Assembly: GCA_016699425.1 (NCBI GenBank) | Contig: CP064975.1 | Location: forward strand, 1,056,942 to 1,120,941 | Length of the DNA: 64,000 nt | Source of the DNA: Candidatus Moraniibacteriota bacterium | GTDB taxonomy: Bacteria > Patescibacteriota > Minisyncoccia > Moranbacterales > UBA1568 | Direction of reading: 5' to 3' | Shown here: positions 1-64,000 of the stretch, in pieces | How the letters are laid out: each line of letters opens with the position of its first letter | Position numbering within the stretch: the first letter of the stretch is position 1 | Notes under the pieces: generated by a model | The model's input: only the letters and a program-made list of their open reading frames with translations | The model's database searches: none | Told to the model about the DNA's origin: nothing | Position numbers and translations under genes: made by a program

Positions 1-69
1 CATCAGGATACCAATAACCCCAAAAGCAATTGAGGCACAAATAAATACTTTTGTGGCTATCTTTTGCAT
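1..69 (-). CDS. 5' end of a gene running off the window start; hydrophobic N-terminus (MQKIATKVFICASIAFGVIGIL...)
   Basis: ATG at 69-67 on the minus strand opens a hydrophobic reading frame that continues past position 1. Only 23 codons are visible. Confidence 0.3.
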   Translation of the reverse strand, partial: MQKIATKVFICASIAFGVIGILM

Positions 70-103
70 GGCTCCATTATACACCTAACAAAAAACTCTT
101 CTC

Positions 104-151
104 TTGGGCCTCTTTTTTGAAATTGAGCTGGCTGGTACACACGGTTAGAAC
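104..151. repeat. copy A of a ~35-bp motif (TTTTTGARATTGAGCTGGCTRGTACASACGGTTAGAAC) found at the 3' end of minus-strand genes
   Basis: Near-identical to 996-1037 (3 mismatches). Both copies lie just downstream of the stop of a minus-strand ORF. Confidence 0.6.
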
Positions 152-226
152 TTTTTACCTCAAAAGGGTGTAGTTTAAGGAAAATAAAAAATGGCCCGTA
201 CACATCGCGTGTGCACGGACCAAGGA

Positions 227-541
227 TTAGCGACTCTTCGACGGGTAGAAGTCAATCATGACGCGCTCAAATCGCACGCCGTTGATCAAGATATACCCAG
301 CAAAGAGGCTGAGGGCGGAGTATGGCATTTTGGGCGCCATATCCACCATACATGTGGTCATTTCTCCTTCTTCGGTATGGAGGGTAAGTTCGCCATCGGT
401 GGTGTACCGAAACGAATAGACCTGCAAGCGGCCGGTGTCCATTTGCTTCGGCAGTCCTCGGGTTCTCACAGAAACCCACATCTTTTCGCTGCCGACGAAG
501 TACACCCGACGAATCGCCTTATTGATTGACTCCTGTTTCAT
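227..541 (-). CDS. hypothetical protein (104 aa)
   Basis: Minus-strand ORF with GAGGA 7 nt upstream of the ATG and balanced amino-acid composition. Preferred over the overlapping plus-strand ORF 191..529. Confidence 0.5.
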   Translation of the reverse strand: MKQESINKAIRRVYFVGSEKMWVSVRTRGLPKQMDTGRLQVYSFRYTTDGELTLHTEEGEMTTCMVDMAPKMPYSALSLFAGYILINGVRFERVMIDFYPSKSR

Positions 542-725
542 GATTGAATCCTCATAGGAAAAGTGGGCGTCGATACGCCAACACTTATTTGCCCACGAGA
601 ATCAACCGAGGTTGATGAGAAGTTGAGTGCTGACGGAGAGTGTCAGCGGCATAAATGCCAATGCATACTAGCTACCTCCAGTTAGTTGTGAACGAACTGA
701 GCATAATAGCATATTTTTATAAATT

Positions 726-945
726 TGTCCACCCTTAGTTCGACTCCGTTTAGGGGTAATAAAAAACAAGGCTCTGGTGAGCCTTGTTATTAGCTGAGCG
801 GGTAACGGGAGTTCCGCATCGTTCATTCGCCGTCACTCATTCACTCTTTGCCCGGGGTGGCGCCAAATGCTCATTTGTTCGCATCCGTCGACACTCGTCA
901 TCGTTTCCTTCCTGCTGAAAGGAAACTCGTCTTGTTCCCACCCGT
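726..945. repeat. left copy of a 220-bp direct repeat bounding the AT-rich island; contains a 19-nt copy of the tRNA-Gly 3' end (801-819)
   Basis: Positions 788-945 are 100% identical to 5332-5489 (158 bp). Positions 726-787 are ~75% identical to 5270-5331. The embedded CTGAGCGGGTAACGGGAGT equals the 3' 19 nt of the tRNA-Gly gene at 5493-5564. Confidence 0.85.
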
Positions 946-970
946 TCGACTCCCTATCAACCCAAGAAAT

Positions 971-1006
971 AAAACAAGCGCCCGATCGGACGCTTGTTTT
1001 ATTTTT
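971..1006 (-). terminator. rho-independent terminator-like hairpin downstream of the DUF4238 gene
   Basis: AAAACAAGCG/CGCTTGTTTT 10-bp stem with U-rich flanks on both strands. Confidence 0.5.
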
Positions 1007-1037
1007 GAGCTGGCTAGTACAGACGGTTAGAACCAGC
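996..1037. repeat. copy B of the ~35-bp gene-3'-end motif (see 104-151)
   Basis: GAGCTGGCTAGTACAGACGGTTAGAACC, directly downstream of the DUF4238 gene stop. Confidence 0.6.
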
Positions 1038-1066
1038 ATCTCTGATTAATATCGCTTTTTCTTCTG

Positions 1067-2194
1067 TCACTGGATTTTCCAATATGAGTCAATTGGAGCT
1101 TCAATGGCCTTAGCGCCTCGAATGACATATCTCTCATAGTTTTTATTATCAATTTGAACAAATGGGTATGGTCCTTGAAATGTTGCTACTAAACTGTTCC
1201 ACCAGGCACTATAGTAGTAGTGACACTTTTTATACTTTTCACCGCTTCCACATAAACACAAGTCATTTCTACCACACGTAAAGTATTCTGGTGTTACATG
1301 ATGCTTGAATGATTTCCAGAAACGCTTATCTTGTTCGTACCAAAACACTTCTTTTTTTCGAGTAAAGCTCCAGTCTTTGGAAAAAACTTCTGAAGGAAAA
1401 CTCGTTTGAAACACTAACTTTGATTTCTCGCACACAGATTTTTTCTTTCCTAAGCACTTCCTATACGAAGAATTAACAATCACAGCATTTATTGCCTGAA
1501 GTGCCTCTCCATGTACATCATTTATACTATTTTCAACAAAAATATCATTTGTATCCGTATTCCAAAGAACAAAGTAATACTCCGAACTAATCGGAATCAG
1601 AATAACAGTTTCCCTAAGACCAATATTTCTATTTGACACTTGTACAAGCTGACTCTTAACACCTAAAGCAGCTGTAGAAATATACTGATCACTTAAAAGA
1701 AACTCTCCCTCAAGACTTCTTATTATAGCGGTTTTATAGCATGCATTAACCGTTTCTGCTAATAACTCAATGTAGGATTCGTCTAAAATATTTTTTAAAA
1801 GAAGGGCTATCTTATGTTCAGAATCCCTAAAAGAGAACTCGGTCAATAAAGCGTTACTTCTATAGTAGTTCTTAATAAAAAGAGTCATATTCTCACTGAA
1901 CCAATTCTTTACCTCAGAAAACTCACTGGATCCAACTTCAAGACCTTGAATATACTCCAATGTTTTTTTAATAACTTCTGGCAATTTACTATCAACTTCG
2001 CGTCCTAGAAAGTTTTCAACAGCATTCGGTTCTAACTGAGCGTCCTCATAGACGTACATCTCACTCATTGCGTCATTAGGAGTCGTTGCATAGGAGTTGT
2101 TATTTTTCCCAACTAAAAACTCAAAAAATTTTCCGTCATTATCGATAAAGTGAGCAAGTAATTTACGGCTTATGTAATGCTGTTTTTTTACCAT
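1067..2194 (-). CDS. DUF4238-like protein with C-terminal SEC-C metal-binding motif (375 aa)
   Basis: N-terminal HYISRKLLAHF resembles the DUF4238 signature. C-terminal CLCGSGEKYKKCH matches the SEC-C CxCxSGxKxKxCH pattern. Very AT-rich coding sequence compared with flanking DNA. Ends in TGA. Confidence 0.55.
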   Translation of the reverse strand: MVKKQHYISRKLLAHFIDNDGKFFEFLVGKNNNSYATTPNDAMSEMYVYEDAQLEPNAVENFLGREVDSKLPEVIKKTLEYIQGLEVGSSEFSEVKNWFSENMTLFIKNYYRSNALLTEFSFRDSEHKIALLLKNILDESYIELLAETVNACYKTAIIRSLEGEFLLSDQYISTAALGVKSQLVQVSNRNIGLRETVILIPISSEYYFVLWNTDTNDIFVENSINDVHGEALQAINAVIVNSSYRKCLGKKKSVCEKSKLVFQTSFPSEVFSKDWSFTRKKEVFWYEQDKRFWKSFKHHVTPEYFTCGRNDLCLCGSGEKYKKCHYYYSAWWNSLVATFQGPYPFVQIDNKNYERYVIRGAKAIEAPIDSYWKIQ

Positions 2195-2336
2195 ATGTAA
2201 TACACACTAACTGAAACTCAGATAAATTAAGAGCCAGGAATTAAACCGCGTCATTTACCACGGGACACAGTATTTTTAAGTTTATAAGTAGAGCAATCCT
2301 TTCCTAGGCCCCTTCCTTGCTTTCTCGCTCCTGTGA

Positions 2337-2825
2337 CTAACTTTTAATAGATTCAACTCGTCTCTTAATGTAAGAGGTTTGTTTTCTATACGAAATCAAG
2401 AAAATCACAAGGAGAGAAGCAATTAAGATCCACCATTTGTAGTCTCCAAGAAATGGGACTTTGTAAGATAATAGTTCATACCCCCTCGCTGCCACTAATA
2501 ACACAATAGCCGATACAAACGTACGATACATGTTGTTTGTTTCCAAAAGCACATCAATTTTTGGGTCTTCCTTTGCAGCAATTATGAAGTCGTCATATTC
2601 GGCGAACTTTATGAAGCGTGTCCATCGTAGTAATGGCTCGACGATGAGTGAAGCAAACCTGCTCACGATGAGACCGACAAAGTAGTACACAAATGCAGCA
2701 ATAATCAGATTTTCGTATGTGAGAGAATACGGCGTGAGATGTTCCAGTGCTATAGAGAATAGGACGCCAGGAAATAGATAGTTAAACAGATTATAGGATG
2801 TGATTTTGTCTACGATTTTTTCCAT
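2337..2825 (-). CDS. hypothetical integral membrane protein (162 aa)
   Basis: Several hydrophobic stretches; AT-rich; part of the island. Confidence 0.5.
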   Translation of the reverse strand: MEKIVDKITSYNLFNYLFPGVLFSIALEHLTPYSLTYENLIIAAFVYYFVGLIVSRFASLIVEPLLRWTRFIKFAEYDDFIIAAKEDPKIDVLLETNNMYRTFVSAIVLLVAARGYELLSYKVPFLGDYKWWILIASLLVIFLISYRKQTSYIKRRVESIKS

Positions 2826-2831
2826 ATGGCA

Positions 2832-3884
2832 TTATACTTCCACTTCATTAAAGAACACTTCTGGAGTGAGAGGTCCCCATCCAGGACGCTGAGGTGCGTC
2901 TTCGCTCGGATGACAGATCGCCACTCCTTTTCGAGTAGAGCCCAGACTACAACCTCGTCGTATGAGCGCGTTCACCACCTTACGCGAAGGGTGCTTTGGG
3001 TCACCTTGTAACGGGCATGAAATGAATGCGGGAAGCGGCATAAGCCGATTCAATAAAGTTGGCCCAAGATTACGCTTGCTGCCATGATGCGGTACATCTA
3101 AGAAGTCGATTTTGTTCAACGAGACACCTCTTTCTTCAGCGAAGTCAATGGCTCGTCCAAGTCCTTCTTTACCCGCATCACCAGTGAACAAGAAGCGTTT
3201 CCCATCTACTACGAGCAGAAGTACGAGGCAGGAGTTATTCTCAGGACATGTATCGGGATAATCATCCGACAGGGTTTCGATGTGGAGCGCCTCGGCGACC
3301 CAGCTAACCGCCTCTTTCACGGCTCCGATGAATTGCTCTATTTTGTGCTCTTCTTTTACCTCTGGCGTTACACCAAAGTTGGCGAGTAGGAGTTGATAAT
3401 ACTCTTTGGTAGGACCAAGAACATACAGACCGTCATGTATTTCCTCGCCCGCAAACGGCTGAACAATCGGTATTCCTTTCTCGCTGGCAAGATCGGTAAG
3501 AGTGGAGAGTGTCCCAAGTGATTTCTCGAGATATTTTTTCAGCCCCTCCTGCGTTACTGTTGTGTTCGTCATCTTCTGAATAGTCTTTGTGTAGTCCCAA
3601 GGACAATGGACGATTAACTTGCCAACGGTTAGGCCCTCAAGAACTTCAGACAAGCCAGATATATGGTCATTGTGGAGATGCGAAGCAATAACGGCATCTA
3701 CGAAGAGTGTACCGTAATGCGTTTTGACATGTTCAACAAGCGCCTTGCCTGACTCTCTGGTTCCGCCATCTATGACGATGACGTGTTGTGTTTGTGGAGA
3801 GCTAAAGTCTCCGTACCGAATTGCAATCGCGTCTCCTCCTTTTTTTCCAACCCCTACGGGAATGTAATCTACTTGGTGTGCCAT
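2832..3884 (-). CDS. metallo-beta-lactamase-fold hydrolase (350 aa)
   Basis: HLHNDH (HxHxDH) zinc-binding motif followed downstream by conserved Asp/His residues. Confidence 0.65.
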   Translation of the reverse strand: MAHQVDYIPVGVGKKGGDAIAIRYGDFSSPQTQHVIVIDGGTRESGKALVEHVKTHYGTLFVDAVIASHLHNDHISGLSEVLEGLTVGKLIVHCPWDYTKTIQKMTNTTVTQEGLKKYLEKSLGTLSTLTDLASEKGIPIVQPFAGEEIHDGLYVLGPTKEYYQLLLANFGVTPEVKEEHKIEQFIGAVKEAVSWVAEALHIETLSDDYPDTCPENNSCLVLLLVVDGKRFLFTGDAGKEGLGRAIDFAEERGVSLNKIDFLDVPHHGSKRNLGPTLLNRLMPLPAFISCPLQGDPKHPSRKVVNALIRRGCSLGSTRKGVAICHPSEDAPQRPGWGPLTPEVFFNEVEV

Positions 3885-4041
3885 ACTGCCGCAATAAATT
3901 ATTACTCTGCCACATTAAAGGAAGGGCAGAAATTCCTTTATTGTCCTCTATGGTACGCTTCTTTCTGAAGAAGTCAATAGTAAAAGTGTCAACAAACTGT
4001 CAACTATTGCATTTTGAGGGAATTTATCCTAGTATGGATTC

Positions 4042-4737
4042 ATGGAACACCCTCTTCAAAACAAGCTCCTAGAGCTTTCCCAGCGATACGATCTTAGCCA
4101 GATGGGTCTCCGAGAAATCGGCCGACTCGTAGGAGAAGAACATCCTCAAAAAATCAAATTCCATTTGCGGAAGATCGGGCTTCTGGGAACAGGAAAGCGC
4201 CCCAGACCGAAAAAGAGTCACAGAGTGACAATTCCCCTCTCTCAGAACAAAAAGATTCTTTCAATACCTATTCTTGGGGCAGCAAACTGTGGAGAAGCAA
4301 CAACCCTGGCTGAAGCAAGATTAGATGGGATTTTGCCCGTATCAAGAAAATTAATCCCTGCTCCCCATAGGGACAGAGAATTGTTCGCCGTAAAGGCTTC
4401 TGGGAAATCAATGAATCGTGCAGATTTAGACGGGAAGAGTATTGAGGACGGTGATTTTGTCATAGTCGATAGGGAAGAGATAGATGTAAAAAACGGTGAC
4501 TATGTCCTTTCCATAATTGGTGGTCTCGCTAATATCAAAAAGTACTTTGAAGACAAAGAGCATGATCAAATTGTCTTAGAATCAGAGTCTACGAACTTCT
4601 TTCCTCCTATACATATTCACAGAGAGGACCTGGACAATTACTTTTTAAATGGAAAGGTAGTAAGTGTTATAAAAGCAAGAAAGAAAGTTGAGGAAGAGTA
4701 CTCCGTTGAACCCATACCCAGTTGGGACAACTACTGA
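4042..4737 (+). CDS. LexA/phage CI-like repressor, S24 peptidase family (231 aa)
   Basis: N-terminal LexA-type winged HTH. C-terminal VKASGKSMNRADLDGKSIEDGDFVIVD matches the S24 pattern GDSM..GD..V.D (Ser nucleophile), and a downstream KKY motif supplies the catalytic Lys. Confidence 0.65.
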   Translation: MEHPLQNKLLELSQRYDLSQMGLREIGRLVGEEHPQKIKFHLRKIGLLGTGKRPRPKKSHRVTIPLSQNKKILSIPILGAANCGEATTLAEARLDGILPVSRKLIPAPHRDRELFAVKASGKSMNRADLDGKSIEDGDFVIVDREEIDVKNGDYVLSIIGGLANIKKYFEDKEHDQIVLESESTNFFPPIHIHREDLDNYFLNGKVVSVIKARKKVEEEYSVEPIPSWDNY

Positions 4738-4925
4738 CCTAAAAATTCACCTCTGGACTTGTCCTGGCACGGCCGAGGGATTCAGAATTAGAAAAGTCTA
4801 AAAAGTATACATCCAATCAAAAGTGGCTCCTCTGGGGTCGTTTTTTGATGTCCTGAACTTGTTTTATGTAAATAAAAAAGGCCGTTTCCCGTTCGGGGCG
4901 TACCTCAATCAACCGAATGAAGGAT

Positions 4926-5210
4926 TCAATGTGGATCTGGTTTCAGTCCCTTGATGTACGCAAACCGACGACGTAGCCATCCATCAAGATTCGCCTTCTG
5001 AAGACCGACAGCGTTGCTAACATCCTTCAGCCTCGGATTTGGTCCCGCAACGAGAATCCTCTCGGGAAATGGTACATTAGGAACTCGTCCGAAGTGTCGA
5101 TAATACCCCCAGAAATTCTTATGAAGCGGATACTTCTCGGGGTCGTGAACATTGAGGGCCACAGCCTGATAGATCACAGGCCACCAGTCATGCCAGTCAC
5201 CAGAAATCAT
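4926..5210 (-). CDS. hypothetical protein (94 aa)
   Basis: ORF only; no recognisable motif. Lies at the right edge of the island. Confidence 0.35.
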   Translation of the reverse strand: MISGDWHDWWPVIYQAVALNVHDPEKYPLHKNFWGYYRHFGRVPNVPFPERILVAGPNPRLKDVSNAVGLQKANLDGWLRRRFAYIKGLKPDPH

Positions 5211-5269
5211 GTCATTACTCCTCAGAGGTTTCGTTGAATGACAGTATAAACTACCAAAACTTTAAAGTC

Positions 5270-5489
5270 TTGTCCACCCCTAGTTCGAACGCCCGCCTTG
5301 GGTAAATAATTAAGGCTCGGGTGAGCCTTGATATTAGCTGAGCGGGTAACGGGAGTTCCGCATCGTTCATTCGCCGTCACTCATTCACTCTTTGCCCGGG
5401 GTGGCGCCAAATGCTCATTTGTTCGCATCCGTCGACACTCGTCATCGTTTCCTTCCTGCTGAAAGGAAACTCGTCTTGTTCCCACCCGT
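5270..5489. repeat. right copy of the 220-bp direct repeat; contains a 19-nt tRNA-Gly 3'-end duplicate (5337-5355) and directly abuts the intact tRNA-Gly
   Basis: See 726-945. A hairpin GTTTCCTT/AAGGAAAC lies at 5452-5479. Confidence 0.85.
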
Positions 5490-5492
5490 CTG

Positions 5493-5564
5493 AGCGGGTA
5501 ACGGGAGTCGAACCCGTATCTTGACCTTGGCAAGGTCACATAATAGCCGCTATACGATACCCGC
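5493..5564 (-). tRNA. tRNA-Gly (anticodon GCC)
   Basis: The reverse complement folds as GCGGGTA acceptor, anticodon stem-loop GACC-TTGCCAA-GGTC, GGGTTCGACTCCC T-arm and TACCCGC acceptor 3' strand. Confidence 0.85.
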
Positions 5565-5642
5565 CTACGGCGGGCAGGCCCGCTTTGGCTTTTTTCTGTC
5601 TCACGGACTACTCTAACGCAAAACCTGGCACTCGACAACCTG

Positions 5643-5715
5643 TGGGACTGGATGGATTCGAACCATCGACCAAGCGGTTATGAGCCGCCTGCTCTAACCG
5701 CTGAGCTACAGTCCC
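5643..5715 (-). tRNA. tRNA-Met (anticodon CAT), elongator type; could instead be tRNA-Ile2
   Basis: GGGACTG-TA-GCTCAGCGGTTAGAGC; anticodon loop CTCATAA; T-arm GATGGTTCGAATCCATC; acceptor CAGTCCC-A. The anticodon stem lacks the three G-C pairs of an initiator tRNA. Confidence 0.8.
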
Positions 5716-5741
5716 AGGCGGGAGAATGGGATGAAACCCGG

Positions 5742-5813
5742 TGCCGGGGGGCAGAATTGAACTGCCGACGCAAGGATTTTCAGTCCTTCGCTCTACCACT
5801 GAGCTACCCCGGC
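5742..5813 (-). tRNA. tRNA-Phe (anticodon GAA)
   Basis: GCCGGGG-TA-GCTCAGTGGTAGAGC; anticodon loop CTGAAAA; T-arm GGCAGTTCAATTCTGCC; acceptor CCCCGGC-A. Confidence 0.85.
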
Positions 5814-5882
5814 GAAACATAACTATTATCCCGGAACTACCGAAAAAAGCAATCTTTTTTGCTCTGACTGCCGGCTTTCCGG

Positions 5883-5952
5883 TGGTGGGCAGTAGAGGAC
5901 ACTCGAACCTGTGACCCCCTCGGCTCGCCACGTACCAAAATGACTTGCCTGT
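5883..5952 (-). pseudogene. tRNA-like 3' fragment (degenerate T-arm, acceptor 3' strand ACTGCCC-A-CCA)
   Basis: Reverse complement ends ...ACAGG-TTCGAGTGT-CCTCT-ACTGCCC-A-CCA. There is no anticodon arm. It shares a TTTGGTACG-GGCG-GAGCC block with the 5' fragment at 6044-6114. Confidence 0.5.
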
Positions 5953-6025
5953 GGACGATGCTGGACTCGAACCAGCGGCCCTCTCGGTGTAAACGAGATG
6001 CTCTAACCAACTGAGCTAATCGTCC
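5953..6025 (-). tRNA. tRNA-Val (anticodon TAC)
   Basis: GGACGAT-TA-GCTCAGTTGGTTAGAGC; anticodon stem-loop TCTCG-TTTACAC-CGAGA; T-arm GCTGGTTCGAGTCCAGC; acceptor ATCGTCC-A. Confidence 0.85.
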
Positions 6026-6043
6026 GATTTTAGTACGGGGTGA

Positions 6044-6114
6044 ATAAGCGAGGGCTCCCCGCCCGTACCAAACGGTACGTTCGGGCGGGTAACCAACTGA
6101 GCTAACTGCCCGTC
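6044..6114 (-). pseudogene. tRNA-like 5' fragment (GGGCAGT-TA-GCTC-AGTTGGTTA) with a 32-nt hairpin inserted in the D-loop and no anticodon arm
   Basis: Acceptor 5' strand GGGCAGT is complementary to the ACTGCCC of the 3' fragment at 5883-5952. The inserted hairpin is CCCGCCCGAACGTACC-GTTT-GGTACGGGCGGG. Confidence 0.5.
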
Positions 6115-6180
6115 TCACTATCGTACCGAGGGTCTTCCAAAAAAGAAAGCTGGTCAACCAAGTACCAGCCTTCTTCCATT

Positions 6181-6250
6181 GTGCCCAAGAGAGGACTCGG
6201 TCACGAATAATTTCCAAGGAAATTTTCTCGACCCCACCTCGCGGTCTGCT
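6181..6250 (-). pseudogene. duplicated tRNA-Leu 3' end (19 nt, 6181-6199) followed by a hairpin-bearing insert
   Basis: GTGCCCAAGAGAGGACTCG is identical to 6337-6355 (the 3' end of the intact tRNA-Leu). The adjoining sequence has an AATTTCC/GGAAATT hairpin where the T-loop would be. Confidence 0.6.
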
Positions 6251-6337
6251 TTTGCAGACATCGCTCCGGTTTTCTCCTCCTCACACAAGCCAAGCAGTTG
6301 GCTTGTTCCTTGTTCTCAAACTCACTCCGTTCCTTTG

Positions 6338-6421
6338 TGCCCAAGAGAGGACTCGAACCTCCAATCCCTTGCGGGAACTAGCACCTCAAGCTAGCGCGTA
6401 TACCAATTCCGCCACCTGGGC
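6338..6421 (-). tRNA. tRNA-Leu (anticodon GAG), long variable arm
   Basis: GCCCAGG-TG-GCGG-AATTGGTAT-ACGC; anticodon stem-loop CTAGC-TTGAGGT-GCTAG; variable arm TTCCCGCAAGGGAT; T-arm TGGAGGTTCGAGTCCTCT; acceptor CTTGGGC-A. Confidence 0.85.
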
Positions 6422-6426
6422 ATATT

Positions 6427-6666
6427 CTACAGGGACTTCAAAAACTCTCTTCCGACTCCTGACTTAAGATACTTTTCGAATTCTCTTGCTTCGCCTCGCG
6501 TTTGAAATTCTCTGGTGTAGAAAACTTCAAATGGGATACGACTACGATTTGAGGATGTCTTTCCTGCGTTGTGCTGATCAAGTCTCTTTTGTACATCGAA
6601 TGACATCCCAATGTACAAAAAACCATCTTTTTTACTTCTCAGAGCGTAGACAAAATAATTCTTCAT
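6427..6666 (-). CDS. small stand-alone GIY-YIG nuclease-domain protein (79 aa)
   Basis: N-terminal YFVYALRSKKDGFLYIGMSFDVQKRLDQHN fits the GIY-YIG motif with the conserved Arg and His/Asn. Its stop is 5 nt upstream of the tRNA-Leu 5' end. Confidence 0.75.
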   Translation of the reverse strand: MKNYFVYALRSKKDGFLYIGMSFDVQKRLDQHNAGKTSSNRSRIPFEVFYTREFQTRGEAREFEKYLKSGVGREFLKSL

Positions 6667-6679
6667 AACACAGTGACGC

Positions 6680-6753
6680 GCTAGCGCGTATACCCCTGCC
6701 TGCCGGCAGTGTCAGGCCTGTCTACCGACAGGTAGAAATTCCGCCACCTGGGC
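6680..6753 (-). pseudogene. truncated 5' copy of tRNA-Leu (positions 1 to ~31) with a 42-nt palindromic insertion in the D-loop
   Basis: GCCCAGGTGGCGGAATT-[TCTACCTGTCGGTAGACAGGCCTGACACTGCCGGCAGGCAGG]-GGTATACGCGCTAGC, then it diverges. It lies immediately upstream of the GIY-YIG start codon. Confidence 0.7.
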
Positions 6754-6775
6754 ATCTAGCACGGGAACTGCATCG

Positions 6776-7240
6776 TTATTCTGACTTCGCTTCCGTCGGC
6801 GTTTCTTCTGCGCTTGCTGTAGCGGCTGCCTGTACTTCTTTCACGACGTCCTGCACATCCTGGCCCGCCTTGCCGATTTCGAACGGGACCTCTTTCAATT
6901 TCTTGCCGATGACCTTAGCACTCTTGGTCCGGACAAAATACAGTTTACCACGACGGGCTTTGGTCCGCTTCATAAGTTCAATCGACTCCACCTGCGAGGA
7001 AAGCAGTGGGAAAATGATTTCGACACCAATACCGGAAGAGACCTTGCGGACAGTCACGGTCTGAGATGAGCTCTGGCCACCCTTGATCGCGATGACCATA
7101 CCCTGGAACATCTGAATACGAGTCTTCTCGCCTTCCTTGATCTTGCGACGCACCTTCACCACGTCTCCGGCTTGGAGCTCAGGGAGATCAGTCCGCGCGG
7201 CGCGAAGGTTGTTGTTGAATTCGACGAGTTTCTGGTGCAT
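6776..7240 (-). CDS. rplS: 50S ribosomal protein L19 with an acidic C-terminal extension
   Basis: GDVVKVRRKIKEGEKTRIQMFQGMVIAIKGG matches the L19 core. Confidence 0.85.
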   Translation of the reverse strand: MHQKLVEFNNNLRAARTDLPELQAGDVVKVRRKIKEGEKTRIQMFQGMVIAIKGGQSSSQTVTVRKVSSGIGVEIIFPLLSSQVESIELMKRTKARRGKLYFVRTKSAKVIGKKLKEVPFEIGKAGQDVQDVVKEVQAAATASAEETPTEAKSE

Positions 7241-7326
7241 AGCTGTGGTATTTTCCCAAATCAGAATCTAATCACAGAGTAGAGTAATAAAGAAGAAGCC
7301 TTGTTTCAAACGCACAAAAGGCTTCA

Positions 7327-8307
7327 TCAAGCGTTCCAATCATAGCCCCTTCCTGCTTCGGCGTCAAGCATTTTTAGTGTATCCCGGAAATAGCGGGGGA
7401 GCGGCGCTTCATAACGATACTTGTGTCGGCCCAGCTGGAAACGCAGCTCGGCCGCATGCAGGAGCTGAAACGGCGGTTTCAGAGTGTCCCGGTGATGCTC
7501 TTTGAAGCGATAGAGTCGATCACCCACAATCGGGTGGCCGAGAACTGATAGGTGAACCCGGATTTGATGCGTCCGGCCAGTTTTTGGCTTTACAGAGACA
7601 TAATCATACCCTGTATAACGTGTGCGTAAAGCGTATTCTGTCACCGCTTCTCGGAGCTCCCCGCCGAATTCCCGCTTTCCAGCTGGGACCGACCGCTTTT
7701 TCTCACCCTTCACGCGGCCGATAGGGAGATTGATACTCCCGCTTGGCTCAGACAGATTACCGTGTACCAGAGCAAAATACGTCTTTTCAATCTGGCGTTC
7801 CTGAAAAAGCTTCTTTAGAGCCTTAAACGCTTTCGGTGTCTTGGCGATGAGGACAAGTCCTGAAGTGTCCTTGTCCAATCGATGAACCATGCCGGGCCGC
7901 TTTTCTTCCTCCCCAATCCCCATAATCTGTGGATAAGTCGTGGATATCCAGTCAGTTACCGTTAATTGGCGCAAATTCCCCGCTGGATGCATCGCGATAC
8001 CTGCTGGCTTTGAGAGGACGAGGAAGGCTTCGGTCTCAGCGATAACGGTTGGCTTCAGGGAAGCGGCTAATTCTTCGGTATTATTTTGTTGCTTCGTCAG
8101 CCTCATTCCGTCCAGATGCACTACCATGCCTGGTTTCAGCCGGAGTCCCGGTCGTATAATCAACTTTCCGGCAATCGTCACTGAATCAGACGCAATCAGT
8201 GTTTGCACCACTGGACGGGTGAGGTCAGCCCGGGCCTCCACGAGAAAATGATCGAGGCGCCAACCATTATGTTTCTCCTTTACAAAAAAGGTGATTCGCT
8301 GGTCCAT
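7327..8307 (-). CDS. rluD: RluA-family 23S rRNA pseudouridine synthase (RluD-like) with N-terminal S4 domain
   Basis: HRLDKDTSGLVL catalytic-Asp motif; N-terminal S4-like region. Confidence 0.8.
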   Translation of the reverse strand: MDQRITFFVKEKHNGWRLDHFLVEARADLTRPVVQTLIASDSVTIAGKLIIRPGLRLKPGMVVHLDGMRLTKQQNNTEELAASLKPTVIAETEAFLVLSKPAGIAMHPAGNLRQLTVTDWISTTYPQIMGIGEEEKRPGMVHRLDKDTSGLVLIAKTPKAFKALKKLFQERQIEKTYFALVHGNLSEPSGSINLPIGRVKGEKKRSVPAGKREFGGELREAVTEYALRTRYTGYDYVSVKPKTGRTHQIRVHLSVLGHPIVGDRLYRFKEHHRDTLKPPFQLLHAAELRFQLGRHKYRYEAPLPRYFRDTLKMLDAEAGRGYDWNA

Positions 8308-8530
8308 AATCAGTCTCGTTGTCTCATAAATTCACGCTTCGCATTCACCCGTCCCGAGTCTATGGGCTTGTCCACGGGTTATACCTATAAGTCAGGTCTC
8401 AGCATGCCATCTGGTACCGAACCTGTCAATGCCACTTGTATTTCCAGTGATGATATAAACACTACTGGTAGTATTTATACTCAGTATTGTTGTGAATAAA
8501 ACGCTTTTACCAGGGAAGTTTGACTACGAG

Positions 8531-8559
8531 TTGACACACCTAATTGACCTCTCTATCAT
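8531..8559 (+). promoter_or_regulatory. sigma70-like promoter upstream of the peroxiredoxin gene
   Basis: TTGACA, 17-bp spacer, TATCAT. Confidence 0.35.
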
Positions 8560-8621
8560 GGTGAAGCGCTTCCGATTTTCGGGGTCGCCAAACACAAGCG
8601 TAATTCACTTTTTTCATCATT

Positions 8622-9269
8622 ATGAACCAACAAGAAGGTTGCTGCGGAAGCGGGTGCTGTGACGAGCCGGGGACTGACACACTAGGATATTTCCCCATCA
8701 TCGGCGAGACTGTGCCCAACCTCGAATTCGATTACTATCACCAAGAGGGCTTCCATCACTCGCATTTCTCCGACTATCGAGGCAAGTGGGTGGTCGTCTT
8801 CTTCTACCCCGGCGACTTTACCTTCGTCTGTCCGACCGAACTGCAGGAGCTGGCAGCCAACTACGATAAATTTCAGGCACTCGGAGCGGAAGTGCTTTCG
8901 GTAAGCACCGACTCCAAGCATGTCCACAAAGCGTGGCATGATCAATCCGCTGCCGTGAAGCATGTCCAGTTCCCGATGCTTGCTGATCCGTCCGGCGACA
9001 TCTCGGACGCCTTCGGAGTCCTCATTCAGGACCGCAAGGGCGAGGACTACGGGCTGGCACTGCGCGGTTCCTTCCTCATCGATCCGGACGGTGTCCTCCA
9101 AGCCTATGAGATTCATGCCAACAATGTCGGTCGTAGCGCCGATGAGCTCCTTCGGAAGCTTGAAGCGGCAATCTTCGTCCGCGAGCATCACGGCGAAGTC
9201 TGCCCCGCCAACTGGAAGAAGGGCAGCAAGACACTAAAGCCCGGTATCGATCTCGTGGGGAAAATCTAA
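8622..9269 (+). CDS. 2-Cys peroxiredoxin (AhpC/Prx1 type) with a Cys-rich N-terminal extension
   Basis: FTFVCPTEL peroxidatic-Cys motif. N-terminal MNQQEGCCGSGCCDEPG precedes the thioredoxin fold. Confidence 0.85.
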   Translation: MNQQEGCCGSGCCDEPGTDTLGYFPIIGETVPNLEFDYYHQEGFHHSHFSDYRGKWVVVFFYPGDFTFVCPTELQELAANYDKFQALGAEVLSVSTDSKHVHKAWHDQSAAVKHVQFPMLADPSGDISDAFGVLIQDRKGEDYGLALRGSFLIDPDGVLQAYEIHANNVGRSADELLRKLEAAIFVREHHGEVCPANWKKGSKTLKPGIDLVGKI

Positions 9270-9370
9270 TTACCAAACACGAGCGCCTTTGATGACAGAG
9301 TGAGTGAGTCAGTGACAAGCACGCAAGAGACTCATGAACGAAAGTATGAAAGGACAAGCGCACCAAACAT

Positions 9371-9955
9371 ATGGCCTACAGCGCAATAAATTATTCGCAT
9401 CTCCTCGGGCTTACTGGTTTTTCTGACACGCTTCTCAATAACCACTTCACGCTTTACGAAGGCTACGTGAAAAACACGAACGCGCTCTCGGACAAGTTGA
9501 AAGCGCTCACCGAAAAAGGTGAATTCGCAACACCGGAATTTGCTGAGTTCAAGCGCCGCTTCGGCTGGGAGTGGAACGGCATGCGCCTGCACGAGCTCTA
9601 TTTCGGCAACCTGGCCAAGGAAACCACCACCCTTGCTGATGGCCCACTCAAGGAAAAACTTGTCGCCGCCTATGGCAGCATCGAGAACTGGGAGAAGAAC
9701 TTCGTAGGTACCGGGAGTATGCGTGGCATCGGCTGGGTCGTCCTCGCTCATGATGCCGAGACAGGCAAGCTCTACAATGTCTGGGTGAATGAACACGATA
9801 TGGGGCACCTGGTCGGCACTATGCCGCTCCTCGTCATGGACGTTTTCGAGCACGCGTTCGTGATCGATTACGGCCTCAAGCGCGCCGACTATATCGCAGC
9901 TTTCATGCGTTCGATCGATTGGAAAGTGGTCGGGAAACGTTTCGAGCAGCGCTAG
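9371..9955 (+). CDS. sodA: Fe/Mn superoxide dismutase
   Basis: Two-domain Fe/Mn-SOD signature including D-VFEHAF (the DVWEHAYY-type motif). Confidence 0.85.
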   Translation: MAYSAINYSHLLGLTGFSDTLLNNHFTLYEGYVKNTNALSDKLKALTEKGEFATPEFAEFKRRFGWEWNGMRLHELYFGNLAKETTTLADGPLKEKLVAAYGSIENWEKNFVGTGSMRGIGWVVLAHDAETGKLYNVWVNEHDMGHLVGTMPLLVMDVFEHAFVIDYGLKRADYIAAFMRSIDWKVVGKRFEQR

Positions 9956-10005
9956 CGTTTACTAACACGTTCCTTTGATCGATTACCTTCAGCATCCATA
10001 ATTTT

Positions 10006-10338
10006 ATGCCAAAAGAAAATTTCATTCCGCCCCAACAACCAGTACCAAACCCGTACGAAGTGGCCAAGGAGAATTTTGCAAGAATAGACGCAAATTCCTT
10101 TGAGGACATGCTCGACACACACAACCCGTATTCGGAAACGTTGCTTATCGAACCTGACGGGAAGTTTGCAAGGCTGCGGCAAGACGGGGTGCCGAAGTTT
10201 GTTGACGAAGATACTCCGGCCAGTCTCTACACCATGGCTCAAAGAGTGGAAACAAAATTCCCACACCTCAAGTTTACCTTCGATCGCGACCCCCAAGGAA
10301 AATGGATGAGATATACCGTCACTCGATCTCAGAAATAA
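10006..10338 (+). CDS. hypothetical protein (110 aa)
   Basis: ORF between the SOD and nrdA genes; no motif recognised. Confidence 0.4.
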   Translation: MPKENFIPPQQPVPNPYEVAKENFARIDANSFEDMLDTHNPYSETLLIEPDGKFARLRQDGVPKFVDEDTPASLYTMAQRVETKFPHLKFTFDRDPQGKWMRYTVTRSQK

Positions 10339-10357
10339 GCAACGACAACACAAAAAT

Positions 10358-12973
10358 ATGGCCGTTGAGAAAATCCGCCGCCGCGATGGAGAAATCATCC
10401 CCTTTGATCGGGGTCGCATCGAACACGCGATCGAGCTCGCCTGTGATGCGATCGCTATCACTGACAAAGCCTTCATCCCGGCGGTCACCGATGCCGTCAT
10501 CCAGGATATGGAGCGCGTCTATGGCGAGATATTTGTGAATCGGATTCCGACGGTCGAAGATGTACAAGATATCGTCGAGCGCGAGTTGGTCAAGGCCAAT
10601 CACTTTGAGCTCGCCAAAGCGTATATCCTCTACCGACAGGAGCGCAAACAGGAGCGTGAGGAACGGCATGAGCGATTGGTCAGAGAATTCGAAGAAAAGA
10701 CCCTAAAAGTCACTAAGTCAGACGGATCAAAGGAGTACTTCGATGTGAAGAAGTTGCGCACGGTCTTTGATCGCGCCGCAAAGGGCTATGAAGAAGAGTG
10801 TGGCTTTGAAGACCTAATGGACTCCTTCAAAAAGAATCTCGTCGATGACATCAAGACGTCTGATATCGAGAAGCTTCTCGTGAAAACCTGTATCGACCTC
10901 GTCACTGTCGAAAACATTGCCTGGCAAAATATCGCAGCCCGACTCCTCCTCGGTGGTCTCTACAAGAAAGCGATCAAGAACCGCGGCCTGGCGCAGAAAG
11001 ACATCTACTCAGCGGTCGCCTACAAGGCCCACTTCGACGACTATATAAAGAAGGGTTTGTACTTCAAGAATTTCTACCAGCACTACACCCCAGAGGATAT
11101 CCTCGAAGCGGGCAAGCACTTGTCCAAGGAATCCGACGAGGGCTATGAGTACACGACGATTGTCTCGTTCATCAAGCGCTACCTCCTCAATCCGAACAAG
11201 GTCGTCTACGAACTCCCTCAGGAGATGTATATGTCGGTTGCCCTTTTCCTCGCTATCCCCGAGACGAAAGAAAACCGCCTCGCTCTGGCGCTGAAGATCT
11301 ACGAGCACTGCTCCAGACAGCGCATCTCGCTCGCGACCCCGACCCTCCTGAATGCGCGCACCAACTACAATCAACTCTCGAGCTGCTTCAAAATAAATGT
11401 CGATGATGATTTGCGTGGCATATACCATGCGGTCGAGAACATGGCACAGATTTCTAAGTTCGGTGGTGGTGTCGGCGTCTATCTCGGCAATATCCGATCA
11501 CGTGGCGGATCAATCCGCGGTGTGAAGGGGATGTCGGGCGGCGTCAACCCATGGATCAAGGTCATCAATGATACGGCGGTCGCGGTTAACCAGCTCGGCA
11601 GCCGGCTCGGTGCGATCTCGGTCACACTCGATTTCTGGCACCTTGATATCCATGACTTCCTCGACCTGCAGACGGAAACGGGCGATATCCGTTCCAAGGC
11701 CTTTGACATTTTCCCCGCGGTTTCGGTACCCGATCTCTTCATGCGGCGCCTGCGTGATGGGCAGAGCTGGACCTTGTTCGACCCACATGAGATCAAAAAG
11801 CTCTACGGGAAATCACTTCAGGATCATTTTGACAAGGAATTCGAACACTTTTACGAAGAGCTCGAACGCGATGAACGTCTGACGATGAAAAAGGTAGTGG
11901 ACGCCAAAGAGCTCTTCAAGAAATTCCTGAAAACCACCGTCGAGACCGGTATGCCGTATGTGTTCTTCCGTGATACGGTGAACCGACTCAATCCGAATAA
12001 GCATGCGGGTAATATCTATTCCACCCAGCTCTGCACTGAAATCTGCCAAAACACCTCTGCCTCAAAATTCGTCGAGGAGACTATCGAGGATGGGAAAATC
12101 ATCCTCCGCTATGATCCGGGTGACCTGGTCGTTTGCAACCTTGCTTCCATCAATGTCGCAACAGTCCATGAACCAGCCGTCATCGCCGACACCTTTCCCG
12201 TCCTCATGCGCATCCTCGACAATGTCATCACGCTCAATTACTATCCGATCAAGGAAGCCGAACGGACCGCCAAGCGCTATCGCTCCGTCGGAGTCGGTTA
12301 CCTCGGACTGGCCGAATACCTCGCCACCCGGAAGATCGCCTATGACAGTGAAGAAGCCCGCCTTGAAGTCGATCGGCTTTTCGAGCGGTATGCCTTCCAC
12401 ACCTATCGCGCCTCCGTCGACCTCGCAAAGGAGCGCGGACACTATGAGCTCTACCCCGGCAGTGAATACTCCAAAGGCAAGCTTCTGGGCCGTGACCTCG
12501 CCTGGTATGAGAAGAACACCCCGTTTGCAACCGAATGGCACCAGCTTTTCACCGACATGAAAGCCTCGGGGGTACGCTTCGCCTATCACACTGCCCCCGC
12601 GCCCAATACCTCGACCGCCGGTGTCGTCGGCACCACAGCAGCCCTCCTCCCGATCTACAAACGCTACTTCGTCGAGACCAATCTGTCGGCTCCGACGATC
12701 CGCGTCGCGCCAAAGCTCTCCAAGGACAACTTCTGGTTCTACAAGGAATATATCCACATGGATATGGCCGACGTCATCAGTATGATCGCGGTCGTCTACA
12801 AGTGGGTCGATCAGTCGATCAGTTTCGAATGGATGATCGATCCTGAGCGCGTCAGCCCCGCCCAACTCTATGGCTACTATCAGCAGGCTTGGGAGAAAGA
12901 GATCAAGACCGTCTACTATGTCCGTAGTCTCTCAGGGGAAGTAAAGGACGGTTGTGTCAGCTGCAGCGGCTAA
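10358..12973 (+). CDS. nrdA: ribonucleotide reductase class Ia alpha subunit with N-terminal ATP cone
   Basis: ATP-cone N-terminus. ATPTLLNARTNYNQLSSCF active-site region. C-terminal CVSCSG. Confidence 0.9.
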   Translation: MAVEKIRRRDGEIIPFDRGRIEHAIELACDAIAITDKAFIPAVTDAVIQDMERVYGEIFVNRIPTVEDVQDIVERELVKANHFELAKAYILYRQERKQEREERHERLVREFEEKTLKVTKSDGSKEYFDVKKLRTVFDRAAKGYEEECGFEDLMDSFKKNLVDDIKTSDIEKLLVKTCIDLVTVENIAWQNIAARLLLGGLYKKAIKNRGLAQKDIYSAVAYKAHFDDYIKKGLYFKNFYQHYTPEDILEAGKHLSKESDEGYEYTTIVSFIKRYLLNPNKVVYELPQEMYMSVALFLAIPETKENRLALALKIYEHCSRQRISLATPTLLNARTNYNQLSSCFKINVDDDLRGIYHAVENMAQISKFGGGVGVYLGNIRSRGGSIRGVKGMSGGVNPWIKVINDTAVAVNQLGSRLGAISVTLDFWHLDIHDFLDLQTETGDIRSKAFDIFPAVSVPDLFMRRLRDGQSWTLFDPHEIKKLYGKSLQDHFDKEFEHFYEELERDERLTMKKVVDAKELFKKFLKTTVETGMPYVFFRDTVNRLNPNKHAGNIYSTQLCTEICQNTSASKFVEETIEDGKIILRYDPGDLVVCNLASINVATVHEPAVIADTFPVLMRILDNVITLNYYPIKEAERTAKRYRSVGVGYLGLAEYLATRKIAYDSEEARLEVDRLFERYAFHTYRASVDLAKERGHYELYPGSEYSKGKLLGRDLAWYEKNTPFATEWHQLFTDMKASGVRFAYHTAPAPNTSTAGVVGTTAALLPIYKRYFVETNLSAPTIRVAPKLSKDNFWFYKEYIHMDMADVISMIAVVYKWVDQSISFEWMIDPERVSPAQLYGYYQQAWEKEIKTVYYVRSLSGEVKDGCVSCSG

Positions 12974-13081
12974 AAGCACCCAATCACTAACAACCGACCA
13001 TCCACAACAGCTACTTCTCTCAACTGAAAAACACCTGTTTCTTCGTTGAGAGTTGTCCGTTGTAGGTTGTAGGTAAAACAT

Positions 13082-14125
13082 ATGACTGAGCAACTCCAGC
13101 GTAATCCGCTTTTCAATCCCAAAGGGGACGATACGGTCGAGCATCGTACCATCATCAAGGGCGCGACGACCGGCCTCTTCAACCTGAATGCCGTCAAATA
13201 CCCCTGGGCCAAGTCGCTCTATCAGGTGATGGTCGGCAATTTCTGGGTACCCGAAAAGGTCTCGGGATTGAAGGACGATGCCCGCACCTTCCACAGTGAG
13301 CTCACCGCGGAGGAACAGCGCGCCTACAAAGGCATCATCTCCTTCCTCACCTTTCTCGATTCGATTCAGACGGTCAATTTGCCCCACTTCTCAGACTATG
13401 TCACCTCGCCCGAGGTGAACCTCATCCTCTCCATTCAGACGTATCAGGAAGCGATTCACTCCCAATCCTACGCTACCATCCTCGAAACGGTCGTGGATTC
13501 GAAGGAACGCGACGAGATTTACTACTTCTGGCGCACCGACTCGGTCCTCCTCGAGCGCAATCGCTATATCGGACAGATCTATCAGGATTTCATCGATGAC
13601 CCGTCGGACCAGACTTTCTTCCGCGGCATCGTGGCGAACTTCCTCCTCGAGTCCCTCTACTTCTACAATGGCTTTGCGTTCTTCGATACGCTCGTCGACC
13701 ACATGAAGATGCTCGCGACCGGCCGGATGATCGCCTATATCCGCCGTGACGAATTGACCCATGTCACTATCTTTGCCAACCTCATTCGGGAAATCCGCAA
13801 AGAATTCCCCGCGCTCTATGATGAAGCACTTCTCAAAGAAATGATGACCGAGGCTGTCCGACAAGAGATCGACTGGTCCAAGCATATCCTGGGCAATCGC
13901 ATCCCCGGCATCAATGGTGAGACGACCGAAGGCTACACGAAGTGGCTGGCCAATAACCGCCTGGCGATGCTGAATATCGACCCGCTCTACCCCGAGGCCG
14001 TGGTGAACCCCTACAAGCATCTCGACCGGCTCCAGGACCCCAATGCCGACAAGGGAAACTTCTTCGAGACCACCGTGGTCAACTATACCCAGTCCACGAG
14101 CATGAATGGCAGCTGGGACTTCTAG
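13082..14125 (+). CDS. nrdB: ribonucleotide reductase class Ia beta (R2) subunit
   Basis: Di-iron ligand motifs (EAIHSQSY ...), a tyrosyl-radical region, and a position immediately downstream of nrdA. Confidence 0.85.
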   Translation: MTEQLQRNPLFNPKGDDTVEHRTIIKGATTGLFNLNAVKYPWAKSLYQVMVGNFWVPEKVSGLKDDARTFHSELTAEEQRAYKGIISFLTFLDSIQTVNLPHFSDYVTSPEVNLILSIQTYQEAIHSQSYATILETVVDSKERDEIYYFWRTDSVLLERNRYIGQIYQDFIDDPSDQTFFRGIVANFLLESLYFYNGFAFFDTLVDHMKMLATGRMIAYIRRDELTHVTIFANLIREIRKEFPALYDEALLKEMMTEAVRQEIDWSKHILGNRIPGINGETTEGYTKWLANNRLAMLNIDPLYPEAVVNPYKHLDRLQDPNADKGNFFETTVVNYTQSTSMNGSWDF

Positions 14126-14156
14126 TCATGCTCGGCTGCCACTCCTTTCGCCTTTC

Positions 14157-14190
14157 AGCCCACTTCTTAGGAGTGGGCTTTCTGTTTCTC
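14157..14190 (+). terminator. rho-independent terminator after nrdB
   Basis: AGCCCACT/AGTGGGCT stem followed by a T-rich tail. Confidence 0.5.
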
Positions 14191-14229
14191 CAAGAAAACC
14201 GTGTATAATGGAGAGGAAAAGAAAAACCT

Positions 14230-15525
14230 ATGAAAAAAAGTGTCGTGTTTTTTATCGTTTGGCCTGTAGTTTTCATTTTTGCCATTTCGTCTTTCGCAAC
14301 GACTAAACCCGTTCATGCAGCAAATGTCGGAGAGGCATGTAATGTGAACATTGGGAACGCGGGTGTCGGAGTTTCACAAAGAAGCGGTATCTGCCGTGCT
14401 ATCACGAGCACATCTGGTTGTCAGTCGGGCGAAGAAAACATCGCCATGGGTAACTGCACTCCAACGGCCATGGTCAACGGAGTCAATGTTGCTCTGAGGT
14501 GCTGTGGACCTCCTGTTGCTGCAACAACATGCACCGGGGCAGGTGGTGTCTGTTGGCCGTCTGGTACTTGTTCCAGTCCAGTCCCAGGAAATCCATCATG
14601 TTACCCCAGTAGCACAGAAGTGTGTTGTCAGCGCAGCGCCATCGCTGCCACACCAAGCGCGAATAGTTCCTTTACTGTCACAGGGGGTGACATGGCGAAT
14701 TACCAGCTCCTCGAGCAAATTCCTGGGTCAAATGAGACGGTGGGACGGCTCGATACCTATCTGCGCGACATCTACATCTTTGCCTTTTGGGCGGTCGGCA
14801 TTGCTGTCGTCTTCATGCTCACGATCGGTGGCTTCATGTACCTGACCTCGGCCGGCAACACCTCGCGTATGGAGAGTGCCAAGACGGTCATCTTTGACGC
14901 GATCCTTGGTCTCGTCCTCGCTCTCGTCGCCTGGCTCTTCCTCTATGTGATCAATCCGGACCTGGTGAATCTCAACTTGCGGGCGGTTTCCATCACTCCG
15001 ATTTCTTCGACCGCCGCTCCAGCAGCCACGACACCGACAACTCCTGCTCCAGGTGGGTCAGTCCAGGCTCTCGCTCAACAAATCCGAGCAGGTGGAAACG
15101 GTATAACCCTCGCCGGATCAGGCAGCTGCAGCAGTGCAGCAGGTACAGTCAGTCCGAGCCTTTCGATGCAGCAGGCGGCCAACGGAACGCCAGTAACACG
15201 TTGTCAAAATGGCTGCCCAGGCACTGGACAATGTACACAAACAACCAGTCTGAATAGCGCACTCCTCAGTGCCATGCTCCAAGTTGCTCAGCGATACCCC
15301 TTCGTTGTTGTCAGTATCACGGGAGGAAGCCATTCTCCCAACAGTGACCATTATGCCGGACGAGCAATCGATATCTCCACCGGAAATAAAGCCGATTGGC
15401 CAGCCATTGTTACCGCCTTTGAAAATGCCGGCGCCAATCGAGGCCAGACTGCCTGTGATAACAGTGGGACACTGCTCCCATCCAGTCGTTGCAACGAAGC
15501 CAATCATATTCATGTTGCCTTCTAG
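14230..15525 (+). CDS. secreted mosaic protein: signal peptide, Cys-rich domain, two-TM hairpin, Pro/Thr linker, C-terminal peptidase-M15-like (zinc D,D- or L,D-peptidase) domain
   Basis: N-terminal signal peptide. Sixteen or more Cys in the first 140 aa. Two hydrophobic helices separated by a short loop at aa ~175-240. C-terminal SHSPNSDHYAGRAIDIS (SxHxxGxAxD) and HIHV zinc-ligand motifs of the VanY/M15 family. Confidence 0.6.
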   Translation: MKKSVVFFIVWPVVFIFAISSFATTKPVHAANVGEACNVNIGNAGVGVSQRSGICRAITSTSGCQSGEENIAMGNCTPTAMVNGVNVALRCCGPPVAATTCTGAGGVCWPSGTCSSPVPGNPSCYPSSTEVCCQRSAIAATPSANSSFTVTGGDMANYQLLEQIPGSNETVGRLDTYLRDIYIFAFWAVGIAVVFMLTIGGFMYLTSAGNTSRMESAKTVIFDAILGLVLALVAWLFLYVINPDLVNLNLRAVSITPISSTAAPAATTPTTPAPGGSVQALAQQIRAGGNGITLAGSGSCSSAAGTVSPSLSMQQAANGTPVTRCQNGCPGTGQCTQTTSLNSALLSAMLQVAQRYPFVVVSITGGSHSPNSDHYAGRAIDISTGNKADWPAIVTAFENAGANRGQTACDNSGTLLPSSRCNEANHIHVAF

Positions 15526-15562
15526 GGCAACAGACAAGCCTCTGTTTTCTGTTTTTCCAACC

Positions 15563-15826
15563 ATGAAAAAGCTGTTCATCATCTCCGGTTCGTTTTTTCT
15601 CCTCGTCCTCGTTTTCCTCGCGGTCTACAATTTTGCGTTCCGGCACAACAACACCAATCCGATCGCTGATCCGGCGAAAAAAGAAGAGGTGGAGAAAAAC
15701 GCGAGGCAGAAAGCGAAGCCGTCACGCGGTCTGTTACGTTCCAGCAGATCGTCCCCGAGAGCGTCATCCAGCCAGTTGCTGGTGAGAACAGCCTCTTCTA
15801 CTATTCCCCCCGTGACAATGCCTTGA
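15563..15826 (+). pseudogene. signal-anchor N-terminal portion (MKKLFIISGSFFLLVLVFLAVYNF...) that appears separated from the TolB-like ORF by a frameshift
   Basis: ORF in frame 2 with a TM anchor. The downstream TolB-like frame is open from 15670 but has only a TTG start and no signal peptide. An A6 run lies at 15677-15682. Confidence 0.4.
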
Positions 15827-16704
15827 AAGAAGTGAGTCTCGATGGCAAGCAAACAACAGTCCGCCTGGCTAGATTACCAGGAACGCCGGCACGTATCGTC
15901 TGGTCGCCGAACCGGGCCAAAGCGATGTTGCTCGTGAAAGGGGCGGCTGGCGACTTGTGGTACTATGCCGACCTCCGCAACCAAATCATCACACCACTTA
16001 AAAAAGAGATGTCGCGTCTCTCCTGGACCAGCCTGGGTGATCGCATTTTTTACCAGTTCACCGATCCCGTGAGTGGTCTGCGCTCGCTCAATATCTCACT
16101 TCCTGACGGCTCAAACTGGGACAAGCTCGCCGATCTCGGCACCGAGGATCACTTCATCGCAGCCATCCCACAATCGAGTGTCATCGCCCTCTGGCCCAAG
16201 ACGGACGGGAATCGCGAGAGTGCGCTAGAGATCATCAATATCAATGGTGAGAACCGCCGCACCATCCTCACCGGACGCTTTGGTACGGACTTCCTCTGGT
16301 CGCCCGATAGCCAACATATCCTGGTCCAGAGTGTGATCGAACGAGGGGGGCATACACTCGAGCTTGGGCTGACCGACGAAAATGGTGGCTCGTACCGAAA
16401 CCTGTCTGCTCCGACGCTCGTCTCGAAAATCGCCTGGTCGAAAGATCATGAGACTTTTTACTATGCGCTCCCGGGTACCTTCCCAGCGGATGTTGTCCTA
16501 CCGAATGACTACTTCGCCAAGCCCCTCCACACGACTGACACGTTCTGGAAGATGAATATCCGAACTGGAAAAAAGGAACGACTCGTTCCGCTCGAGGAAA
16601 TGACGGAGGCTTTCGACGCGACCGATGTCTTTCTCGCCCCGACCGAGACCGACCTGTACTTCACCGACCATCTCTCCGGCAAGCTCTACCGCATCACGCT
16701 CTGA
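15823..16704 (+). CDS. TolB-like beta-propeller repeat protein (periplasmic)
   Basis: Repeated blade-like motifs (NSLFYYSPRDN upstream in frame, DLWYYADL, IFYQFTD, DFLWSPDSQHILVQ, TFYYALPG). Confidence 0.55.
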   Translation: MKEVSLDGKQTTVRLARLPGTPARIVWSPNRAKAMLLVKGAAGDLWYYADLRNQIITPLKKEMSRLSWTSLGDRIFYQFTDPVSGLRSLNISLPDGSNWDKLADLGTEDHFIAAIPQSSVIALWPKTDGNRESALEIININGENRRTILTGRFGTDFLWSPDSQHILVQSVIERGGHTLELGLTDENGGSYRNLSAPTLVSKIAWSKDHETFYYALPGTFPADVVLPNDYFAKPLHTTDTFWKMNIRTGKKERLVPLEEMTEAFDATDVFLAPTETDLYFTDHLSGKLYRITL

Positions 16705-17953
16705 TTCGAAATGCTGCCACAGTTAGCCCGAGCGTCCCCCAAACGGCCAAAGCAAGGTCGTTTTTCATATACGGCGTATCGACGAGTCCGTAGACGAGGT
16801 AGAAAGAAAGTAGCGCTACCCCCAGCGCTCCAACGGCAGGAATAGACCCTGACCCCTGCGACCAGGACTGCGGTTTCAAAGCCGCGAGTGCGATGACTGA
16901 CACACACCCGAGCAAGCCAATGAGAGCGAGTACTCCACCCTCGATGAGGAAGTGAAGGTAGAGATTGTGTGGTGTCGGTACGGCCCACTCGAGATAGGGC
17001 GGGAAATATGACTGGTAGGCGAGGTACGTCTCTTGGAAGCGCCCCGTGCCGATACCCCAGGGAAAGGAATCAGCCGCAATCTGCCCCGCTGATCGCCAAA
17101 TCATAATCCGGGAAGCAAGCGAAGAACGTTCACTGCCCGAAAGTATCGCCTGAAACTTCTCCGATCCACTTTCCTGTACAAAGAACCCTCCGACCACTAA
17201 GACAGCGAGAAGGAGCGTGAGTAATGCCGGCCGCACAGATAGTCTCCCGATACCCACAAATACAACCACGGCGACGCAGAGGGCCAACCAAGCGGCATAC
17301 GAATGTGTTGCCCAGAGGACCGGCAGTATGAAGATGAGACCAAGGATACTCAACCACTGAGCTGTTCTCTCGGTACGAGACTGGAAAAAATAGAGCGAGA
17401 GCAACACTCCTGGAGCTACGAGCATCGCGAGATAGTTCGGGGACAGATAAGGCCCGGCGAGCCGTCCATCATAGAGCTGCCAGCCCGCACTGAACGCACT
17501 GAGTGCGGCGACTGAGGCTGCGAGGAGGCCGAGTAACCAGGCGAGTGTAAATCGTTCAAGCCACTCTTTCGTCTCACCAAAAACAAGAATGAGGGCGGAA
17601 AAAACTACAGGGAGGATATAGAAGCTCTTGATGGCTCCCCAGCCAGAAAGCGTATGCGGGTTGAGGAAAAAAGCAGACAAAATACCCACTAGAAAAAGTG
17701 CGGCCCAGAGAACAAGTGCCTGCCTTTCCAGAGCAATCACGACAAACCGCGTTCTCAACCAGCCCCACCCCATGAGTGGAGCAGCCGCCACCGCAAAGAG
17801 AAGCGCCGCCTCGGACCAATACAGCCCGGTTCCGAAGACTCGCAGATGGGCCACTGGAAACAGGATAAAGACCAGAAACAGGCACCAACGGGGGATATCG
17901 GCGTATCGTCCCGGGGGCACAGTACCCGAGAGAGTAGATAAGAGAGAAGGCAT
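16694..17953 (-). CDS. O-antigen ligase / Wzy_C-domain polytopic membrane protein
   Basis: Ten or more TM segments. PTPHNLYLHFLIEGGVLAL matches the O-antigen-ligase periplasmic-loop motif (H..N..L...GG). Confidence 0.6.
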   Translation of the reverse strand: MPSLLSTLSGTVPPGRYADIPRWCLFLVFILFPVAHLRVFGTGLYWSEAALLFAVAAAPLMGWGWLRTRFVVIALERQALVLWAALFLVGILSAFFLNPHTLSGWGAIKSFYILPVVFSALILVFGETKEWLERFTLAWLLGLLAASVAALSAFSAGWQLYDGRLAGPYLSPNYLAMLVAPGVLLSLYFFQSRTERTAQWLSILGLIFILPVLWATHSYAAWLALCVAVVVFVGIGRLSVRPALLTLLLAVLVVGGFFVQESGSEKFQAILSGSERSSLASRIMIWRSAGQIAADSFPWGIGTGRFQETYLAYQSYFPPYLEWAVPTPHNLYLHFLIEGGVLALIGLLGCVSVIALAALKPQSWSQGSGSIPAVGALGVALLSFYLVYGLVDTPYMKNDLALAVWGTLGLTVAAFRIRA

Positions 17954-17981
17954 GGCTCTATTCTATCAGCTATCAGGTATA

Positions 17982-19286
17982 TCACGCCTGTCGATCGCCC
18001 GGCTGTTTCAGTGAGGCAGCGAGGACGAATGCGAGCATGAGAACGAGGGTGACATGTACGGAATACAGCGCGGTCTCGAAGAGTGAATGGGTCAGATAGA
18101 GGACAAAGAGGGCCACCAATGCTGGAGCCAGTGGATCGCTGTGCCTGGCACAGAACGCTTGGCGGAGAGCGTACAAGTATATGGCGAGAAATAGCATCAG
18201 TCCTAGGATGCCGATTTCGAGGGCAATATCAAGATAGAGATTGTGTGCGTAGAATGGGGCGTGGGTGTCGAGCATCGGCCGAGCAACGACGATATAATTC
18301 CCCAGTCCAGTACCGAGAAGAGGCCGATCAAGGATATATCCCAGGGCTTCCTGCCAGAGGACAATCCGCTCTGTACTGGACGCATCCGCCAGAGTGAAGC
18401 TCGAGCCGAAGCGCGAGAGTACTGGCTGCCCCAGAAGGGAAACAGCCAGAAAACTGAGAAATAACGCCCCGCCCACTCCCTTTTTCATACTTACTGAAAA
18501 GTCCTTCCAACTCAGAAAGAGAAAGATGAGCCATCCACTCAGAAGCCCTATATAACCGCCTCGAGAAAACGTAAGGATATCGGCCAGGAACAACACTGTG
18601 GCCATCCCAAAATACCTCCGCAGACCACTCTGCCGAGCCATTCCCAATGCCAATAATCCGCTCATACCAAAGAAATAGGCGGCAACATGCGGATCGGGAA
18701 AAAAGGCTGTTACTCGCAGAACCGTCTCACCGCTGACATTCACCAAGAGGCTCGGGTAGCTCGCGACCAATGCGCCGAGTTCTCTTCCCAGGAAAAACGG
18801 CAGTATCTGCTCGACCAGAAAGTGGAATACCTCACCCGCTCCCAGAAAGAATTGGGTTGCAAAAATAATTAGTCCTATCGAGGCCACACCCGTCGCACCG
18901 AAAAGCAGGGCCTGGATGAGGCGAATGCTGTACCGTGGTTCTTTCCAACTGAGGTCATACCAGACAAAAACAAGCGGCAGGAAATTGAAAAGAAAGGCTA
19001 TTTTCGGAACGGCCAGATCTGCTCGCATTGCCCAAAGACTTGAAAACAACGCGATACCGAGAAATGAGAAGAGAGCACCCGTGAAAAGTAGTGTGGGCAA
19101 TCGCCAGACTCGCCGGAAAAAAACCTGAGCGAGGAATATGACCACTATCAGCGCCGCCATGACACGGGCGAGGGGGATATCGCCGAGAGCGCCCAAGGGT
19201 AGGACAAACTGAAAGGAAAGCGTCGCAAGGAGAATGAAGGAGAGCCAAGCAATCATACGGGTGCCGGTCAGAAAATACGGAAACAC
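17982..19286 (-). CDS. second O-antigen ligase / Wzy_C-domain membrane protein (paralogue)
   Basis: YAHNLYLDIALEIGILGL motif and polytopic topology. Confidence 0.6.
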   Translation of the reverse strand: MFPYFLTGTRMIAWLSFILLATLSFQFVLPLGALGDIPLARVMAALIVVIFLAQVFFRRVWRLPTLLFTGALFSFLGIALFSSLWAMRADLAVPKIAFLFNFLPLVFVWYDLSWKEPRYSIRLIQALLFGATGVASIGLIIFATQFFLGAGEVFHFLVEQILPFFLGRELGALVASYPSLLVNVSGETVLRVTAFFPDPHVAAYFFGMSGLLALGMARQSGLRRYFGMATVLFLADILTFSRGGYIGLLSGWLIFLFLSWKDFSVSMKKGVGGALFLSFLAVSLLGQPVLSRFGSSFTLADASSTERIVLWQEALGYILDRPLLGTGLGNYIVVARPMLDTHAPFYAHNLYLDIALEIGILGLMLFLAIYLYALRQAFCARHSDPLAPALVALFVLYLTHSLFETALYSVHVTLVLMLAFVLAASLKQPGDRQA

Positions 19287-20062
19287 TTGTGGGTGACCGC
19301 CAGCAGAAATTGTTCATGCCTCGGACGCCATTTCTTGAAGTAATGCCTTTGGCCAGCATAGTACGCCTGTTTTTTCGCCCCGATACTCTTGTGACTGCGG
19401 CCACCTGCATGCTGGAAGATGATGAAGGGGTACATCCCGACCCAGGCACCACCATCGGTGGCCCGCCGGGCGAGATCGACGTCTTCGAAGTAGAGAAAAT
19501 ATGATGAATCGAAACCGCCGAGCGAAAGAAAAAAATCCCGACGAATCGCAAATGCCGCACCCGATACCCAGTCTACTTTTGAAATGGCCGTCGCCTGCCA
19601 TGGCTGACTGAGCAGGGCAGGAAGCATGTTAGCAAAGAGAATGCGCCACAGATTCGGGAACTGGCCCGCGCTCCAGCGCTCCCGGATGCCGCTTGCTTGG
19701 ACCAATGCCATACCATAGAACGCTCTCGGCCGAAACTCAAAGGCCCGCATCAGTCCTTGGAAATTTGCCCGCCGAAGCTGCGTATCGGGGTTAATAAAAA
19801 AAAGGACTTCTCCCGTAGCCAACCGACTGCCGACATTATTTGCCCCACCGAAGCCAAGATTCCGCTCCTGATGCACGATGCAAAGATCTGGGAAAGACTG
19901 TGCCATCCCGTCGAGGAGCGTCCTTTCTGTCGGATCATTGTTGATGATGATGTATTCGGCCAATATCTGCGAGTCTGCAACCGAACGCAGTGATACCAGT
20001 GACTGCCCGAGGAGGTCAGCACTCTGGAAATTCACAAAGATGAATGAGATGGCGGGTTTCAT
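19268..20062 (-). CDS. family 2 glycosyltransferase
   Basis: GT2 N-terminal beta strand plus DxD-like region (IIINNDPTERT... LFFINPD). Confidence 0.65.
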   Translation of the reverse strand: MKPAISFIFVNFQSADLLGQSLVSLRSVADSQILAEYIIINNDPTERTLLDGMAQSFPDLCIVHQERNLGFGGANNVGSRLATGEVLFFINPDTQLRRANFQGLMRAFEFRPRAFYGMALVQASGIRERWSAGQFPNLWRILFANMLPALLSQPWQATAISKVDWVSGAAFAIRRDFFLSLGGFDSSYFLYFEDVDLARRATDGGAWVGMYPFIIFQHAGGRSHKSIGAKKQAYYAGQRHYFKKWRPRHEQFLLAVTHKCFRIF

Positions 20063-20913
20063 AACGAAACATCAGTATACGCCCGTTTCACCTCGTCAGC
20101 CACTGGTCGTGGGCGATATCGGACTTCGACCCAGTTCTTCAGCTGGCGGAGGACGAGAACACAGCGCACCCACAGCCACCACAACCCTCGGCTCTCGCGC
20201 AGGAAGAATTCGACACCTGAACGCACCAGCCAATAGGTCTTGGTAGGGTTCTCACGGCTTTCCTCGGAATGAGAGACCCGAGCCTCGGGTATGACCCAGA
20301 GCTTGAGGCCCGCGCGCGCAGCCTGGAGCGAATAAGCCGCATCCTCGTAATAGAGAAAGTAGCGTTCATCCAAGAGCCCGATTGAAGCCATCGCCTCTCG
20401 CGGAATAAACAGGGCACAACCCGTAAGAAAGCCCGTTTCATAAGGGGTGTGTTCTGAGATAAATGACTGTTCATGTTTCGTCCGCATCCGGAAGAAATCA
20501 ATCCGCCCACCCGCAAACCATGGTGTTTGCTGCTCAGTGGTGATTATCGCTGGTGAGAACAAGGCTCGGCCGCCACACTCTGTCAGGGCCTGCTTCAGCT
20601 GACCAAGGGCATCGGGCGCAACAGAAGCATCGTTGTTCAAGAGCCAAAACGCATCAAACTCTCCATGCTCAAGCATTTGCCGGATACCGAAATTCATACC
20701 CGCCGCAAACCCGCCGTTCGCCTCAGTGCGTATCACTTCGACCCATGGGTAGCGGCTGCGCATCGCCGCCATGAGCGTTTCTTCGTGACCATTGTCAACA
20801 ATCAGCACTCGATCCTGTGGACCAATCGCCAGCTCAAGCGAGGCGAGGCAGCGAGGAAGCACCTGCTCGCCTCGGTAATTTAAGACGATGACAGCAACTG
20901 ACAGGGGCGACAT
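20059..20913 (-). CDS. family 2 glycosyltransferase
   Basis: VIVLNYRGEQ...LIVDNGH...LLNNDA is a typical GT2 pattern. Its end overlaps the neighbouring GT2 by 4 nt. Confidence 0.7.
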   Translation of the reverse strand: MSPLSVAVIVLNYRGEQVLPRCLASLELAIGPQDRVLIVDNGHEETLMAAMRSRYPWVEVIRTEANGGFAAGMNFGIRQMLEHGEFDAFWLLNNDASVAPDALGQLKQALTECGGRALFSPAIITTEQQTPWFAGGRIDFFRMRTKHEQSFISEHTPYETGFLTGCALFIPREAMASIGLLDERYFLYYEDAAYSLQAARAGLKLWVIPEARVSHSEESRENPTKTYWLVRSGVEFFLRESRGLWWLWVRCVLVLRQLKNWVEVRYRPRPVADEVKRAYTDVSL

Positions 20914-20916
20914 AGC

Positions 20917-22374
20917 CTAGACAGATACAGATTCGAAGCGTTCATCTTTAGTTCCTTCCTTATCGCTGAAAATACTCATCACCTCGAGCGACGTCACCGC
21001 GCGAGTCAGCCACAAGAGCACTCCATAAGAAACACCCGCCAAGAGCAGTCTCACAATGAAGGGGAGTGCGGCAGAAAGGACCAGCACCACTGCCATGACT
21101 GCAGCCGAAAGGAAAATTCTGGGCAACCGATCTGGTTTCGGGAAAAAACCGAGCGTGCGGTACGTAATCACTCCCGAGAGGATGACGACCAAAGCTTCTG
21201 TGGTCGCAGATGAGACGGCTGCCCCGAAGTAAGAGAACTCTCGAATCAAAATGAGATTCAACGAGACATTTACCACAGCGACCAAGGTAAGTGCCTTCAA
21301 GAGCCGCTTCTGTGCATTACCGACGAGGATCAGCATGTTGAAGTAGTGTCCGAAAAAGATACCCGCGAGAGAAAAGATGAGGATGCGGAGCACATCAGCC
21401 GAGACCTCAAACCCGCCGCCGCTCACCACCGCGACGATCTCGGGCGCAAGGATGAGCGTCGCGATAATAATCGGCAGGACAATGGCGATGAAGACCTTGG
21501 CGGTCTTGTCAGCGATCTCTCGAAAGAGGATAGGATCAGCCTGGTGGGCGCGTGACAGGAGTGGGAGGATGAGACCGACGAGCATGGCCGGGAAGAAAAT
21601 CAGGTTCTCCATAATTTTGTAGGCAACATTGTAGATACCGACATGCGCCGCGGGTTGGAGAAGTGAGAGGATGATCGTATCGAGCTTGAAATACGCGAAG
21701 GTAATAATCGCGGTCAAGCCGAGTGGCCAAGCATCGTGCATGAAACGCTTCCAAAAGGGGGCGTCCCAAGAAAAATGAAACTGTAAAAATTTTCGTGAAA
21801 GAAAAAGCTCGACGGCTGCATTGAAAAACATCGTAAACAAGACCGCACTCACAATCGCAAGAAAGCCGAGATCAAAACGGACAGCGAGATAGACGAGTAC
21901 GAACTGGAGGATCTTCCCCACGAATTCCACCATCGCCACCCGATCCATCGCGAGCCGTTTCTGGAAAATACCATTGAGAAGCGTGCTGAATTGGGCGAAG
22001 AGGAGCGCGACGGTGATAACCACCACTCCACCCTTGACCGATGCGCTGTAGTGGAACCAGAAGAGAATCAGTGGAGCGATAATGATAATCAAGGCGCTCA
22101 TGAGAACGCGAAGGGATGCGACTTTTCCGAAAAACTCCGCCTCATCCACCGTCGGCTTGGCAATTTCCCGAGCCGTGATATTGGCAAGCCCCAGGTCACC
22201 AATGGCCCCAAAAAAAGCGAAAAAGGCGAGTACGGTGGCATATTCTCCGAAGCCTTCCTGTCCGAGATAGCCAGTGATGAGCCGGATGGAGAGCAGCGCA
22301 ATAAAAACCGTCGACGTCACTTTGAGCGCCGAATTGAAGACGACATTGTAGGCGATTTTTCTGGCCAGAGCCAT
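20917..22374 (-). CDS. polysaccharide/oligosaccharide flippase (Wzx-like, MOP superfamily)
   Basis: About 12-14 TM segments typical of the polysaccharide biosynthesis protein family. The start is probably the MALARKIAYN methionine rather than the ORF-track start at 22461. Confidence 0.65.
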   Translation of the reverse strand: MALARKIAYNVVFNSALKVTSTVFIALLSIRLITGYLGQEGFGEYATVLAFFAFFGAIGDLGLANITAREIAKPTVDEAEFFGKVASLRVLMSALIIIIAPLILFWFHYSASVKGGVVVITVALLFAQFSTLLNGIFQKRLAMDRVAMVEFVGKILQFVLVYLAVRFDLGFLAIVSAVLFTMFFNAAVELFLSRKFLQFHFSWDAPFWKRFMHDAWPLGLTAIITFAYFKLDTIILSLLQPAAHVGIYNVAYKIMENLIFFPAMLVGLILPLLSRAHQADPILFREIADKTAKVFIAIVLPIIIATLILAPEIVAVVSGGGFEVSADVLRILIFSLAGIFFGHYFNMLILVGNAQKRLLKALTLVAVVNVSLNLILIREFSYFGAAVSSATTEALVVILSGVITYRTLGFFPKPDRLPRIFLSAAVMAVVLVLSAALPFIVRLLLAGVSYGVLLWLTRAVTSLEVMSIFSDKEGTKDERFESVSV

Positions 22375-22384
22375 GGGAGAACGC

Positions 22385-22885
22385 TTAAAGCACTGGTTCC
22401 TCACCTGCCATCTCAGGCTTTTGCCGAATAAGAATTTTCCGTTCCTCACCTGAACCGACACTTTCCGTCATGACGGTCGGATGGGACGCGAGGAGATGAT
22501 GGATCAGCTTGCGCTCGAATGAAAGCATGGGCCGCAGAGTCACCGGGAGACCCGTCTCCTCGACTTCCTTCACTGCAGCCATTGCCTCTCGCTCGAGAAA
22601 TCCCTTCTTCTCTTCGAAATACCGATTGACGTCGAGACTGAGAATGCCATTTTTCGGCATCTCTCTGCGGACCGCAAGCTTCACGAGGTGTAAAAGTGCC
22701 GCCACATTCGCGCCATGCTGACCGATAAGGAGGTTTTGACCTTCCTGGAGGGTAATTTCACAATGATACCGGATGAGATCATTAGCAACCATTTCCTCAC
22801 CTGTCTTTACCTCCGCCGCGAAACCGATCCGCTGCAACAGATCTTTGACGGTATCGTTGAGATAATTACGGAAAGGCTGCTCCAT
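22385..22885 (-). CDS. jag: Jag/KhpB-like RNA-binding protein (KH + R3H domains)
   Basis: C-terminal R3H-like region (LSFERKLIHHLLASH). Position downstream of yidC. Confidence 0.7.
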   Translation of the reverse strand: MEQPFRNYLNDTVKDLLQRIGFAAEVKTGEEMVANDLIRYHCEITLQEGQNLLIGQHGANVAALLHLVKLAVRREMPKNGILSLDVNRYFEEKKGFLEREAMAAVKEVEETGLPVTLRPMLSFERKLIHHLLASHPTVMTESVGSGEERKILIRQKPEMAGEEPVL

Positions 22886-22900
22886 AGAGACGTTGGGGGA

Positions 22901-23656
22901 TTAACGAGGGGTAATAATCGGCGCTTTCTGATGGGTAAAAATCCATTTTTGCTGAAGCCAGGCCAGGAGCGTTGAAACGAACCAATAGAGCGAGAGAGCA
23001 GCTGGAAACTGGAAACTGAAGAAAAATACCAGTGCCGGACCGAGATACAACATCTGTTTCCCCATTATAGCAGCCATGTCGGGCATGTCGTTACCTTCCT
23101 TGGCCTCTTTTTTCACCGTCAAGGCAGTGGTCTGAGGCAAAATCATCTTGGTTTGGAAGTACTGAGCCAAGGCGGCCAGCGCGCCGAGCACCGGACTGGC
23201 CTTCACCATATCCAAAAACCCGAAGGCAATATGCTTGATCTCCCCTGGATTGGGCACAAAAGAGTACACATCGGCCCCATTGACCACGAGTCCATTGGAA
23301 TTAATACCGATGATAATCCGATAGAAAGTGATGAAAAACACGAGTTGGATAATGAGGGGAAGACAGCCAGCAAAGGGATTAACCTTATTTTCCTTATAAC
23401 AAGCCATAATCGCCTTCGTCTGTTCTGCCTTGTCTGATTTGTACTTCTCTTGAATCGCCTTCAGTTTCGGCTGAATCTCTTGCATCCGCTTCTGTTGCTC
23501 GATCTGCATCCGAGAAAGTGAGAAAAAAGCCGCCTTGATAAGGATAGTACTCAATACAATCGCAATTCCGAAGTCTTGAATAGGCAAGCCGGCATAGAAA
23601 AAAATCACCGCATTATATAGGGGTTGATAGATAACGATGTGGAAGATGTCTGCCAT
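22901..23656 (-). CDS. yidC: membrane protein insertase YidC, short form (251 aa)
   Basis: YidC/Oxa1 core helices (…CLPLIIQLVFF…). Conserved order rpmH-rnpA-yidC-jag. Confidence 0.85.
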   Translation of the reverse strand: MADIFHIVIYQPLYNAVIFFYAGLPIQDFGIAIVLSTILIKAAFFSLSRMQIEQQKRMQEIQPKLKAIQEKYKSDKAEQTKAIMACYKENKVNPFAGCLPLIIQLVFFITFYRIIIGINSNGLVVNGADVYSFVPNPGEIKHIAFGFLDMVKASPVLGALAALAQYFQTKMILPQTTALTVKKEAKEGNDMPDMAAIMGKQMLYLGPALVFFFSFQFPAALSLYWFVSTLLAWLQQKWIFTHQKAPIITPR

Positions 23657-23658
23657 AG

Positions 23659-24006
23659 CTATTTTTTCTCTTTATTAAGCCTTTCTACTAAGCTCTGAAG
23701 CTCTTTTTTCAACTGTGCATACTTCACCGACCCTAAAAATGGCTTATTGAAGAGGATGACGATATCGGTCGCTTTCGGCAAAAGCGGTGTCAACTCCCTC
23801 ATTATGGCACTTCCTTTCCGCTTCAGGAAATTCCGTGTTGCTGACCGAGGAAAGACCTTTTGCTTAAAGGCAAAGCCGACTCGGGCTTCAGTCAGAACTG
23901 TCGGACGAAAAAAAAGGCCGATTTCTGAACCAAAAATAGCCTTTCTTGAGCGAAAAACGGCCTCAAAACCGCCCTTCCCTCGCAAACGAAGGCGTTTTGG
24001 AAGCAT
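23659..24006 (-). CDS. rnpA: ribonuclease P protein component
   Basis: Basic ~115-aa protein with RnpA-like GFAFKQKV...RN..KR signature. Lies between rpmH and yidC. Confidence 0.8.
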   Translation of the reverse strand: MLPKRLRLRGKGGFEAVFRSRKAIFGSEIGLFFRPTVLTEARVGFAFKQKVFPRSATRNFLKRKGSAIMRELTPLLPKATDIVILFNKPFLGSVKYAQLKKELQSLVERLNKEKK

Positions 24007-24009
24007 AGC

Positions 24010-24150
24010 CTAAACAGACAACTTCTTCCGTCCTTGGCGCCGACGGCGCGTTATAACCGCTTGGCCGCCCTTTTCACTCATGCGTTTCAGAAAACCGTGA
24101 CGACGAGCGCGGCGGCGTTTTTTCGGCTGATAGGTGCGTTTTGTAGCCAT
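24010..24150 (-). CDS. rpmH: 50S ribosomal protein L34
   Basis: [46 protein letters not shown]. The ORF-track start at 24192 is a spurious upstream extension. Confidence 0.85.
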
Positions 24151-24234
24151 AGGATAGAAAAAATATGTGTAGTCCAATTTTATTTTAAACAAGGGAAAAA
24201 GTCAACCTGGCTTATCCATACACGTTAGTAACCT

Positions 24235-24345
24235 AGGCCCTTGGAAATTCATTGGAAAAGTCGTGGACTTCTTTTATCCGGATTGATTATTCACAGCTTC
24301 TCCACAATTTATGCACGTTCGACCATCGATCGTGAACCTCCGGCA
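24235..24345. promoter_or_regulatory. DnaA-box cluster upstream of dnaA (oriC / dnaA promoter region)
   Basis: CTTATCCATAC, TTATCCGGA, TTATTCACA and TTCTCCACA are 0-1 mismatch matches to TTATCCACA. Confidence 0.6.
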
Positions 24346-24363
24346 TGATATAATCCGGTTTAC

Positions 24364-25809
24364 TTGCAACCCACCACCATGACAAATGAGGATCTTTGGA
24401 AAGCTGCTCTAGGACAGATTGAACTTTCCCTTTCAAAAGCCAATTTTATTACCTGGTTTAAAAATACGTCTATTCTTTCGATGGAAAATGGGCGCGTTGT
24501 GATTGGCGTTCCGAATGGATTTGCAAAAGAGTGGCTTGAAAATAAGTATAATCTATACATCATAAAGGCTCTGAAAAGCCTCGCTCCGGAAATCCAGGAT
24601 ATAAAGTGCTCCATTGCACCCAATAGCCATCGAAAAAATGGACCAGAAACCTTTGTTAAGTCGATGGATGGAGCACGCCCCTCTTCCATTGTTCAGCCGG
24701 AGAGCCCGCTCCCAAGCGGCTTTTCGAGAAAAAGAATCGCAGAAAAACCCGTATTGACCGCACCAAGCGGAGAAATCTTCCGCAGCAACCTTAACACTCG
24801 TTACACATTCGAGAATTTCATTGTCGCAGAGAATAATGAGTTGGCTCGAGCGGCCTGCTTTGCTATTTCTCAAAACTTGGGACACTTGTATAACCCACTC
24901 TTCATCTACGGAGGGGTCGGCCTAGGGAAAACCCATCTTCTCCAAGCCCTAGGGAATGAAATCGCCGCTAAACAACCGGAAAAAAGAGTGAAATACATCA
25001 CTTCGGAACGCTTTACGAGCGAGCTGGTCGAATCCATCAAGAATCAGACGGTCGATCAGTTCAAAGCCGCCTATGAACACATCGACCTTCTCATCATCGA
25101 CGATGTCCAATTCCTGTCTGGCCGAGAGAAAACCCAGAGTGAATTCTTCCACATTTTCAATGCCCTGTATCAGCTCAATAAGCAAATAGTCATTTCCAGC
25201 GACCGGACACCGAAGGCAATACCCACCCTTGAGGAGCGTCTCCGTTCCCGGTTCGAAGGCGGAATGATTGCCGATATCAGCCGACCGAGCCTCGAGACAC
25301 GTGCGGCCATCTTGGAAACAAAGGCTCAAGAGAAGGGTGTTATCATCGATTCCGCCTCAATCCACTTCATCGCAGAGCACGTGAAGGAAAATGTCCGAGA
25401 ACTCGAGGGTGCCCTCGCTCGCGTGAGTGCCTACAGTGAATTCCAAAAAGTCCCGATTGGTCTTTCTTTGGTTCAAAAAGCACTTTCAGATATGCTCGTC
25501 CAAACGAAAAAATCAGTTAAATTGGATGATATTGTTAAAATAGTGAGTGATTTTTATGGTGTACCTGTCGAAGAAATGGTGAAAAAGGGACGGAAGAAGG
25601 AAGTGGCTCACCCACGGCAAGTCGCTATGTATCTCCTTCGCACTGAACTCGATACGCCTTTTTCCACAATCGGGGACTTCTTCGGCGGGCGGGATCATAC
25701 TACTGTTCTCCATGCTGTAGACAAAATCACAAAAAATCGTGAATCGACGCTCCGGATACGAGAAGAGATTGCTTCTTTAAAAGAAAAACTTCAGGTCGCG
25801 CCTGTATAA
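24364..25809 (+). CDS. dnaA: chromosomal replication initiator DnaA
   Basis: Walker A GVGLGKTHLL, the AAA+ core, and a C-terminal DNA-binding domain (VAMYLLRTELDTPFSTIGDFFGGRDHTTVLHA). Confidence 0.95.
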   Translation: MQPTTMTNEDLWKAALGQIELSLSKANFITWFKNTSILSMENGRVVIGVPNGFAKEWLENKYNLYIIKALKSLAPEIQDIKCSIAPNSHRKNGPETFVKSMDGARPSSIVQPESPLPSGFSRKRIAEKPVLTAPSGEIFRSNLNTRYTFENFIVAENNELARAACFAISQNLGHLYNPLFIYGGVGLGKTHLLQALGNEIAAKQPEKRVKYITSERFTSELVESIKNQTVDQFKAAYEHIDLLIIDDVQFLSGREKTQSEFFHIFNALYQLNKQIVISSDRTPKAIPTLEERLRSRFEGGMIADISRPSLETRAAILETKAQEKGVIIDSASIHFIAEHVKENVRELEGALARVSAYSEFQKVPIGLSLVQKALSDMLVQTKKSVKLDDIVKIVSDFYGVPVEEMVKKGRKKEVAHPRQVAMYLLRTELDTPFSTIGDFFGGRDHTTVLHAVDKITKNRESTLRIREEIASLKEKLQVAPV

Positions 25810-26022
25810 ACCCTGGATAACGCTGTATTTCTCTCACCGACTCTGTTGATAAATAAATATTCTAGTGGATTACGTAGTGAAAACGAAACAAACCCTACAT
25901 TTTCATCCACATACTTTCTCACAATATTTCGCTTATCCAACACTTTCTATTCACTTTCCCACATATACAGAGCCGTAATAACAACAATACTCTATATAAA
26001 TCTAATTTAAAGATTACCTGCT
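25810..26022. promoter_or_regulatory. dnaA-dnaN intergenic region with DnaA boxes and an AT-rich unwinding element (probable oriC)
   Basis: CTGGATAAC, GTTGATAAA, TTCATCCACA and CTTATCCAAC boxes, followed by an AT-rich tract CTATATAAATCTAATTTAAAG. Confidence 0.6.
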
Positions 26023-27153
26023 ATGAAACTCAGCTGCACTCAAGAAAATCTCCGTGTCGCTCTCTCTTCCCTCGAACGTGTTGTTGGGAAACAAAGTACC
26101 TTGCCGATACTCAGTAATATCCTTTTGGAAACAGAGAGGGGGCAACTACGGCTTTCAGCGACCAATCTAGAAATTGGAGTTATTACTTCGATTGGAGCAA
26201 AGATTGAAGCAGAAGGGAAGATTACACTCCCAGCAAAATTACTAATAAATTTCATCCAGAATCTCGCTTTAGACCAAGTGGTGAGTATTGAGCAGATTGG
26301 GACGCAGGTTGTGCTGGAAAGTGGAAATTATACCGTTAAAATCAATGGTTTAGACGGGAAGGACTTTCCGATTATCCCAGAGCGGACAGAAGGAAGAATT
26401 TTTTCAATCGAGGCAGATGCTTTACGTCAGGGTCTTCAAAAGACGCTGTTCTGTGTTTCTTTAAATGAAAGTCGGGCAGAACTTACTGGGGTTCTTTTAG
26501 GATTTAGGGATGGGGTGTTGATTCTTACCGCAACCGATAGTTTTCGATTGGCTGAATGGCGGATGAAGGAAAAAATCGAGGGTGATATCAACTCCCTCGA
26601 ATCGAGCCAAGCATCAGTCATTATCCCGGCCTATACGCTTCAAGAAGTGCTTCGGGTCATGTCTCAGAATGCCGGTCGTGTGAGTGTGGCACTCGAGGAG
26701 AATCAGATATTTTTTGAAATCGGGAGTACTCGGATTGTTTCCCGTCTCATTAATGGGAAGTTTCCCGAATATCAAGCCATTATTCCAAAACAATTTTCAA
26801 CTGAGATTGTTCTTCAGCAGGATGAATTCCAGCGGGCATTGAAGATCGCCACATCCTTTTCAGCATACAGTTCTGGGGAGGTTGTATTTCGGTTGAATCC
26901 TGAGGAAAGTAGGCTCGAAATCCAATCCCAATCCCAGGGTATTGGTGAACAAGTTGCTAAGATCCCGTATGAAGGCGAGCTTTTGGAGCCACTACAAATC
27001 GTCTTCAATCCGCGCTATATTCTCGAAGGAGCGTCCATCCTTACGGGAAGCCAGATACGGATCGCTTTGAATTCTTCCTCGACGCCCGTCCGAATCTCTT
27101 CGGATATCGAACAGGAGGGGTATATTTACATCGTCATGCCGATCAGGAAATGA
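26023..27153 (+). CDS. dnaN: DNA polymerase III beta sliding clamp
   Basis: Three-domain clamp pattern. Position after dnaA. Confidence 0.9.
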   Translation: MKLSCTQENLRVALSSLERVVGKQSTLPILSNILLETERGQLRLSATNLEIGVITSIGAKIEAEGKITLPAKLLINFIQNLALDQVVSIEQIGTQVVLESGNYTVKINGLDGKDFPIIPERTEGRIFSIEADALRQGLQKTLFCVSLNESRAELTGVLLGFRDGVLILTATDSFRLAEWRMKEKIEGDINSLESSQASVIIPAYTLQEVLRVMSQNAGRVSVALEENQIFFEIGSTRIVSRLINGKFPEYQAIIPKQFSTEIVLQQDEFQRALKIATSFSAYSSGEVVFRLNPEESRLEIQSQSQGIGEQVAKIPYEGELLEPLQIVFNPRYILEGASILTGSQIRIALNSSSTPVRISSDIEQEGYIYIVMPIRK

Positions 27154-27175
27154 TGAATTATCCCCAGATAATTGG

Positions 27176-27511
27176 GTGCCCGAAGCTGAGATCACGTGTC
27201 GAGACAGTTACCCTATGCGTCCACTGAAGGAATATATCGGTAAACGGAGCGGGGCATCGTCTCAGGCGCCGCTCGATGACAAAACGGTTTATTTTCTCTT
27301 TCGGAAAATCATCCAGGAAGAGTACGGTACGCGTGGTGTGGCTGAGCTTGAGCCGGTGGCATTTTCGGATGGGGTGCTGTCGATAAAATCAAACAACCCG
27401 CTGTATTCGAGCGAGCTGTGGATCCGGCGTGAGACGATTATTGGTAGGATGAATACCGCGCTCGAGCAAGATGCCATTCAAGAGCTCCGCCTCGTCCGTT
27501 ACGCGCCTTAG
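27176..27511 (+). CDS. DUF721/DciA-like protein (putative)
   Basis: Small basic protein directly after dnaN with a KTVYF...VLSIKSNNPLYSSELW pattern that resembles DUF721. The start is probably the internal MRPLKEY. Confidence 0.4.
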   Translation: MPEAEITCRDSYPMRPLKEYIGKRSGASSQAPLDDKTVYFLFRKIIQEEYGTRGVAELEPVAFSDGVLSIKSNNPLYSSELWIRRETIIGRMNTALEQDAIQELRLVRYAP

Positions 27512-27727
27512 TATCTCGCTCGCTTCCCATGTCGAGAAAATACTCGAATTTTCGAGAGAAAAAGCTTGAAATATGAGAAGGCTATCTGGATAGCCTGGCG
27601 GGTGCTGAGAGGTTTGCTCGTCCGAAACGTCCCGCGGAGGTAGTGTGGGCGGGTAGTCGAAAGCGGAATAGTTTATAAGACAGGTGCTTGTTCCCGTTCT
27701 CTATCAACACTGAAATAAGAGAGATAT

Positions 27728-30319
27728 TTAGTAGGCGACCGAAACAGACCCGTCCGCGCTTGTCGTATTGCCATTCTTGTCCTCGAGCGTGACTTTAACG
27801 TCGATGGTCGAGTTATTCTGGCTGGCGGGGATGGAATAGGTTATTGAATAAGGCTTTTCGCTCCGTTCGCCAATGGTGTCCCCTTCGACGGAGAAGGTGA
27901 GTTTGGAAACCCCATAGGGAGCATTTACCCCCGCGCTGATCGTGAGTGCGCTCGAGTTGGTCGAGCTCGGAAGGCTGAGACTGACGGAGGGTTGGTATTT
28001 TTTGAAGTCATCCGCGCTACAATCTTTCTCTGGCGGCTCTTCGGCGATGACGCCCTTCTGCTTCTTGTACCATTCCTTCACTGCCTTTTCCCAATTCTTG
28101 TACTGACTATCTTTCTCTGGCTTATCCGGCTGGTCACCACGGGGGTCATCACGCTTCACATAATGGAGGATGTCGTGTGGTTCAACAAAATCCTTTTTCT
28201 CTGATTTGCCGTCCGGACAGTATTTATTAGCAATGCAATACTTATTATCTTCACCCGGTATCTCACAGACCTTCAAATCCTTCTTGTCTTCAAGTTCGCC
28301 CCCGAGCATCGGTTTATCGATAGATTCTTTTTCGTATTTCGGGAAGCGTTCAGTCGCGTAGTTGGTCAGCGTTTGGTCCAAAAAGGCTCGCCAAATCGGC
28401 GCGGCGACATTCACCCCATCCGCTCCAGCAACCATCGGGCTGTTGTTATTATTCCCGGCCCAGACGCCAACTGCGAGCGAGGGGGTGAAACCAATCGTCC
28501 AGCCATCGCGGAATTCATTCGTCGTGCCGGTCTTGGCTGCGACGTCGCGCTGGTCAAAGCGAAGCGGGCTGTTTTCGCCGAAAACGGGTGCGCGGTAGTC
28601 ATTGGTGGACATGATATGTTCGAGCATGGTCACGTATTTCTCATCCACGACTCGCTCACCGGGGCCACCTTGAAATTCTTCCAAGACCGTCCCCTTGGCA
28701 TCTTCAATCCTCAAGATGACTGCCAACGGATGCTTCACTCCACCCGTAGCGAGCGTTGAGAACGCGTGGACATGATCGAGAAGCCGGACTTCACCACCAC
28801 CCAAGACAAGTGAGAGGCCGAGTCGATCAGGATTGTCGAGTCCCTGGATGCCGAGACGCTTCGCGGTGTCGATGGCAGTATTCACCCCCGCGAGGTAGAG
28901 TGTCTTCACGGCGGGGATATTCAGCGACTGAGCGAGGGACTGGGCCATAGACAACGGCCCGTGAAATTTTCCGTCGTAGTTCTGAGGCTTGTAGCTTTTG
29001 CCATCATCCGTGTCGAAATCCGTCTCGACATCGTATAGGAGTGTCTCGGGGATGTATCCTTTAGTGAAGGCGGTCAGATAGACATATGGCTTGAATGAAG
29101 ATCCTGGCTGACGGGGAGCGGTTGTCACATTGAAGTTCGCCTCAAAGAGACAGGTTTTCCCAGCGATACAGTTGGCAGGCTCGGATGCCCCAAAGTAATC
29201 CTTGGAACCAACCATAGAGAGGAGCTGGCCGGTCTTGGGGTCGATAGCGACGAGGGCGGCATTGGCGGCTTTCCAACGCTTATTTTTTTCCGCTCCCGAG
29301 CGGACAGCCTCTTCAGCAATCATTTGCTTGTCCCAGTCGAGGGTAGTCGTGACTCGATATCCACCTTCTTCGACCGCCCGGTCGCCATACTTCTCTTGGA
29401 GGTAGTCCTTGATATACATGACAAAGTGCGGCGCTGCGATGATATCTTTTTGGGGAGCTATCTTCCCGAGTGTGTCAGCATTGATCGCCTCTTCAGCCTG
29501 CTCAGCCGTGATATAGCCGAGATTAGCCATTTGCTGGAGTGCATACGTCTGTCGGCCCGAGAGGGCTTCGGTGTGAGACCCATAGGGTGAATAATACGTG
29601 GTCGCCTGGGGGAGCGCCGCGAGAAGCGCTGCTTCGTCGAGGCCGAGCTCGCTAGCGGGCTTGCCGAAGAATGTTTCCGCAGCCGCTTCGATCCCGTAAG
29701 CATTTGATCCGTAGGGGATTTCATTGAGGTACATTTCGAGAATTTCATCCTTTGAGTACTTGGTCTCGAGTTCGAGTGCGAGGATGACCTCCTTCACCTT
29801 TCGCGACAAAGCCTTCTCATTCGAGAGAAGTGTGTTCTTCACGAGCTGCTGAGTGATCGTGGATCCGCCCTGGGACTTGTCGAGGGTGATAATGTCTTTC
29901 AAGATCGCTCGGGCGATAGATGAGAGCTTGATACCGTAGTGATGGTAGAAGTCTTGGTCTTCGAGCGAAATGGTCGCGTACTTCACGACGTCGGGCATAT
30001 CCGAAAAGGGGATAACCGTGCGTTTCTCTTCCCCGTGGACTTCATAGAGGAGGTGGGTGCCGGATCGGTCGTAAATCTTGGTCGATTCAGCGACGAAGCG
30101 ATCACGGACATTGCCGGGGCTCGGCAGGTCTTTGGCGATGTAGAGAAAGAGTCCGACGATAGCTACAAACCCGACCCCGCTGGCGATGGCCACAGCGAGC
30201 CAGATTTTCTTCCAGGGCCAGGGTGTTTTGGGACTCGGATTCATACCGACAATTTCAATCGCCGGTCGGCGACGGAAACTGGGCCGTGGAAAATTGAATT
30301 TATGGCTGAAATAAAGCAT
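27728..30319 (-). CDS. class A penicillin-binding protein (transglycosylase + transpeptidase) with C-terminal Ig-like extension
   Basis: N-terminal TM anchor. GT51 motifs (ISLEDQDFYHHYG, GGSTITQQLVKN). Transpeptidase SxxK/SxN/KTG-like motifs. Confidence 0.9.
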   Translation of the reverse strand: MLYFSHKFNFPRPSFRRRPAIEIVGMNPSPKTPWPWKKIWLAVAIASGVGFVAIVGLFLYIAKDLPSPGNVRDRFVAESTKIYDRSGTHLLYEVHGEEKRTVIPFSDMPDVVKYATISLEDQDFYHHYGIKLSSIARAILKDIITLDKSQGGSTITQQLVKNTLLSNEKALSRKVKEVILALELETKYSKDEILEMYLNEIPYGSNAYGIEAAAETFFGKPASELGLDEAALLAALPQATTYYSPYGSHTEALSGRQTYALQQMANLGYITAEQAEEAINADTLGKIAPQKDIIAAPHFVMYIKDYLQEKYGDRAVEEGGYRVTTTLDWDKQMIAEEAVRSGAEKNKRWKAANAALVAIDPKTGQLLSMVGSKDYFGASEPANCIAGKTCLFEANFNVTTAPRQPGSSFKPYVYLTAFTKGYIPETLLYDVETDFDTDDGKSYKPQNYDGKFHGPLSMAQSLAQSLNIPAVKTLYLAGVNTAIDTAKRLGIQGLDNPDRLGLSLVLGGGEVRLLDHVHAFSTLATGGVKHPLAVILRIEDAKGTVLEEFQGGPGERVVDEKYVTMLEHIMSTNDYRAPVFGENSPLRFDQRDVAAKTGTTNEFRDGWTIGFTPSLAVGVWAGNNNNSPMVAGADGVNVAAPIWRAFLDQTLTNYATERFPKYEKESIDKPMLGGELEDKKDLKVCEIPGEDNKYCIANKYCPDGKSEKKDFVEPHDILHYVKRDDPRGDQPDKPEKDSQYKNWEKAVKEWYKKQKGVIAEEPPEKDCSADDFKKYQPSVSLSLPSSTNSSALTISAGVNAPYGVSKLTFSVEGDTIGERSEKPYSITYSIPASQNNSTIDVKVTLEDKNGNTTSADGSVSVAY

Positions 30320-30383
30320 AATTCAACAATGAGTGTGCCTCATTTATAGCACAGGATGGCGGTCTTTCCAAGGAAGGGAATCA

Positions 30384-31355
30384 CTATCGGATACCAAAGT
30401 AACGTCGGAGGATCTCTTCCGCGGCATCGAAATCTGGGCGCCCAGCTGCTCCCTGGTGCAGCGAGAGGTCAGGCCCACCGTTTATCTCGATGATGACGCC
30501 ACCGGTATCCGTGAGGGGCTGGCTGATGTCTTCAGTGATGACATCAATACCGGCGATATTTAGGTGGATAGCTTTGGCGGCCGCCAGAAAAAGTTTCTTA
30601 TTGGCTGGGTGTAATCGGTCGGTTGCGTCGATCGCTGTTCCACCATGTGAGATAGGCGCAGCGAGGTAGAGTGTGACTACGCGTCCAGCTTCCGGGATAA
30701 ACTCGAGTACCAGTTCCTGCTCAGCCAGGATGTGCGTGAGCTCTGGCTTGATCGGTATGGGGTAACACCCTGAGCTGGGCTGGATGGAAGCATTATGGTG
30801 CTCGATGAGGGTCAGAATAGTATCGCGCCCATTCCCATTGAGAGTCGGGGGGATGAATTCGGCGACTGCGAGCACCTGGTCTTCAAAAACAAGCACCCGG
30901 TACTCCTTGCCTCGGATCTTCTTTTCCGCTACGACGTAGCTGAATTCCTTCTTGATGGCCTGAAAAGCTGCTTGCGCTTCGGTAAGTGACTGGAGTGAAC
31001 CATAGACACCTTTGCCGACGGTGGACCCTAGGGGCTTGAGCAGGATGTCTCCATGGTGCTTGGTATAAAATTGCTCCAAGGATGCTGGGTCTTCGATCAG
31101 GAGTTGGTTAGTCGTCGGTATATTGTTTTGGCGGAGGATTTCGTTGGTGGTTGCTTTGTCAGCCGCGATTTTCATCCCGATATAAGAGGTGGAGAGGACC
31201 GTTGCTCCAAGCGTGAAGAGCTCTTTCCTGCCATCTGTAATTCGGTAGACAAATCGGCGAGTAGAAGTGTCCCCCTTGATAGAGGCATGTCGAACCGTCG
31301 AGAGCCCGAGTCGTTTTGCGGCCTGAGCGAAGCCAAATTTTTTTGTGGTTGACAT
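30384..31355 (-). CDS. ATP-grasp ligase (RimK/cyanophycin-synthetase-like)
   Basis: ATP-grasp pattern: HGDILLKPLGSTVGKGV ... KEYRVLVFEDQVLAVAE ... GGVIIEINGGPDL. Confidence 0.65.
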   Translation of the reverse strand: MSTTKKFGFAQAAKRLGLSTVRHASIKGDTSTRRFVYRITDGRKELFTLGATVLSTSYIGMKIAADKATTNEILRQNNIPTTNQLLIEDPASLEQFYTKHHGDILLKPLGSTVGKGVYGSLQSLTEAQAAFQAIKKEFSYVVAEKKIRGKEYRVLVFEDQVLAVAEFIPPTLNGNGRDTILTLIEHHNASIQPSSGCYPIPIKPELTHILAEQELVLEFIPEAGRVVTLYLAAPISHGGTAIDATDRLHPANKKLFLAAAKAIHLNIAGIDVITEDISQPLTDTGGVIIEINGGPDLSLHQGAAGRPDFDAAEEILRRYFGIR

Positions 31356-31475
31356 AAGGATTCCCTACCAGGGGTAAAAAAACGCCATCGAGAGGCGTGG
31401 AAGAATGGACATGAGCGGGACACTGAAGGTACGATGACCCGTCATTTATACCACAGAATAGCGGTGGTGTAAAGG

Positions 31476-32864
31476 CTACTCTTTCACATTGAGCTTTTCG
31501 AGGTCAGCATCGGTAATGCCGAGCTGGTCGAGCACCCAGATGTGGCGAGGGTTAGACGGGTCATATTTTCCGACATTCCAACGTTGCATCTCGGGAATTT
31601 TTTTGTAAAGTGTTTCCCAGATGGCGATATTCCCTTCGCGATAGATAATGTCTTTAGTGAAGCAAGCCCCGGGAGTTTTGCTATCAGTACCTCGAAAAGT
31701 CCGGACCGTACGTCCCCAGGCGGTATTCGCTGCCCTCTTCTCTGATTCAGCAGAATCAATCCCTCTGGAGAGGTTTTTGATGAAGTAGTAACGGAAAAGC
31801 ATATCATAGGTTCCATGGAAATCTCGGGGATGCCCGTCAAGTCCTGATGCGAGACTGATAGCAAAGTGGCCGTCAAAGCCCGAGTAGTTGTCGGCCTCAC
31901 CTGAGAGGGCCTGTTCTCAGAGGGTTGCGATCCCTTCTTCACCACCTTCGTAGCGATCAAGTCCCAGTCCGAGGAGTTTGAGCTTGGTACGTTCGCCATT
32001 GAGTCGCCTCGCGGTGTGGGTTCCGATCTCATGTGCGATCAGTTCCCTGAGCTCCTTAGTCGTCATGTTTCGTCCGGGTGGTACCTGGACCACTTTTTTC
32101 TCCTGGTTTACACTAATTCCAGTTCGTTTCGGATCAATGACGGCAATCCATCCTTCGGCTGATAGGGACTCAAGGGCCGACCCAAAAGCTGCGCGTATCT
32201 CTTCGTCGGATAATTTCTCAGGAACATCAGGGATGTTTAGGATATTTCCAAGGTCATGCTCGGTCTGACTCTTTACAACCGGTAGAATCGATTTATCCGG
32301 CCCATCAATCGTTGAGACATCGTTTGCTTCCGGGAGATCATCGAGCAGGCTGGAGACCGCCTGTTGGACTAGAGAGTCTCTGTTCTGAGTGGCGATATCC
32401 CCGAGCTCCCTGCGGACTTGTTGCAGGGTATAATTGAAAACTTCCATCGAAGGCTTGCCGTAGATAAATTCTGAGTAACGTCGGAACCTCCGCATATCGC
32501 CGACCACTGCTGCAAGAAGCAATCAATTCTCAGCGATCTTCTCATTCAGTCGCCAGCGATAAACGTTTTTTACTACCTCGTTCTTTTCACTCGAGAGGAT
32601 TTTTTCTTTCAGGTCGAGCAACTCACTGTCTTTGGCGAGTAATGTTCCTGCTTCGAGCCGGGGATAGTCTAGGTCAGGATTCTCTTTTTCTCCAGAGAGG
32701 AATGATTCTTTTTCCTTGGCGCGCGCAGCACTATCGCCATCAGGGTATTCGTATGCTTGGAAAGCTCCAATTTCTTCGAAACGGGAATACCACATCTTAT
32801 CAAGCGTTGATGGCTTGGCTGCGGACTCTTTTTTTAAGTTCAACTGAGGTGGTTGTTCGAGCAT
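31476..32864 (-). pseudogene. DUF1704/QEGLA-motif-like putative metallopeptidase gene, one continuous frame interrupted by two in-frame TGA codons
   Basis: Three ORFs (32864-32523, 32522-31917, 31802-31476) are in the same frame. The first TGA is at 32523-32525 and the second at 31917-31919; no other stops occur. HEIGTH (HExxH) motif and EGIATL-TGA-EQALSGE. The start is probably MWYSRF (around 32795). Confidence 0.55.
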
Positions 32865-33516
32865 GGGAGTCTGGACTAGTGATATCAGTATAGCTCACCA
32901 GCTGAAACCCACGGACAAGTTTTCTGAAGTGAGTACTGTGGAGGATGTGCAGTTCCTGTTCGCGCTCCTCATTGTATCGGTAGCGGCAACGTATATCGTG
33001 GTAGCCAGGGTGCACGACGAGTTCGGAAACGGGTAATTTTTTCGTCTGAGCAACTCTTTCGGCAAGCACAGGAAGCCGAGACGGATGCCAAGAGATGAAA
33101 TTGTCTGGAGTTATGACACCAGATTTTTTTAAGACTACTCGGTCCTCAGTCAGGCGCGATCGGACGGGAAGGCCAAAATGTTTGGCGGCACGGATGACAT
33201 GGCCGAGATTCTTCGGTGTGAGGTGCTGATGCTGGTGACCATCGATGTAGGCGGGCAGACGATCGAAACGTTTCATGAAACGTTTAATCTGCGAAACAAT
33301 TTCTTTGTAGGTCGACTCTGATCCAAGTTCGAGATGCAGGCCGAGGGGAATCCTGAGTCTGAGGAGTTCCGACTTCCGGATATATTTCCGCTTGATCATG
33401 ACTGAGATGCCGGTAATGAGTCCGGCGTTCGCAGTTTCGAGCAGACCCTGATTGAAGCGCGGAGACATCCCGTAATCATCGGCGGTGATGATGAGTTTCG
33501 GGCGTCCCATATGCAC
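32800..33516 (-). CDS. YdjC/ChbG-family carbohydrate deacetylase-like protein
   Basis: N-terminal KLIITADDYGMS matches the YdjC signature (INADDFG). Confidence 0.65.
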   Translation of the reverse strand: MHMGRPKLIITADDYGMSPRFNQGLLETANAGLITGISVMIKRKYIRKSELLRLRIPLGLHLELGSESTYKEIVSQIKRFMKRFDRLPAYIDGHQHQHLTPKNLGHVIRAAKHFGLPVRSRLTEDRVVLKKSGVITPDNFISWHPSRLPVLAERVAQTKKLPVSELVVHPGYHDIRCRYRYNEEREQELHILHSTHFRKLVRGFQLVSYTDITSPDSHARTTTSVELKKRVRSQAINA

Positions 33517-33532
33517 TATCTCATGGAGTGGT

Positions 33533-34489
33533 TTACTCGAGCGTGAGCTTTTCTTTGAAGACCCGGAGAAGTTCTTGGTACATTTTCTCCATACTCGGCT
33601 TTTCTTCCGGAGTAAAGTAGAGGCCGGGCATCGAATTCAGTTCGACTACCCAAGGACTCCCGGTAGTGTCAAACATGATATCGATGGTGAAAATTTTCGG
33701 GTGGAAGGACTCAAAGATATCCTTCGCGTGCTCGACAATCGGCGCAACGGAGCGAGGGATTTGTCTGTGGGGGACGATGGAGAGCTGGCCGCCCTGCGCC
33801 AGATTGGCGAGGAAACTACCCTCCTTGGGCTCGCGAATATACGCATAGATAATTTTTTCGTTCACCATGACGAGACGCAGATCATGCATGCGGCTGGATA
33901 CACCTGGGACACCCCGTGATGAATCGATAAATTCTTGAAGGATATGCGTGCCGTGGAAAGAGATTCCGGAGGCATTTTTCTTCGGGAAGACTTGTACACC
34001 GATGCCGCCGCTTTCCGTCACGGGCTTGAGGACGGCTGTTGCTGTCCGGATATGCTTCAGAGCCGCTTTGAGTTCTATCGGGTTCCGCACGATGAAGTTC
34101 TTCTTGCTCCACTTCGAAAAGAGCAGGCCGACAACGAACTTATCATCGATGATACGTGTGAAATCGAGGTCATTGATGAATGTATAGTGCTGAGCAATGA
34201 GGTCCTTCTTGTGATACACCTCGAGCCGAGCTTTCGTCTTGTCGTAAATCAGATCGGGCTTGATGTTTGAGACTCGCGACCACTGGCCGCCCGCCCCTTC
34301 GTAAATCCAGGCGTACTTGAAGACCTGGTTCTTGTAGTCATACCACTCATAGGAGGCTCGATACATTTGGACCCCGCTCGCTTTGCAAAGATCGTAGAAA
34401 AATTCGTAGGAGTACTGATAGTCTTTATTATCAAAAGGCCGACTTTTCCGCCAACTACTTTTCCCAAAGAGGATGAGCACTTTTTTCAT
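33533..34489 (-). CDS. ATP-grasp domain protein (YheC/D-like)
   Basis: C-terminal ATP-grasp core (LKPVTESGGIGVQVF ... WVVELNSMPGL). Confidence 0.55.
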   Translation of the reverse strand: MKKVLILFGKSSWRKSRPFDNKDYQYSYEFFYDLCKASGVQMYRASYEWYDYKNQVFKYAWIYEGAGGQWSRVSNIKPDLIYDKTKARLEVYHKKDLIAQHYTFINDLDFTRIIDDKFVVGLLFSKWSKKNFIVRNPIELKAALKHIRTATAVLKPVTESGGIGVQVFPKKNASGISFHGTHILQEFIDSSRGVPGVSSRMHDLRLVMVNEKIIYAYIREPKEGSFLANLAQGGQLSIVPHRQIPRSVAPIVEHAKDIFESFHPKIFTIDIMFDTTGSPWVVELNSMPGLYFTPEEKPSMEKMYQELLRVFKEKLTLE

Positions 34490-34540
34490 ACAGGTACCCT
34501 AAGGATTATGTTTGAATATTGCAGTTGAAAGTTCGCATCG

Positions 34541-35947
34541 CTATTTGGTGACATCCACCAAGAACTTCCCCAGATTCCTCCGGCCGATGATTGCCCGGTA
34601 CTGGAGAGCGGTCCGATCGACCACACTCGGACGCGCCTCGATCTCCTCTTTATCGATGATGAGCTTGAGCGGTATCTTGGGGCGCACACTCATGCCGTTT
34701 GAAGCATAGATGCAGAGGATGTCGACGAGATCAGGGTGTTTGCCGATATGTTCGCCTCGAAGTTTTTCCTCGAACGCCCGTGCCTCGTCGCGATCGTCAA
34801 ACTGAGGGATTGGAATGGTGTCGAAATATGCGAGCACATCACTATATCCGAGTTCCTCAGCAAGCGTGCGGTCGATGGCCGAGGAGTCGGCGCCGGTGTC
34901 GATCTTCGCTTCGACCTCGATTTCTTTCCCATCCTTGCCAATAAGTTTCACTTTTTCAACCGAGCCGATGACACGTTTGCCGGAGAGGCCCTCGATGTTC
35001 TCTTCGATCTCACCGCCAAAGAGATTCATGCCGACGCGGACGCCGTGGTCGACACTCTTGATCTTTACACCCTTCACTCGCTCGAGCCGTTCCTTCAGCC
35101 CTGCCATGTTGGCGAGCTGGATGGAGAGTCCGGGCCGGGCATTCAGCTCGAGGATCACTGGCCCTGCGTCGCGATCGATGGCGACATCCGCCCCGAGGAA
35201 ACCGAGACCAGAAATCTCTTGGGCTTTGACTGCCATGGTGAGGATGTCTTTCCAGCGCGGGATCTTGAGTCCAGAGAGCAGGAGCCGTGTCTCGGGGACA
35301 TACTCGATAAGCCGCCCCTTGCCGACGATTGCACTCGTGGTCGTACCATTGGCCATGTCGACACCGACGCCAATCGCACCCAGTTGTAGGTTCGCTTTGC
35401 CGCCGGAGTCTTTGGTTGGCAGGCGGAGCATGGCCATAACGGGAACACGGTTGAAGACAATGATGCGGATGTCGGGGATGCCCTTCCAGGTGTACGGTTT
35501 GAAGAGTTTCAGGAGTTTCAATCGCTCCTCGAAGAAGGCAATATCGGGCTTATTGGAAAGTGAGAAGGTCCCGTCGAGGATGTTCTCGATATGGCTTTTC
35601 AAGTCGGCGATCGTGATGACGCTCCCATCGGCCTTCACCCAGGCGTCAATGCGGCCTTTTTTCCGTGCGTAGACGACGATGATGCCTTCGCCACCGAACC
35701 CACGATTGGGCTTTAGTGCAAAGCTGTCAGGGAGCATCTGCCAATCGAAGCGCTCGAGCTCGCTCGGCGAGCTAATCTTCGCGATGAGTTTCGAGACGGG
35801 GAGACCGTTTTTCTTCAGGGCCACTTTGCACTTCAATTTCTGATCAGCCAAACGGCGTCCGCGGGCGTGATTGTAGGGTCGGACATAATCCAAATTGCGG
35901 GCGTTCATCCCGAGGAGTGTGCGGCTGTGCGCGTACCAAGAAAGCAT
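34541..35947 (-). CDS. alpha-L-glutamate-ligase-related (RimK-like) ATP-grasp protein fused to a C-terminal retropepsin-like aspartic protease
   Basis: N-terminal LLGMNARNLDYVRPYN and the ATP-grasp core (PNRGFGGEGIIVV ... ILELNARPGLS). C-terminal KIDTGADSSAID has the DTG aspartyl-protease motif (DUF785-like). Confidence 0.7.
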   Translation of the reverse strand: MLSWYAHSRTLLGMNARNLDYVRPYNHARGRRLADQKLKCKVALKKNGLPVSKLIAKISSPSELERFDWQMLPDSFALKPNRGFGGEGIIVVYARKKGRIDAWVKADGSVITIADLKSHIENILDGTFSLSNKPDIAFFEERLKLLKLFKPYTWKGIPDIRIIVFNRVPVMAMLRLPTKDSGGKANLQLGAIGVGVDMANGTTTSAIVGKGRLIEYVPETRLLLSGLKIPRWKDILTMAVKAQEISGLGFLGADVAIDRDAGPVILELNARPGLSIQLANMAGLKERLERVKGVKIKSVDHGVRVGMNLFGGEIEENIEGLSGKRVIGSVEKVKLIGKDGKEIEVEAKIDTGADSSAIDRTLAEELGYSDVLAYFDTIPIPQFDDRDEARAFEEKLRGEHIGKHPDLVDILCIYASNGMSVRPKIPLKLIIDKEEIEARPSVVDRTALQYRAIIGRRNLGKFLVDVTK

Positions 35948-35959
35948 AGGAGGGAAGGA

Positions 35960-36700
35960 CTACGACTCTTGCTTCAGGATATGCCGGAAGCGGAAGAGCT
36001 CCACCAGTCGCAGCCCTGACCATTTCCCCAAGCCGATGTTGATGAGGAAGGTCAGAGCAATCGCCCACGGATACTGGAGGAAGAAATCCCGGAGTGCCGG
36101 CCAGCCGATGACGAAGTAACCAACAATGGAGATGACGAGTGTTTCCCCAGCGAGAAAGAGCGCTATCTTCGTTCCTTGTTCGATCTGGGTTGCGATGAAT
36201 TTTTCAGCCAGTGTGATGAGGATGAGGAGTGGAAAGATGTCTACAGCCGCAATCCCAGTGCGCTGGAGGGTCGCCCCGAAAGCGAGGATACCAAGGACGG
36301 TGAGCGAGATGATAGAGAGGGTGATGGCGACCCGCGGCAGGTAGAGGAGACGGAAGGAACGCAAGATGTAGCGTGCGAGCATCCCCATGCCGATGACCGC
36401 AAAGAAAATAGCGACGCCGTACTTCAGGCCCTTTTCCCCGAAGGCGAGAAAGGCGAAGGTGATGATGGATGGCGTATAGATGCCGAAGGCCTTGATGCCG
36501 ACGATTTGCCGGAAAAAGGCCACCAGGGTCGCGATGACCGGGAGCATGAGGAGGAGGTACACCGTTTCGATGGGCACTCCGGCTTCGACGAAATAGTTGA
36601 TGATCGGATGATAGTTCATAGCTGTATTATACTCTTCGTTTCGCGAATGACGCATGATGGATGTGGCACAGCGCAATGGCGAGCGCGTCCGCGACATCAT
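35960..36700 (-). CDS. 7-TM membrane protein of the 7TM-inactive-transglutaminase-associated type
   Basis: Seven hydrophobic helices. Position next to the RimK-related ligase matches the known three-gene cassette. The start is probably internal (MNYHPIINYF). Confidence 0.5.
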   Translation of the reverse strand: MMSRTRSPLRCATSIMRHSRNEEYNTAMNYHPIINYFVEAGVPIETVYLLLMLPVIATLVAFFRQIVGIKAFGIYTPSIITFAFLAFGEKGLKYGVAIFFAVIGMGMLARYILRSFRLLYLPRVAITLSIISLTVLGILAFGATLQRTGIAAVDIFPLLILITLAEKFIATQIEQGTKIALFLAGETLVISIVGYFVIGWPALRDFFLQYPWAIALTFLINIGLGKWSGLRLVELFRFRHILKQES

Positions 36701-37115
36701 CGGGCTTCGGGATGGCTTTCAGGTGAAGAATCTCCTTGGCCATACGTTGCACCTGCTGTTTATCCGCCTTGCCATACCCCGTGAGTGCCTGCTTCACCTG
36801 GAGCGGCGTGTAACCAGCGATAGTAAGCCCAAAATCGGCTAAAGTCAAGAGGAGTGCACCGCGTGACTGAGCGACCGAGATCGCTGTTTTCTGGTTATTG
36901 AAGAAGAAAAGTTCCTCCATCGCGGCCGTATCGGGTTGGTACTGCTTCACAATTACGGCGACATCATCGCGGATTTCCTGTAACCGCTTCTGGAGAGGTA
37001 GGTCTTTGCTCGTCGAAATATGCCCATAGGCCAGCGGCTCGGTCTTCCCCTCGATGTGCTCGAGTACAGCCCACCCTACCGTCGCCGTGCCAGGATCGAT
37101 GCCGAGGATTTTCAT
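36627..37115 (-). CDS. ruvC: Holliday junction resolvase RuvC
   Basis: MKILGIDPGTATVGWAVLE N-terminus with catalytic Asp. The ORF-track start at 37199 is an upstream extension. Confidence 0.85.
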   Translation of the reverse strand: MKILGIDPGTATVGWAVLEHIEGKTEPLAYGHISTSKDLPLQKRLQEIRDDVAVIVKQYQPDTAAMEELFFFNNQKTAISVAQSRGALLLTLADFGLTIAGYTPLQVKQALTGYGKADKQQVQRMAKEILHLKAIPKPDDVADALAIALCHIHHASFAKRRV

Positions 37116-37122
37116 ACAGTTT

Positions 37123-37908
37123 CTAGTTAGTTTCTTGAGTTTCGAGCGGCTTCGAGATCTGCCAGAGTATTTGGAATACAGTCCGAAGTGAGGCAGCATA
37201 GCTCGGGCTGGAGAACTGGAAAAAGAAGTCTTCTTTTTGGGCGGACCAAAAAAGGACGTTGTCGTCGACGATGGTATACATCACCCCCCAGTCTATGGAA
37301 GCGGGTAATACGCGAACAGTACGATTGTATCGGATGTTCCCAGTCTCGCTGTAGTCCTTATTTCTTTGTAATGTCGGCCTATCAGAGGAGGGGAACAGGG
37401 CTTCGACATGGATATTCTTGGCAACGCGGGCTTCCCAGAGTCGGCGGAGGTCGCGTTCGGTGAAGAGCGCGTAAAGCAGTTCGTGGTTACCCAGGGTGAG
37501 CACCGTCTTTCCCTTCGATTCCAAAATGAGATCGGCGAGTTTCTTGGCACCCTCCCTCCCAGCATAGAGCCGGACCGGATTGCGCAGCACGTCACCCTTT
37601 TTAATCGAGGCAAGATCCTCGACAAGCTCACAGGCCACCAGTTCTTTCTGTTTGATCAGGGCTTGTAAGCGCTCGGGAGCCGTGGCAGCAAGTCGCTTCT
37701 TTGCTCCCTTCACTACGGTTTCAATAAGCCCGAGGCTTTCCAGAGTCACGGCGTTTTCATAGATGGTCGGGCGCTGAATGTGAGTATCACGGAAGATATC
37801 CAGGACGCTGCAGATCCCATGTTTTTGGATCGATATATAAATCTGACCCTGCTTTTCGGTGAGCCCGAGAGCCATCAATTTCTCGAGCATTTGTGCGTCC
37901 TTTGTCAT
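37123..37908 (-). CDS. TrmB-like wHTH transcriptional regulator (paralogue 1 of 4)
   Basis: N-terminal LxxLGLTEKQGQIYISIQKHG winged-helix region like the other three paralogues. C-terminal TrmB-like effector domain. Confidence 0.65.
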   Translation of the reverse strand: MTKDAQMLEKLMALGLTEKQGQIYISIQKHGICSVLDIFRDTHIQRPTIYENAVTLESLGLIETVVKGAKKRLAATAPERLQALIKQKELVACELVEDLASIKKGDVLRNPVRLYAGREGAKKLADLILESKGKTVLTLGNHELLYALFTERDLRRLWEARVAKNIHVEALFPSSDRPTLQRNKDYSETGNIRYNRTVRVLPASIDWGVMYTIVDDNVLFWSAQKEDFFFQFSSPSYAASLRTVFQILWQISKPLETQETN

Positions 37909-38070
37909 CTCCTAATTATGTATAATAAAAACGACAAATATATTTTATACATAACACTTATTCTAATATAAAGCAATAATATATAGATTAAATACTATAC
38001 AGAAATGATACTCATCATTGACTAAGAGACCATTTTCGACTATGCTTGACTGTTCTTTAATAACCTATTG
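37909..38070. promoter_or_regulatory. AT-rich divergent leader/promoter region of TrmB paralogue 1
   Basis: Strongly AT-rich. Contains TTGACT/TTGACA-like hexamers and the AAATGATAC motif shared with the leader at 40399-40560. Confidence 0.45.
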
Positions 38071-38700
38071 TTGAGCATTTGCTCACCGCCCCCGGACGTT
38101 TTCCGAGGTAATCATGAGGAGTGTATTGTGGACACGTTGATTGGGGGCCGAGGCCGAGAAGTATTCTCGGCAATAAAGGAAATTGAACGTGGCGAAGAAA
38201 GCCGAAGGTGCGTAGCTTTTTCGGAAGGCTGTAGCCAGGGGTACAATCTCTGGTGGCTCATACCGGAAGGCCCAGCGGAACTCGGGTGGGTTCGTATGAC
38301 ATTTCCTGTGTTCAGATCCTTGATGGAGGATATCCTGGACAATGGAGAAATGATCGCTGTGGCTGTTTCTGAATCAGGGGACCAAGAGTACTCTGGCGCG
38401 CGGGGCTGGCACCATGCCAAGGGCGTCCCGAAGCTTCCGTATCTCACCCAGTGGGTGATTATACGTGGGCAGGTTTTCGGAAATGCTGGCTATAAGTTTG
38501 ACAGCTTTACCGGAGAGCACGGATCGCTTCAGAGGACCCTCAATCATCCGATTGACGCCAGTCAGTCGCTCCGCTACTCGGTTCTTCCGAAGAAAATGAT
38601 ACAACGGATGATATTCGGTTCTCGTTGTAAACGGCTGTGGCGCTGGCTCCTCACCAGGACCGAGAGCGGAAGCGGGCGGCAATGCGGCAGTGTTGAGTAA
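38068..38700 (+). CDS. hypothetical protein (210 aa; start uncertain)
   Basis: ORF only. Confidence 0.4.
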   Translation: MLSICSPPPDVFRGNHEECIVDTLIGGRGREVFSAIKEIERGEESRRCVAFSEGCSQGYNLWWLIPEGPAELGWVRMTFPVFRSLMEDILDNGEMIAVAVSESGDQEYSGARGWHHAKGVPKLPYLTQWVIIRGQVFGNAGYKFDSFTGEHGSLQRTLNHPIDASQSLRYSVLPKKMIQRMIFGSRCKRLWRWLLTRTESGSGRQCGSVE

Positions 38701-38761
38701 CCAGCCCTTGGGTATTTCACTCACACCGTGACCGGTGTTTCAACTCGAAGAGGAGAATGTA

Positions 38762-39289
38762 ATGGCTACGAAATCATTTCGCAAGTACATGGATACAAGC
38801 AAGTATCCCAAAGACAATCGTCCGTCCTACGTAGCACTCGAGGGGTTGTGCAGGGTCGCAAAGTACTTTCGTGAAACAGCGCGGGCGGAAAGGGTTTTTA
38901 TGAGGGAGGGAATCATGGGCATCGTGGAGAATCCGCGGTATGTTCGTGGTTTCGTAAGTACGGATCAATTTTCCGCTGCCGTAAGGCAACAAGTGGAAAC
39001 CCATTTCTGCCTTCTCCGTATTGCCCGAATTAGCGACCTGGCTCGATGTTTCCCTTATCTGTCCTTCGGATGCGTTTACTTGGAGTCCATTATATCGGAC
39101 TACCGTCGACGCAACGTGTTGCAAGATCTACTGACCGTAGATTTGATGGTGAAGGATGTACGAGGTGATGGCTTGCTCGAGGGGGAGGTGAGTAGGGTGG
39201 CAGAGGCCTTATGGGAAGCCCTCCAGTCAAGCTCAGCAAAGGGGTGTCCCGGATGTGGCCCGAACGGGTATTATTGCAGCTGTATGTAG
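38762..39289 (+). CDS. hypothetical protein with C-terminal Cys cluster (KGCPGCGPNGYYCSCM)
   Basis: ATG at 38762 preceded by GAGGAGAA. Confidence 0.45.
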   Translation: MATKSFRKYMDTSKYPKDNRPSYVALEGLCRVAKYFRETARAERVFMREGIMGIVENPRYVRGFVSTDQFSAAVRQQVETHFCLLRIARISDLARCFPYLSFGCVYLESIISDYRRRNVLQDLLTVDLMVKDVRGDGLLEGEVSRVAEALWEALQSSSAKGCPGCGPNGYYCSCM

Positions 39290-39313
39290 TCCCCAATCAG
39301 AAAGGAGAACGTC

Positions 39314-39481
39314 ATGGAACTATGGCAATGGGCGATCACTGCATGGGCTGCGTTAAAGATTTTTCCTATGCTAGTCGTCGCGGTACTGATCCTGTGTATT
39401 GTTTTGATTCTCGCCGCGGGTTGGCTTGGTGAAGTGTACGGTGATTGGAAATGGAAAAGGAATAATCGTTTGAAAAAATGA
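39314..39481 (+). CDS. unlisted small hydrophobic membrane peptide (55 aa: MELWQWAITAWAALKIFPMLVVAVLILCIVLILAAGWLGEVYGDWKWKRNNRLKK)
   Basis: AGGAGA 6 nt upstream of the ATG. Single TM helix. Followed by an intrinsic terminator. Below the 60-aa cutoff of the ORF track. Confidence 0.55.
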   Translation: MELWQWAITAWAALKIFPMLVVAVLILCIVLILAAGWLGEVYGDWKWKRNNRLKK

Positions 39482-39493
39482 AAAAACACTAAG

Positions 39494-39526
39494 CGGGTTC
39501 CGAGGCAGACCCGAACAAAATGCCTC
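39494..39526. repeat. copy 1 of the 33-bp motif GGGTTCCGAGGCAGACCCGAACA-AA-GCCTCA
   Basis: Near-identical to 41240-41272. Both copies lie between a plus-strand gene stop and a terminator hairpin. Confidence 0.6.
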
Positions 39527-39531
39527 ATTCA

Positions 39532-39570
39532 CCCCAAGCAGACATTACGTCGCTTGGGGATTATTTTTTT
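39532..39570 (+). terminator. rho-independent terminator
   Basis: CCCCAAGC/GCTTGGGG stem followed by ATTATTTTTTT. Confidence 0.6.
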
Positions 39571-39582
39571 ATACGCAATGTC

Positions 39583-40398
39583 TCATTTTCCTTGGGAGAG
39601 CAATTCATGCTGCGCAAGCACTTCTTTAAGTGATAGCGTAAGACTTGATTCCCAGACTAAATCGAATATTTGCCGTAGTGTTGAAGCAAATTCTTTACTC
39701 TCTACGATGACGGATTGCGTCGCACCGATCAGGTTGATGCAGACAAAATCGTCCGTCCCACACACGGTGACATTGCCGCTGAACTTATCCAGTGGAAAGA
39801 AACGAACATTTTTGAAATGCCCGTCACCGAATTCGTCAAAGAGCTGGTGCATGGAGTCATCCCAGGTTGTGATGCCGCGAAGCGCGATCCCCCGCTTCGA
39901 GAAGTCCGCATTCCATTCCATGAAGAGGTTGTATAGCTCACTGCTGGCCTGTTTTGCGCTACCAAAGAAGCCAAACACCTCTTTCCCGCTCAATTCATCG
40001 GCGCGGTACCAGAGTGCCTGTCGCATGCCGGCGACACCATCATAGTGCATCGTGCGTACCTTGCTGATGTCGAGGCGTTTGTAGAGCGCTTTCAGATCAG
40101 GCAATATGAGTTCTGCGGCGAGGAGCTTCCGGCGAGCTTCTGAGAAGAATTCTTCCGGTGGGCGCGCCGCAAACAACTGCCCACGCTCACGAGGAATCTC
40201 TACTACCAGGCCTTTTTCGATCAGTTGTCCGAGTATGACGTAAGTAGTCGGCTTCTTTAGGCCTGATTTTCCAGCGATGGCATAGGCCGAAGCGCGCCCG
40301 GCTTCCAGAAGGGCGACATAGACCCGAGCCTCCTTTTCATTGAGTCCGAGCAGCATCAATTTCTTCACAATTTCATCCATGACCCGAGCATAACGCAA
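39583..40398 (-). CDS. TrmB-like wHTH transcriptional regulator (paralogue 2)
   Basis: LMLLGLNEKEARVYVALLEAGRASAYAIAGKSGLKKPTTYVILGQLIEKGLV winged helix. Confidence 0.65.
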   Translation of the reverse strand: MRYARVMDEIVKKLMLLGLNEKEARVYVALLEAGRASAYAIAGKSGLKKPTTYVILGQLIEKGLVVEIPRERGQLFAARPPEEFFSEARRKLLAAELILPDLKALYKRLDISKVRTMHYDGVAGMRQALWYRADELSGKEVFGFFGSAKQASSELYNLFMEWNADFSKRGIALRGITTWDDSMHQLFDEFGDGHFKNVRFFPLDKFSGNVTVCGTDDFVCINLIGATQSVIVESKEFASTLRQIFDLVWESSLTLSLKEVLAQHELLSQGK

Positions 40399-40560
40399 TC
40401 CTTCTTAATAGTCAATAAAATTGATGAACAATATATAAATGTTATAAATATGCATAAATAAAGCAAATAAATGATACATGTTTGAAATATAAACATCCAA
40501 ACTATTGACTAGTATTCAATAATCTGCTATACTCCGGTGTCAGGTTGAGAAACGGATTAA
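40399..40560. promoter_or_regulatory. AT-rich leader of TrmB paralogue 2, carrying a consensus sigma70 promoter on the plus strand
   Basis: TTGACT-17 bp-TATACT at about 40506-40534. Also carries AATATGCATAAATAA, which is shared with the leader at 55560-55690. Confidence 0.5.
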
Positions 40561-40626
40561 AGATCCAGCGACTCATCGGACAAGAGTTCCTTAAGAAATC
40601 CGCCAAATCTGGCAACCGCTGAGGTA

Positions 40627-41187
40627 TTGGAGAACGAAATGGAAAAGAGCGACTTCCTGATTGCAGTGTCCAAGGTAGGCCGTAATAGCAATTGCTACGG
40701 AAAAGGTGGCTATATTGTCACTGTTGCACACAGGAATCTCCCCTCTGTCTTTCTCGCCATAGTCGGCTCAGTCGCCTGGATCGAGTACCCATACGATCGT
40801 CGGAACGTATGGAGCGGAAAGGCAACCCCTCCGATACTTGTCGTGCATGACGGCAAGGGCGAGGGGAGGGGAGGCGAGCACGAAGTTCGTGATAGCGGCA
40901 AAAAGGGCGGCGAGTGGAGAGTGAAGAAAACCACTCGTCTTACCGAAGATGATCCGGACAAGTTCCCATACGGGGAGTTCGCAGAATTTTCGGAAGAGAA
41001 GACCTGGGAAATCTTTGAGCCAGATTTCTACCCTTCTGGCGCTGATGCATTCGCTGACTCTTCTGTGGTGGTTGGTTACGATGCCATCAAGAAGAGAAAG
41101 GAAGAAATTCTTGCGCAAACAATTAATTTCGCAATTGCCAAGGCGCAAGAGGTTATTTCGACCTTTAGCAAAATGCAGATGAGCTAG
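40627..41187 (+). CDS. hypothetical protein (186 aa)
   Basis: ORF only. Followed by the R2 motif and a terminator hairpin. Confidence 0.45.
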   Translation: MENEMEKSDFLIAVSKVGRNSNCYGKGGYIVTVAHRNLPSVFLAIVGSVAWIEYPYDRRNVWSGKATPPILVVHDGKGEGRGGEHEVRDSGKKGGEWRVKKTTRLTEDDPDKFPYGEFAEFSEEKTWEIFEPDFYPSGADAFADSSVVVGYDAIKKRKEEILAQTINFAIAKAQEVISTFSKMQMS

Positions 41188-41239
41188 TGGCAAGGTCCAC
41201 GATAAACTCCTTCGCGATTCTCCTCCGCGTGTAGATGAG

Positions 41240-41272
41240 ATGGGTTCCGAGGCAGACCCGAACATAAAGCCT
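41240..41272. repeat. copy 2 of the 33-bp GGGTTCCGAGGCAGACCCGAAC motif
   Basis: See 39494-39526. Followed by an AGCGTCG/CGACGCT hairpin and a T-rich tract. Confidence 0.6.
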
Positions 41273-41375
41273 CACAAAAAAGCGTCGTGGGAAATCCTGC
41301 GACGCTTCTTCTTATTCTCCCCACCACTGACTTCTAATCCCTACTCACTACCCACTACAAGCTGTCAGCTACCAG

Positions 41376-42092
41376 CTAGTTCAAATTATTCCAGACCGCT
41401 TGGACGTCTTGGTGGTCCTCGAGCTCTTCGAGGAAGGCACCAAAAGTCTTTTGGGTTTCGGTGTCGAGCGTGACGGTTTGTGTCGGTTTCCAGCCGAGCT
41501 GAGCGGCCGTTGGAGTGAGCTTTTGGTTTTCGAAAAAGGCCTGGACCGCCTGGAGCTTGTCGACTTCGGTGTAGACGGTGAAGATATTATCGCTCACAGC
41601 GTAGTCCTGTGCACCAGATTCGATCGCGAGCTCCTCGAGCTTTTCGAGCGGAGTTTCGCCGATCTCGAACGCGAGGAGGCCGACGCGCTGGAACAGGAAG
41701 GCGACGGAGCCGGAATTGCCGAGCTTGCCGCCCTTTTTCAGGCAGAGCGAGCGGAGTTCACTCACGGTACGGTTGCGGTTGTCGGTCGTAGTTTCGATGA
41801 GAAGTGCGACTTGGCCGGGGCCGAAGCCCTCGTACATGATCGACTCGATTTTTTCTCCGACGAGCTCGCCGGTACCGCGCAAGATAGCGCGTTCGATTCG
41901 GTCTTTCGGCATGTTCAGCGCGCGGGCTTCAGTGATGGCGATCTTCAGGAGATAGTTCGAGTCCGGATTGCCGCCGCCGCGTTCGGCCGCGAGGATGATG
42001 TTGCGTCCCGCCTTAGTGAAGATGGCGGCACGTTTGGCATCATTCACGCCTTTGGCACGGTGAGTAGTGGCCCAGTGGGAATGTCCGGACAT
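41376..42092 (-). CDS. yebC: YebC/PmpR-family DNA-binding regulatory protein
   Basis: MSGHSHWATTHRAKGVNDAKRAAIFTKAGRNIILAAERGGGNPDSN N-terminus. The upstream extension in the ORF track was discarded. Confidence 0.85.
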   Translation of the reverse strand: MSGHSHWATTHRAKGVNDAKRAAIFTKAGRNIILAAERGGGNPDSNYLLKIAITEARALNMPKDRIERAILRGTGELVGEKIESIMYEGFGPGQVALLIETTTDNRNRTVSELRSLCLKKGGKLGNSGSVAFLFQRVGLLAFEIGETPLEKLEELAIESGAQDYAVSDNIFTVYTEVDKLQAVQAFFENQKLTPTAAQLGWKPTQTVTLDTETQKTFGAFLEELEDHQDVQAVWNNLN

Positions 42093-42209
42093 AGCGAACG
42101 AGCGGATAGGGTTTAGGGAGTAGCTTCTTAGCTTAAGTACGAAATGGAAAATTGGCAAGCACTGAAGGTGTAGATGAGCAGTTTGCCACAATCTGCCACC
42201 AAAAACCTT

Positions 42210-42791
42210 TTAAGTCCTCTTGGCTTGGGAGGCGCGGACGACGCGGTCGATTTCTTCGTCGCGCTCGGTGCGCAGACGCTCCATGATGATGTCTTTCACA
42301 TGGTACGGGTCCGGCACCCGGCGGAAGAGAAAAAATTCTTCCTCTGAAGCGGTCTGGACTTTCACATCACCGAAGTTCAGGATAGTCGGGAGCATGCCGC
42401 TCACTTCTGACGTTACATCCTGGATGCGCGAGAACTTCAATTCACTCACGGAGCGGACGAAGAGCCCCTTTTGTTCGATATTGATGACGCGTTCATTGGT
42501 GATGATCCAGACATCGAAGAAGTAGTCGATCCAGATGAGGAAAGCATAGAGCCAGATGAGGAGGATAAGTGAATTCTGGATGAAGAGGGTGAAGCGAGAT
42601 ATCCCGCTCCCGAGCCAGTTCGGGTACAGGAGTGGCAGGAGCGAGAGTGAACCGAACAAGACAGCGATGAAAACAATGACAACTATGAAATGAGTCGCGA
42701 TATCGAACCAGTGGCGATGGACGACACGGATGATCGTCTCACTCTCGCGCTGGCCCTGGAAGTGATAGCGGCTGAAGTCTTGATGTGGCAT
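42210..42791 (-). CDS. membrane protein with bacterial PH (YdbT/DUF304-like) domain
   Basis: Two TM helices followed by a PH-like beta region. Confidence 0.5.
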   Translation of the reverse strand: MPHQDFSRYHFQGQRESETIIRVVHRHWFDIATHFIVVIVFIAVLFGSLSLLPLLYPNWLGSGISRFTLFIQNSLILLIWLYAFLIWIDYFFDVWIITNERVINIEQKGLFVRSVSELKFSRIQDVTSEVSGMLPTILNFGDVKVQTASEEEFFLFRRVPDPYHVKDIIMERLRTERDEEIDRVVRASQAKRT

Positions 42792-42793
42792 AT

Positions 42794-43015
42794 CTAGAAA
42801 TTCATAGGGATGAGCAGGGTATCGAGCGGCAGGCTGAAGAAGAGTAGGACATTCGCGAGGAGGAGCACCGCGGTGACGATGACAAAGAGGAGAGTCATCC
42901 CAGTTGCCAGTCGGCGATTGAGCGCGTACCGCGAGAGGTGGAACACGATGAAGAGACTCGCGATGATGATACCGAAGAAGAAGATGAGATAGGTGACACC
43001 GAAAAAAAGTTGCAT
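42794..43015 (-). CDS. small 2-TM membrane protein (73 aa), likely partner of the PH-domain protein
   Basis: Hydrophobic ORF that abuts the downstream gene. Confidence 0.4.
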   Translation of the reverse strand: MQLFFGVTYLIFFFGIIIASLFIVFHLSRYALNRRLATGMTLLFVIVTAVLLLANVLLFFSLPLDTLLIPMNF

Positions 43016-43216
43016 AGATAATTGTGTTTCTTTCAGTATATCATCTGATGAAATATTTTTTCGAACAGGAGGACATTACGCGTCTCAGCAGGGTGTCGAT
43101 CAGCGGTCGATGTTGGTAGTTGGCAGAGCCCGTTCTTTCCGGGAGAGAGAAGACAATTGCGGCGGAGGACACGGTTACCAGGCGTCTTCGGCGGTGAAGA
43201 CGGAAAATGTTTGACA

Positions 43217-43245
43217 TTGACATTCGTTGAGAAATGCTGTACACT
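43217..43245 (+). promoter_or_regulatory. sigma70-like promoter with a ~170-nt leader before the next gene
   Basis: TTGACA-17 bp-TACACT. Confidence 0.45.
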
Positions 43246-43420
43246 GGTTATTCGTGAGTAATTTCAAAAAAGGCTTATATACAGGGTTGAATGGTGCTCA
43301 GACCGACCTCTTTCCGAAATTTTTCACTCGAGAGATTTCTGAAAGGGAATGGGTCCCTTGGCGTTCTTTGGTTGTCGTTTGACGGCACCCGCACCTCGGG
43401 GTTCTGGGGGGGAGAAGAAA

Positions 43421-44143
43421 ATGAAGAAGGTAATTGTTGGCATCTGCACTCTGCTGTTTGCTGCGCCGGTATTTGCTGGCCCTTCCGTGTTCGTATACGG
43501 TGGGGTGAAGAATCTGTACGCCCTAGGTAACGGGGTTGTCTCGGCCAAAGACCCGGTTGCACAGGGTGGAGTCACGCTCTCATTCGAAAACGGGGCCTAC
43601 TTTGATCTCTGGCTGTCACGGCGTCTCTCTGGAGCTGCGGGGAATGTCTATGGCAATGAGAGTGACTTCACGCTCGGATGGAAGGGTGCGGTCGGGAGTG
43701 TCTCTGCTGACGTCGGCATCGCATTCTTCGATCTCTACCGGACGGCACGGTTCGACCGGAACGATGTCTCCCAGTTCTTCGGAGAGATCTCGCCGCAGAC
43801 ACCGTGGGCAATCGGGAAGACAACGCTATCTCCGTACGCCCGGGTAGAGGTCATCAGCTCAACCGGCATGGGGTTCAGGAATGAACCGGTCTATTTCGCG
43901 GGAATCCGGCACACATGGCCGATTAACGAACGGTTCTCTGTTCTACAGCGGCTGCAAGTGTCGGAACAACCAGATTTGCCAGGTGTCGCGGGTGGCACAG
44001 TCGTCTCGTACAAGATTCAGCTTCCGTATAAGACCAACATGTACAGCATCACCGTGACACCGTCCTATGAGCGGATTCATCCGTTCATCGACGGGCGACC
44101 GAAGAGCAACGTTTTTGGTCTGCAGCTGTCGCGGGCATTCTAG
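43421..44143 (+). CDS. secreted beta-rich protein with C-terminal aromatic residue (outer-membrane beta-barrel-like)
   Basis: Signal peptide MKKVIVGICTLLFAAPVFA. Alternating hydrophobic pattern. Ends in ...QLSRAF. The ORF-track start at 43349 is an upstream extension. Confidence 0.45.
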   Translation: MKKVIVGICTLLFAAPVFAGPSVFVYGGVKNLYALGNGVVSAKDPVAQGGVTLSFENGAYFDLWLSRRLSGAAGNVYGNESDFTLGWKGAVGSVSADVGIAFFDLYRTARFDRNDVSQFFGEISPQTPWAIGKTTLSPYARVEVISSTGMGFRNEPVYFAGIRHTWPINERFSVLQRLQVSEQPDLPGVAGGTVVSYKIQLPYKTNMYSITVTPSYERIHPFIDGRPKSNVFGLQLSRAF

Positions 44144-44208
44144 CGGTTCAGAGAAACCGACAAGAGAATCACTTAGGTCCGTACGACATCGTATGGACCT
44201 CAATTTTT

Positions 44209-45219
44209 TTACAGCAGTTTCTCCTCGATACCGAAGGGTGGTTCGAGGCCGAGGTGGCGATAGCCTTCGGGGGTGACGATGCGGCCACGTGGGGTGCGAG
44301 CGAGAAAACCGATCTGGATGAGATAGGGTTCGATGACGTCCTCGATCGTGTGCATTTCTTCGCTCGTGATAGCCGAGATGGCCTGCAGCCCAGCTGGTCC
44401 GCCCTTGAATTTGTCGATGATGGCCTGGAGCACGGTCCGGTCGGCGGGTTCGAGTCCGAGTCGGTCGATCTCGAAGAGCGCCAAGGCTTCGTTCGCGACC
44501 GTCTGGGTGATGGTGCCGTCATGATGCACCTCGGCGTAGTCACGGACGCGCTTCAGGATGCGATTGGCGACGCGTGGGGTGCGACGACTCGCTCCGGCGA
44601 TCCCCCTCGCCCCGAGCTCATCGAGGGGGACACTGAGGATGCCGGCCGAGCGATGCACGATCTGTTCGATCTCGTCAGCGGTGTAGAATTCGAGCCGATG
44701 GATGGAGCCGAAGCGGTTGCGGAGCGGATTGGTGAGTGCCCCGAGCCGGGTGGTCGCGCCGATGAGCGTGAAACGCGGGAGGTCGAGCTGGATCGTGCGG
44801 GCCGCTGGACCTTTGCCGATGATGATGTCGAGTTTGTAGTCCTCCATCGCGGGATAGAGCACCTCCTCGATCGATTTGTTCAGCCGGTGGATCTCGTCGA
44901 TGAAGAGCACATCGCCGGGTTCGAGATTGGTGAGGATACTGCCGAGATCGCCGACACGTTCGATCGCTGGGCCCGAGGTGACTTTGATACCGGCACCCAT
45001 CTCCCGGGCGATGATATGGGCGAGCGTGGTCTTGCCCAAACCAGCCGGGCCATAGAGGAGCACGTGGTCAATCGCCTCGTCGCGCTTTTTGGCTGCCTGG
45101 ATAAAGATTTCGAGGTTCTTTTTCGTTTTTTCCTGGCCGATGTACTCGCTGAAGCCACGGGGACGGAGTGTGTTCTCGATGACGACATCTTCCTCGGTGT
45201 GTTCGGTCGTATTGAGCAT
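44209..45219 (-). CDS. ruvB: Holliday junction branch-migration helicase RuvB
   Basis: Walker [15 protein letters not shown]+ core. C-terminal winged helix. Confidence 0.95.
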
Positions 45220-45737
45220 AGAGTGTCAGCTATTTTTGAGAGGGGCTCTGGGAAAAACTATGAAGCATCATGCTGGATACTGACAATGGTATCACCATTC
45301 GATGGGGATACAAAAAGAACATCCGGCGTGAGCGTCCATCTCTGGCGGAGTTTGGAAATGGCTGGATAATGCCTGTTTCAAGCCACGAAAACCATACGTT
45401 GTCAGGGGGTTGACAGCTTTCCTTCGACATGCTATCCTGCTCCTTCAAACAAAAAGCAGAAATCTAGATCGGCCTGCGCCGTTTTTTGTTGCTCTCGGGT
45501 ACCTTGGAAAAATTCCTCACATGTAGACAACTGGAGAGTACTATCTTTTCTCTTCAGCTTAGGAGGGGTCTCGCTTCGGCGATAGTCAAGATCGGGTAGG
45601 GTGGTTTCGGCTGCGCTACACCTCGACACTCGTCCATTCCCCGGGCTCCCATGCCTAGGGCCTTGTCTACAGGTGAGGGATTTTTTGTAGCTTGAAAACT
45701 TTTTCAACCGCGCAACCGCGCAGAAAGTGAGGACGAG

Positions 45738-46040
45738 ATGAACGGACCGGTTTATGCGAGTTACCTGGATTCAAGTGGACGCATCATGTTCAAGGTGCAA
45801 CCGAGCAACACACCCGATGGAATCAAGGATTCGGTGAGAAAGTCAGAGCTTCTGCCCGGTGCCTCGGACGCACATATCATCACCGGGTTCCTGCATGACC
45901 ACTTGACGCGCTACTATGAACAACCAGCTTTGACGCATCTGTTCGAGCGTGATGAGGCTCTCCACACCGAAATAGGACGAGCACTTGTCGAGGCATTGCT
46001 CACACTTGGTGCGGCCATCGGTTGTGATATGAAGAAGTGA
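45738..46040 (+). CDS. hypothetical protein (100 aa)
   Basis: ORF after a long structured leader. Confidence 0.4.
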   Translation: MNGPVYASYLDSSGRIMFKVQPSNTPDGIKDSVRKSELLPGASDAHIITGFLHDHLTRYYEQPALTHLFERDEALHTEIGRALVEALLTLGAAIGCDMKK

Positions 46041-46120
46041 TGCTCTCTACTTCAAGAAAAAGTCCGAGTGATCGTGTATTGCTCGGGCTTTGAAACTCTT
46101 AGCTGAAAGGAGACTGAGTC

Positions 46121-46606
46121 ATGACCGGCGAGGCAAGTAGCATCGCATATGTCGTTTGTGTTAAGCGAGGGGCAGAGCATGCCCCATTCGTTCGGCTGAA
46201 CGAAACGACGTCGACAGCAGCGGAGCTGAAAGCGCTGTTGGAAAGTTCGCCTCCGGGGATGATGGGGGATTTGGTAGCGGTCACTTTCGGGGACATGGGA
46301 AAGTGGCTCAGTGTCCAAGCGCTCGCGACTCTCCGGCTTCTCTACAATCTCGAGCGGGAGCTCAAGTTAGATGACCGGGTATCAAGGCTCATTGATGCCC
46401 GGGTGACACTGGGCCTGCAAGGTGCCTCGCCGACCACGGTTGCTCAGTCTCTCACCGTCGAAGAGATCAGGACCGAGCGTTTCCTGCTCTGGTACGAACT
46501 CTATAGGTGGCCAAGCGAGGGACCGAGGCAGCTCATGGAGTTGTTTGAAGCCCTCGTGACGGCTGGCACTCGAATCGCTACGGCCAAGTCGAGCGCTGGA
46601 CAATAA
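46121..46606 (+). CDS. hypothetical protein (161 aa)
   Basis: ORF followed by the R3 terminator repeat. Confidence 0.45.
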   Translation: MTGEASSIAYVVCVKRGAEHAPFVRLNETTSTAAELKALLESSPPGMMGDLVAVTFGDMGKWLSVQALATLRLLYNLERELKLDDRVSRLIDARVTLGLQGASPTTVAQSLTVEEIRTERFLLWYELYRWPSEGPRQLMELFEALVTAGTRIATAKSSAGQ

Positions 46607-46611
46607 ATAGC

Positions 46612-46668
46612 AGGTGAGGCAAAAGAGCCCGAGTAGTCGAACGACTGCCCGGGTTCTGAAATTTTTGA
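46612..46668 (+). terminator. copy 1 of a 50-bp repeated terminator (GGCAAAAGAGCCCGAGTAGTCGAACGACTGCCCGGGYTCTGAAATTTTT)
   Basis: GAGCCCG...CGGGCTC stem with an inner AGTCG/CGACT stem and a T-run. Near-identical copy at 47115-47172. Confidence 0.6.
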
Positions 46669-46777
46669 GCCGCTTTGAACTTTTTGGCTGGTGTGCTATA
46701 AATCTCTTTCAGTTCCTTTTTTCAACCCCATCAAATGATGGCCGATCGTTCCCCGGTAGTGGAATAAGGAGACGGAT

Positions 46778-47110
46778 ATGAGATTTTCTATGCTGCCTGG
46801 AGTAGGCACGCTGTTATTCACGGTGGTGATCGGAGGCCTCTCATTCACCGGAGCGTCACCATCAGTCGCTCAGCCGGTGGAGAAGGGTACCGCTCCTCCA
46901 CCACCATCTCCGAAATTGCTCAAACAGGAGCGGCTGATAGCCAATAAGGAGATTGCACAAGTCAGGATTCCACTCCCGGAGACAGCCGTTCCTGACGAGG
47001 TGAAGCCTATCTGCGTGGCCGGCTGGAGGGCGCTCGCCGTGCGCTATGGCACCTACGGTTCCATCCTGTGGGACATCGATTGCTTCGGCGTGAGTTGCAG
47101 ATGCAGATAG
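46778..47110 (+). CDS. hypothetical secreted protein (110 aa)
   Basis: Signal peptide. Followed by copy 2 of the R3 terminator. Confidence 0.45.
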   Translation: MRFSMLPGVGTLLFTVVIGGLSFTGASPSVAQPVEKGTAPPPPSPKLLKQERLIANKEIAQVRIPLPETAVPDEVKPICVAGWRALAVRYGTYGSILWDIDCFGVSCRCR

Positions 47111-47114
47111 TCTG

Positions 47115-47172
47115 GCAGAGGCAAAAGAGCCCGAGTAGTCGAACGACTGCCCGGGCTCTGAAATTTTTTCTA
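47115..47172 (+). terminator. copy 2 of the repeated terminator
   Basis: See 46612-46668. Confidence 0.6.
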
Positions 47173-47184
47173 CTGAAGTAGCGG

Positions 47185-49158
47185 CTAGGTTTTCGGTGCT
47201 ACCGGTGTTTCGGCTCCGCCGATGTCGTCGGCTGTTTCATCAGTGGCATCAGCATCGAGGGCGGTGTCCTCAAAGGCTGCGTACAGATCGCGGAGGGAGT
47301 CTTCTCGGCCCGATGCGGCCCAGACTTCATCCATTGTCGTGTGGCCTTCGAGGACTTTGATCAGTCCATCTTGGGCCATGGTCACCATCCCATCTTTCAC
47401 GGCCGCGTCGAAAATTTCCTTGTCGGTCGCGATCGCATCGATGAGGTCGCGGATGTCTTGCGTGATTGGGAGTACTTCGAAGATGCCCTGGCGGCCAAAG
47501 TAACCGGTGAAGTTGCAGTGGACACAGCCCTTGGGTCGGTAGAGGACATCGACTGTCGGAAACTGCTTCGTCTTGGCCTGAGCCGGTATCATGGCGAGGA
47601 GTTTTTGGATCGCGGCGAGGGTGCTTGCGGCCGGGAGATAGGGCTCTTTGCACTCTTCGCAGAGGATGCGGACGAGTCGTTGGGCCATGATGATATTCAT
47701 CGACGAAGCGATGAGCGATGGCTTCACCCCGAGATCGAGAAGTCTAGGGATAGTCGCGACGGCGTTGTTGGTGTGGAGGGTCGAGAGTACGAGGTGACCG
47801 GTAAGCGAGGCAGAGACCGCGACATCAGCTGTTTCGTCATCGCGGATTTCGCCGACGAGGATGACATCGGGGTCCTGGCGGACGATGGCGCGGAGAGCCG
47901 AGGCGAAGGTGTAGTCTCGATCCTTCGACACTTCTGTCTGGACGATGCCTGGGATATTGTACTCGATCGGATCTTCAACCGTGATGATTTTGATCGCGGG
48001 ATTATTGATGCGGTTGATGAGGGAGTAAAGGGTTGTCGTCTTGCCAGAGCCGGTCGGACCGGTATTGAGGATGATGCCATTCGGTTTTTCGATGGCCCGT
48101 TGGATCTCTTCGAACGCTCGGCCGTAGATCCCGAGGTGTGTGATGTCGACGTCGACATCAGCGTTGTTGAGGAGACGCAGGTCGATATTTTCGCCGTGGT
48201 TGCCGGGGATGAGCGAGACGCGGATGTCGACGCGATCCTCACCGCTCACCATCGAGAAATGTCCGTCTTGGGCGCGATCACGGACATTGATGCGCATGCC
48301 GCCGAGCATCTTGATCCGGGCGAGCGCGAGCTGGTACATGTGGCGCGGCAGGTCGCCGATATCCTGGAGCAGTCCGTCGATCCGATACCGCAGGCGGGCC
48401 GTTGTCTCACCGGGTTCGATGTGGACATCACTTCCCCGCATCTTGGTCGCCCCGGCGAGGATGATCTCGATGATCTGGGACGTCGAGATGGAAGCGTCTC
48501 CTTTGCCGAGATTGAGCAGGTCGCCGAAATTTTTCTCAAAGTGCTCGAGGTCGTCGCCTTTGAGCGAGACACGGAGGATATCGAGGCTGACGAGGAGCGG
48601 CTTATTATTGTAGCTCGCCCAGATCTTCTCGAGCGATTGGCGGGAGACGACCGAGAGCGTCATGTTCCAGTGTTTCTGATTGGCGAGGCCTTGGAGGAAT
48701 TCCATAGCTTCCGGTTGTTCGGGGTCTTCGAGACCGAGATAGACATGATTGCCGTTCTTTCGGAAGAGCGCCACACCGTATTTCTTGGCATCGGCTTCCG
48801 GGAGGAGGGCGACATCTTTGGGATCAGCGGGAAAAAGGTGAAGGTCGAGGTAGGGGAGTCCGACCCGGTCCCCGAGCGCATGGGCCCGATCTTCCATCGA
48901 CTGTTCGCGCAGTTTCTTGAGGAGGTCGGTCGTGCGCAAGGTTTTCTCGCTGGCAGTGGCAGGGACGATGCGATGGCTAACTTTTGGCATAGGGGGTTGT
49001 GTTTTTCGCTCCCATTCTAGCATTTTTCCACCCGAACGAGCTATTCCAATCGATCCGATAGTTGGATCTGGATCGCGGAAGCGGGAGAAGGAGCGTGCTT
49101 CCGAGTGAGAGCGGGGTGCCTTGGTCTTTAGTTTTTTTCCTCCAAACCCTGGAACCAT
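47185..49158 (-). CDS. type II/IV secretion system ATPase (PilB/GspE family)
   Basis: Walker A GPTGSGKTT, Asp box, Walker B, His box, and a C-terminal CxxC tetracysteine (CEEC...CVHC). The N-terminal start is uncertain. Confidence 0.85.
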   Translation of the reverse strand: MVPGFGGKKLKTKAPRSHSEARSFSRFRDPDPTIGSIGIARSGGKMLEWERKTQPPMPKVSHRIVPATASEKTLRTTDLLKKLREQSMEDRAHALGDRVGLPYLDLHLFPADPKDVALLPEADAKKYGVALFRKNGNHVYLGLEDPEQPEAMEFLQGLANQKHWNMTLSVVSRQSLEKIWASYNNKPLLVSLDILRVSLKGDDLEHFEKNFGDLLNLGKGDASISTSQIIEIILAGATKMRGSDVHIEPGETTARLRYRIDGLLQDIGDLPRHMYQLALARIKMLGGMRINVRDRAQDGHFSMVSGEDRVDIRVSLIPGNHGENIDLRLLNNADVDVDITHLGIYGRAFEEIQRAIEKPNGIILNTGPTGSGKTTTLYSLINRINNPAIKIITVEDPIEYNIPGIVQTEVSKDRDYTFASALRAIVRQDPDVILVGEIRDDETADVAVSASLTGHLVLSTLHTNNAVATIPRLLDLGVKPSLIASSMNIIMAQRLVRILCEECKEPYLPAASTLAAIQKLLAMIPAQAKTKQFPTVDVLYRPKGCVHCNFTGYFGRQGIFEVLPITQDIRDLIDAIATDKEIFDAAVKDGMVTMAQDGLIKVLEGHTTMDEVWAASGREDSLRDLYAAFEDTALDADATDETADDIGGAETPVAPKT

Positions 49159-50273
49159 TCCGCGAGGAGTCGCTCAGCGGTTGCAAAGTCGGTGGCGGGG
49201 AGAGTGCCTTCGAGCATATCTCCGACGAGGTGGCTCTCGGAGAAGACAGAGAGGATGTGTTCGAGACGGTCTTCTTGCTGCGTCTTGATGAGGATGCGCA
49301 TTGAGGTCGCACTTTCTTTGAAGAACAGCGCGAAGACGGTCGCGCCGGCATAGTTGTTGCGGATCTTGTCGAGGACGACGGGGAGGTCTTCACTCTTGGA
49401 CCGGGACTCGACCAAGTCTTCGAGGGTGACGGGTGCCCACATGAGGTGGAGGGCATCATTGGTGCGGATATTGCCCATGATGCGCCCCCAGAGTTTCAGG
49501 ATGTGGAGCGGTTGCGTTTTGTAGAGATTCTTCACGATTTTCTGTTGGTCAGCGCCGTGGCCCATCAGGGCGGAGGCGAGCTGGAGGGTCTTCGGCGTCG
49601 TGTTCTTCTTCTGAAACGAGTCGGTGGCAGACATGATCCCCGCCAAGAGTGCTTCGGCGACCGCAGTGTCGATGAATTCTGTCCCGATTGCTTCGATGAA
49701 GTGAGCGACGATCTCTGAAGCGGATGAAGCCGTGACGTCGACCAAGTTCAGCTGGCCGTACTGTTCGTTGTTGGAGTGGCGGTCGATATTGATGATTGGG
49801 ATTTCATAAAAAATGTCCGGATTCTCCTCGTAGAGTTTGCCGAGACTTTCTTTGTCTGGAGCATCGACGGTGAGGACGATATCGAATTTGTACTTGGCGA
49901 GGATGAAGGAGAAGTCCCGCGGATCGATCGTGCCGTGCGTCGGTGTGAGGTGGATGCGGAGTTCTTTGTCGAGTCGCTCAGTCCGGACATCGAGGATGTT
50001 GTTGTGCTCCGTATTGAAAGAGAGGACGAAATCACGGGCGCCGGAAATCGCGGTGAGCACGGTCTCGGGCCAGACGAGGAAACCCAGGTCTTCGCGGCGT
50101 TCATCGATCCGTTCGGCGGCGAGCGTCGGCTTTTTGCCCAAGGCCAGGGCGAACAAAGAAAGCGCGATACCGCTCGCGATCGCGTCGTGGCTCGGATAGG
50201 GCGGGAGGAGGATGAGCGGGTGCTCGGCCGGCTTGAGGAGTTCGAGGAATTGCGCTTCTTTCGTGAGGGACAT
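49128..50273 (-). CDS. DHH/DHHA1-family phosphoesterase (NrnA-like)
   Basis: DHH-type motifs (NIDRHSNN) and a C-terminal DHHA1-like GGH region. Confidence 0.6.
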   Translation of the reverse strand: MSLTKEAQFLELLKPAEHPLILLPPYPSHDAIASGIALSLFALALGKKPTLAAERIDERREDLGFLVWPETVLTAISGARDFVLSFNTEHNNILDVRTERLDKELRIHLTPTHGTIDPRDFSFILAKYKFDIVLTVDAPDKESLGKLYEENPDIFYEIPIINIDRHSNNEQYGQLNLVDVTASSASEIVAHFIEAIGTEFIDTAVAEALLAGIMSATDSFQKKNTTPKTLQLASALMGHGADQQKIVKNLYKTQPLHILKLWGRIMGNIRTNDALHLMWAPVTLEDLVESRSKSEDLPVVLDKIRNNYAGATVFALFFKESATSMRILIKTQQEDRLEHILSVFSESHLVGDMLEGTLPATDFATAERLLAEWFQGLEEKN

Positions 50274-50466
50274 GTCAGAAAACTGAAAAATCAGGGGGAA
50301 ATCCGAACGGATAAGAGGCCAGACTATCAGAGAAATAACTACCGGTCAAATAGCGCGCCGGGGCCAGGCGTACGATCGAAAATAGCGGTCGAGGAGGCTA
50401 TAAATGCTTCAAATAAGTGGTCTATAGCCTTGATACAATGCGTCCCATCCCCTATGCTCCAAGCAT

Positions 50467-50931
50467 ATGGAAACGATCCGGACCCAGTCGAAAGAGGCCA
50501 CCCAGACGTGGGGAAAGCGCTTTGCTGGTACGCTCCAGCCAGAGACCCTCGTCACGCTCGCCGGGGATTTGGGTGCGGGCAAGACGACCTTGGTCCAGGG
50601 CATCCTGGAAGGCTTGGGAGCCACGGCGCCGTATCCGTCACCGACCTTTGTCCTCATGAATCAGTACGAATTGCCGGCTCCGACGCCGACGGGTATCTGC
50701 CGCGTCTATCATGCCGATGCCTACCGGGTGGGTGCGGCCGACTTCGAGCGACTCGGCTTCCTCGAGTGGTGCACTGATCCGCAGGGCCTCGTCCTCCTCG
50801 AATGGCCCGAGCGGCTCGCGAAGATTTTACCAGCCGAACGGACGGATATTTCACTTCGTGCGCTCTCCGAGACCGAGCGGGAGATCACTATCCAGAAAAC
50901 TTCTGACACCAATGAAAAAAGGCTTTCGTGA
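50467..50931 (+). CDS. tsaE: tRNA threonylcarbamoyladenosine biosynthesis protein TsaE
   Basis: P-loop GDLGAGKTTLVQGI. YjeE-family size and motifs. Confidence 0.8.
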   Translation: METIRTQSKEATQTWGKRFAGTLQPETLVTLAGDLGAGKTTLVQGILEGLGATAPYPSPTFVLMNQYELPAPTPTGICRVYHADAYRVGAADFERLGFLEWCTDPQGLVLLEWPERLAKILPAERTDISLRALSETEREITIQKTSDTNEKRLS

Positions 50932-51034
50932 GAAAGCCTTTAATGATCTCGAGCATTGTGGACTGGATGGAAAAACACCGAACGAGTATCTAAAAGAATT
51001 TACCTTAATCAACCCGCCAAAAGTGTGTGCCTAA
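50918..51034 (+). pseudogene. C-terminal remnant of a DDE transposase / integrase-core domain
   Basis: In frame 2 after the tsaE stop: KAFNDLEHCGLDGKTPNEYLKEF matches the (Y/F)NxxRxHxxLxxxTPxE(Y/F) terminus of the rve/DDE transposase fold. No catalytic domain is upstream. Confidence 0.45.
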
Positions 51035-51232
51035 AACAACAGTTATGGTTCGGTACATTGGAAATACTGGTTTCACTTCTTCCCACTTGTTCCGCACGCG
51101 AGTGAGCCTCGGGGTGTTTCCGGTGGGAGAGAGACGGACCACGGGAAGGCCGAGATTCAAAAGTATTTCTCGCGTACAGAGGAAGTGAGACGATTCAAAA
51201 ACGGTGACAGAGTGACTATCGAAGTTGGGGTG

Positions 51233-51264
51233 GAGCAAGCGCATGACGTGGCATGCGCTTGCTC
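51233..51264. repeat. perfect 13-bp-stem palindromic hairpin (GAGCAAGCGCATG-ACGTGG-CATGCGCTTGCTC)
   Basis: Related to the hairpin at 54388-54410 (GAACAAGCGAG-TCT-CGCTTGCTC). The two bracket the GC-rich ORF block. Confidence 0.7.
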
Positions 51265-51272
51265 CAGAAAAC

Positions 51273-51524
51273 CTATTGCATCTGCCGATACCCCCAATAC
51301 TCCTTCGGCACGGTCTTCGACACCTCGCCATTTGGCAGGGTGACGAAGATCTTGAGCGACCCGTCCGAATTGATACGCCCCTGCTCATCGGGGATTTGAC
51401 TCGGGTCAGTGACGCCGAGGGCTCCGAGAGCCTGGGTCACTCGTTCGGCAAACCCCAGCCACGCCGCGTGTGTGGCCGGACTGATCAGGACATCGCCCAG
51501 ATCGATGACGCTATTGTCATTCAT
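51273..51524 (-). CDS. hypothetical protein (83 aa)
   Basis: ORF in the GC-rich segment. Confidence 0.4.
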   Translation of the reverse strand: MNDNSVIDLGDVLISPATHAAWLGFAERVTQALGALGVTDPSQIPDEQGRINSDGSLKIFVTLPNGEVSKTVPKEYWGYRQMQ

Positions 51525-51705
51525 ATCCCTCTCCTTGTGAAAAAGTTCTCAATAAAAAGTGAATTAAAAAATTATTCCATCGTTGAGCATTCATTTTGTC
51601 TCTCGCAAAATAAATTCTCAAAGATGGAGAGGAACACGACCAAGTGTTCCCGTCCAAACCAAACAAGTTTTTTAAAAGCAGGAAAACTTGAAAACCTTGC
51701 GGATA

Positions 51706-52677
51706 TTAATCCGCCACAACTTCGACGAATTCGTCATCGCCGACAGAGGCCGGGGGTGGTGCCACCTTGCGTACCCGCTTCACCCCTTGGGGGGCGGGTT
51801 GTTGTGCGGTGATGGTGCGCTGGAATGCAGCGCGTACCACTACCATCTCAGGATGCACGACACGGATGCGCCGTTCCCGGATTTCCCGAAGCGGGAATTC
51901 CCGCTTCAGTGGGCCCTCGTTGAGGAGGAGTCGCCGCCGGCCTTCGTCGACGGTCTTCTCCCACCAGCCGTATTGACGGCCGGTGAAGGTGCGGCTGGTC
52001 TGGTAGGACCAGCCGGCCAGGGCCGGGTCGAGTCCGACATCGCCCGGGCCCACATAGTGGGCGTTGGACGACCCGGCGAGCTGCCAGATTCCTCCCGCGT
52101 CCTTGCGGACGATGCCTTCGGGGAGGGAAAACTTCCCCTCCCCGATATCGCGCGCGAAGAGGGCGCGCGACGTCCAGGTGACCCAGTGGTCCCCTTCGGT
52201 CCAACCGAGCCCGAGGGACTCGGCTGGGAGGAGCGTGCCTGCCGAATCAGGCAGGTCGTCGATGACGGCCTCGACCCACCGGGCCGAGACTTCCTCGCGG
52301 ACTGGCAGGGCCAGTCCGGCGAAGTAGCGGGGCGTCTGCCCCGCCAGCTCGACCTTGACCACCCAGAGGTGGTCTCCGGATAGGTGCCCATCCTCCAGAT
52401 GGAGAACAGACACCACCTCACCGCTCTCAACCGCAAATGCGGCCGATGCGGCGAAGCAGAAGTAGGCATGACGCTGGGGCACGGGTGCTCCGTCACCACG
52501 CCCATATCGACCGGACCCCGTGACGCCCCCATAGGGGAGGTGCTCGGGGGGCGCGAACGCCCGGACGGTTTCTTCACGTACTATTTGCTGGAGTTTCATC
52601 TCCAAGCTCCTCCTCACACGCAAAGCCCGGCGTGCAGAGATAATTGATATGGTGCGGGTACACCGGAACTCTATCAA
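51706..52677 (-). CDS. hypothetical Gly/Trp-rich protein (up to 323 aa; start probably the internal MKLQQIV)
   Basis: Long ORF with high GC third positions. No recognised motif. Confidence 0.45.
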   Translation of the reverse strand: MIEFRCTRTISIISARRALRVRRSLEMKLQQIVREETVRAFAPPEHLPYGGVTGSGRYGRGDGAPVPQRHAYFCFAASAAFAVESGEVVSVLHLEDGHLSGDHLWVVKVELAGQTPRYFAGLALPVREEVSARWVEAVIDDLPDSAGTLLPAESLGLGWTEGDHWVTWTSRALFARDIGEGKFSLPEGIVRKDAGGIWQLAGSSNAHYVGPGDVGLDPALAGWSYQTSRTFTGRQYGWWEKTVDEGRRRLLLNEGPLKREFPLREIRERRIRVVHPEMVVVRAAFQRTITAQQPAPQGVKRVRKVAPPPASVGDDEFVEVVAD

Positions 52678-52854
52678 CCCACACCTACTCGTGAGATCTT
52701 CTCACTTTCGCTACAGGCTGAATGAAGTCCAGCACCAAAACCAATTGGTGCTGGATGAATGAGGAAGCAAGCGACCAAGCAAGCTCCTCATCCAAAACCA
52801 TGTGTTTATTCGCGCTGATATACGCTGGTCAAACACACAAAACCGTTTAAGAAC

Positions 52855-54288
52855 TCAGAACCCGAGAGTAGCGACCTTTTGGGCCACTAACTTCAGGGTG
52901 TTTGCCACCCGGACCTCGCCCAAGTACGGGAGAAGCCGTGATGCCGGAACGAAACGGCGCGAGGTTGAAACCCCGATGCGCCGCATGAACTCCCACGTCC
53001 CCTCAGCGCAGTTACCTGCGTCTCGGGAATCCTGGAAGTACACGATGGGGCAGAACCCCACCGGCTGGAGTCGGGAGACAAACTGCTTGTTCTCCCTCTC
53101 CAACTTCTTCTGCTTCTGCCACGCATCGAGCGCGGCACCGACTGCGGCCTCACGATCTGCGAGTGACTTGTGAGTCACTGTGTCGTACCAACCTCCGGTA
53201 TGGTGATACGACCGGCCGAAGCCAGTCACCAACCACACCACCTCAACGAACTCGCGTCCGCTGGTTTCGGTGAGCCGATACCCGGCTGAAGCCGAGATAC
53301 CGTGTCGCACCGCGTTGTCGCTTGTGGGGTCGAGGTACATCTCGACCCCGTCCGTCTTGTCACGGACGAGCCGTCCCGATGCCAACAGGGCATCGCGCAG
53401 GCAAGTAAACTCGCCCGCGTTCACCCGCTCCACTGCCCAGCGGAGTACTTCTCGCGGGGCGGGTTTGAACAAGGTGAGCCCGCGCGCCGCGATGAGGACA
53501 TCGCGGCTTTTGCAGTTGTGGAAGTCCTCTCCAGAGATACCGAAGAGGACCTGCTGGACTATATTGGCCGCGGTGGCCATACCCGCCTTGCGCGGGCACA
53601 GCCGGTTGTACGGGACGCAAGACCAGCGTCCCTTGAAGTGAATACCAAACCCCCGCAGGAAGCGGTTGGTCTGGTAGGCTACCTTTCTCAGGTAGCGATC
53701 CGCTCCGCCGGGCGACGGGTGTCGCTCGACGAAGTCCCAGAGATTCACCACGTTGTGCGGGGAGTGAAACATCCCGCACTGGGTGGCTCTGATGAATTCC
53801 ACGAGCGTCGGGAATGCCGACGCCGCGCGGAGCCACCCTGCCATCCGGAGGAACTGCTCGGTCGAAGCCTCCAGACGTCGAGCCCGGTAAGCTTTCTCGC
53901 TTTCCCCCTCTTTCCACTCGACGTGGGAGGAGGAATTGTTCTGGAGATTATACGGGATGACCCGCGTGGGGCCATACTTCGGCCAGTTACGCCGGTCCCA
54001 TTCCGATTGGAACCAGTTTTCTTTCCACTCCTCGGTCAGGATGCCAACCGAGATTTCAAAGTCAATCGCCGCGCGGGCGACGCGCTTTTGAAGCCCACCG
54101 AAACTCCAGGGGCGCTTGCCCCTGAGGGCGACAGCGCCCTCGTATTTGACCTCTTCCCGCCACGAGGTGGCGGTTTGGACTTCTTCTTCGCCCCGGAGAG
54201 CGTTGAGGGAGTCTTGCTTCCTTACAAATTCCTTGGCCATGATGGCCTCCTTTTTGTGAGCGACGGTTGATGAAAGGCGGATCCGCAT
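52855..54288 (-). CDS. hypothetical protein (477 aa), Trp/Arg-rich
   Basis: Longest ORF of the GC-rich segment. Start near MAKEFVRKQ. No motif recognised with confidence. Confidence 0.5.
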   Translation of the reverse strand: MRIRLSSTVAHKKEAIMAKEFVRKQDSLNALRGEEEVQTATSWREEVKYEGAVALRGKRPWSFGGLQKRVARAAIDFEISVGILTEEWKENWFQSEWDRRNWPKYGPTRVIPYNLQNNSSSHVEWKEGESEKAYRARRLEASTEQFLRMAGWLRAASAFPTLVEFIRATQCGMFHSPHNVVNLWDFVERHPSPGGADRYLRKVAYQTNRFLRGFGIHFKGRWSCVPYNRLCPRKAGMATAANIVQQVLFGISGEDFHNCKSRDVLIAARGLTLFKPAPREVLRWAVERVNAGEFTCLRDALLASGRLVRDKTDGVEMYLDPTSDNAVRHGISASAGYRLTETSGREFVEVVWLVTGFGRSYHHTGGWYDTVTHKSLADREAAVGAALDAWQKQKKLERENKQFVSRLQPVGFCPIVYFQDSRDAGNCAEGTWEFMRRIGVSTSRRFVPASRLLPYLGEVRVANTLKLVAQKVATLGF

Positions 54289-54387
54289 CCACCGTTTTGA
54301 TTTCTAAAATAAAAACCAAAACGGCAGAAACGGAAACCCATTTCAATAACAAAACGCCGACAGTAACAGTTGATTGAAACTCTCTCA

Positions 54388-54410
54388 GAACAAGCGAGTC
54401 TCGCTTGCTC
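54388..54410. repeat. imperfect palindromic hairpin related to 51233-51264
   Basis: Shares GAGCAAGCG/CGCTTGCTC arms. Confidence 0.6.
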
Positions 54411-54571
54411 AGTAGAGAGGAGAAACATACCACTGTTTCTCGCCTCACCAACCTCCCGATGTGACTCGGGATATTTGCCTTTGGAGTTATCCACCACTCC
54501 GGGTATCAGGCGACCCTTAGGGTGCGGTTTCTAAAACTGGAGAAACCGCCAAAACCTGCGAGAGTCGAAAC

Positions 54572-54808
54572 CTAGTGGATCCGCACTCTCAGTTTGGCCG
54601 GGGCGCGCCGTACGGGCGCGACACGGTCGAGTTGAGCGCGGGTCACGCGCCCCAGCCGTTCCACCGGAACGGCACGGGTCTCCACGAGGCCTTGCGGCCC
54701 AGTGAAGACAACTGTCACGCTGTCGCCCTTACGGGCGACCACACTCGGTCTCCAACCGGCGTGAGCGAGATCCGCCCACGCACAATTCGTGAAATTCACG
54801 GCCATGAT
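54572..54808 (-). CDS. hypothetical small protein (~78 aa from MAVNFTNCAW)
   Basis: ORF only; GC-rich. Confidence 0.3.
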   Translation of the reverse strand: MMAVNFTNCAWADLAHAGWRPSVVARKGDSVTVVFTGPQGLVETRAVPVERLGRVTRAQLDRVAPVRRAPAKLRVRIH

Positions 54809-55559
54809 GGCCTCCTTCCCACACGCAATGCCCGGCGTATTGGATAGATGAATGATGGTGCGGGTACACCAGTTCTCAGAAAGCTTGATGACAAAAACCA
54901 TCCAGCTTCCAATTGAACAAGTTGTTAAGGTTCTCCTTGAACGGGGCGTGGCTCGCTTCTGCACACTTTCGGCGTGTCCGTTTCCTCCGTTGCTTTCCAA
55001 GGACCGTTATGCCTACGAGGCTATCAATTGATCGCCTCATAGGCATTCACTCCTTGCGAGTCAGGGTAGTATTCGGATCGACGCGTCGGGGCTACCGTCT
55101 CTCGTCCGCTTTGCAGCGCACTGGTAGTGGACCGACACTTTGATCACAGACCGCTCAGAATATGGTTAGTATTCCGCCTTGGCAGCCGAGTGAAGGGCTG
55201 CTAGATGTGACTCGTTTGTCTCTCTCCGCGTTGGGAGTATGAAATGTACTGTATCTCTCTCGAAGCTATCTTTTGTGGCTTCCGAGAAAGAGGATGGGGG
55301 AGAATCTCGCGAAACTCGAGGGTCTCGAGGTCCCCGCCTGCGACGCTGTTGCGTAGCACTTCGGGCAGGTCTCTCTACTCTCCCGAGTGTTGTCGGTCGA
55401 GCAGGATTCGCGTCACCGTTCTCCCGCATGTCTCTCTCTAAGAACGCTGATCGGTAAGGTACTAAGGTGGCTGTCTCACGGCCGGTCCCCGTCTACATCG
55501 CCTCGCGAAGTATGCCGGGCAGGTCTCTCGTCTCTCTTTTTCTATTGAAGTCACAGTAT

Positions 55560-55690
55560 AGCACCGTTTTACAACAGTGTCAATGATACGTATCAGAAAT
55601 ATGAAAAAAAGCTTATATAATATAAAAAATATGCATAAATAAGCATATAATATGTCACAATATATTGACAATATATAAAATGAGGAGTAG
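55560..55690. promoter_or_regulatory. AT-rich leader/promoter of TrmB paralogue 3
   Basis: AATATGCATAAATAA and ATATTGACA motifs are shared with the other TrmB leaders. Confidence 0.45.
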
Positions 55691-56489
55691 AATGAAAGGA
55701 AATAAGATGAAATATATGGAGCTTCTCTACACAGAAAATCTGAAGCAGGTTGGACTGTCCGAGGCGCAAGCCCTCGTATTTGAGGCTCTATTAAAGGAAA
55801 AAGAGATAAAGGCAGGGAAGCTCGCCAAGTACCTGCCTTTGAAGCGGGGTTTGATTTACAAATCACTCGACGATCTGGTCGCTCTGGGGCTGACCGAAAA
55901 GCAAGAAGCCCCCGGGAAAGTCGCACTCTACCGGGCGAAGCACCCGACCGCACTCCGGTCCGTCGTGGAGACAAAAGAGCGGGCGATCCGGGATGCCGAA
56001 CGAGCGATCGAGGGGCTCTTGCCGGTGTTGTCATCGGATTTCAATCTCCACTCGAGCCAGCCGGGAGTGCTCGTCTATGAGGGGGAGGTGGGAGTGGAGA
56101 AGGTGCTCGACGATTCACTTCAAGCCAAGGAAGTGATCTATTCCTATGTCGATGTGGAAGCGGTGGAGAAGAATATCGGCGAAATCAATGCTCGCTATAT
56201 GCGGAAGCGGGAGAAGCTCGATATTTATAAGAAGCTGCTCGTCCCAGATACGCCGTTTATTCGCAGTCTCTACACCGAAGAAAGAAGCCTCGTGACCGAA
56301 GTCCGGGCCATTCCCATGAGTGCGACGCCCTTCGAGGTATCGATGCAGATTTACGATGGCAAGGTCTCGTACCTGACACTCGCGCATGACCGCAAGCTCG
56401 GTGTCATCATCGAAAACCCCGCGATCTATCAGATGCACAAGTATCTCTTCGAGACGCTCTACGATCGAGCAGAAGTCCTGGCCCGCTAG
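55665..56489 (+). CDS. TrmB-like wHTH transcriptional regulator (paralogue 3)
   Basis: LSEAQALVFEALLKEKEIKAGKLAKYLPLKRGLIYKSLDDLVALGL winged helix. Confidence 0.65.
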   Translation: MTIYKMRSRMKGNKMKYMELLYTENLKQVGLSEAQALVFEALLKEKEIKAGKLAKYLPLKRGLIYKSLDDLVALGLTEKQEAPGKVALYRAKHPTALRSVVETKERAIRDAERAIEGLLPVLSSDFNLHSSQPGVLVYEGEVGVEKVLDDSLQAKEVIYSYVDVEAVEKNIGEINARYMRKREKLDIYKKLLVPDTPFIRSLYTEERSLVTEVRAIPMSATPFEVSMQIYDGKVSYLTLAHDRKLGVIIENPAIYQMHKYLFETLYDRAEVLAR

Positions 56490-59038
56490 GCAGTGGCTGC
56501 TTCTGTGGAGCGCTGAGCCTTCTTAGCTTGCGGACTCACGGGCATGGGTTCGTACACCAGGTACCACTTTTTCGTCTGAGTATCCCTGAAGTAGCGCGTC
56601 AGGACGAATCCTTCATTGCAGCGAGCAAAGGAGTGTTCCTGGGGATTGGAGACGACTTCGACTTTCGCAGAGCCGATTTTCCCCAGTGGAGCCAGCTTCA
56701 CGATCTCTTCTTGAGTCATCGCTTTGGTCTTGAAATACTGCTCATTCCGTCGATCATCCCGGACGATGTCGAGGATGAGGTCACCTTTATCGTCCCACGA
56801 ACGCACCCCGACAAAGCCGTTTTCGATGTAGCGGGCACTCACCGACTTCTCTGCGACGCAGTCAGCACCGAGGATATTCTCTCGCGCCTCTCGCTTGAAC
56901 GCCTCATCGATCATCGCCTCACCGATGTACGCTTTCTGAAAGCGAGGATCGAGGGTGACGGCGGAGATATATTTTTGACCGGGCTGGTCCTCAGTAAAGC
57001 ACAGGGAGCCAACGATCTCGCCTTTGTGTCGGAGGAGGGAAAAGGTGCTTTGCTCATCTTGAATGTGATTGTCAAATTCCGTAAGTAGTCTCTCCCGGGT
57101 CTCGGTTGGGTAGCCTGTCATGCTGTCGGCGTAGAGGGAGCGCATGTGGGCTGCTTCGAGAGGAGAGAGCTTGCGGCCGGAAACGGTAGGACACTCGGAA
57201 CTCTGAAAATCTTCTAGTGAAACTTTTGTTCCTTCTTCTTTCAAAGATTTAAAAGTATTGAGGAGTAGTGTCTGAGACAAGTCAGCAGCAGAACACTCCT
57301 GTTCCACATTACGAGCAACTTTGACTCGCTCTCGTTCATAACTTGGTATCGGTAATCTGTGGTTTATGCCCATACTAGCCATACCAGTATCAGCAAAACC
57401 ATCTTCTTCTGTGTCTATATCTGCCAACATCTGAGAACCGTGTTCAATTTCTTGGATTGTTTCAAGATCTGCGATTTCGGCGTCGTACTTTAGGAGGAGA
57501 TTGTAGGCTTTCCTGATAAGCGAACCGTGAATTTTGGCAATAATCTTCTTATCGTAGTTGCCGGTGAACTCCGTGTTGAGATACATCCGGATTTGTTCAG
57601 CGTTACCGATCAATTCATAAACGTGGCGGATTAGCGGCAGGCCAATTTCACGGTGCTGGCAAACGCGTTCAATAATGTAGCTAAAATCCGGTTCGTTTTG
57701 GAAGGCCAGGTAAGAGGAGCAGATGGCCACCCGGTCATCTGGGTCATGGCGTAAAATAAACTCTTGAAATGATTCGAATCCCTGCGCATCAGTAGTGGAG
57801 AGAAAATTAAGAAAGGTAACCTGGTTCGCTGAACTGAGTTTCGCCATGGAAAAGCCAAGTTTTTCCTCGAGCGTAGATCGAATCTTTAAATCCATCAAGG
57901 AACGGTATCTGGTGATGAATGTGTCCGTGAGAATGTCTTCTGTAAGACCACTTTCCGAGAGCATTGCTCGGATTGAAGATTCTGTATAAGTTCCGTCAGC
58001 CTCTTGTTTGAATAATTCAAACATATCGTCGTTCAGATAGTCTGCTACGAACCTGTCTTGCATCAGCACTTTGACGGAATAATCATTTCCATCGGCGTCG
58101 GTACGAGAAGAAAAAGGAGGTGTATCAGCACCTCCTTTTTGTCGGTAGAGCGAATCCTCACTTAGACGTCCCTCGAAAGAAGAGAAGGGACCATGGTAGT
58201 AGTGGAAATCACCACTGTCTATTGATTCGGAAATCCGTTCGAGAACGAGTTGCTCGAAAAAAGATTTACAATCCGCTCCGATGACACCGTCAATGTACGA
58301 TGATATATGCCTCGGAAAATTATTATCACTGTACTCGAGTATGCGCCTATCAATTTCCCATCGCGGATCATCATCCCAATCGTTAATTTCTTTCGAAGAC
58401 TCGGAAATGTGAAACAAAAGATTTGTCAAAAAAATTCGATCATCGGCAGAAGCAGTCTTTGGATCAAATTGAAAATACGCATTTAACTCACGGTGGATAT
58501 CCATTTGTGATTCCGATGTAAATGTAGCGATTACTGGTTCCTCATCATACGAATCTTCATCGTCCAGTGCTGACTCGGTTTCTGATTTGTTGTTGACAAT
58601 CCACTTAATTCGCCAATAAATTTCCTGTATTAATTCGTTGAAGACCCATATTCTTCCAGAATTTTGTATTCGTGAAATGAAAGCAGCCCAGTTTTTGTCG
58701 AGGAAGGGAATTCCAAATTCAGGCAATTCGCCCGAATACCAGAACTCAGAGCTTTCTAACTCCTCGACCCTTTTCTCTATGCTGTCTATGACTTGTTCGG
58801 AGGAAAAGAGTCTCTGTTCAGTTTCTTTTTCTAATTTCAAGTCAGTATCATCCTTCCTCGTACCCTGAATAGTTTGAGGTGTTGTCTCTTCGGGAACAGG
58901 AACATTCTGATGGATTGTTTCTTTTTTCGAGAGATTGGATTCGGAGTGCATATCGATCTGACTATGAAGGCCTTTACTGCCACCTCGCTTGATCTTGTGT
59001 TCGAGCAATGTTGTTGTCAATCGCAGCAACGCGTACAA
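56486..59038 (-). CDS. giant paralogue A (up to 850 aa): divergent N-terminal region + conserved ~330-aa C-terminal module with GNAT-like signature
   Basis: The C-terminal 330 aa are ~75% identical to the C-terminus of the 1166-aa neighbour. RHKGEIVGSLCFTE...RFQKAYIGEAMIDEAF...SVSARYIENGFVGV resembles GNAT motifs A and B. Confidence 0.6.
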   Translation of the reverse strand: MYALLRLTTTLLEHKIKRGGSKGLHSQIDMHSESNLSKKETIHQNVPVPEETTPQTIQGTRKDDTDLKLEKETEQRLFSSEQVIDSIEKRVEELESSEFWYSGELPEFGIPFLDKNWAAFISRIQNSGRIWVFNELIQEIYWRIKWIVNNKSETESALDDEDSYDEEPVIATFTSESQMDIHRELNAYFQFDPKTASADDRIFLTNLLFHISESSKEINDWDDDPRWEIDRRILEYSDNNFPRHISSYIDGVIGADCKSFFEQLVLERISESIDSGDFHYYHGPFSSFEGRLSEDSLYRQKGGADTPPFSSRTDADGNDYSVKVLMQDRFVADYLNDDMFELFKQEADGTYTESSIRAMLSESGLTEDILTDTFITRYRSLMDLKIRSTLEEKLGFSMAKLSSANQVTFLNFLSTTDAQGFESFQEFILRHDPDDRVAICSSYLAFQNEPDFSYIIERVCQHREIGLPLIRHVYELIGNAEQIRMYLNTEFTGNYDKKIIAKIHGSLIRKAYNLLLKYDAEIADLETIQEIEHGSQMLADIDTEEDGFADTGMASMGINHRLPIPSYERERVKVARNVEQECSAADLSQTLLLNTFKSLKEEGTKVSLEDFQSSECPTVSGRKLSPLEAAHMRSLYADSMTGYPTETRERLLTEFDNHIQDEQSTFSLLRHKGEIVGSLCFTEDQPGQKYISAVTLDPRFQKAYIGEAMIDEAFKREARENILGADCVAEKSVSARYIENGFVGVRSWDDKGDLILDIVRDDRRNEQYFKTKAMTQEEIVKLAPLGKIGSAKVEVVSNPQEHSFARCNEGFVLTRYFRDTQTKKWYLVYEPMPVSPQAKKAQRSTEAATA

Positions 59039-59053
59039 GTTCGTATTACTTGT

Positions 59054-62000
59054 TTATGCTGCCGCATTATTGTTCGTCGGCCGCATCTCATACACCATAT
59101 ACCACTTCTTGCTCGTCGGGTCTTTGAAATACCGCGTCAGGACAAAGCCGCTGTTGCAGGGTGCGAATGAATGTTCCTTCGGGTCCTTGGCTGTCTCTAC
59201 TATCGCTGTACCGATTTTCCCCAGCGGAGCCAGCTTCACGATCTCCTCTTGAGTCATCGCTTTGGTCTTGAAGTACTCCTCATTCCGTACGTCATCGCGG
59301 ATGATATCCAGAATCAGATCGCCCTGATCATCCCAGGTACGGACGCCGATGAAACCCTGCTCGATGTAGCGGGCGCTGACGGACTTTTGTGCCACGCAGT
59401 CTGCTCCGAGGATGCTGTCGGAAGCCTCTCGTTTGAACGCCTCATCAATCATCGCCTCACCGATGTAGGCTTTCTGGAAGCGCGGATCGAGTGTCACCGC
59501 CGAGACATATTTCTGCCCTGGAGCAGTTTCGGTGAAGCAGAGGAAGCCGACAATCTCACCTTTGTGACGGAGCGTAGTGAAGCGACTCCCTTCATCGGCG
59601 AGATGAGTATCGAAGTCTTTGGCGAGCTTCTTTTGAGTCTCGGTCGGGTAGCCTGTCATGCTCTCAAGATAGAGGGAGCGCATGCGTTTCGCTTCAGCTG
59701 GTATGAGGCCGCGGCCGGCTTCGCTGGTGATCGCATTATCTCGGAAGTCCTCGAGGGTTATTTCTTCGTCATTATCTTTCAGGGTTTTGAAAGTAGCTTT
59801 GAAGAGCTCGATGTCGGCACGGATCGCGTCGAGTCCAGCTTTCAATTTTTCGATTTCTTCCTGCTCTACTTTTCGGTACTCGTTCAACCAATACCCGTCG
59901 CTGTTTTCATCGAATGATCGATCACCAACCCCGAGCCCATCGAAAGATTCCCTTTGAGAAACCAAGTTTCTGAGTACTTGATGAGATTCGGCGAGAAGAT
60001 TGTTCGCTTTACTGATCAGGGATTGTCGGACTTGTAAGGCTGTTGTTGTATCACGTGTGTCTCCGGAGAGATCGTCGAGGATTGCTTCAACGGCGTCGGA
60101 ACTTTCCACGAGCTCCGCGTATTTCTGAAAAATAGTATCAGCTACTTCGGGAAGCTGACTCCCGATGGCGAGTATTTTTTCACCCATCTCACTCCCAAAC
60201 TCCTCCAGAGCAAGGAACGCCTTGATGCGATTGGCCCGGTGTTCTCTGCCCTCAGTCTGCTTGATGAAGTGCCCAAGCTGATCAAAACCCTCCCCGAGTT
60301 TTTTTGTCTTGAGATAGGTAATGAGGGAGAAAAACTCCCGCCGTGATATTTTGTCAAAAGTGAATCCGAGGTGTTTCTGTAGGTGGATGACTGCGTCGAA
60401 ACTTAAATTGTGCACCATGTCACGGACATCCTCCTCGGTTCGCGCAGTCTCACCGTATTCCGAGTTCATGAGGACGAGGAACTGGTTCATGTCGACAGAT
60501 TCGGCATACTGTAGTGTCTGAGTCATGTCCTTGAGGCCGTTATCGACATACCCGGACAAGGCAGAAACGAATTTGGGATCATGCGAGAGCAGGGGCGCAA
60601 TGTACTCTGAGAAGGCGACTGCTTGCTCGAAGCTGTTGGGGCAATCCTTTACGAAGCTCATAATGTCGATATCGAAGGTCTCGTACATTGTTTGCAAGTA
60701 GTATTGTTGGTTTTCAGGTAACCGGTGCCAAAAAAGAAGCATAACAGCGGCAGCGTTCTGGCTAGGGGAAAAGTTCGTGTGGTCAGAGAGGGCGTGTTTC
60801 ATACTTAAGAAATCAGCAACGAGCATCTTGTCGAAGGTCTCTTCCGTAGAATCGTCGGTCCTCAGAATATCTAGGAGACGACCAGTTGGGCTGTAGAGCC
60901 CGAGGGTATTGTGCGCCAAGTGTACGGCGGAGCTATTCAGGACGTACCTCCATTCATCGGCACCGCCTTTTCCTTCTGAGTGGGCGCGGCTGAGGAGGGG
61001 AGTGATAAGGTTGTCCTTCGTGCACTGGAGTGCGGCACTAAAGCGTCCTTTTGCGCGGAACTCTACTTCAAATAAGGCTCTGAAATAGGCTTCGTCGGTA
61101 TGGGATATGAGTTCTATCGCGCGTGACCGCGTTTCCGGATCATCGAGCATAAGCGATCGTATAAGCTCGCCTTTTTCGCTTTCTGCGAGGGTTGTGGGGG
61201 ATACGTCCAAAACATCGTCGGGCGTATATGCCATGACGAGGTTGAAGGAAAAGCCGGGGTGAACAGTATGAAGAAGCTTATCAATGGACATTGATTTCCA
61301 CTTCTCCATTTTTTCAAGAATCATGGGACTGTCTGGCTCCCCTTCGTAGTTCGTCCACATCTCTCGTAAACGCCCATGAAGTTCTTCGATGAGCCCCCAA
61401 TAGGCTTCAGAGTTTTCATGCATGAGCTGAGCTGCTGCTGCTCGGGCTTTATCAGTGTCGTAGAAAGGAGCATCGTGATCTCGTAGGAGGTTTCTACAGA
61501 AACCTATATCAACAGTCTCCAGGTTTTCAACTTCGCGCCGCCGCTCGATATATGCGGCGAGGTCAATGTACTCGGTGTCGTCTCCTGTTTCGTCCAGGAG
61601 CTTCTCGATACGTTCGAGGGGCAGGTTCACGGGAGTGGAGAGTTTGTGAACGATCTCTTTGAGAGTATTGAATGGCAAGTGCTGACTTCTCAGAGTCGCC
61701 AGTCCTTCACGGAGGACATACTCCCACCCCCTTTGCTGGATGAGTTCCTTCGCGATACGTATCCCAAGTTCGTTGTAACTGCGTGTCACTATTGCATCGA
61801 GCGCGAAATGCAGCGCTTCTTCCGGATGCGTTTCGATGACACTTTGGTAATGTTTCACTACAGCCTCCTTATCGTCGATGTGTCGATGCAGATCAAATTT
61901 ATGTGGCGAATCCTCGAACGATGTTTCCAGGCAAAACAGGTGTCGAAATCGCTGGACTGCCAAAGGGAACTCACTATGGAGCGTATCCAAAAGTGGCTCA

Positions 62001-62554
62001 ACCACATGAACCGTTTGGTGATCGAGAGACCCGGTATTTTCCGGTGGCTCATGAGGCATGCAGACACGATTCAGGCTGTATGCCGCGGCATAGAACAATG
62101 TGTCGGAATAGCGGTCTTCTGGATCGTACGCTTCAAAGATAGGGCGAAGTATCGCTTCCGACTCTGTTTCGAGCCGTTTCAGATCGTCAATACTATATGC
62201 CTTGAACGAATCTTGATAGACTTCCTCTTCTGGGTCGACAAAGTCAGCACCAAAGCCCTCGGATGAGTGCGTGAGCGCTGTTTCGCTAGCTTTGTGCGGA
62301 TAGTAAAATGCAGCGTCGTTGATTTTCATATACCCGAATTTTAACATGTGTCCAACTCGAAAACCGTCACTCTGGCTAGTGGGGAGGTGGTATCGGACCT
62401 TTGCTGGACACCGCGTCGAATGGAAAGAAAAAAGCGAGAGCGGAATACCATTCCGTCTCGCCAAGAACCTGCTCCTTTCTTTGCTGCTGCCAGGCGTAGG
62501 TTTACGCCCGGCTAATAACTTCCAATGACGCCTGGAGCCTGACAAAGTCGTCAA
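59054..62554 (-). CDS. giant paralogue B (up to 1166 aa): same conserved C-terminal module, unrelated larger N-terminal region
   Basis: See above. The true start is probably internal (MLKFGYMKIND, around 62350). Confidence 0.6.
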   Translation of the reverse strand: MTTLSGSRRHWKLLAGRKPTPGSSKERSRFLARRNGIPLSLFSFHSTRCPAKVRYHLPTSQSDGFRVGHMLKFGYMKINDAAFYYPHKASETALTHSSEGFGADFVDPEEEVYQDSFKAYSIDDLKRLETESEAILRPIFEAYDPEDRYSDTLFYAAAYSLNRVCMPHEPPENTGSLDHQTVHVVEPLLDTLHSEFPLAVQRFRHLFCLETSFEDSPHKFDLHRHIDDKEAVVKHYQSVIETHPEEALHFALDAIVTRSYNELGIRIAKELIQQRGWEYVLREGLATLRSQHLPFNTLKEIVHKLSTPVNLPLERIEKLLDETGDDTEYIDLAAYIERRREVENLETVDIGFCRNLLRDHDAPFYDTDKARAAAAQLMHENSEAYWGLIEELHGRLREMWTNYEGEPDSPMILEKMEKWKSMSIDKLLHTVHPGFSFNLVMAYTPDDVLDVSPTTLAESEKGELIRSLMLDDPETRSRAIELISHTDEAYFRALFEVEFRAKGRFSAALQCTKDNLITPLLSRAHSEGKGGADEWRYVLNSSAVHLAHNTLGLYSPTGRLLDILRTDDSTEETFDKMLVADFLSMKHALSDHTNFSPSQNAAAVMLLFWHRLPENQQYYLQTMYETFDIDIMSFVKDCPNSFEQAVAFSEYIAPLLSHDPKFVSALSGYVDNGLKDMTQTLQYAESVDMNQFLVLMNSEYGETARTEEDVRDMVHNLSFDAVIHLQKHLGFTFDKISRREFFSLITYLKTKKLGEGFDQLGHFIKQTEGREHRANRIKAFLALEEFGSEMGEKILAIGSQLPEVADTIFQKYAELVESSDAVEAILDDLSGDTRDTTTALQVRQSLISKANNLLAESHQVLRNLVSQRESFDGLGVGDRSFDENSDGYWLNEYRKVEQEEIEKLKAGLDAIRADIELFKATFKTLKDNDEEITLEDFRDNAITSEAGRGLIPAEAKRMRSLYLESMTGYPTETQKKLAKDFDTHLADEGSRFTTLRHKGEIVGFLCFTETAPGQKYVSAVTLDPRFQKAYIGEAMIDEAFKREASDSILGADCVAQKSVSARYIEQGFIGVRTWDDQGDLILDIIRDDVRNEEYFKTKAMTQEEIVKLAPLGKIGTAIVETAKDPKEHSFAPCNSGFVLTRYFKDPTSKKWYMVYEMRPTNNNAAA

Positions 62555-62867
62555 GGACCCCGCTGAGTTTTTCGAACCATTTTTCCATTACCTCAGCCGA
62601 TGGGCCATTCTCCTTGTCTCGGAAATCAAAGAATTTTTTGAACCCACCATGATACTCTCCGACGAAGACAGACAGTCGGTTATTATTGAGATTGTGCTCC
62701 AGACAGCACTCTATGCTAAACCTACTGACCACATGGACAAAACTGAACCAGAACCTACTCCGTTCTTCGGTGCCGTTCAGGTTGCCCTCCTTCACTTCTT
62801 CCACAATGAGAGAGAACCCGTTTGTTTCCATAATCTTCCTCATCTCATTCGCCGTAACTGTTGCCAT
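62502..62867 (-). CDS. hypothetical protein (121 aa) upstream of giant paralogue B
   Basis: ORF only. Confidence 0.4.
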   Translation of the reverse strand: MATVTANEMRKIMETNGFSLIVEEVKEGNLNGTEERSRFWFSFVHVVSRFSIECCLEHNLNNNRLSVFVGEYHGGFKKFFDFRDKENGPSAEVMEKWFEKLSGVLDDFVRLQASLEVISRA

Positions 62868-62959
62868 GATCTTCTCCGCCCCAAGATACCGCTCGGGAAT
62901 TCGGTTGGGCAGTCTGCCCAGATTGTTAAAGAATGTTGCTACGATTTACCGGTTTCGGT

Positions 62960-63100
62960 TCTGTATCGTAACGGTGTAGTATACTCAAAAATGCTGTAAC
63001 AGTCAACAATACAAAGACAGTAAAAGTAGTAAATATACTTTACAAAAGCCATAAAGAGAGTATACTGTATGTAGTGTTGTAAAATATTGACACAGGAAAT
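62960..63100. promoter_or_regulatory. AT-rich leader/promoter of TrmB paralogue 4
   Basis: AATATTGACA and TATACT elements. AT-rich. Confidence 0.4.
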
Positions 63101-63823
63101 ATGAGGGAAAAGCAGGCTTTGCTGGATTTTGGGCTCTCGGATTCGGAGGCGGATATCTATCTCGCCTTGTTCCGTCTGGGTGGGGCGACGGCGAGCGTGG
63201 TGGCCAAGGAAGCCGGCCTGAAGCGGACCACCGTGTACCCGATTTTGAAGTCGCTCGCGGGCAAGGGCTGCGTGCAGGTGTATTTCCGCAAGCAAAAGCG
63301 GCACTACTACGCGCAAAAGCCCGACCGGCTGGCTAGTCTGTTCGAGCAGAAACTGGAACTCTTCAAGAGTATCGTCCCGCTCTTCGAATCAGTCGAGAAA
63401 AAACGCTCGCAGGCGGAAGGGCTGCGTTTCATCGAGACCAAAGAGGAGCTCCGGCAGTTCTACATGGACATCTTGGAGGATCACAAAAGCTACCGCGTCA
63501 TCGGCAATGCGTTCACTTGGCAGAATATCGACCCCGAATTTTTCGAGCAGTATCGGGAGATGCGGGCGCGGCTAAAGATCAAGACCCGACTCCTCCTGTC
63601 GGCGGATTCCAAGGCGACGAACCCGACGAGCCCGGACCTGCTCCGCGAATGCCGGTACTTGCCCGAGAGCCATGTGTTCAAGAGCACGCTGAATATCTTC
63701 AATGACAAGATCCTCGTCATTAGTCCCGAGTCGTCATCGCTCGCGGTCGTGATCGCGGTGCCGGCGATGGTGGATATTTTCCGGTCGATGTTTGAGATTC
63801 TCTGGGAGAGTGCAGTGGAATAG
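63101..63823 (+). CDS. TrmB-like wHTH transcriptional regulator (paralogue 4)
   Basis: LSDSEADIYLALFRLGGATASVVAKEAGLKRTTVYPILKSLAGKG winged helix. Confidence 0.65.
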   Translation: MREKQALLDFGLSDSEADIYLALFRLGGATASVVAKEAGLKRTTVYPILKSLAGKGCVQVYFRKQKRHYYAQKPDRLASLFEQKLELFKSIVPLFESVEKKRSQAEGLRFIETKEELRQFYMDILEDHKSYRVIGNAFTWQNIDPEFFEQYREMRARLKIKTRLLLSADSKATNPTSPDLLRECRYLPESHVFKSTLNIFNDKILVISPESSSLAVVIAVPAMVDIFRSMFEILWESAVE

Positions 63824-63935
63824 GATCGGGAGATATCGCAGTGAGGTTGCACCGAGTTTGTACGGATGGTAGACAAAGTTTGTGTGGTATGTACTCTCAC
63901 CCGCTTAATAGCAGAAACTGAGACGGCAGACTATA

Positions 63936-63987
63936 CTCTGGATATGGAAAAGAAGCCCAAACTCTGGATATGGAAAAGAAGCCCAAA
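63936..63987. repeat. perfect 26-bp tandem duplication (CTCTGGATATGGAAAAGAAGCCCAAA x2) overlapping a putative gene start
   Basis: Two identical adjacent 26-mers, each containing an ATG GAA AAG AAG CCC AAA start. The reading frame is open to the window end. Confidence 0.7.
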
Positions 63988-64000
63988 ACCCTCGTCCTCC

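Follow-up and report, generated by a model that had tools for sequence, protein, structure and literature searches.

A strain-variable block of probable anti-phage genes, probably part of a stack of small inserted modules downstream of tRNA-Gly in Candidatus Moraniibacteriota

How does a block of accessory genes come to lie against an intact tRNA gene, next to long repeats that each carry a copy of the tRNA end, in a region with no recombinase gene? The host is a member of Candidatus Moraniibacteriota (CPR, ultra-small), and the window analysed here is a 64-kb stretch of its ~1.2-Mb genome. In the initial annotation, the DNA between the repeats was taken to be a single integrated island with the repeats as its bounds. 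We conclude that the inserted DNA is a different segment, 1006–5489, and that it is a non-autonomous or decayed cassette within a tRNA-anchored array.

Modules and joints downstream of tRNA-Gly

The tRNA-Gly gene is the final gene of a Leu-Val-Phe-Met-Gly cluster, and its sequence ends in CCCGCTC/AG, where the slash marks the point at which modules are joined. The features of the array are listed below from the tRNA outward; related loci are referred to by number.

5492–5564, minus strand: tRNA-Gly(GCC) (ARAGORN; Rfam 59.4 bits; identical in relatives)
5490–5508, on the plus strand: c3, the anchoring recombination site, which is the tRNA-Gly 3' end
5357–5489, minus strand: unit X, tRNA-proximal copy, 133 nt, 100% identical to 813–945; non-coding, with predicted hairpins
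5338–5356, minus strand: c2, the final 19 nt of tRNA-Gly repeated in the same sense, with the GCTC/AG core at its end; joins unit X to the cargo cassette
5270–5337, minus strand: Y, head of cargo cassette A, with a terminator-like hairpin (5329 to 5312) and a -35-like box, GGGGTGGACAA, upstream of ORF94
4926–5210, minus strand: ORF94, 94 aa (ORF list)
4042–4737, plus strand: LexA/CI-like S24 autopeptidase repressor (Pfam PF00717 Peptidase_S24, 9e-15), divergent from the MBL gene
2832–3884, minus strand: MBL-fold hydrolase, PDC-M48B (Lactamase_B 3e-11; PADLOC PDLC04676 3e-78)
2337–2825, minus strand: membrane protein PDC-M48A (TM), 162 aa, hydrophobic, with ~4 transmembrane segments (PADLOC PDLC04670 2.7e-62; phrog_11864 2e-34)
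1067–2194, minus strand: DUF4238 protein with a C-terminal SEC-C zinc motif (Pfam DUF4238 2.8e-15, SEC-C 9e-9)
1006–1033, minus strand: frag, GTTCTAACCGTCTGTACTAGCCAGCTCA, a degenerate form of the tRNA-Gly 3' end, lengthened by a 5-nt insertion and ending in GCTC/A; attR-like distal junction of the 4.5-kb insert
946–1005, minus strand: hp1 (terminator hairpin AAAACAAGCGTCCGATCGGGCGCTTGTTTT) and 5'U (TTGGGTTGATAGGGAGTCGA), start of the older module
813–945, minus strand: unit X, distal copy, 100% identical to 5357–5489
794–812, minus strand: c1, second displaced copy of the tRNA-Gly 3' end (exact-copy search and junction table)
703–793, minus strand: Y', head of cargo cassette B, with an intrinsic terminator (788 to 765) plus T-run and a promoter, TGGACA-17-TATTAT (731 to 703)
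227–541, minus strand: ORF104, 104 aa, cargo of cassette B (ORF list)
124–151, minus strand: distal frag, closing the variable array as a whole; beyond it lie a hairpin and a conserved membrane-protein gene (69 to 1)

The repeats themselves are as first described. Positions 788–945 and 5332–5489 are 100% identical, and the further similarity reported to their left extends the pair to 761–945 and 5305–5489 at 97% (five mismatches in 761–787, with 726–760 more diverged and carrying one indel). The claimed copies of the tRNA end are equally real: the 19-nt sequence CTGAGCGGGTAACGGGAGT occurs exactly three times in the 64 kb, at 794, 5338 and 5490, the third being the 3' end of tRNA-Gly that abuts the right repeat, and chance copies were found in 0 of 100 shuffles.

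What did not hold is the meaning given to the repeats. The left repeat is not an outer edge of the insert, but belongs to an older neighbouring cassette (152–1005) that lies beyond it and carries ORF104. Nor are the 220-bp repeats the attL/attR pair of one element; each holds a copy of a self-contained 152-nt module, X plus a tRNA-end copy, that is found also in L003, L011 and L031. A profile of X matches the proximal copy (5490–5338) with E = 4.5e-55, and further matches lie at 968–794 in the window and in the same three relatives. The X-c segment differs by 7–11% between genomes, yet its two copies in the window match at all of 158 bp, which marks the duplication as a recent, local event.

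The distal junction of the insert is instead the frag at 1006–1033, which is 93% identical to 124–151 and has counterparts at cassette ends in L001, L003, L011, L021 and L031. The region downstream of tRNA-Gly is a lineage-wide modular array in which units alternate with cargo cassettes. A unit consists of ~150 nt of non-coding DNA, X or Z, with a copy of the tRNA 3' end (c) as its 3' limit, and a cargo cassette carries a terminator and promoter (Y) at its head and the degenerate tRNA-end site at its tail. Y (5270–5337) and Y' (726–793) are about 75% similar, and Y modules homologous to Y' are present in L001, L003, L021 and L031. The insert contains one X-c unit and one cargo cassette (ORF94, S24, PDC-M48 B and A, DUF4238–SEC-C and frag). 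On the conserved outer side of the array, window positions 151 to 1 align with L001 15118–15264, frag and membrane-protein gene included.

Every module joint in our junction table falls at GCTC/. The left half-site at a joint is supplied by the tRNA itself, by a perfect 19-nt copy (c) or by the degenerate frag, and the right-hand sequences hp1, hpZ, Y and the GGCAATCAAG hairpin recur behind different left halves (tRNA, c, frag, frag') with the joint fixed. Module halves reassorted in this way about one constant position are consistent with site-specific recombination. Compared with the tRNA half-site, frag has 5 extra nt, which we take to be the attP-versus-attB geometry of serine integrases.

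The site in related genomes

Moraniibacteriota relatives share the genes for RluD and L19 and the cluster of five tRNAs, and the island genes are absent at this position from L011 and five others, so that a core region is not supported. L011 is 96.4% identical to the window over 3.5 kb of flanking genes and lacks the island. In L011 and L003, GCTC/ at the end of tRNA-Gly is followed by AAAAATAAAAC (hp1), 5'U, X and c. In the window, hp1 comes after frag (1006–1033) and not after the tRNA, and 1006–5489 is therefore exactly the extra DNA. The hp1–5'U segment has its homologue immediately behind tRNA-Gly in L003, L011 and L017, the last of which is a bare site, where a tRNA-Gly with encoded CCA is followed by hp1 and a promoter, with no unit; L001, L021 and L027 carry other cargo. 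The L011 sequence resembles the window on one side of a group I intron in tRNA-Phe and L003 on the other, and its contig could come from a chimeric MAG; the unoccupied arrangement is seen independently in L003. Of the claim of an integrated element, what survives is accessory DNA inserted at a tRNA 3' end, and what gives way is the single island, replaced by a multi-module array common to the lineage.

The assemblies of relatives often break at the tRNA cluster, as is expected of a population-variable, repeat-rich site.

Origin of the cassette

As first noted, the island yielded no recombinase, and neither did the rest of the 64-kb window. A 19-nt att core would have implied a tyrosine integrase; the short GCTC(A) common core and the recombinase present at this site in L031 indicate a large serine recombinase instead. 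At the same locus in L031, a 589-aa large serine recombinase (Resolvase, Recombinase and Zn_ribbon_recom) abuts tRNA-Gly, with its stop codon inside the GCTCA of the tRNA. The attP reconstructed for L031 is a strong inverted repeat, with a score reached by 0 of 1000 shuffles. At the window's own junctions (frag against X-start, hp1 or Y-start), dyad-symmetry scores are only weak and attP symmetry is not demonstrable. L031 also carries a homologous S24–MBL–TM trio between 253-bp perfect direct repeats that hold Z and c (71%, 89% and 79% amino acid identity to the window, respectively; 75.8% nucleotide identity over 2.5 kb). These repeats have sharp edges on both sides, the left one being the att core. 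ORF94 is absent from the L031 version of the island, and the DUF4238 gene is absent from the L031 and L033 versions.

The explanation that we favour, and regard as reasonably probable, is that the 3' side of tRNA-Gly(GCC) served as a landing pad on which small modules were stacked one by one, joined at GCTC/A, the very 3' end of the tRNA. The newest insert, 1006–5489, with its probably anti-phage cargo, would have entered between tRNA-Gly and a resident module starting with hp1–5'U–X–c1, and X-c would be present twice because an insert carrying X-c was placed beside the resident copy. The enzyme would most likely have been a large serine recombinase that either acted in trans or was lost afterwards. 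This explanation also carries costs. The proximal X abuts the tRNA directly, without the hp1–5'U found before X elsewhere, so a 63-nt deletion or a different P' arm has to be assumed; and since the repeats are 100% identical, it requires either a donor and recipient with identical X-c or later gene conversion.

It is unlikely, but worth weighing, that the block is what remains of a formerly autonomous serine-recombinase element whose own recombinase was deleted, bringing X against the tRNA and leaving immobile debris with its cargo kept by selection. In both L031 and L033, a recombinase gene lies immediately beside a tRNA, where the window has its anomalous X–tRNA junction, and the L033 trio is 3.6 kb from its large serine recombinase, which overlaps the 3' end of tRNA-Ser. 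However, the L031 trio sits outside the recombinase-bearing module, in an older recombinase-less module with perfect repeats, which indicates that recombinase-less carriage is recurrent. A deletion precisely between the last base of the tRNA and the first base of X would also be a coincidence, unless it was itself site-specific.

Homologous recombination alone (Campbell-type insertion, unequal crossing-over or gene conversion between repeated X/Z-c-terminator modules), with DNA taken up by natural transformation, would account for the perfect repeats of 158 bp in the window and 253 bp in L031, which are the expected trace of a single crossover with a circle bearing that homology. Past c, Y and Y' are still 65–81% homologous, and species that share 77% identity in their flanking genes share 97% in segments of the tRNA cluster, which shows frequent homologous exchange there. 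We nevertheless consider this account improbable, because the boundaries lie at the same GCTC/ position whatever the partners, both repeat edges in L031 are sharp with the left one at the att core, and a serine recombinase with a proper attP is present at the site. Homologous recombination alone also cannot make the tRNA-end copies initially.

We doubt to much the same degree a proposal that is compatible with any explanation at the DNA level, namely that the X, Z and W units work as structured RNAs within the tRNA operon and are kept identical by selection. The tRNA-end copy would then serve the RNA, for example by pairing with the 5' part to close a stem or by imitating an acceptor end. The units are placed between two terminators, and in the RNAalifold structures both X and Z are closed by a stem between the 5' part and the 3' end derived from the tRNA, although this pairing may just reflect an inverted T-arm motif (GAGTCGAAC) present after each junction. 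In Z, two hairpins carry GNRA-type loops and there are four compensatory pairs (score reached by 2 of 500 shuffles), but this covariation all comes from one sequence. The W unit that follows tRNA-Leu is better folded than its shuffles (z = -2.6), its Val counterpart keeps hairpins through indels that break any reading frame, and X shows an A-T to G-C double change in one hairpin between the window and L011; yet X folds no better than shuffles on either strand (z = -1.0). The units have no Rfam match and no convincing promoter, and they are missing from some relatives (L017; L003 for Leu) and thus dispensable.

Several known systems resemble the array favoured here. As far as they are described in PMC4383910 and bioRxiv 10.1101/2020.12.28.424599, tRNA-anchored islands (Islander-type; Prochlorococcus tycheposons) share with it a tRNA regenerated at one end, displaced tRNA fragments as borders, newcomers that push older modules away from the tRNA while degenerate remnants stay, and adaptive or defensive cargo in streamlined genomes. 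Tyrosine recombinases are present in 910 of 937 tycheposon-type elements (bioRxiv 10.1101/2020.12.28.424599), whereas the sole recombinase seen at this tRNA-Gly site is the large serine recombinase of L031. The modules here are also unlike those islands in being mostly tiny (0.15–4.5 kb), without integrase or replication genes, and in having a common core of ~5 nt and a conserved ~150-nt non-coding unit that alternates with cargo.

The array has in common with serine-integrase elements the L031 large serine recombinase, a dyad-symmetric attP of ~50 bp and a very short core, and with SCCmec/ccr-like cassette chromosomes the accumulation of several cassettes at one chromosomal site. Unlike both, it targets a tRNA 3' end, and the window cassette has no recombinase. 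Streptococcal CIMEs are att-bounded elements without recombination genes that stand in tandem with related elements, with at least three att copies; they derive from tyrosine-integrase ICEs, are tens of kb long and are presumed to be acted on in trans by the integrase of a related element. They share with the window array att-like bounds, the lack of recombination genes of its own and tandem accretion, mobilisation in the window array being putative. Integron arrays and CALINs likewise have small gene cassettes, structured, imperfectly palindromic sites of ~150 nt, a fixed anchor and a recombinase that is mostly absent. Membership in that class was rejected, given that the array has no IntI, no attC R'/R'' consensus, its own promoters and terminators, and sites derived from a tRNA end.

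Cargo genes

The gene content first assigned to the block is borne out by Pfam for the DUF4238–SEC-C, MBL (Lactamase_B) and S24 proteins. AT-richness applies mainly to 1000–2800; the DUF4238 and TM genes have 35% and 38% GC and the insert 42.4% overall, but the MBL gene (48.6%) and ORF94 (50%) are near the window mean of 51.6%. ORF94 and ORF104 have no Pfam, PADLOC or PHROG match.

The suggestion of defence-like cargo is upheld by PADLOC matches to both PDC-M48 genes (2.7e-62 and 3e-78), with profiles covering these adjacent, co-oriented genes nearly full length, and by a DUF4238 family shown to act against T7. To our knowledge, PDC-M48 in PADLOC naming denotes a candidate system without experimental validation. 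The TM gene always adjoins the MBL gene in L031, L032 and L034. The MBL protein has many CPR homologues, with up to 89% identity, and weaker PADLOC matches to LmuA, RT-associated MBL and Avs1a models. The S24 protein matches a PHROG 'transcriptional repressor' family (3e-18). Its gene is divergent from the MBL gene in L031/L032, where the protein is 71% identical to that of the window, and also in L033/L034, there with a LexA_DNA_bind match. Each of the three contexts examined pairs PDC-M48 with a LexA-like S24 repressor. The S24 protein is a probable regulator of the PDC-M48 pair and the MBL hydrolase its probable effector. A derivation of the block from the immunity region of a prophage (CI-like repressor with superinfection-exclusion genes) is very improbable: the S24 protein matches phage repressor PHROGs and MBL and TM match PHROG families, but there are no structural, replication or lysis genes in or beside the block and no DNA or protein match in phage collections, and the same trio recurs in small non-phage modules.

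The DUF4238 gene is the most foreign-looking of the block. Its product, matched by Pfam DUF4238 over its full length, has a closest non-self homologue of 51% identity and no BLAST-level similarity to phage-borne proteins in INPHARED. A single DUF4238-domain protein protects E. coli against T7 experimentally (PMC9122126); unlike this Rst_DUF4238 single-gene defence, the protein here has an extra SEC-C zinc motif.

Judged from sequence, the cargo of the insert is most likely anti-phage. Going by family membership, the LexA-like S24 repressor would keep the TM/MBL pair off until it is cleaved via RecA-type signalling, and DUF4238–SEC-C would act as a separate single-protein defence. The locus is thus probably a strain-variable 4.5-kb block of probable anti-phage genes within a stack of small modules inserted after tRNA-Gly.

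The insert and its boundaries

The two direct repeats reported by the initial annotation, at 788-945 and 5332-5489, are indeed identical over 158 bp, and the pair extends to 761-945 and 5305-5489 at 97% identity, with weaker similarity as far as 726 and 5270. The window likewise has three copies of the tRNA end described there, CTGAGCGGGTAACGGGAGT (at 794, 5338 and 5490), and no shuffle gave a match. The copy at 5490 is the 3' end of tRNA-Gly(GCC) (5492-5564, minus strand), the final gene of a Leu-Val-Phe-Met-Gly cluster. This gene is intact (59.4 bits), a regenerated target tRNA at the end of the insert as is typical of an island, and is the same as those of relatives through GCTC, after which it reads AG versus AA or CA. 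Displaced tRNA 3' fragments lie in direct orientation, as exact 19-nt copies at 5338 and 794 and as degenerate versions (frag) at 1006-1033 and 124-151. The array is listed below with c denoting copies of the tRNA-Gly 3' end, X a ~150-nt non-coding unit, Y and Y' the heads of cargo cassettes, hp1 a terminator hairpin and 5'U the segment after it.

Array of the window, read in the sense of the tRNA (minus-strand reading order)
5564 to 5492: tRNA-Gly, whose own end is c3
5489 to 5357: X, followed by c2
Cassette A: Y, ORF94, S24, MBL, TM (a 162-aa membrane protein), DUF4238, and frag at 1033 to 1006
Resident module, distal of frag 1033 to 1006: hp1, 5'U, X at 945 to 813, c1
Cassette B: Y', ORF104, frag at 151 to 124
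Host DNA: a hairpin and a conserved membrane-protein gene

RluD, encoded next to the site, retrieves Candidatus Moraniibacteriota genomes that share the RluD-L19-tRNA cluster. The surroundings of tRNA-Gly were read in eight further genomes or contigs, with L001/L018, L002, L003, L011, L017, L021 and L027 retrieved through RluD and L031 through the MBL protein. L011 is 96.4% identical to the window across 3.5 kb of flanking genes and therefore represents the same or a sister species. The empty sites that the initial annotation proposed to look for exist: in both L003 and L011, tRNA-Gly is joined directly to hp1-5'U-X-c without 1006-5489, and the extra DNA of the window is therefore exactly 1006-5489 (4,484 bp), inserted between GCTC(A) of the tRNA and hp1. 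L017 is bare of array modules, its tRNA-Gly with an encoded CCA being followed by hp1, a promoter and ordinary genes. The L011 contig may be chimeric; L003 supplies the unoccupied arrangement independently. Many assemblies of relatives end exactly at this tRNA cluster, which is what a repeat-rich, population-variable site does in short-read assembly.

These alignments place the distal junction of the insert at frag, and not at the left 220-bp repeat that had been taken for the outer edge of the island. The left repeat is the head of an older resident module, and the right repeat is an X-c unit brought with, or copied into, the new insert. The membrane-protein gene beyond the distal frag is syntenic with L001. 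A perfect repeat maintained by purifying selection alone is ruled out, because a 166-nt segment comprising X, c and the adjoining hairpin is 7% diverged from its L003 and L011 counterparts, and a 146-nt stretch within it is 11% diverged from L031. Identity between the two copies of a sequence that diverges by 7-11% between genomes therefore reflects a recent, local event and not constraint alone. Past c, the similarity of Y to Y' drops to ~65-81%, as expected where c joins an identical unit to two different cargo cassettes. With att-type sites at both ends, no mobility genes and a tandem arrangement with a related element, the insert has the layout of a non-autonomous (cis-mobilizable) element in tandem accretion, for which excision and integration would be catalysed in trans.

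The structure in L031 parallels this tandem layout. A trio of S24, MBL and TM genes lies further along the L031 array than a recombinase gene, in the same orientation to the tRNA as in the window, and its products are 71%, 89% and 79% identical to the respective window proteins (75.8% at the nucleotide level over 2.5 kb). Genes for a Y-family polymerase, a UmuD-like protein and SRAP follow the trio, then frag, and the whole block lies between 253-bp perfect direct repeats made up of hpZ (another terminator hairpin), Z (another ~150-nt unit), c and a hairpin. Both edges of the repeat are sharp, the left one falling at the core between GCTC and AG. L031 is thus a second genome with the same picture, built on a different unit.

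Other features of the tRNA cluster are recorded here as separate observations. A functional tRNA-Val (5951-6025) lies between fragments of an older, L001-type tRNA-Val at 5887-5920 and 6090-6111 (minus strand; 5' and 3' fragments GGGCAGTTAGCTCAGTTGGTTA ... GGTTCGAGTGTCCTCTACTGCCCA), as though the central part of the old gene had been exchanged for a segment bringing the new tRNA-Val. The window (5740-6199) and L003 (11725-12182) share 97.4% identity across the Leu-to-Phe part of the cluster with its spacers, versus ~77% for the protein genes flanking the cluster, which suggests that the cluster was recently exchanged between species. A group I intron occupies the tRNA-Phe anticodon loop of L011 (3716-4014; Rfam RF00028, 65.5 bits, cut-off 50) and is absent from tRNA-Phe of the window and of L003. 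The similarity of L011 changes at this intron from window-like (96%) to L003-like (98%), the result of either intron-associated recombination or a chimeric contig. The tRNA-Met gene of L021 (10654-11418) is interrupted in its anticodon loop by ~610-640 nt of inserted DNA with a 214-aa ORF on the other strand; the insertion may be an intron encoding a homing endonuclease. Directly next to tRNA-Leu, the window (6427-6666, minus strand) encodes a 79-aa stand-alone GIY-YIG protein, which is kept in the same-species contigs L011 and L013-L015.

Modular joins and non-coding units

In tRNA-sense alignments, the DNA after tRNA-Gly is composed of recurring pieces. The left halves of the junctions all terminate in GCTC and consist of the tRNA, an exact or near-exact ~19-nt copy of its end (c), or a degenerate form carrying 5 inserted nt, which is either frag (GTTCTAACCG..TAC.AGCCAGCTC) or a second type, frag'. 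The right halves are a few types of terminator hairpin: hp1, hpZ, Y/Yb and the GGCAATCAAG hairpin. An inverted T-arm motif, GAGTCGAAC, follows the hp1- and Y-type hairpins in most junctions examined, and a -35-like box, GGGTGGACAA, precedes the cargo beyond the junction hairpin.

Table. Left halves found before each right half
hp1: after the tRNA in L003, L011 and L017; after frag in the window
hpZ: after the tRNA in L001; after frag' in L003, L011 and L031; after frag in L031
Y: after c in most genomes; after frag in L031 and L021
GGCAATCAAG hairpin: after the tRNA in L021; after c in L027

The join falls immediately after GCTC in every junction tabulated, and a GCTC(A) core is common to the tRNA, c and frag. 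Such reassortment at one fixed position is what site-specific recombination would be expected to leave. Two types of module can be distinguished: non-coding units of ~130-190 nt that terminate in c, and cargo cassettes that open with Y and a promoter and close with frag. Copies of X were found in the window (twice), L003, L011 and L031, and copies of Z in L001/L018, L003, L011, L021 (twice), L027 and L031 (twice). The inverted copy of the tRNA-Gly T arm lies ~55 nt downstream of the c1 junction, past the terminator hairpin (738-752 versus 5499-5513). Further copies follow junctions of the c or frag type in L001, L003, L017, L021 and L031, and the motif may act as a half-site or take part in RNA pairing.

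The pairing of a unit with the end of its own tRNA is not confined to tRNA-Gly. The structured, ~140-nt unit W follows tRNA-Leu(GAG) in the window (6336 to 6200, minus strand) and runs into 26 nt that duplicate the Leu 3' end (6199 to 6174); L003 lacks exactly these 156 nt within surrounding DNA that is 96-97% identical. A homologous W follows tRNA-Val in L001 (11901-12067) and terminates in the Val acceptor strand. The copy that closes a unit thus derives, in each case, from the tRNA upstream of it.

The units may be RNAs, or miniature non-autonomous elements consisting of hardly more than an att site, or both. They contain conserved hairpins, some with GNRA-type loops, and a few compensatory changes, and W folds better than its shuffles (z = -2.6). 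Against the RNA reading, X folds no better than shuffles (z = -1.0), the covariation in Z comes from one sequence, the units have no Rfam match and they are dispensable in some genomes. Rfam searches of 1-7000 and around a Z unit returned, beyond tRNAs, only sub-threshold matches at chance level.

Several narrower identities were rejected. The 5' part of X (GGGTTGATAGGGAGTCGAACGGG) resembles the 5' end of tmRNA; ARAGORN found no tmRNA, Rfam was likewise negative, and this identity is further ruled out by the homology of the segment to the GAGTCGAAC...GGGTGGACAA promoter region after the bare site of L017. A guide RNA or ωRNA, with a scaffold and the tRNA end as 3' guide, is contradicted by the lack of TnpB and IscB genes and of an Rfam match, and an attC site by the lack of an IntI gene and of the attC consensus. 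The frame of a small ORF in W is unconserved between the Leu and Val copies. The c+X junction, a 23-mer of X and the degenerate c+Y pattern gave 0 matches in public metagenome and viral contigs; the tRNA-Gly end had a single viral match, L010, which comes from an unrelated phage with a tRNA-like sequence.

Candidate recombinases

As the initial annotation stated, the island is recombinase-less: no Pfam recombinase domain was found in its five ORFs. The 64-kb window contains neither a tyrosine-recombinase motif nor a Resolvase + Recombinase + zinc-ribbon protein next to an att site, and tblastn with the serine recombinases of L031 and L033 (a further locus carrying the trio) gave no match in the 64 kb. 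At the same chromosomal locus in L031, a 589-aa large serine recombinase with Resolvase, Recombinase and zinc-ribbon domains adjoins tRNA-Gly, and its stop codon lies inside the GCTCA of the tRNA. The joined ends of the L031 element, AGTTCGGGGTAAGAAAGTCTC..CTCA..GAGTCGTTTCTACCCCGAACT, form an inverted repeat that was matched by 0 of 1000 shuffles and that has the form expected of a serine-integrase attP. The dyad symmetry of the window frag versus candidate P' arms is weak. A different large serine recombinase, overlapping the 3' end of tRNA-Ser, is encoded 3.6 kb from the trio in L033; the best candidate for the distal att site of this element is no better than shuffles (351/500).

The attB and attP sites of serine integrases share a short common core and differ in half-site spacing. 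The spacing from the GGTTC motif to the core is 5 nt longer in frag than in the tRNA, and by analogy this difference and the 5-nt core would fit such a geometry. If the recombinase and short sites behave as inferred, they would constitute a compact serine-integrase/att set from an unexplored lineage.

As a separate feature of L033, the last ~40 codons of the recombinase have an inverted copy directly upstream of the gene (~4199-4318 and 5726-5845, 95% identity), with the ~4199-4318 copy just downstream of the tRNA-Ser 3' end. The gene is therefore bracketed by ~120-nt inverted repeats and is possibly an invertible segment.

A more far-reaching proposal, which we consider unlikely, is that a large serine recombinase operates the tRNA-Gly site of Moraniibacteriota as an integron-like platform for gene capture, with modules freely inserted, excised and reshuffled at the 5-nt core. 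Its modules would be promoter-bearing cassettes ending in frag and ~150-nt structured units ending in an exact copy of the tRNA end. Where an arriving module starts like the resident one, as in L031, integration would regenerate attB-like and attP-like sites, and cassettes would then be able to move without an enzyme or directionality factor of their own. If the recombinase and short sites behave as inferred, they would constitute a compact serine-integrase/att set from an unexplored lineage.

Cargo and relation to known systems

The ORFs named by the initial annotation are all present in the insert.

Cargo genes of cassette A
1067-2194, minus: DUF4238 + SEC-C protein (Pfam)
2337-2825, minus: four-segment membrane protein, PDC-M48A (PADLOC)
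2832-3884, minus: MBL-fold protein, PDC-M48B (Pfam, PADLOC)
4042-4737, plus: S24 peptidase-type repressor (Pfam)
4926-5210, minus: 94-aa ORF (ORF list)

Their reported AT-richness is real but uneven across the genes, with GC contents of 35% (DUF4238), 38% (TM), 43% (S24), 49% (MBL) and 50% (ORF94) against a window mean of 51.6%. The DUF4238 gene, the most AT-rich of them, has no counterpart in the L031 and L033 versions and therefore looks like a later cassette addition.

The suggestion of defence-like cargo is borne out by the presence of the DUF4238 domain and by the two profiles of the PADLOC candidate defence system PDC-M48, which are matched almost end to end (PDC-M48A, 2.7e-62, positions 1-160/164; PDC-M48B, 3.1e-78, 5-356/357) by genes on the same strand 6 nt apart. 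PDC-M48 has no mention in the literature searched. The MBL protein also resembles the MBL-type effector modules of the Lamassu, DRT and Avs models in PADLOC, and has close CPR homologues in informative contexts. The DUF4238 protein matches PF14022 at 56.9 bits (cut-off 27, profile 1-280/281), additionally has a SEC-C zinc motif, through which alone it is matched by PADLOC, and is 51% identical to its best non-self relative; tblastn found no match to it among 50,697 phage records. A single DUF4238 protein conferred strong T7 resistance in E. coli (PMC9122126), and the family's single-protein defence (Rst_DUF4238) is represented by a validated P2-hotspot protein.

The S24 protein matches phage-type repressors. 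Its S24 domain spans residues 76-197, with a GKSM serine motif and a downstream KK visible in the sequence, and its N-terminal 75 residues have no Pfam match; the L033 version has a LexA DNA-binding domain (LexA_DNA_bind). The gene is divergent from the MBL gene in 3/3 contexts, and a RecA-sensitive S24 repressor would hold the membrane-protein/hydrolase pair in check. The genes after the trio in L031 (7328-9916; Y-family polymerase (IMS), UmuD-like S24 and SRAP) form a damage-tolerance set, a hint that DNA damage, no less than phage, may be what the trio responds to.

The window array is not a member of the integrons, prophages or tyrosine-integrase islands; it lacks the features that define these families. 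Unlike integrons and CALINs, its units have no RYYYAAC...GTTRRRY ends by inspection (W is without any GTT), and there is no tyrosine recombinase. Cis-mobilizable elements are known in tandem accretion and are a further analogue. The closest described analogues are tRNA-anchored islands built by serial integration, namely Islander-type islands (PMC4383910) and tycheposons (bioRxiv 10.1101/2020.12.28.424599), where borders are marked by displaced tRNA fragments and older elements are pushed inward by new arrivals. The present array differs from these analogues in its very small modules, nearly all without a recombinase, in a core and an enzyme of the serine-recombinase type, and in a conserved non-coding unit that alternates with cargo.

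Genomes of CPR/Patescibacteria are tiny, and descriptions of mobile elements or defence systems in them are scarce. At this locus, accessory genes, which are probably anti-phage, form a small pool open to exchange, kept at one site anchored by a tRNA and largely without the recombinase. PDC-M48 is common in CPR, and its association with a LexA-like regulator in 3/3 contexts examined provides a testable regulatory model.

Follow-up and report, generated by a model that had tools for sequence, protein, structure and literature searches.

Behind tRNA-Leu and tRNA-Gly in a tRNA cluster of Candidatus Moraniibacteriota (Moranbacteria, CPR), an ultra-small bacterium, a conserved structured module occupies the T-loop of a reduced tRNA copy and is followed by a terminator. 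We call the module E, with type E1 behind tRNA-Leu and type E2 behind tRNA-Gly. The 19-26-nt copy of the tRNA 3' end found in each supplies the 3' strand of a helix that resembles a T-stem and acceptor and closes off a conserved three-way junction, and the partner strand of this copy lies inside E and changes with the tRNA. E elements are a large, strongly co-varying structured family (at least 130 copies, two scaffold types, unmatched in Rfam 15) that is associated one-to-one with tRNA genes of many identities in CPR bacteria, and that was absent from the literature we searched.

A tRNA-like RNA is, in our view, the most likely reading of E. In the explanation that best accounts for the tRNA remnants in the cluster, each belongs to a second copy of a neighbouring tRNA gene, disabled and carrying a non-tRNA module, and is the tRNA-derived part of that copy. 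To this overall account, which combines the operon, E modules as tRNA-like RNA, and a set of secondary events, we give an even chance.

The tRNA cluster and its remnants

The window (the whole stretch of DNA that was analysed, 64,000 nucleotides) contains an rplS–tRNA(Leu-Val-Phe-Met-Gly) operon that a synteny comparison found to be kept in relatives. All five tRNAs of the cluster lie on the minus strand:

6337-6421, minus strand, intact tRNA-Leu(GAG) (ARAGORN; Rfam RF00005, 53 bits)
5951-6025, minus strand, intact tRNA-Val(TAC), second allele, GGACGAU type (ARAGORN)
5740-5813, minus strand, tRNA-Phe
5642-5715, minus strand, tRNA-Met
5492-5564, minus strand, intact tRNA-Gly(GCC) (ARAGORN; Rfam)

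The tRNA-Leu(GAG) sequence is the same in every Moranbacteria locus compared. The first-pass annotation had described the cluster as a mosaic of intact tRNAs and tRNA remnants, a description that is borne out: a repeat comparison recovered all of the repeats reported around the intact tRNAs, these far exceed the length expected by chance in 1.6 kb, and they are also found in related genomes. Only the five intact genes were returned by ARAGORN in its default, -i and -ps runs and by Rfam RF00005 at E<=10. None of the four fragments was predicted as a tRNA or an intron-containing tRNA by the intron and pseudogene options of ARAGORN or by Rfam at E<=10, so they do not read as intact genes interrupted by introns. 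ARAGORN made no tmRNA call in the window or the segment.

Group I introns occur in tRNA genes of Patescibacteria (PMC13011429), and here they share both lineage and operon with E; RF00028 introns are found in tRNA-Phe and tRNA-Met of this cluster in sister genomes (loci L002, L007 and L014). Rfam at E<=10 gave no RF00028 match at positions 4500-7500 of the window, and E differs from these introns in being about 135 nt long, in lying in disabled copies and in its position, which is mostly at the T-loop.

A folded element behind tRNA-Leu

The following features lie downstream of tRNA-Leu:

6181-6336, minus strand, E1, type-1 structured element directly 3' of tRNA-Leu (covariance model R1, 161.5 bits)
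6174-6199, minus strand, 26-nt copy that takes in the 3' end of tRNA-Leu and 7 nt of trailer, a direct repeat of 6330-6355 (25/26)
6137-6176, minus strand, terminator-like hairpin and T-run after E1, read from the sequence, GAAGGCUGGUACUUGGUUGACCAGCUUUCUUUUUU

E1 is built of hairpin 1, a GAGGAG segment inside the element, a core that forms a three-way junction and has the motifs GCCGGAGC...GAGGUGGGGUCGAGA...UUCGUGACC, and then a copy of tRNA-Leu nt 57-76. The minimum free energy (MFE) fold of the window copy is the consensus fold (z=-2.96; 0 of 200 shuffles fold equally well), and the 26-nt Leu copy is the 3' strand of its closing helix. The duplicate of the tRNA-Leu 3' end reported in the first-pass annotation is real but longer than the 19 bp given for it, as the repeat spans 26 nt and extends 7 nt beyond the tRNA end; the hairpin noticed beside it at the position of a T-loop is present as hairpin 3 of the E1 fold. 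The terminator scan did not list the hairpin at 6137-6176 because its loop exceeds 8 nt. In the related locus L003, the repeat of the Leu 3' end is present once and E1 is absent.

Seven Moranbacteria copies of E1 share a 41-pair consensus in which 16 pairs show compensatory changes, and among these copies the internal segment (GAGGAC or GAGGGA) co-varies with its counterpart in the tail copy (GUCCUC or UCCCUC). The acceptor part of the tail copy differs from the neighbouring tRNA in L005 and L016.

E1 across CPR metagenomes

A metagenome scan found E1 in at least 120 contigs, a set chosen with a pattern that fixes two core motifs. A same-strand tRNA lies at most 600 nt upstream in 89 of the 122 matches listed, and among these matches the upstream tRNAs cover at least 17 amino-acid identities at a median distance of 152 nt. 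Downstream of UCGUGACC, the E1 sequence repeats the upstream tRNA from nt 57 on, with at most 2/16 mismatches in 49 cases among the matches listed, and an internal antisense strand also pairs with this flank-derived tail. In a subset of E1 the acceptor part of the tail copy has decayed and exact matches run to only 7-15 nt, and one variant has no tail copy at all; the T-stem part alone is clearly constrained. The sequence preceding E is tRNA-derived too, with sense copies of tRNA nt 1-7/10 or about 40-55.

An alignment of 134 copies has 93.9% of its cells paired, compared with 64.5% in shuffles and 33-46% with slid partners, a paired fraction that is inflated by the fitting of this alignment (A3) to the model structure. 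Both sides have changed in 40 of the 41 pairs. On the tRNA-sense strand, G·U combinations number 247 against 78 for A·C, and one G·U pair is invariant. E1 thus shows the conserved fold, compensatory changes and strand-specific G·U pairs by which structured noncoding RNAs are generically recognised, and it is a conserved folded element of about 150 nt that lies next to tRNA genes of many kinds in metagenomes of CPR bacteria. No non-tRNA family of Rfam 15 reached its gathering score or a credible E-value over E, either in the window or in 12 metagenome loci.

Two proposed readings: a tRNA-like RNA or an inserted element

If E is a tRNA-like RNA, it would be transcribed on the tRNA strand, by read-through or together with the tRNA, a point on which its orientation and the downstream terminators bear; its expression is an assumption here, since a terminator often lies between the tRNA and E and there is no room for a separate promoter. 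The transcript would fold in a tRNA-like manner, retaining the acceptor/T-stem minihelix of the neighbouring tRNA, with hairpin 1 standing in for the D and anticodon arms and a core of about 85 nt for the T-loop, and proteins that process or bind tRNA could recognise it. E may have arisen by insertion into tRNA loops after GG(U), and would survive only where an intact tRNA copy stays beside it.

Transcripts that combine partial tRNA architecture with a non-tRNA domain include YrlA (a bacterial Y RNA), the 3' tRNA-like structures of viruses and mascRNA. E likewise joins acceptor-like and T-stem-like helices to a non-tRNA domain, and this partial architecture makes recognition by tRNA enzymes plausible. 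It differs from them in borrowing its stems from its own neighbour tRNA, in having many paralogs per genome, and in having no T-loop or elbow, because the insert occupies the T-loop. None of the tRNA-like families in Rfam matches E.

A more specific proposal, which we offer tentatively and somewhat short of even confidence, is that E1 and E2 are two families of an uncatalogued class of CPR/Patescibacteria noncoding RNAs, "shadow tRNAs", each keeping the minihelix of its neighbour. Equally tentative is the division of labour that would follow, in which the minihelix serves as an address or processing handle and the conserved three-way-junction core in place of the T-loop binds a common partner. 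If this were true, a genome would hold many paralogs, one per tRNA species, and these would amount to a tRNA-specific regulatory, quality-control or guide-like system in minimal-genome bacteria. What counts against a single designed RNA is that E cores occur at three different tRNA loops, which looks more like insertion.

The rival that fares best builds on this point. E may be a selfish element that inserts non-autonomously, either like an intron or as a relative of IS200/605 miniatures, and that enters tRNA genes in their single-stranded loops, after GG(T); the fold would then serve the element's own mobility or processing, the tRNA pieces would be insertion flanks, and the intact genes next to it would reflect survivorship. 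We regard this as possible but rather unlikely. The placement of E-like cores speaks for it. They are also found behind 5' tRNA parts that stop in one of three loops (D, anticodon or T), upstream of intact genes and always after GG(T). In L085 and L140, the 3' flank of E resumes the tRNA where the 5' flank ended, as a simple insertion into a partial tRNA copy would. Presence and absence in close relatives with precise repeat boundaries (L003 and the window), the decay of the acceptor part of the tail copy and the fold-back palindromes at truncation points can be read in the same way. Disrupted tRNA genes of archaea, which are split or carry non-canonical introns in the D-, anticodon- and T-loop (at 56/57, for example), have insertions at the same loop positions, 56/57 included; here the host is a bacterium, the interrupted copies lack anticodons or halves and are not predicted as tRNAs, and the likeness lies in the loop positions rather than in a bulge-helix-bulge motif or a splicing endonuclease.

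In the TnpB/IscB omega-RNAs of IS200/605 elements, the guide comes from flanking DNA and follows a scaffold, and the two E families share this scaffold-then-flank logic, with a conserved scaffold of about 100-140 nt followed by 16-24 nt of the adjoining target. In E, however, the would-be guide is paired by an internal antisense segment and would target the cell's own essential tRNA gene, and neither tnpB nor tnpA overlaps or adjoins the element. More generally, no transposase, TnpB or RT ORF overlaps or adjoins any of the 122 E1 copies listed. A same-strand upstream ORF of at least 300 aa is found at 5 of these 122 copies, none of them overlapping E; judged from translations read by eye, without a domain search, four look like housekeeping genes and the fifth is a large serine recombinase gene beside one E1 locus.

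Several further observations argue against this rival. E1 paralogs in the same contig are mostly 40-70% identical, while orthologs in other contigs are closer, so that same-contig copies are, judged by sequence, old paralogs. Identity of this order implies no recent burst of E, and near-identical copies within one contig were mostly not found (best within-contig identity mostly 0.4-0.7). Compensatory changes among orthologous copies at one locus point to long residence under structural constraint. There were zero E1 matches in 2.9 million viral contigs. That both acceptor- and T-stem strands persist around a conserved hairpin in place of the tRNA's middle is likewise not what insertion flanks would suggest.

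If E is an RNA, it would add a new tRNA-mimicking class to a group of organisms in which RNA biology has hardly been explored; if it is a mobile element, it would represent a new way to colonise essential tRNA genes without killing them. Under either reading, E accounts for many of the CPR "tRNA fragments" that annotation pipelines will miscall or ignore, and it is a directly testable target through its transcript ends, RNase P/Z processing and partner proteins.

The tRNA-Gly repeats and the defence island

E2 is a second scaffold with the same plan as E1. The window holds two copies, which bracket an island:

5338-5489, minus strand, E2 copy A, type-2 element fused directly to the tRNA-Gly end (nhmmer match 5487-5339)
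5338-5356, minus strand, 19-nt copy of the tRNA-Gly 3' end that closes E2 copy A
5312-5329, minus strand, terminator-like hairpin with a weak T-tract after E2 copy A (terminator scan)
794-960, minus strand, E2 copy B, with a 5' antisense T-arm segment GGGAGUCGAAC
794-812, minus strand, third Gly 3'-end copy, in E2 copy B
765-788, minus strand, intrinsic-terminator-like hairpin after E2 copy B (terminator scan)
946-5311, no strand assigned, low-GC island of 4.4 kb between two 178-bp repeats
1067-2194, DUF4238/SEC-C gene in the island
2337-2825 and 2832-3884, PDC-M48 candidate defence pair (PDC-M48A/B)
4042-4737, LexA-like S24 peptidase gene in the island
4926-5210, 94-aa ORF in the island

The 19-bp duplicate of the tRNA-Gly 3' end stands as first described (5338-5356 matches 5490-5508 at 100%) and belongs to a 178-bp direct repeat, 5312-5489 and 768-945, of 98.9% identity. 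A terminator hairpin at about 965-1007 precedes E2 copy B and lies directly behind tRNA-Gly in L002 and L003. E2 is also found behind tRNA-Phe and tRNA-Ser, each time ending in the 3' end of its own tRNA. The E2 consensus is weak, and the window E2 folds no better than shuffles (z=-0.9).

With a GC content of 0.41-0.48, compared with about 0.52 in the rest of the window, the 4.4-kb stretch has two of the marks of a genomic island, namely tRNA-3'-end repeats at both ends and atypical composition with accessory cargo. No tyrosine or serine recombinase was found in it by Pfam and PADLOC among all ORFs of at least 94 aa. Other cassettes sit between tRNA-Gly and E2+copy modules in sister genomes, and we suggest that the module was duplicated around the defence island as a secondary event at a hot spot.

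The first-pass annotation had attributed the matching layout at Gly and Leu either to repeated integration and excision at tRNA 3' ends or to a small element that targets tRNA genes. The latter was right, and lies nearer the evidence than integrase scars, one unit being found behind at least 17 kinds of tRNA; the former applies loosely, to the modules that bracket the island and the sister cassettes, and fails for the Gly/Leu layout. As scars, the 3'-end copies would be of attL/attR type, and the intervening 135 nt or so would be an attP arm, or what a deleted island left behind as a cis-mobilisable remnant; we consider this reading improbable. The resemblance to genomic islands at tRNA 3' ends is real, in that an intact tRNA is followed by a distant direct copy of its 3' end and trailer, cargo lies between such copies at tRNA-Gly, and the one serine recombinase gene noted above adjoins an E1 locus. 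However, the approximately 135 nt and the copy form one conserved folded unit, usually with no cargo between tRNA and copy, that serves all of these identities as a single scaffold and includes old paralogs. Its internal segment is complementary to the copy and follows the T-stem of each neighbouring tRNA, and its hairpins carry an RNA-like covariation that the protein-binding arm sites of an integrase would not need. An integrase is missing from the island and from the vicinity of nearly all E copies, and the absence of matches in viral contigs also weighs against scars.

A split tRNA-Val and a GIY-YIG cassette

Apart from E, the cluster shows mobile-DNA biology of an ordinary kind, though in an unusual host: a probably selfish nuclease gene, the replacement of one tRNA allele by another and a defence island beside a tRNA gene. 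The fragments that flank tRNA-Val are as follows:

6039-6111, minus strand, 5' half of an old resident tRNA-Val(TAC), GGGCAGU type (sequence and fold)
5883-5922, minus strand, 3' half of the old tRNA-Val, nt ~39-76 plus CCA

These are the two halves of a resident tRNA-Val split by the second tRNA-Val allele. The 5' half carries a 32-nt D-loop hairpin at 6089-6058 and a mutated anticodon loop, the T-arm of the 3' half, intact in L003, shows decay in the window through a G>C change and an inserted GU, and the acceptor strands GGGCAGU and ACUGCCC pair in the MFE fold. The complementary fragments had thus been recognised correctly, hairpin included, with the corrections that the 5' fragment starts at 6111 rather than 6114 and that the 3' fragment proper is 5922-5883. 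The target duplication proposed for them gives way to the split gene, the resident tRNA-Val being intact in L004, L007, L008, L009 and L011, as it also is in L023. The second allele, nested in the old gene, is flanked by a 14-nt inverted repeat (12/14; 6040-6027 and 5941-5928); in L006 this allele instead lies within the D-loop, and its inverted repeat measures 12 bp. Insertion of the second allele into the resident gene would have left the two pseudogene halves.

Upstream of tRNA-Leu lies a further pair of features:

6680-6753, minus strand, disabled 5' copy of tRNA-Leu (nt 1-17, insert, nt 18-32)
6427-6666, minus strand, GIY-YIG nuclease gene, 79 aa (Pfam PF01541, E=1.7e-16)

The disabled copy matches the intact gene exactly over nt 1-17 (6753-6737) and nt 18-32 (6694-6680), which agrees with the earlier description of nt 1 to about 31 with a palindromic D-loop insert; the insert is a 42-nt double hairpin at 6736-6695, and the copy terminates in the fold-back palindrome ACGCGCUAGCGCGU. 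Its layout and the 20-nt palindrome CCTGCCTGCCGGCAGGCAGG are shared by L006 and L023/L024, and this palindrome occupies different positions in different tRNA fragments. The D-loop hairpins are real and recur in other genomes; they are confined to disabled tRNA copies and form no genome-wide repeat.

Ordinary pseudogene decay through local tandem duplication or slipped repair, with chance palindromes and no element, is very improbable as a general explanation: it is valid for the old tRNA-Val halves, with their damaged T-arm and lost anticodon, and the palindromes at breakpoints would fit repair errors, but it is contradicted for the Gly and Leu 3'-end copies and the Leu 5' copy by an E1 core conserved with massive covariation in at least 130 copies, by the shifting position of the 20-nt palindrome, and by a Leu 5' copy and D-loop palindrome that stayed unchanged while the adjacent GIY-YIG protein fell to 75% identity.

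The GIY-YIG gene lies, as first reported, between the disabled copy and intact tRNA-Leu. It is at the same place in L002, L006 and L023/24 (75-100% amino-acid identity) and absent in L003, L004, L007-L011 and L015-L016, a presence/absence polymorphism among relatives, so that the cassette with its hairpin-interrupted Leu 5' copy is kept in a subclade and missing from sister genomes. In phage T4, the free-standing GIY-YIG homing endonuclease SegB is encoded among clustered tRNA genes (PMC2330249). The gene described here is similarly wedged between tRNA genes, present or absent among relatives, with flanking tRNA sequence duplicated or co-inherited, and is probably a selfish, homing-endonuclease-like gene in the disabled Leu copy. 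It differs from SegB in its cellular host and in encoding only a catalytic domain (residues 3-69 of 79) with no separate DNA-binding domain, so that site-specific homing is putative. Distant homologs of the 79-aa protein are found in unrelated places with no tRNA nearby. The 19 nt upstream of the disabled Leu copy resemble the leader of the intact gene at 12/19 positions (repeat D2).

A mosaic tRNA cluster

Events of at least four kinds at a single hot spot made the window's tRNA cluster a mosaic, and its most interesting component is a widespread family of tRNA-linked structured elements, absent from Rfam 15 and undescribed in the literature searched. Five tRNA genes are called by ARAGORN and by Rfam (RF00005, 53-74 bits), and in the direction of transcription they follow rplS and a pseudouridine synthase gene.

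Genes and elements of the cluster (window coordinates)
5492-5564, minus strand, tRNA-Gly
5642-5715, minus strand, tRNA-Met
5740-5813, minus strand, tRNA-Phe
5951-6025, minus strand, tRNA-Val
6181-6336, structured element E1, directly 3' of tRNA-Leu
6337-6421, minus strand, tRNA-Leu(GAG)
6427-6666, GIY-YIG ORF of 79 aa, a catalytic domain and nothing else
6776-7240, rplS, transcriptionally upstream of the tRNA cluster

A search with the rplS protein found the order rplS–Leu–Val–Phe–Met–Gly in 14 genomes labelled Candidatus Moraniibacteriota or Moranbacteria, a CPR lineage. The spacers between tRNA genes vary strongly in length and content among these loci, so filled and empty versions of each insertion are available for comparison. 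The two closest, L002 (GCA_049662085.1) and L003, are 95-97% identical to the window over long stretches, and each departs from it in at least one of the features at issue.

The first-pass annotation had described intact tRNAs interspersed with four tRNA remnants, and this mosaic is confirmed. The 19-bp repeat of the tRNA-Gly 3' end is present (5338-5356 = 5490-5508), the corresponding repeat at tRNA-Leu is actually 26 nt long (6174-6199 versus 6330-6355, 25/26 identical), the 5' copy of tRNA-Leu occupies 6753-6737 and 6694-6680 with a 42-nt insert separating both parts, and head and tail fragments of a further tRNA lie on both sides of tRNA-Val. With intron and pseudogene options on, none of the fragments was called by ARAGORN (-i, -ps) or Rfam, and a reading as intron-containing or pseudo-tRNAs was rejected.

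Rfam group I intron models had no match at window positions 4500-7500 (E <= 10), where tRNA-Phe and tRNA-Met are intron-free. Sister operons do carry such introns (RF00028), in tRNA-Phe of L002 (4818-5116) and splitting tRNA-Met in L007 (1800-2013) and L014 (9371-9579), and ARAGORN misses these interrupted genes; a survey of group I introns surfaced in the literature search (PMC13011429).

A structured element 3' of tRNA-Leu

In L003, tRNA-Leu runs straight into the sequence that in the window comes after the second repeat copy, so the window has 156 nt more, delimited by the 26-nt repeat. The same unit, E1, lies 3' of tRNA-Leu in L002, L005, L012 and L016, among which rplS identity to the window drops to 57%, and a homologous unit lies 3' of tRNA-Val in L004, L005 and L009, each time closing with a copy of the 3' end of the tRNA it adjoins (e.g., GAAUCCCUCAGCACGCAC in L005). 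The element is lost or gained cleanly among relatives.

The RNAalifold consensus of seven E1 copies contains 41 pairs, 16 of them with compensatory changes, arranged as a hairpin 1 and a closing helix around a three-way junction with two arms. This closing helix uses the copy of the tRNA end: an internal GAGGAC pairs with GUCCUC of the copy, and in L005 both strands are altered jointly to GAGGGA/UCCCUC. The minimum-energy fold of the window copy is the consensus itself (-52.7 kcal/mol, z = -2.96, 0/200 shuffles as good), and the hairpin reported earlier where a T-loop would be is present as arm hairpin 3 of this fold. A AACUGCUU / ACUGC motif recurs in the loop of hairpin 1 (window 6294-6287 and many loci) next to different tRNAs, and also in the terminator-like hairpin of an E1 variant that lacks the tRNA-end copy; this recurrence suggests a specific contact.

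Distribution and covariation of E1

Metagenome contigs were scanned by two core motifs, GAGGYRGGGUCGAGA ... UCGUGACC, which occur together in at least 120 contigs among the matches listed. Among these listed matches, 89/122 have a same-strand tRNA within 600 nt upstream and many of the others lie at contig ends, the upstream tRNAs represent at least 17 amino-acid identities, and a median of 152 nt separates the tRNA end from the end of UCGUGACC. Beyond that motif comes a repeat of the upstream tRNA that begins at T-loop nt 57, reaches the tRNA end and often continues into the trailer or terminator; exact identity frequently extends over 18-24 nt or more, and in at least 49 cases among the matches listed the first 16 nt match the tRNA at two mismatches or fewer. 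Copies of E1 within one contig are mostly 40-70% identical and orthologous copies in other contigs are closer, and this low within-contig identity marks them as old residents, not a recent burst. E adjoins many tRNA species and is old within genomes. One E1-bearing contig encodes a protein whose homologs are named Saccharibacteria/Patescibacteria, so the family reaches beyond Moranbacteria within the CPR.

With a covariance model made from the Moranbacteria copies, one E1 is detected in the window and 134 in 100 metagenome loci. In the 134-copy alignment, standard pairs make up 93.9% of cells, compared with 64.5% when shuffled and 33-46% when partners are slid; fitting the alignment to the model flatters the paired fraction, but the margin over both controls is still large. 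Changes on both sides occur in 40/41 pairs. On the tRNA-sense strand there are 247 G·U against 78 A·C cells, with one G·U pair nearly invariant, an excess that points to the tRNA-sense strand as the one likely to fold. The conserved fold of E lies on the tRNA strand.

E has no match to any Rfam 15 family, whether in the window or at 12 metagenome loci, and known RNAs such as ribozymes, tmRNA, Y RNA and omega-RNA motifs were rejected on that ground; the literature searched gave no description of E, only the intron survey and a paper on phage T4 SegB (PMC2330249) surfacing. A hammerhead-like reading of the E1 core (GAAA ... GUC) was dropped on inspection since the CUGAUGA box did not fit, and an analogy with integron attC sites was rejected by inspection only (no intI, and a core that does not fit GTTRRRY).

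E as an apparent reduced tRNA copy

Ahead of the E core lie sense copies of the neighbouring tRNA, nt 1-7/10 in one subtype and approximately nt 40-55 in another, so the unit can be read as a duplicate of the tRNA in reduced form, in which a core of approximately 85 nt replaces the T-loop and the D and anticodon arms have become hairpin 1 or been lost. On the reading we favour, E would be an RNA that retains the acceptor/T-stem minihelix of its neighbour, and this minihelix could allow it to be processed or bound like a tRNA while the core serves a common function.

The main rival is that E is a selfish insertion targeting tRNA loops, with a fold that serves only itself. E-like cores also stand 3' of the 5' part of a tRNA, which breaks off in the D-loop in L079 and L045, in the anticodon loop in L046 and L070 and in the T-stem in L085 and L140; GG(U) always precedes the junction, and an intact copy of that tRNA lies just downstream of the unit. 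These three positions favour an insertion, as do loci where the acceptor part of the copy has decayed and the E1 variant without any copy. In that variant (L033, L036, L055, L057, L078, L082, L086, L098, L109, L115, L125 and L128), a base that matches the discriminator of the neighbouring tRNA comes after UCGUGACC (A for Arg, Ala and Val; C for His), and CA or CCA comes next; from its sequence, the GGUCGAG/CUCGUGACC arm resembles an acceptor stem with a 3' end like that of a tRNA. Four of the five window tRNA genes are likewise followed by CA(A/G) and not by an encoded CCA (5489-5491, 5639-5641, 5948-5950, 6334-6336), an N73-CA pattern common to these 3' flanks and the copy-less variant.

Plain decay of tRNA duplicates is a weaker rival, accounting only for the halves of a resident tRNA-Val described below. 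It is unlikely that E represents integrase scars, as E has neither integrase nor cargo, its pairs covary, and its internal antisense strand follows the tRNA. A phage attP was rejected because the two-motif pattern had no match in 2.9 million viral contigs, and the end of an IS with TnpB because no such ORFs were found. The one large upstream ORF searched, in L084, is a large serine recombinase gene (3671-5305; PF00239/PF07508/PF13408; homologs named Saccharibacteria/Patescibacteria) directly upstream of tRNA-Val and then E1, which we treat as a single coincidence.

A second scaffold and cassette exchange at tRNA-Gly

The element 3' of tRNA-Gly, E2, is another scaffold on the plan of E1: an antisense T-arm segment (GGGAGUCGAAC), a body, a tRNA-end copy (CUCCCGUUACCCGCUC) and a terminator. 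Its profile also matches 3' of tRNA-Phe (L127, L039, L012) and tRNA-Ser (L145), each closing with its own tRNA's 3' end. The E2 consensus fold is weak and the window copy folds no better than shuffles (z = -0.9); that E2 is structured would follow mainly from its likeness to E1.

The 178-bp segment 5312-5489 (E2, copy and terminator) is repeated at 768-945 with 98.9% identity, and the 4.4 kb separating the two (946-5311) have a GC content of 0.41-0.48 versus about 0.52. This island holds the following genes, and no recombinase or integrase gene was found in it.

Genes of the island
1067-2194, DUF4238/SEC-C protein
2337-2825, PDC-M48 A, PADLOC candidate defence system (the pair at E = 2.7e-62 and 3.1e-78)
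2832-3884, PDC-M48 B, PADLOC candidate defence system
4042-4737, LexA-like S24 peptidase
an ORF of 94 aa

At the same locus, L002 and L003 have tRNA-Gly, a terminator, E2 with its copy, a 221-aa ORF and a second E2 with copy; in L023 a 210-aa ORF separates tRNA-Gly from the E2 module, and in L007 two modules lie 2 kb apart. This differing content indicates that cassettes are exchanged between E2-plus-copy modules. The earlier interpretation, repeated integration and excision at tRNA 3' ends, is partly supported, standing as cassette exchange at tRNA-Gly and unlikely as integrase scars for E itself. The agent may be a recombinase acting on the modules or plain homologous recombination via the repeats.

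The motif GUUCUAACCGU(C/G)UGUAC(U/C)AGCCAGCUCAA occurs twice on the minus strand of the window (1030-995 and 140-110), and the GCUCA end of the first copy coincides exactly with the point at which the tRNA-Gly end meets the terminator in L002; this end may be a further recombination junction. A promoter-like TGGACA-N17-TATTAT (with TG) lies at 731-703 on the minus strand directly downstream of E2, copy and terminator, is conserved after E2 in L004, L007 and L016, and has a diverged counterpart after E2 copy A (about 5275-5245).

A GIY-YIG cassette in tRNA-Leu

The GIY-YIG protein is identical at the same site in L002 and has homologs of 75-78% identity there in L006 and L023/L024. In L003, L007, L011 and others a plain leader precedes tRNA-Leu, and the L011 leader matches the sequence ahead of the window's disabled Leu copy. 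Occupied genomes all share one layout: Leu nt 1-17, a GC-rich D-loop palindrome (CCTGCCTGCCGGCAGGCAGG in L006 and L023, a 42-nt two-hairpin form in the window and L002), Leu nt 18 to about 31, a short fold-back palindrome, the ORF and the intact gene, whose leader overlaps the last ORF codons and is similar to the outer leader at 12/19 positions. On sequence grounds, this fits a free-standing, homing-endonuclease-like gene that would have entered tRNA-Leu with a partial duplication sparing one working copy. The 79-aa protein is without a DNA-binding domain. A GIY-YIG gene within a tRNA cluster has a precedent in phage T4 SegB (PMC2330249).

More remote homologs occupy unrelated intergenic sites, and a general link of the family to tRNA genes was rejected because distant homologs lie 5' of leuS and within a type I R-M operon, where no tRNA is near. 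One of 48% identity lies immediately upstream of the leucyl-tRNA synthetase gene on a Paceibacterota contig (L025, 2501-2755), which may be coincidence. The disabled Leu copy of L006, a MAG, contains an N run (assembly gap, ~2800-2810), so such repeats probably break short-read assemblies.

A tRNA-Val within a tRNA-Val

The further tRNA, previously seen as two halves, is the resident tRNA-Val(TAC) allele (GGGCAGUUAGCUCAGUUGGUUAGAGCACCUCGUUUACACCGAGGGGGUCAGAGGUUCGAGUCCUCUACUGCCCA), which is intact in L004, L007, L008, L009, L011 and L023. The window, L002 and L003 have it interrupted near nt 39/40 by an insert of about 115 nt comprising a complete second-allele tRNA-Val (GGACGAU type) between a 14-nt inverted repeat (12/14); this second allele is the only Val gene in L010 and L012. 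The shared 20-nt block once read as consistent with a target duplication does exist, as an arm of the 32-nt hairpin in the resident D-loop that resembles the inverted repeat around the second allele. L006 differs in that the second allele lies within the D-loop and the 20-nt palindrome within the anticodon loop.

In the window the resident gene has lost its anticodon and its T-arm is damaged (intact in L003), and we judge it to be a pseudogene there. Its acceptor strands pair, with an apparently compensated acceptor in L002, as would suit a working tRNA carrying the second in an anticodon-loop intron; we reject this reading given the mutated anticodon loop, the decayed T-arm and the intact allele elsewhere.

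D-loop hairpins and disabled 5' copies

GC-rich hairpins of the form CCYGCC...GGCRGG occupy the D-loops of disabled 5' copies of tRNA-Leu (window, L002, L006, L012, L023), Phe (L023), Trp (L038) and Cys (L122), and of the resident tRNA-Val. In L002 and L003, one palindrome copy forms a hairpin within an E2 element, and the 20-nt form occurs only in tRNA fragments of L006, L023 and L024. A genome-wide REP-like repeat was considered and rejected, as the 20-nt palindrome has no copy in the 64-kb window at up to three mismatches and inverted repeats elsewhere in the window are unrelated to it. We infer that these hairpins are left over from E-type inserts in tRNA loops or are related to them. At several truncation points the sequence runs on as the reverse complement of the preceding bases, e.g., ACGCGCUAGC/GCGU in the window, UGUGGU/ACCACA in L070 and AAUUCCCGU/CGCGGAAUU in L140 (slash at the fold-back point), which suggests fold-back repair at breaks.

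Disabled 5' copies are also found for Phe, Trp, Cys, Lys and Pro, 60-130 nt ahead of their intact genes, in L023 (~3035-3080), L038, L122, L139 and L041/L090, several with a GC-rich D-loop hairpin. Exact duplicates of the first 14 nt of a tRNA number 22 among the 320 tRNAs of the fetched loci.

Follow-up and report, generated by a model that had tools for sequence, protein, structure and literature searches.

An uncultured, ultra-small (CPR) bacterium, Candidatus Moraniibacteriota, carries a run of genes for ATP-grasp ligases, proteolytic enzymes and a membrane protein directly beside the gene for a class A PBP. This arrangement raises the question of whether these genes form a single system and, if so, what kind of molecule that system would build. 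Specifically, six co-oriented ORFs were confirmed on the minus strand at positions 30384-36700 of the window (the whole 64,000-nucleotide stretch of DNA that was analysed, CP064975.1:1056942-1120941). The gene identities proposed in a first-pass annotation of this DNA proved correct, with profile matches far beyond chance; TIGR02291, TIGR02421 and PF14402 all gave matches (1.6e-83 for the fusion, 5.6e-17 for the metallopeptidase frame and 1.3e-28 for the 7TM protein, respectively). Overall, the locus is a genuine conserved gene cluster, and its features are as follows.

36627..37115, minus strand: ruvC (PF02075, 3.7e-49), an upstream neighbour that is probably outside the system
35960..36619, minus strand: 7TM membrane protein, 219 aa (PF14402, E = 1.3e-28)
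34541..35947, minus strand: bifunctional ligase::retropepsin fusion, 468 aa, one uninterrupted ORF
35069..35926, minus strand: ATP-grasp ligase domain of the fusion, residues about 8-293 (PF14397, TIGR02291)
34544..34981, minus strand: retropepsin-like aspartic protease domain of the fusion, residues about 323-468 (DTGAD, IIGRRN)
33533..34489, minus strand: second ATP-grasp ligase, 318 aa, distantly RimK-like, island subfamily G0 (PF08443)
32800..33516, minus strand: YdjC-family carbohydrate deacetylase, 236-238 aa (PF04794)
31476..32864, minus strand: MATCAP/DUF1704-family metallopeptidase pseudogene, 462 codons (PF08014; HEIGTH, EEGIA)
32523..32525, minus strand: in-frame TGA at MATCAP codon 114 (CGA, Arg, in strain L003)
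31917..31919, minus strand: in-frame TGA at MATCAP codon 316, directly 3' of EEGIATL (CGA, Arg, in all sister strains)
30384..31355, minus strand: third ATP-grasp ligase, 323 aa, a stand-alone CphA G-domain homolog (NF010623, TIGR02068)
27728..30319, minus strand: class A PBP, PBP1A type (PF00912, PF00905, TIGR02074)

The adjacency to a class A PBP noted earlier was borne out, as the PBP gene starts 64 nt beyond the third ligase. Both of its domains are present (glycosyltransferase 51, PF00912, 4.4e-61; transpeptidase, PF00905, 1.8e-22), and its score on TIGR02074 (9.7e-149, 496.6 bits) is slightly below the cutoff of 508.75. A sequence scan revealed no signal peptide or TM segment in any of the cluster enzymes.

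The ligase-retropepsin fusion

With respect to the fusion, the single polypeptide described previously was upheld by the uninterrupted 468-aa reading frame. Its N-terminal domain matches PF14397 (9.7e-66, 222.2 bits vs cutoff 31.4) and aligns with positions 9-291 of the 317 in TIGR02291, where its 280.3 bits fall below the curated cutoff of 314.2. Because the score on the rimK_fam model is a mere 35 bits and identity to proteobacterial RloC is 40-43% across Legionella and Aeromonas (42.7% for Legionella RloC), the ligase is, as judged from sequence, of the RloC rather than the RimK type. Its ATP-grasp fold is nonetheless closest to RimK structures, the best PDB folds being RimK (7qys/5zct) and ArgX (3vpb), and 42 homologs show no variation at the motifs K79 and E267-x-N269. 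RimK and ArgX/LysX all extend a C-terminal alpha-carboxylate; for LysX/ArgX this belongs to the terminal Glu of a small carrier protein, onto which an amino acid is ligated. The likeness to the LysX/ArgX-LysW system is one of fold, with 3vpb among the top structural neighbours at 16-17% sequence identity, whereas a gene for a LysW-like small acidic carrier is missing near the CPR cluster.

The C-terminal domain is recognized by Asp_protease_2, PF05618 and RloA3, all of which match residues 323-467 around the motif AKIDTGADSS. In isolation it scores 30 bits on PF05618 (cutoff 27), a family that is also matched by 16 of 16 homologs of the domain (best E 2.8e-11), and a profile of the domain matches the RloA crystal structures 9G58 (E = 4.1e-7) and 9G59 (E = 2.5e-6). 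The catalytic D350-T-G is invariant in the alignment of fusion homologs. Moreover, K348, D350, R422 and R445, which are likewise all invariant, correspond to RloA K46, D48, R114 and R137 in a HMMER alignment to 9G58, and these RloA residues are needed for polyE cleavage and for function in vivo (PMC12239564). The fused protease thus retains the Lys/Arg residues by which RloA binds polyglutamate. It is of the RimB/RloA endopeptidase type, not a carboxypeptidase, and the intact ligase/protease pair of this locus is the fusion itself. In the AF2 monomer model (pLDDT 81.5), helices are predicted at the positions of the RloA flap hairpins, and substrate access may differ from that of RloA as a result.

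The 7TM partner

The protein encoded directly upstream of the fusion had been described as a 7-TM protein, with 36700 as its start. The 7TM assignment holds (PF14402, 100.6 bits vs cutoff 25), and 5-6 strongly hydrophobic 19-mers are present. The start is most likely at 36619, giving 219 aa, since homologs from >120 clusters measure 217-220 aa; the longer ORF from 36700 would also overlap the 3' end of ruvC. An inactive transglutaminase domain is missing from the 219-aa protein, whose match to RloB is confined to the C-terminal 7TM half (positions 308-507 of 508 in NF052267, 77.6 bits vs cutoff 900). Its AF2 model is all-helical (pLDDT 80.9) and had no match among solved structures (best E = 0.2).

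Both of these genes are highly constrained. Relative to the sister strain, the fusion gene carries 15 synonymous and 0 nonsynonymous differences and the 7TM gene 12 and 1, ratios from which the core, fusion plus 7TM, is judged to be under strong purifying selection.

Relationship to the Rlo and Rim systems

The cluster is related to the Rlo/Rim polyglutamate systems, which were described recently, and differs from them in being fused and expanded. RloABC, an operon described in P. aeruginosa and other Gammaproteobacteria, was named in 2025 (Lormand et al. 2025, PMC12239564). In P. aeruginosa, osmotic tolerance, biofilm formation, cell shape and susceptibility to antibiotics all depend in some way on this system. 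The CPR core draws on the same three families, namely the PF14402 7TM module, the TIGR02291/PF14397 ATP-grasp and the PF05618 protease with its DTG and polyE-binding K/R/R residues. The differences are nonetheless considerable, and the CPR proteins do not reach the NCBIfam cutoffs set for RloA, RloB and RloC. Specifically, the CPR ligase carries the protease at its C-terminus, and this protease has neither signal peptide nor hydrophobic segment, which would make it cytoplasmic, whereas in P. aeruginosa RloA is secreted and RloC is cytoplasmic. RloB, which in Legionella and Aeromonas measures 508-512 aa, has a periplasmic inactive transglutaminase domain of roughly 300 aa that is without counterpart in the CPR 7TM protein. 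Gene order is also distinct, 7TM preceding ligase::protease in CPR as opposed to rloA-rloB-rloC in the RloABC operon, and the CPR core is followed by 1-4 extra ligases and other enzymes. Since the fusion places ligase and protease in one compartment and RloA is secreted, the CPR and P. aeruginosa systems may work differently.

Another parallel is the RimK-RimB(-RimA) system that polyglutamylates ribosomal protein S6, which likewise combines an ATP-grasp alpha-L-glutamate ligase and a retropepsin-like endopeptidase, both of them cytoplasmic. RimB forms a complex with RimK, whose ATPase activity it modulates, and cuts runs of at least 8 Glu (PMC11957791, PMC10092738). As this similar pair forms a physical complex, the CPR fusion can be viewed as its covalent form. 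Unlike RimK-RimB, the CPR pair has a 7TM partner; neither rpsF nor RimA is encoded near the cluster, and none of the proteins encoded within the 64-kb window has a C-terminal tail that is acidic.

Conservation across Moranbacteria and Parcubacteria

We surveyed 80 other loci, and the ATP-grasp content of the island was counted in 63 loci. The fusion, which had been taken as a peculiarity of this locus, turned out to be the standard form in Moranbacteria/Parcubacteria, with full-length homologs in at least 80 species-level genomes and in >120 clusters at 90% identity. In 78/78 loci the gene immediately upstream of the fusion is that of the 7TM protein; ruvC lies upstream in 73/80, and the PBP gene lies downstream of the fusion in 62/80. 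Starting from ruvC, the conserved order runs through the 7TM gene and the fusion to a variable island (0.5-5.5 kb) and then PBP1A. The neighbourhood of the core is thus conserved as proposed, although the exact order of all six genes recurs only in contigs of the same species. A similar qualification applies to the claim that the cassette is expanded, which holds against the three-gene proteobacterial system and fails as a peculiarity of this locus, extra ligases being the norm in Moranbacteria. ATP-grasp ligases, 1-3 per island, were found in 59/63 loci and fall into at least 35 subfamilies that recur as modules, and YdjC (8/80 other loci), MATCAP, GT4, GT2, Mur-ligase-like and GNAT genes occur sporadically.

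Housekeeping genes (ruvC, PBP1A, dnaN, dnaA) flank the cluster in most loci, which would fit a scenario of unrelated genes kept together by origin-proximal synteny in Parcubacteria without forming any system. We consider this extremely improbable. Distant Proteobacteria likewise keep the 7TM protein, RloC-type ligase and retropepsin together, with other genes on either side, the Rlo genes interact genetically in P. aeruginosa (PMC12239564), ligase and protease are fused here, and the island consists almost wholly of enzymes that form or cleave amide bonds. The 7TM-fusion pair is among the most strictly conserved non-housekeeping gene pairs near the replication origin and PBP1A in Moranbacteria.

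The metallopeptidase is a decaying pseudogene

The first-pass annotation had combined a ligase with a QEGLA/DUF1704-like carboxypeptidase, suggesting reversible C-terminal amino-acid tailing of a protein or cell-wall substrate. Such a scheme would resemble the tyrosination-detyrosination cycle of TTL and MATCAP (TMCP) on tubulin. The likeness is genuine in that an ATP-grasp ligase and a PF08014 metallocarboxypeptidase occur together with HExxH and EEG retained. In eukaryotes, enzymes of the PF08014 family trim C-terminal Tyr and Glu off the acidic tails of tubulin (PMC10499314), and an intact MATCAP gene ends the ligase island in 9 other species. The family assignment also stands (PF08014, 1.8e-20, 73.7 bits vs cutoff 27). 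The resemblance to the proteobacterial QEGLA family is distant, at just 62 bits on TIGR02421 (cutoff 338.65), and the motif is EEGIA, not QEGLA, with HEIGTH and EEGIA conserved in 14 sequences.

The gene itself is not intact. Its frame (32864..31476) is broken, unnoticed in the first-pass annotation, by in-frame TGA at codons 114 and 316, both CGA-to-TGA changes at an Arg that is invariant in 13 aligned homologs, and one of them lies within the catalytic domain. Codon 114 is TGA in the window and in strains L001, L002, L004, L005 and L006 and CGA in L003, while among near-identical strains the codon-316 TGA occurs in the window alone. In L006 the first stop is accompanied by a deletion of about 655 bp, so that near-identical strains carry one stop, one stop plus the deletion, or no stop. 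Relative to the sister strain, MATCAP shows 7 nonsynonymous and 9 synonymous codon differences, a raised ratio compared with the seven flanking genes combined (8 and 71; Fisher p = 0.003). By these sequence comparisons, the MATCAP gene is a decaying pseudogene in this genome.

A reversible tailing cycle is thus inoperable here and, as an account of the system, quite unlikely. MATCAP is missing from about 85% of related loci (L046 retains a 34-aa remnant), and no QEGLA/MATCAP gene was found within 7 kb of rloBC in two proteobacterial examples, Legionella and Aeromonas, so that the inclusion of a QEGLA protein in the known minimal cassette was not confirmed. Because it is broken here and missing from most related loci and from beside rloBC in these two examples, MATCAP is an optional accessory, not part of the core logic. 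With its polymorphic nonsense mutations, the gene illustrates how an accessory trimming enzyme is lost within a population.

Accessory ligases and deacetylase

The second ATP-grasp passes the PF08443 cutoff (E = 2.3e-11, 44.1 bits vs 21) and remains under that of TIGR00768 (43.4 bits vs 143.4); since only the former was passed, the protein is, on profile scores, of RimK-like type and not a RimK ortholog. It matches PDB RimK at 5e-5, and its orthologs, at 51-74% identity, are found in islands of about 16 other species. The YdjC protein matches PF04794 (E = 6.6e-32, 111.8 bits vs cutoff 29.7) and, more weakly, a chitin disaccharide deacetylase model (78.5 vs cutoff 227). The third ATP-grasp matches NF010623/TIGR02068 at E = 1e-63 (9.4e-64 on a cyanophycin-synthetase model) over CphA positions about 183-468 of 862 only, and PDB CphA1 (7wac) at 5.8e-39 over residues 203-462. 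It aligns with the CphA1 ATP-grasp G domain (residues about 183-470), which extends the peptide C-terminus. It was rejected as a cyanophycin synthetase, since CphA1 has two further parts that are missing here, the N-terminal primer-binding domain and the Mur-ligase-like M domain, and since the ligase scores 212.7 bits on TIGR02068 (cutoff 850). None of the 80 other loci yielded an ortholog above 34% identity, and among the loci surveyed this ligase is a species-specific member of the island.

The third ligase also matches N-acetylglutaminylglutamine synthetase (1.2e-34) and GshAB, which, along with its affinity to the CphA G domain, would be expected if the cluster made free cytoplasmic peptides, either osmolyte-type or a storage polymer resembling cyanophycin or polyglutamate, that the fused protease recycles. 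RimK does produce free poly-alpha-Glu, stimulated by RimB (PMC11957791), and the link of Rlo to osmotic tolerance and the lack of a nearby acidic-tailed protein substrate point the same way. We nonetheless regard this possibility as very doubtful, as it leaves the strictly conserved 7TM partner unexplained, the CphA-like ligase is without the N and M domains and species-specific, and accessory content is too variable for a housekeeping osmolyte pathway.

Proposed mechanism and the question of the target

We hold, with slightly better than even confidence, that the locus represents the Moranbacteria (CPR/Patescibacteria) version of an Rlo/Rim acidic-peptide ligase/protease system with lineage-variable accessory ligases. 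The ligase domain would add acidic residues stepwise in an ATP-dependent manner, most likely alpha-linked Glu, to the C-terminal carboxylate of some acceptor or to a free growing chain. Sequence does not reveal which amino acid an ATP-grasp ligase uses, and the preference for Glu is a prediction. Following retropepsin logic, the fused protease is predicted to pair with a second copy to form a two-Asp active site, and would cut acidic chains to set their length or release them, matching RimB bound to RimK. The 7TM partner could link the process to the membrane by exporting or anchoring the product, a role that is a guess given that its fold matched nothing solved. Further residues would probably be added to the peptide C-terminus by the RimK-like and CphA G-domain-like ligases, and the YdjC deacetylase could expose a sugar amine; the MATCAP-type metallopeptidase of the island is inactivated in this genome.

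The weakest step concerns the target. This may be the cell envelope, given the conserved PBP1A-adjacent position, the glycosyltransferase genes that related islands contain and the effects of Rlo mutations on the cell wall; the adjacency to PBP1A and ruvC may, on the other hand, be plain inherited origin-proximal synteny. A more direct role in the envelope has to be weighed here, in which the ligases themselves build or modify peptidoglycan or an envelope glycan and the island is a strain-variable surface-decoration locus serving PBP1A. For instance, they could attach amino acids to the stem peptide as side chains or cross-bridges, in the manner of the ATP-grasp D-Asp ligase of Enterococcus, or acylate an amino sugar that has been deacetylated. 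In favour of this role, core and PBP1A are separated by the island in 62/80 loci, including those with an inverted PBP gene, the relatives' islands contain the GT4, GT2, Mur-ligase-like, GNAT and YdjC genes noted above, and their extreme modular variability resembles that of surface-antigen loci. PF14397 is labelled by Pfam as sugar-transfer associated, and loss of RloA in Pseudomonas causes cell-shape, beta-lactam and hypo-osmotic defects (PMC12239564). However, the enzymes are all cytoplasmic, no known peptidoglycan-precursor ligase was matched above curated cutoffs (Ddl and Mur models were weak or nil), the conserved protease residues suit polyGlu-like substrates and not stem peptides, and near-oriC synteny can persist without functional linkage. 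On balance, direct modification by the ligases is unlikely, and the acidic-peptide system remains our preferred reading.

Implications

In a bolder reading, core and hypervariable island could together constitute a template-independent, strain-variable peptide assembly line that decorates the CPR envelope beside PBP1A, a 'peptide O-antigen' under diversifying host or phage selection. This proposal is speculative, and we assign it a low likelihood. Such an assembly line may comprise 1-4 ATP-grasp ligases, each adding one defined residue, along with trimming peptidases and sometimes glycosyltransferases or deacetylases. If true, the fusion would imply that ancestral Rlo-type synthesis and cleavage acted on the same cytoplasmic intermediate, and the compartment-separated Pseudomonas model would need revision.

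More generally, the locus provides a natural fusion that brings an RloC-type ligase and a retropepsin together in one compartment, and the CPR form, which is devoid of the transglutaminase-like domain, defines a minimal core. The catalogue of interchangeable accessory ligases may in turn reveal the kind of molecule that is built. Moranbacteria have very small genomes, and the cluster bears on their little-known envelope biology.

Gene content and setting of the cassette

The cassette comprises six consecutive minus-strand ORFs at 30384–36700 of the window, with short spacers that range from a slight overlap where ydjC meets MATCAP to a gap of 120 nt. The cluster is real and well above chance, and profile searches confirmed every family named in the first-pass annotation, as well as the expansion beyond the proteobacterial cassette by extra ligases and a YdjC protein. 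The family assignments of the peptidase and the 7TM protein also stood, although the peptidase gene proved to be a pseudogene with two in-frame TGA codons, and the start and domain content of the 7TM gene are other than had been stated.

Genes of the cassette and its surroundings, with E values from profile searches
Upstream of the cassette: ruvC and a TrmB-like gene
Cassette gene 1, minus strand: 7TM protein; PF14402, 1.3e-28
Cassette gene 2, minus strand: ligase–protease fusion, 468 aa; residues 8–293, PF14397, 9.7e-66, and TIGR02291, 1.6e-83; residues 323–467, matches to PF05618, Asp_protease_2 and RloA3, with the motif AKIDTGADSS
Cassette gene 3, minus strand: second ATP-grasp ligase; PF08443, 2.3e-11
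Cassette gene 4, minus strand: YdjC protein; PF04794, 6.6e-32
Cassette gene 5, 32864..31476, minus strand: MATCAP/DUF1704 frame; PF08014, 1.8e-20, and TIGR02421, 5.6e-17
Cassette gene 6, 30384–31355, minus strand: third ATP-grasp ligase; best models cyanophycin synthetase, 9.4e-64, in the G-domain region only
27728–30319, downstream of the cassette: class A PBP
26023–27153, plus strand: dnaN, adjoining the PBP gene
24232–25809, plus strand: dnaA, on the PBP-gene side

dnaA and dnaN adjoin the PBP gene, and it is over these two genes, at 24–26 kb of the window, that the cumulative GC skew is lowest; the cluster therefore lies within approximately 5–10 kb of the probable replication origin. Among the cassette and PBP proteins, hydrophobic segments were found in the 7TM protein and the PBP only, and all of the cassette enzymes are predicted to be cytoplasmic. 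The best solved relatives of the third ligase are CphA1 structures (5.8e-39).

Rfam and tRNA scans gave no match inside the cassette, and a scan for promoters and terminators returned counts near those of shuffled sequence, the terminator count being modestly above it. The 120-nt spacer that separates the MATCAP pseudogene from the third ligase contains a weak hairpin resembling a terminator, followed up by a T-run, at 31382–31398 (minus strand). A search across the window for an ORF encoding an acidic-tailed substrate or carrier found none of relevance. Elsewhere in the window, a cluster of five tRNAs is located at 5492–6421 (minus strand; Gly-GCC, Met-CAT, Phe-GAA, Val-TAC, Leu-GAG), and GC content shifts to 41–44% at 1–4000 and to 61.8% at 52001–54000, as compared to ~50–56% in the remainder.

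The ligase–protease fusion and its linkage to the 7TM gene

The fusion of ligase and protease in a single polypeptide was borne out, but it is not unusual. Its full-length homologs form more than 120 clusters at 65–100% identity, and those with names are nearly all from Candidatus Moraniibacteriota. One scan of species-representative genomes yielded 80 loci with a full-length fusion (47–84% identity), belonging to Moranbacteria and to other Parcubacteria/Patescibacteria. Conservation among the homologs extends to the domain linker and both active sites, and this ligase–protease fusion is the standard CPR architecture. Two variations were observed: one relative (L082, 4323–4784) carries an additional stand-alone retropepsin-like ORF immediately after the fusion, and four representative proteins of 688–926 aa (P0376, P0418, P0433, P0377) are larger fusions with the protease domain at residues ~306–465.

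Mapping the window proteins onto the 80 loci placed the 7TM gene directly upstream of the fusion in every locus with upstream DNA (78/78), with an overlap of 1–4 nt at the fusion start in four of them. Upstream ruvC is present in 73 of the 80 loci and a downstream PBP1A gene in 62. The gene neighborhood is conserved for this core; all six genes in precisely the window's order are, among the loci surveyed, confined to same-species contigs. Many loci (L007, L009, L010, L012, L016 and others) are labeled "uncultured Bdellovibrionales", "Micavibrio", "Bathyarchaeia archaeon" or "Fimivivens". These labels look wrong, as the loci share the ruvC–7TM–fusion–PBP synteny and 58–84% protein identity with Moranbacteria.

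Relationship to the Rlo and Rim systems

Both the families of the components and the system of proteobacteria are already known, and these gene associations were reportedly first predicted by Iyer et al. in 2009; no publication on the system in CPR was found. The NCBIfam names lead to the Rlo system (published in 2025; PMC12239564), in which RloA denotes secreted retropepsin-like proteases that cleave runs of at least eight Glu residues, RloB consists of an inactive transglutaminase joined to seven TM helices, and RloC is a cytoplasmic ATP-grasp protein. Losing all three RloA paralogs causes hypo-osmotic, antibiotic, biofilm and cell-shape defects, which are suppressed by loss of rloB or rloC (PMC12239564). 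In the Rim system, RimK polyglutamylates ribosomal protein S6 and also makes free poly-α-Glu, and RimB binds RimK, alters its ATPase activity and cuts polyGlu (PMC11957791, PMC10092738).

The ligase domain of the fusion is RloC-type: its score is 280 bits on TIGR02291, whereas the model for the RimK family gives 35 bits, and it is 40–43% identical to RloC of Legionella and Aeromonas. The AF2 model of the fusion (pLDDT 81.5) has RimK and ArgX as its nearest structures, and Foldseek with the whole model returned ATP-grasp matches only. A phmmer search of the full fusion against the PDB gave no match; a domain profile was needed, and a profile of the C-terminal domain matched the RloA crystal structures 9G58 and 9G59 (E = 4e-7 and 2.5e-6). 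In this alignment K348, D350, R422 and R445 of the fusion correspond to RloA K46, D48, R114 and R137. [quoted passage not shown] All four fusion residues are invariant in 42 homologs. The AF2 model also places two helices at residues ~369–405 (window ~34733–34843), in the region aligned with the RloA flap segment; if real, they would make access to the protease active site differ from that in RloA.

The 7TM protein matches the C-terminal half of RloB only and is 27% identical to its Legionella and Aeromonas counterparts. Comparison of its model with the PDB gave no significant match, the best being Rnf/Nqr/Mtr membrane subunits (E ≥ 0.2, TM <0.45), and no transporter family was assignable from this comparison. 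The CPR system thus differs from Rlo in lacking the transglutaminase half of RloB, and in having a protease that is fused to the ligase and predicted to be cytoplasmic, whereas RloA is secreted and separate from RloC. Relative to Rim, the fusion covalently joins a ligase–protease pair analogous to the RimK–RimB complex.

Legionella has the annotated order rloA-rloB-rloC (rloB 508 aa, rloC 314 aa). The Aeromonas record carries no annotation; in it the 7TM and ligase queries find ORFs of 512 and 321 aa, arranged as in Legionella. The QEGLA peptidase had been counted as part of the minimal cassette. No MATCAP-like gene was found within 7 kb of the rlo genes at either of these two loci, and in Legionella and Aeromonas, a sample too small to generalize, the QEGLA gene is therefore no constant member of the proteobacterial cassette.

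A variable island between the fusion and the PBP gene

The fusion is separated from the PBP gene by an island of 0.5–5.5 kb. The 62 species-level loci that span both genes, together with the same-species contig L003, provided 63 islands, of which 59 contain ATP-grasp ORFs (98 in all, one to three per locus) that group, at 45% identity, into no fewer than 35 subfamilies. Recurring modules, written with subfamily designations, are G1–GT4, G4–G5 and G0(–G7)–YdjC–MATCAP. Other genes are sporadic: GT4 genes occur in 11 loci, YdjC in eight loci and MATCAP in nine species, and Mur-ligase-like, GT2 and GNAT genes in two loci each. The second ligase (G0) has orthologs of 51–74% identity in approximately 16 species; for the CphA-like third ligase, no ortholog above 34% identity was found in the loci surveyed. 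Island ORFs of 592–646 aa (L007 11422–13299, L008 11417–13321, L010, L031, L071) look like two ATP-grasp ligases fused in tandem.

Eleven contigs from other samples were identified by exact match to the fusion protein; the six retrieved (L001–L006), one of which is from an NCBI Candidatus Moraniibacteriota MAG, are ~99% identical to the window. Divergence from L001 is mosaic: the CphA-like ligase differs by 0.10% and ruvC (36627–37115) by 0.20%, as against 1.1–2.0% for the genes of the 7TM protein, the fusion, MATCAP and the PBP. This pattern suggests that some segments have recently recombined or undergone a sweep.

Decay of the peptidase gene

The 462-codon MATCAP frame is interrupted by in-frame TGA at codons 114 and 316. 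An alternative genetic code (UGA as Gly or Trp, codes 25 and 4) is ruled out by window genes of 468–1178 codons that contain no in-frame TGA, and by the use of TGA as terminator of dnaN and ydjC; a scan of the window for a suppressor tRNA was also negative. Selenocysteine or other recoding is ruled out by the Arg found at both stop sites in all homologs (CGA in sister strains). Assembly error as the source of TGA114 is countered by its occurrence in five independent assemblies besides the window (L001, L002, L004, L005, L006); L006 additionally lacks ~655 bp of the catalytic region. In L003 codon 114 is CGA and the gene is intact. Codon 316 is CGA in all five sister contigs that cover it, and TGA316 is a call of the window assembly alone.

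Both Arg residues are kept in 13/13 aligned homologs (47–80% identical), that at codon 316 lying within the EEGIATL-R-EQ catalytic motif. Relative to L001, the MATCAP frame has nine synonymous and seven nonsynonymous codon differences, as compared to 71 and eight for seven flanking genes combined (Fisher's exact test, p = 0.003); individual ratios are 15/0 for the fusion, 12/1 for 7TM and 32/3 for PBP. Taken together, the stops at invariant Arg residues, the sister-strain alleles and the nonsynonymous excess show that the peptidase gene is decaying in this species after a first nonsense hit, and the window's copy cannot produce the catalytic domain. The proposed cycle of ligase and carboxypeptidase is consequently not operative in this genome. 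In another species, a 34-aa remnant of the MATCAP C-terminus (L046 6043–6144, 65% identity) between ydjC and the PBP gene indicates that this peptidase was lost there independently.

Proposed mechanism and a possible link to the CPR envelope

In terms of mechanism, the ligase domain would extend an acidic chain, probably α-Glu, which the protease domain, dimerizing as retropepsins must, would cut, and the 7TM protein may couple chain synthesis and cleavage to the membrane. The accessory RimK-like and CphA-G-like ligases would probably add further residues, since both families extend peptide C-termini; YdjC could make a sugar amine available for acylation, and MATCAP, where intact, would trim C-terminal residues. 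PBP1A adjacency, the glycosyltransferase and Mur-ligase-like genes of related islands and the Rlo phenotypes hint at the envelope as a target; the PBP1A-side synteny could simply be inherited. That the whole constitutes a strain-variable, template-independent peptide assembly line decorating the CPR envelope is a reading we consider rather unlikely.

What homology does show is a membrane 7TM protein paired with one cytoplasmic polypeptide that combines a carboxylate–amine ligase and a polyGlu-type aspartic endopeptidase. Purifying selection on both genes is strong, and their linkage is strict. The fusion of ligase and protease speaks for a shared compartment, at least in CPR, in which synthesis and cleavage would both take place.
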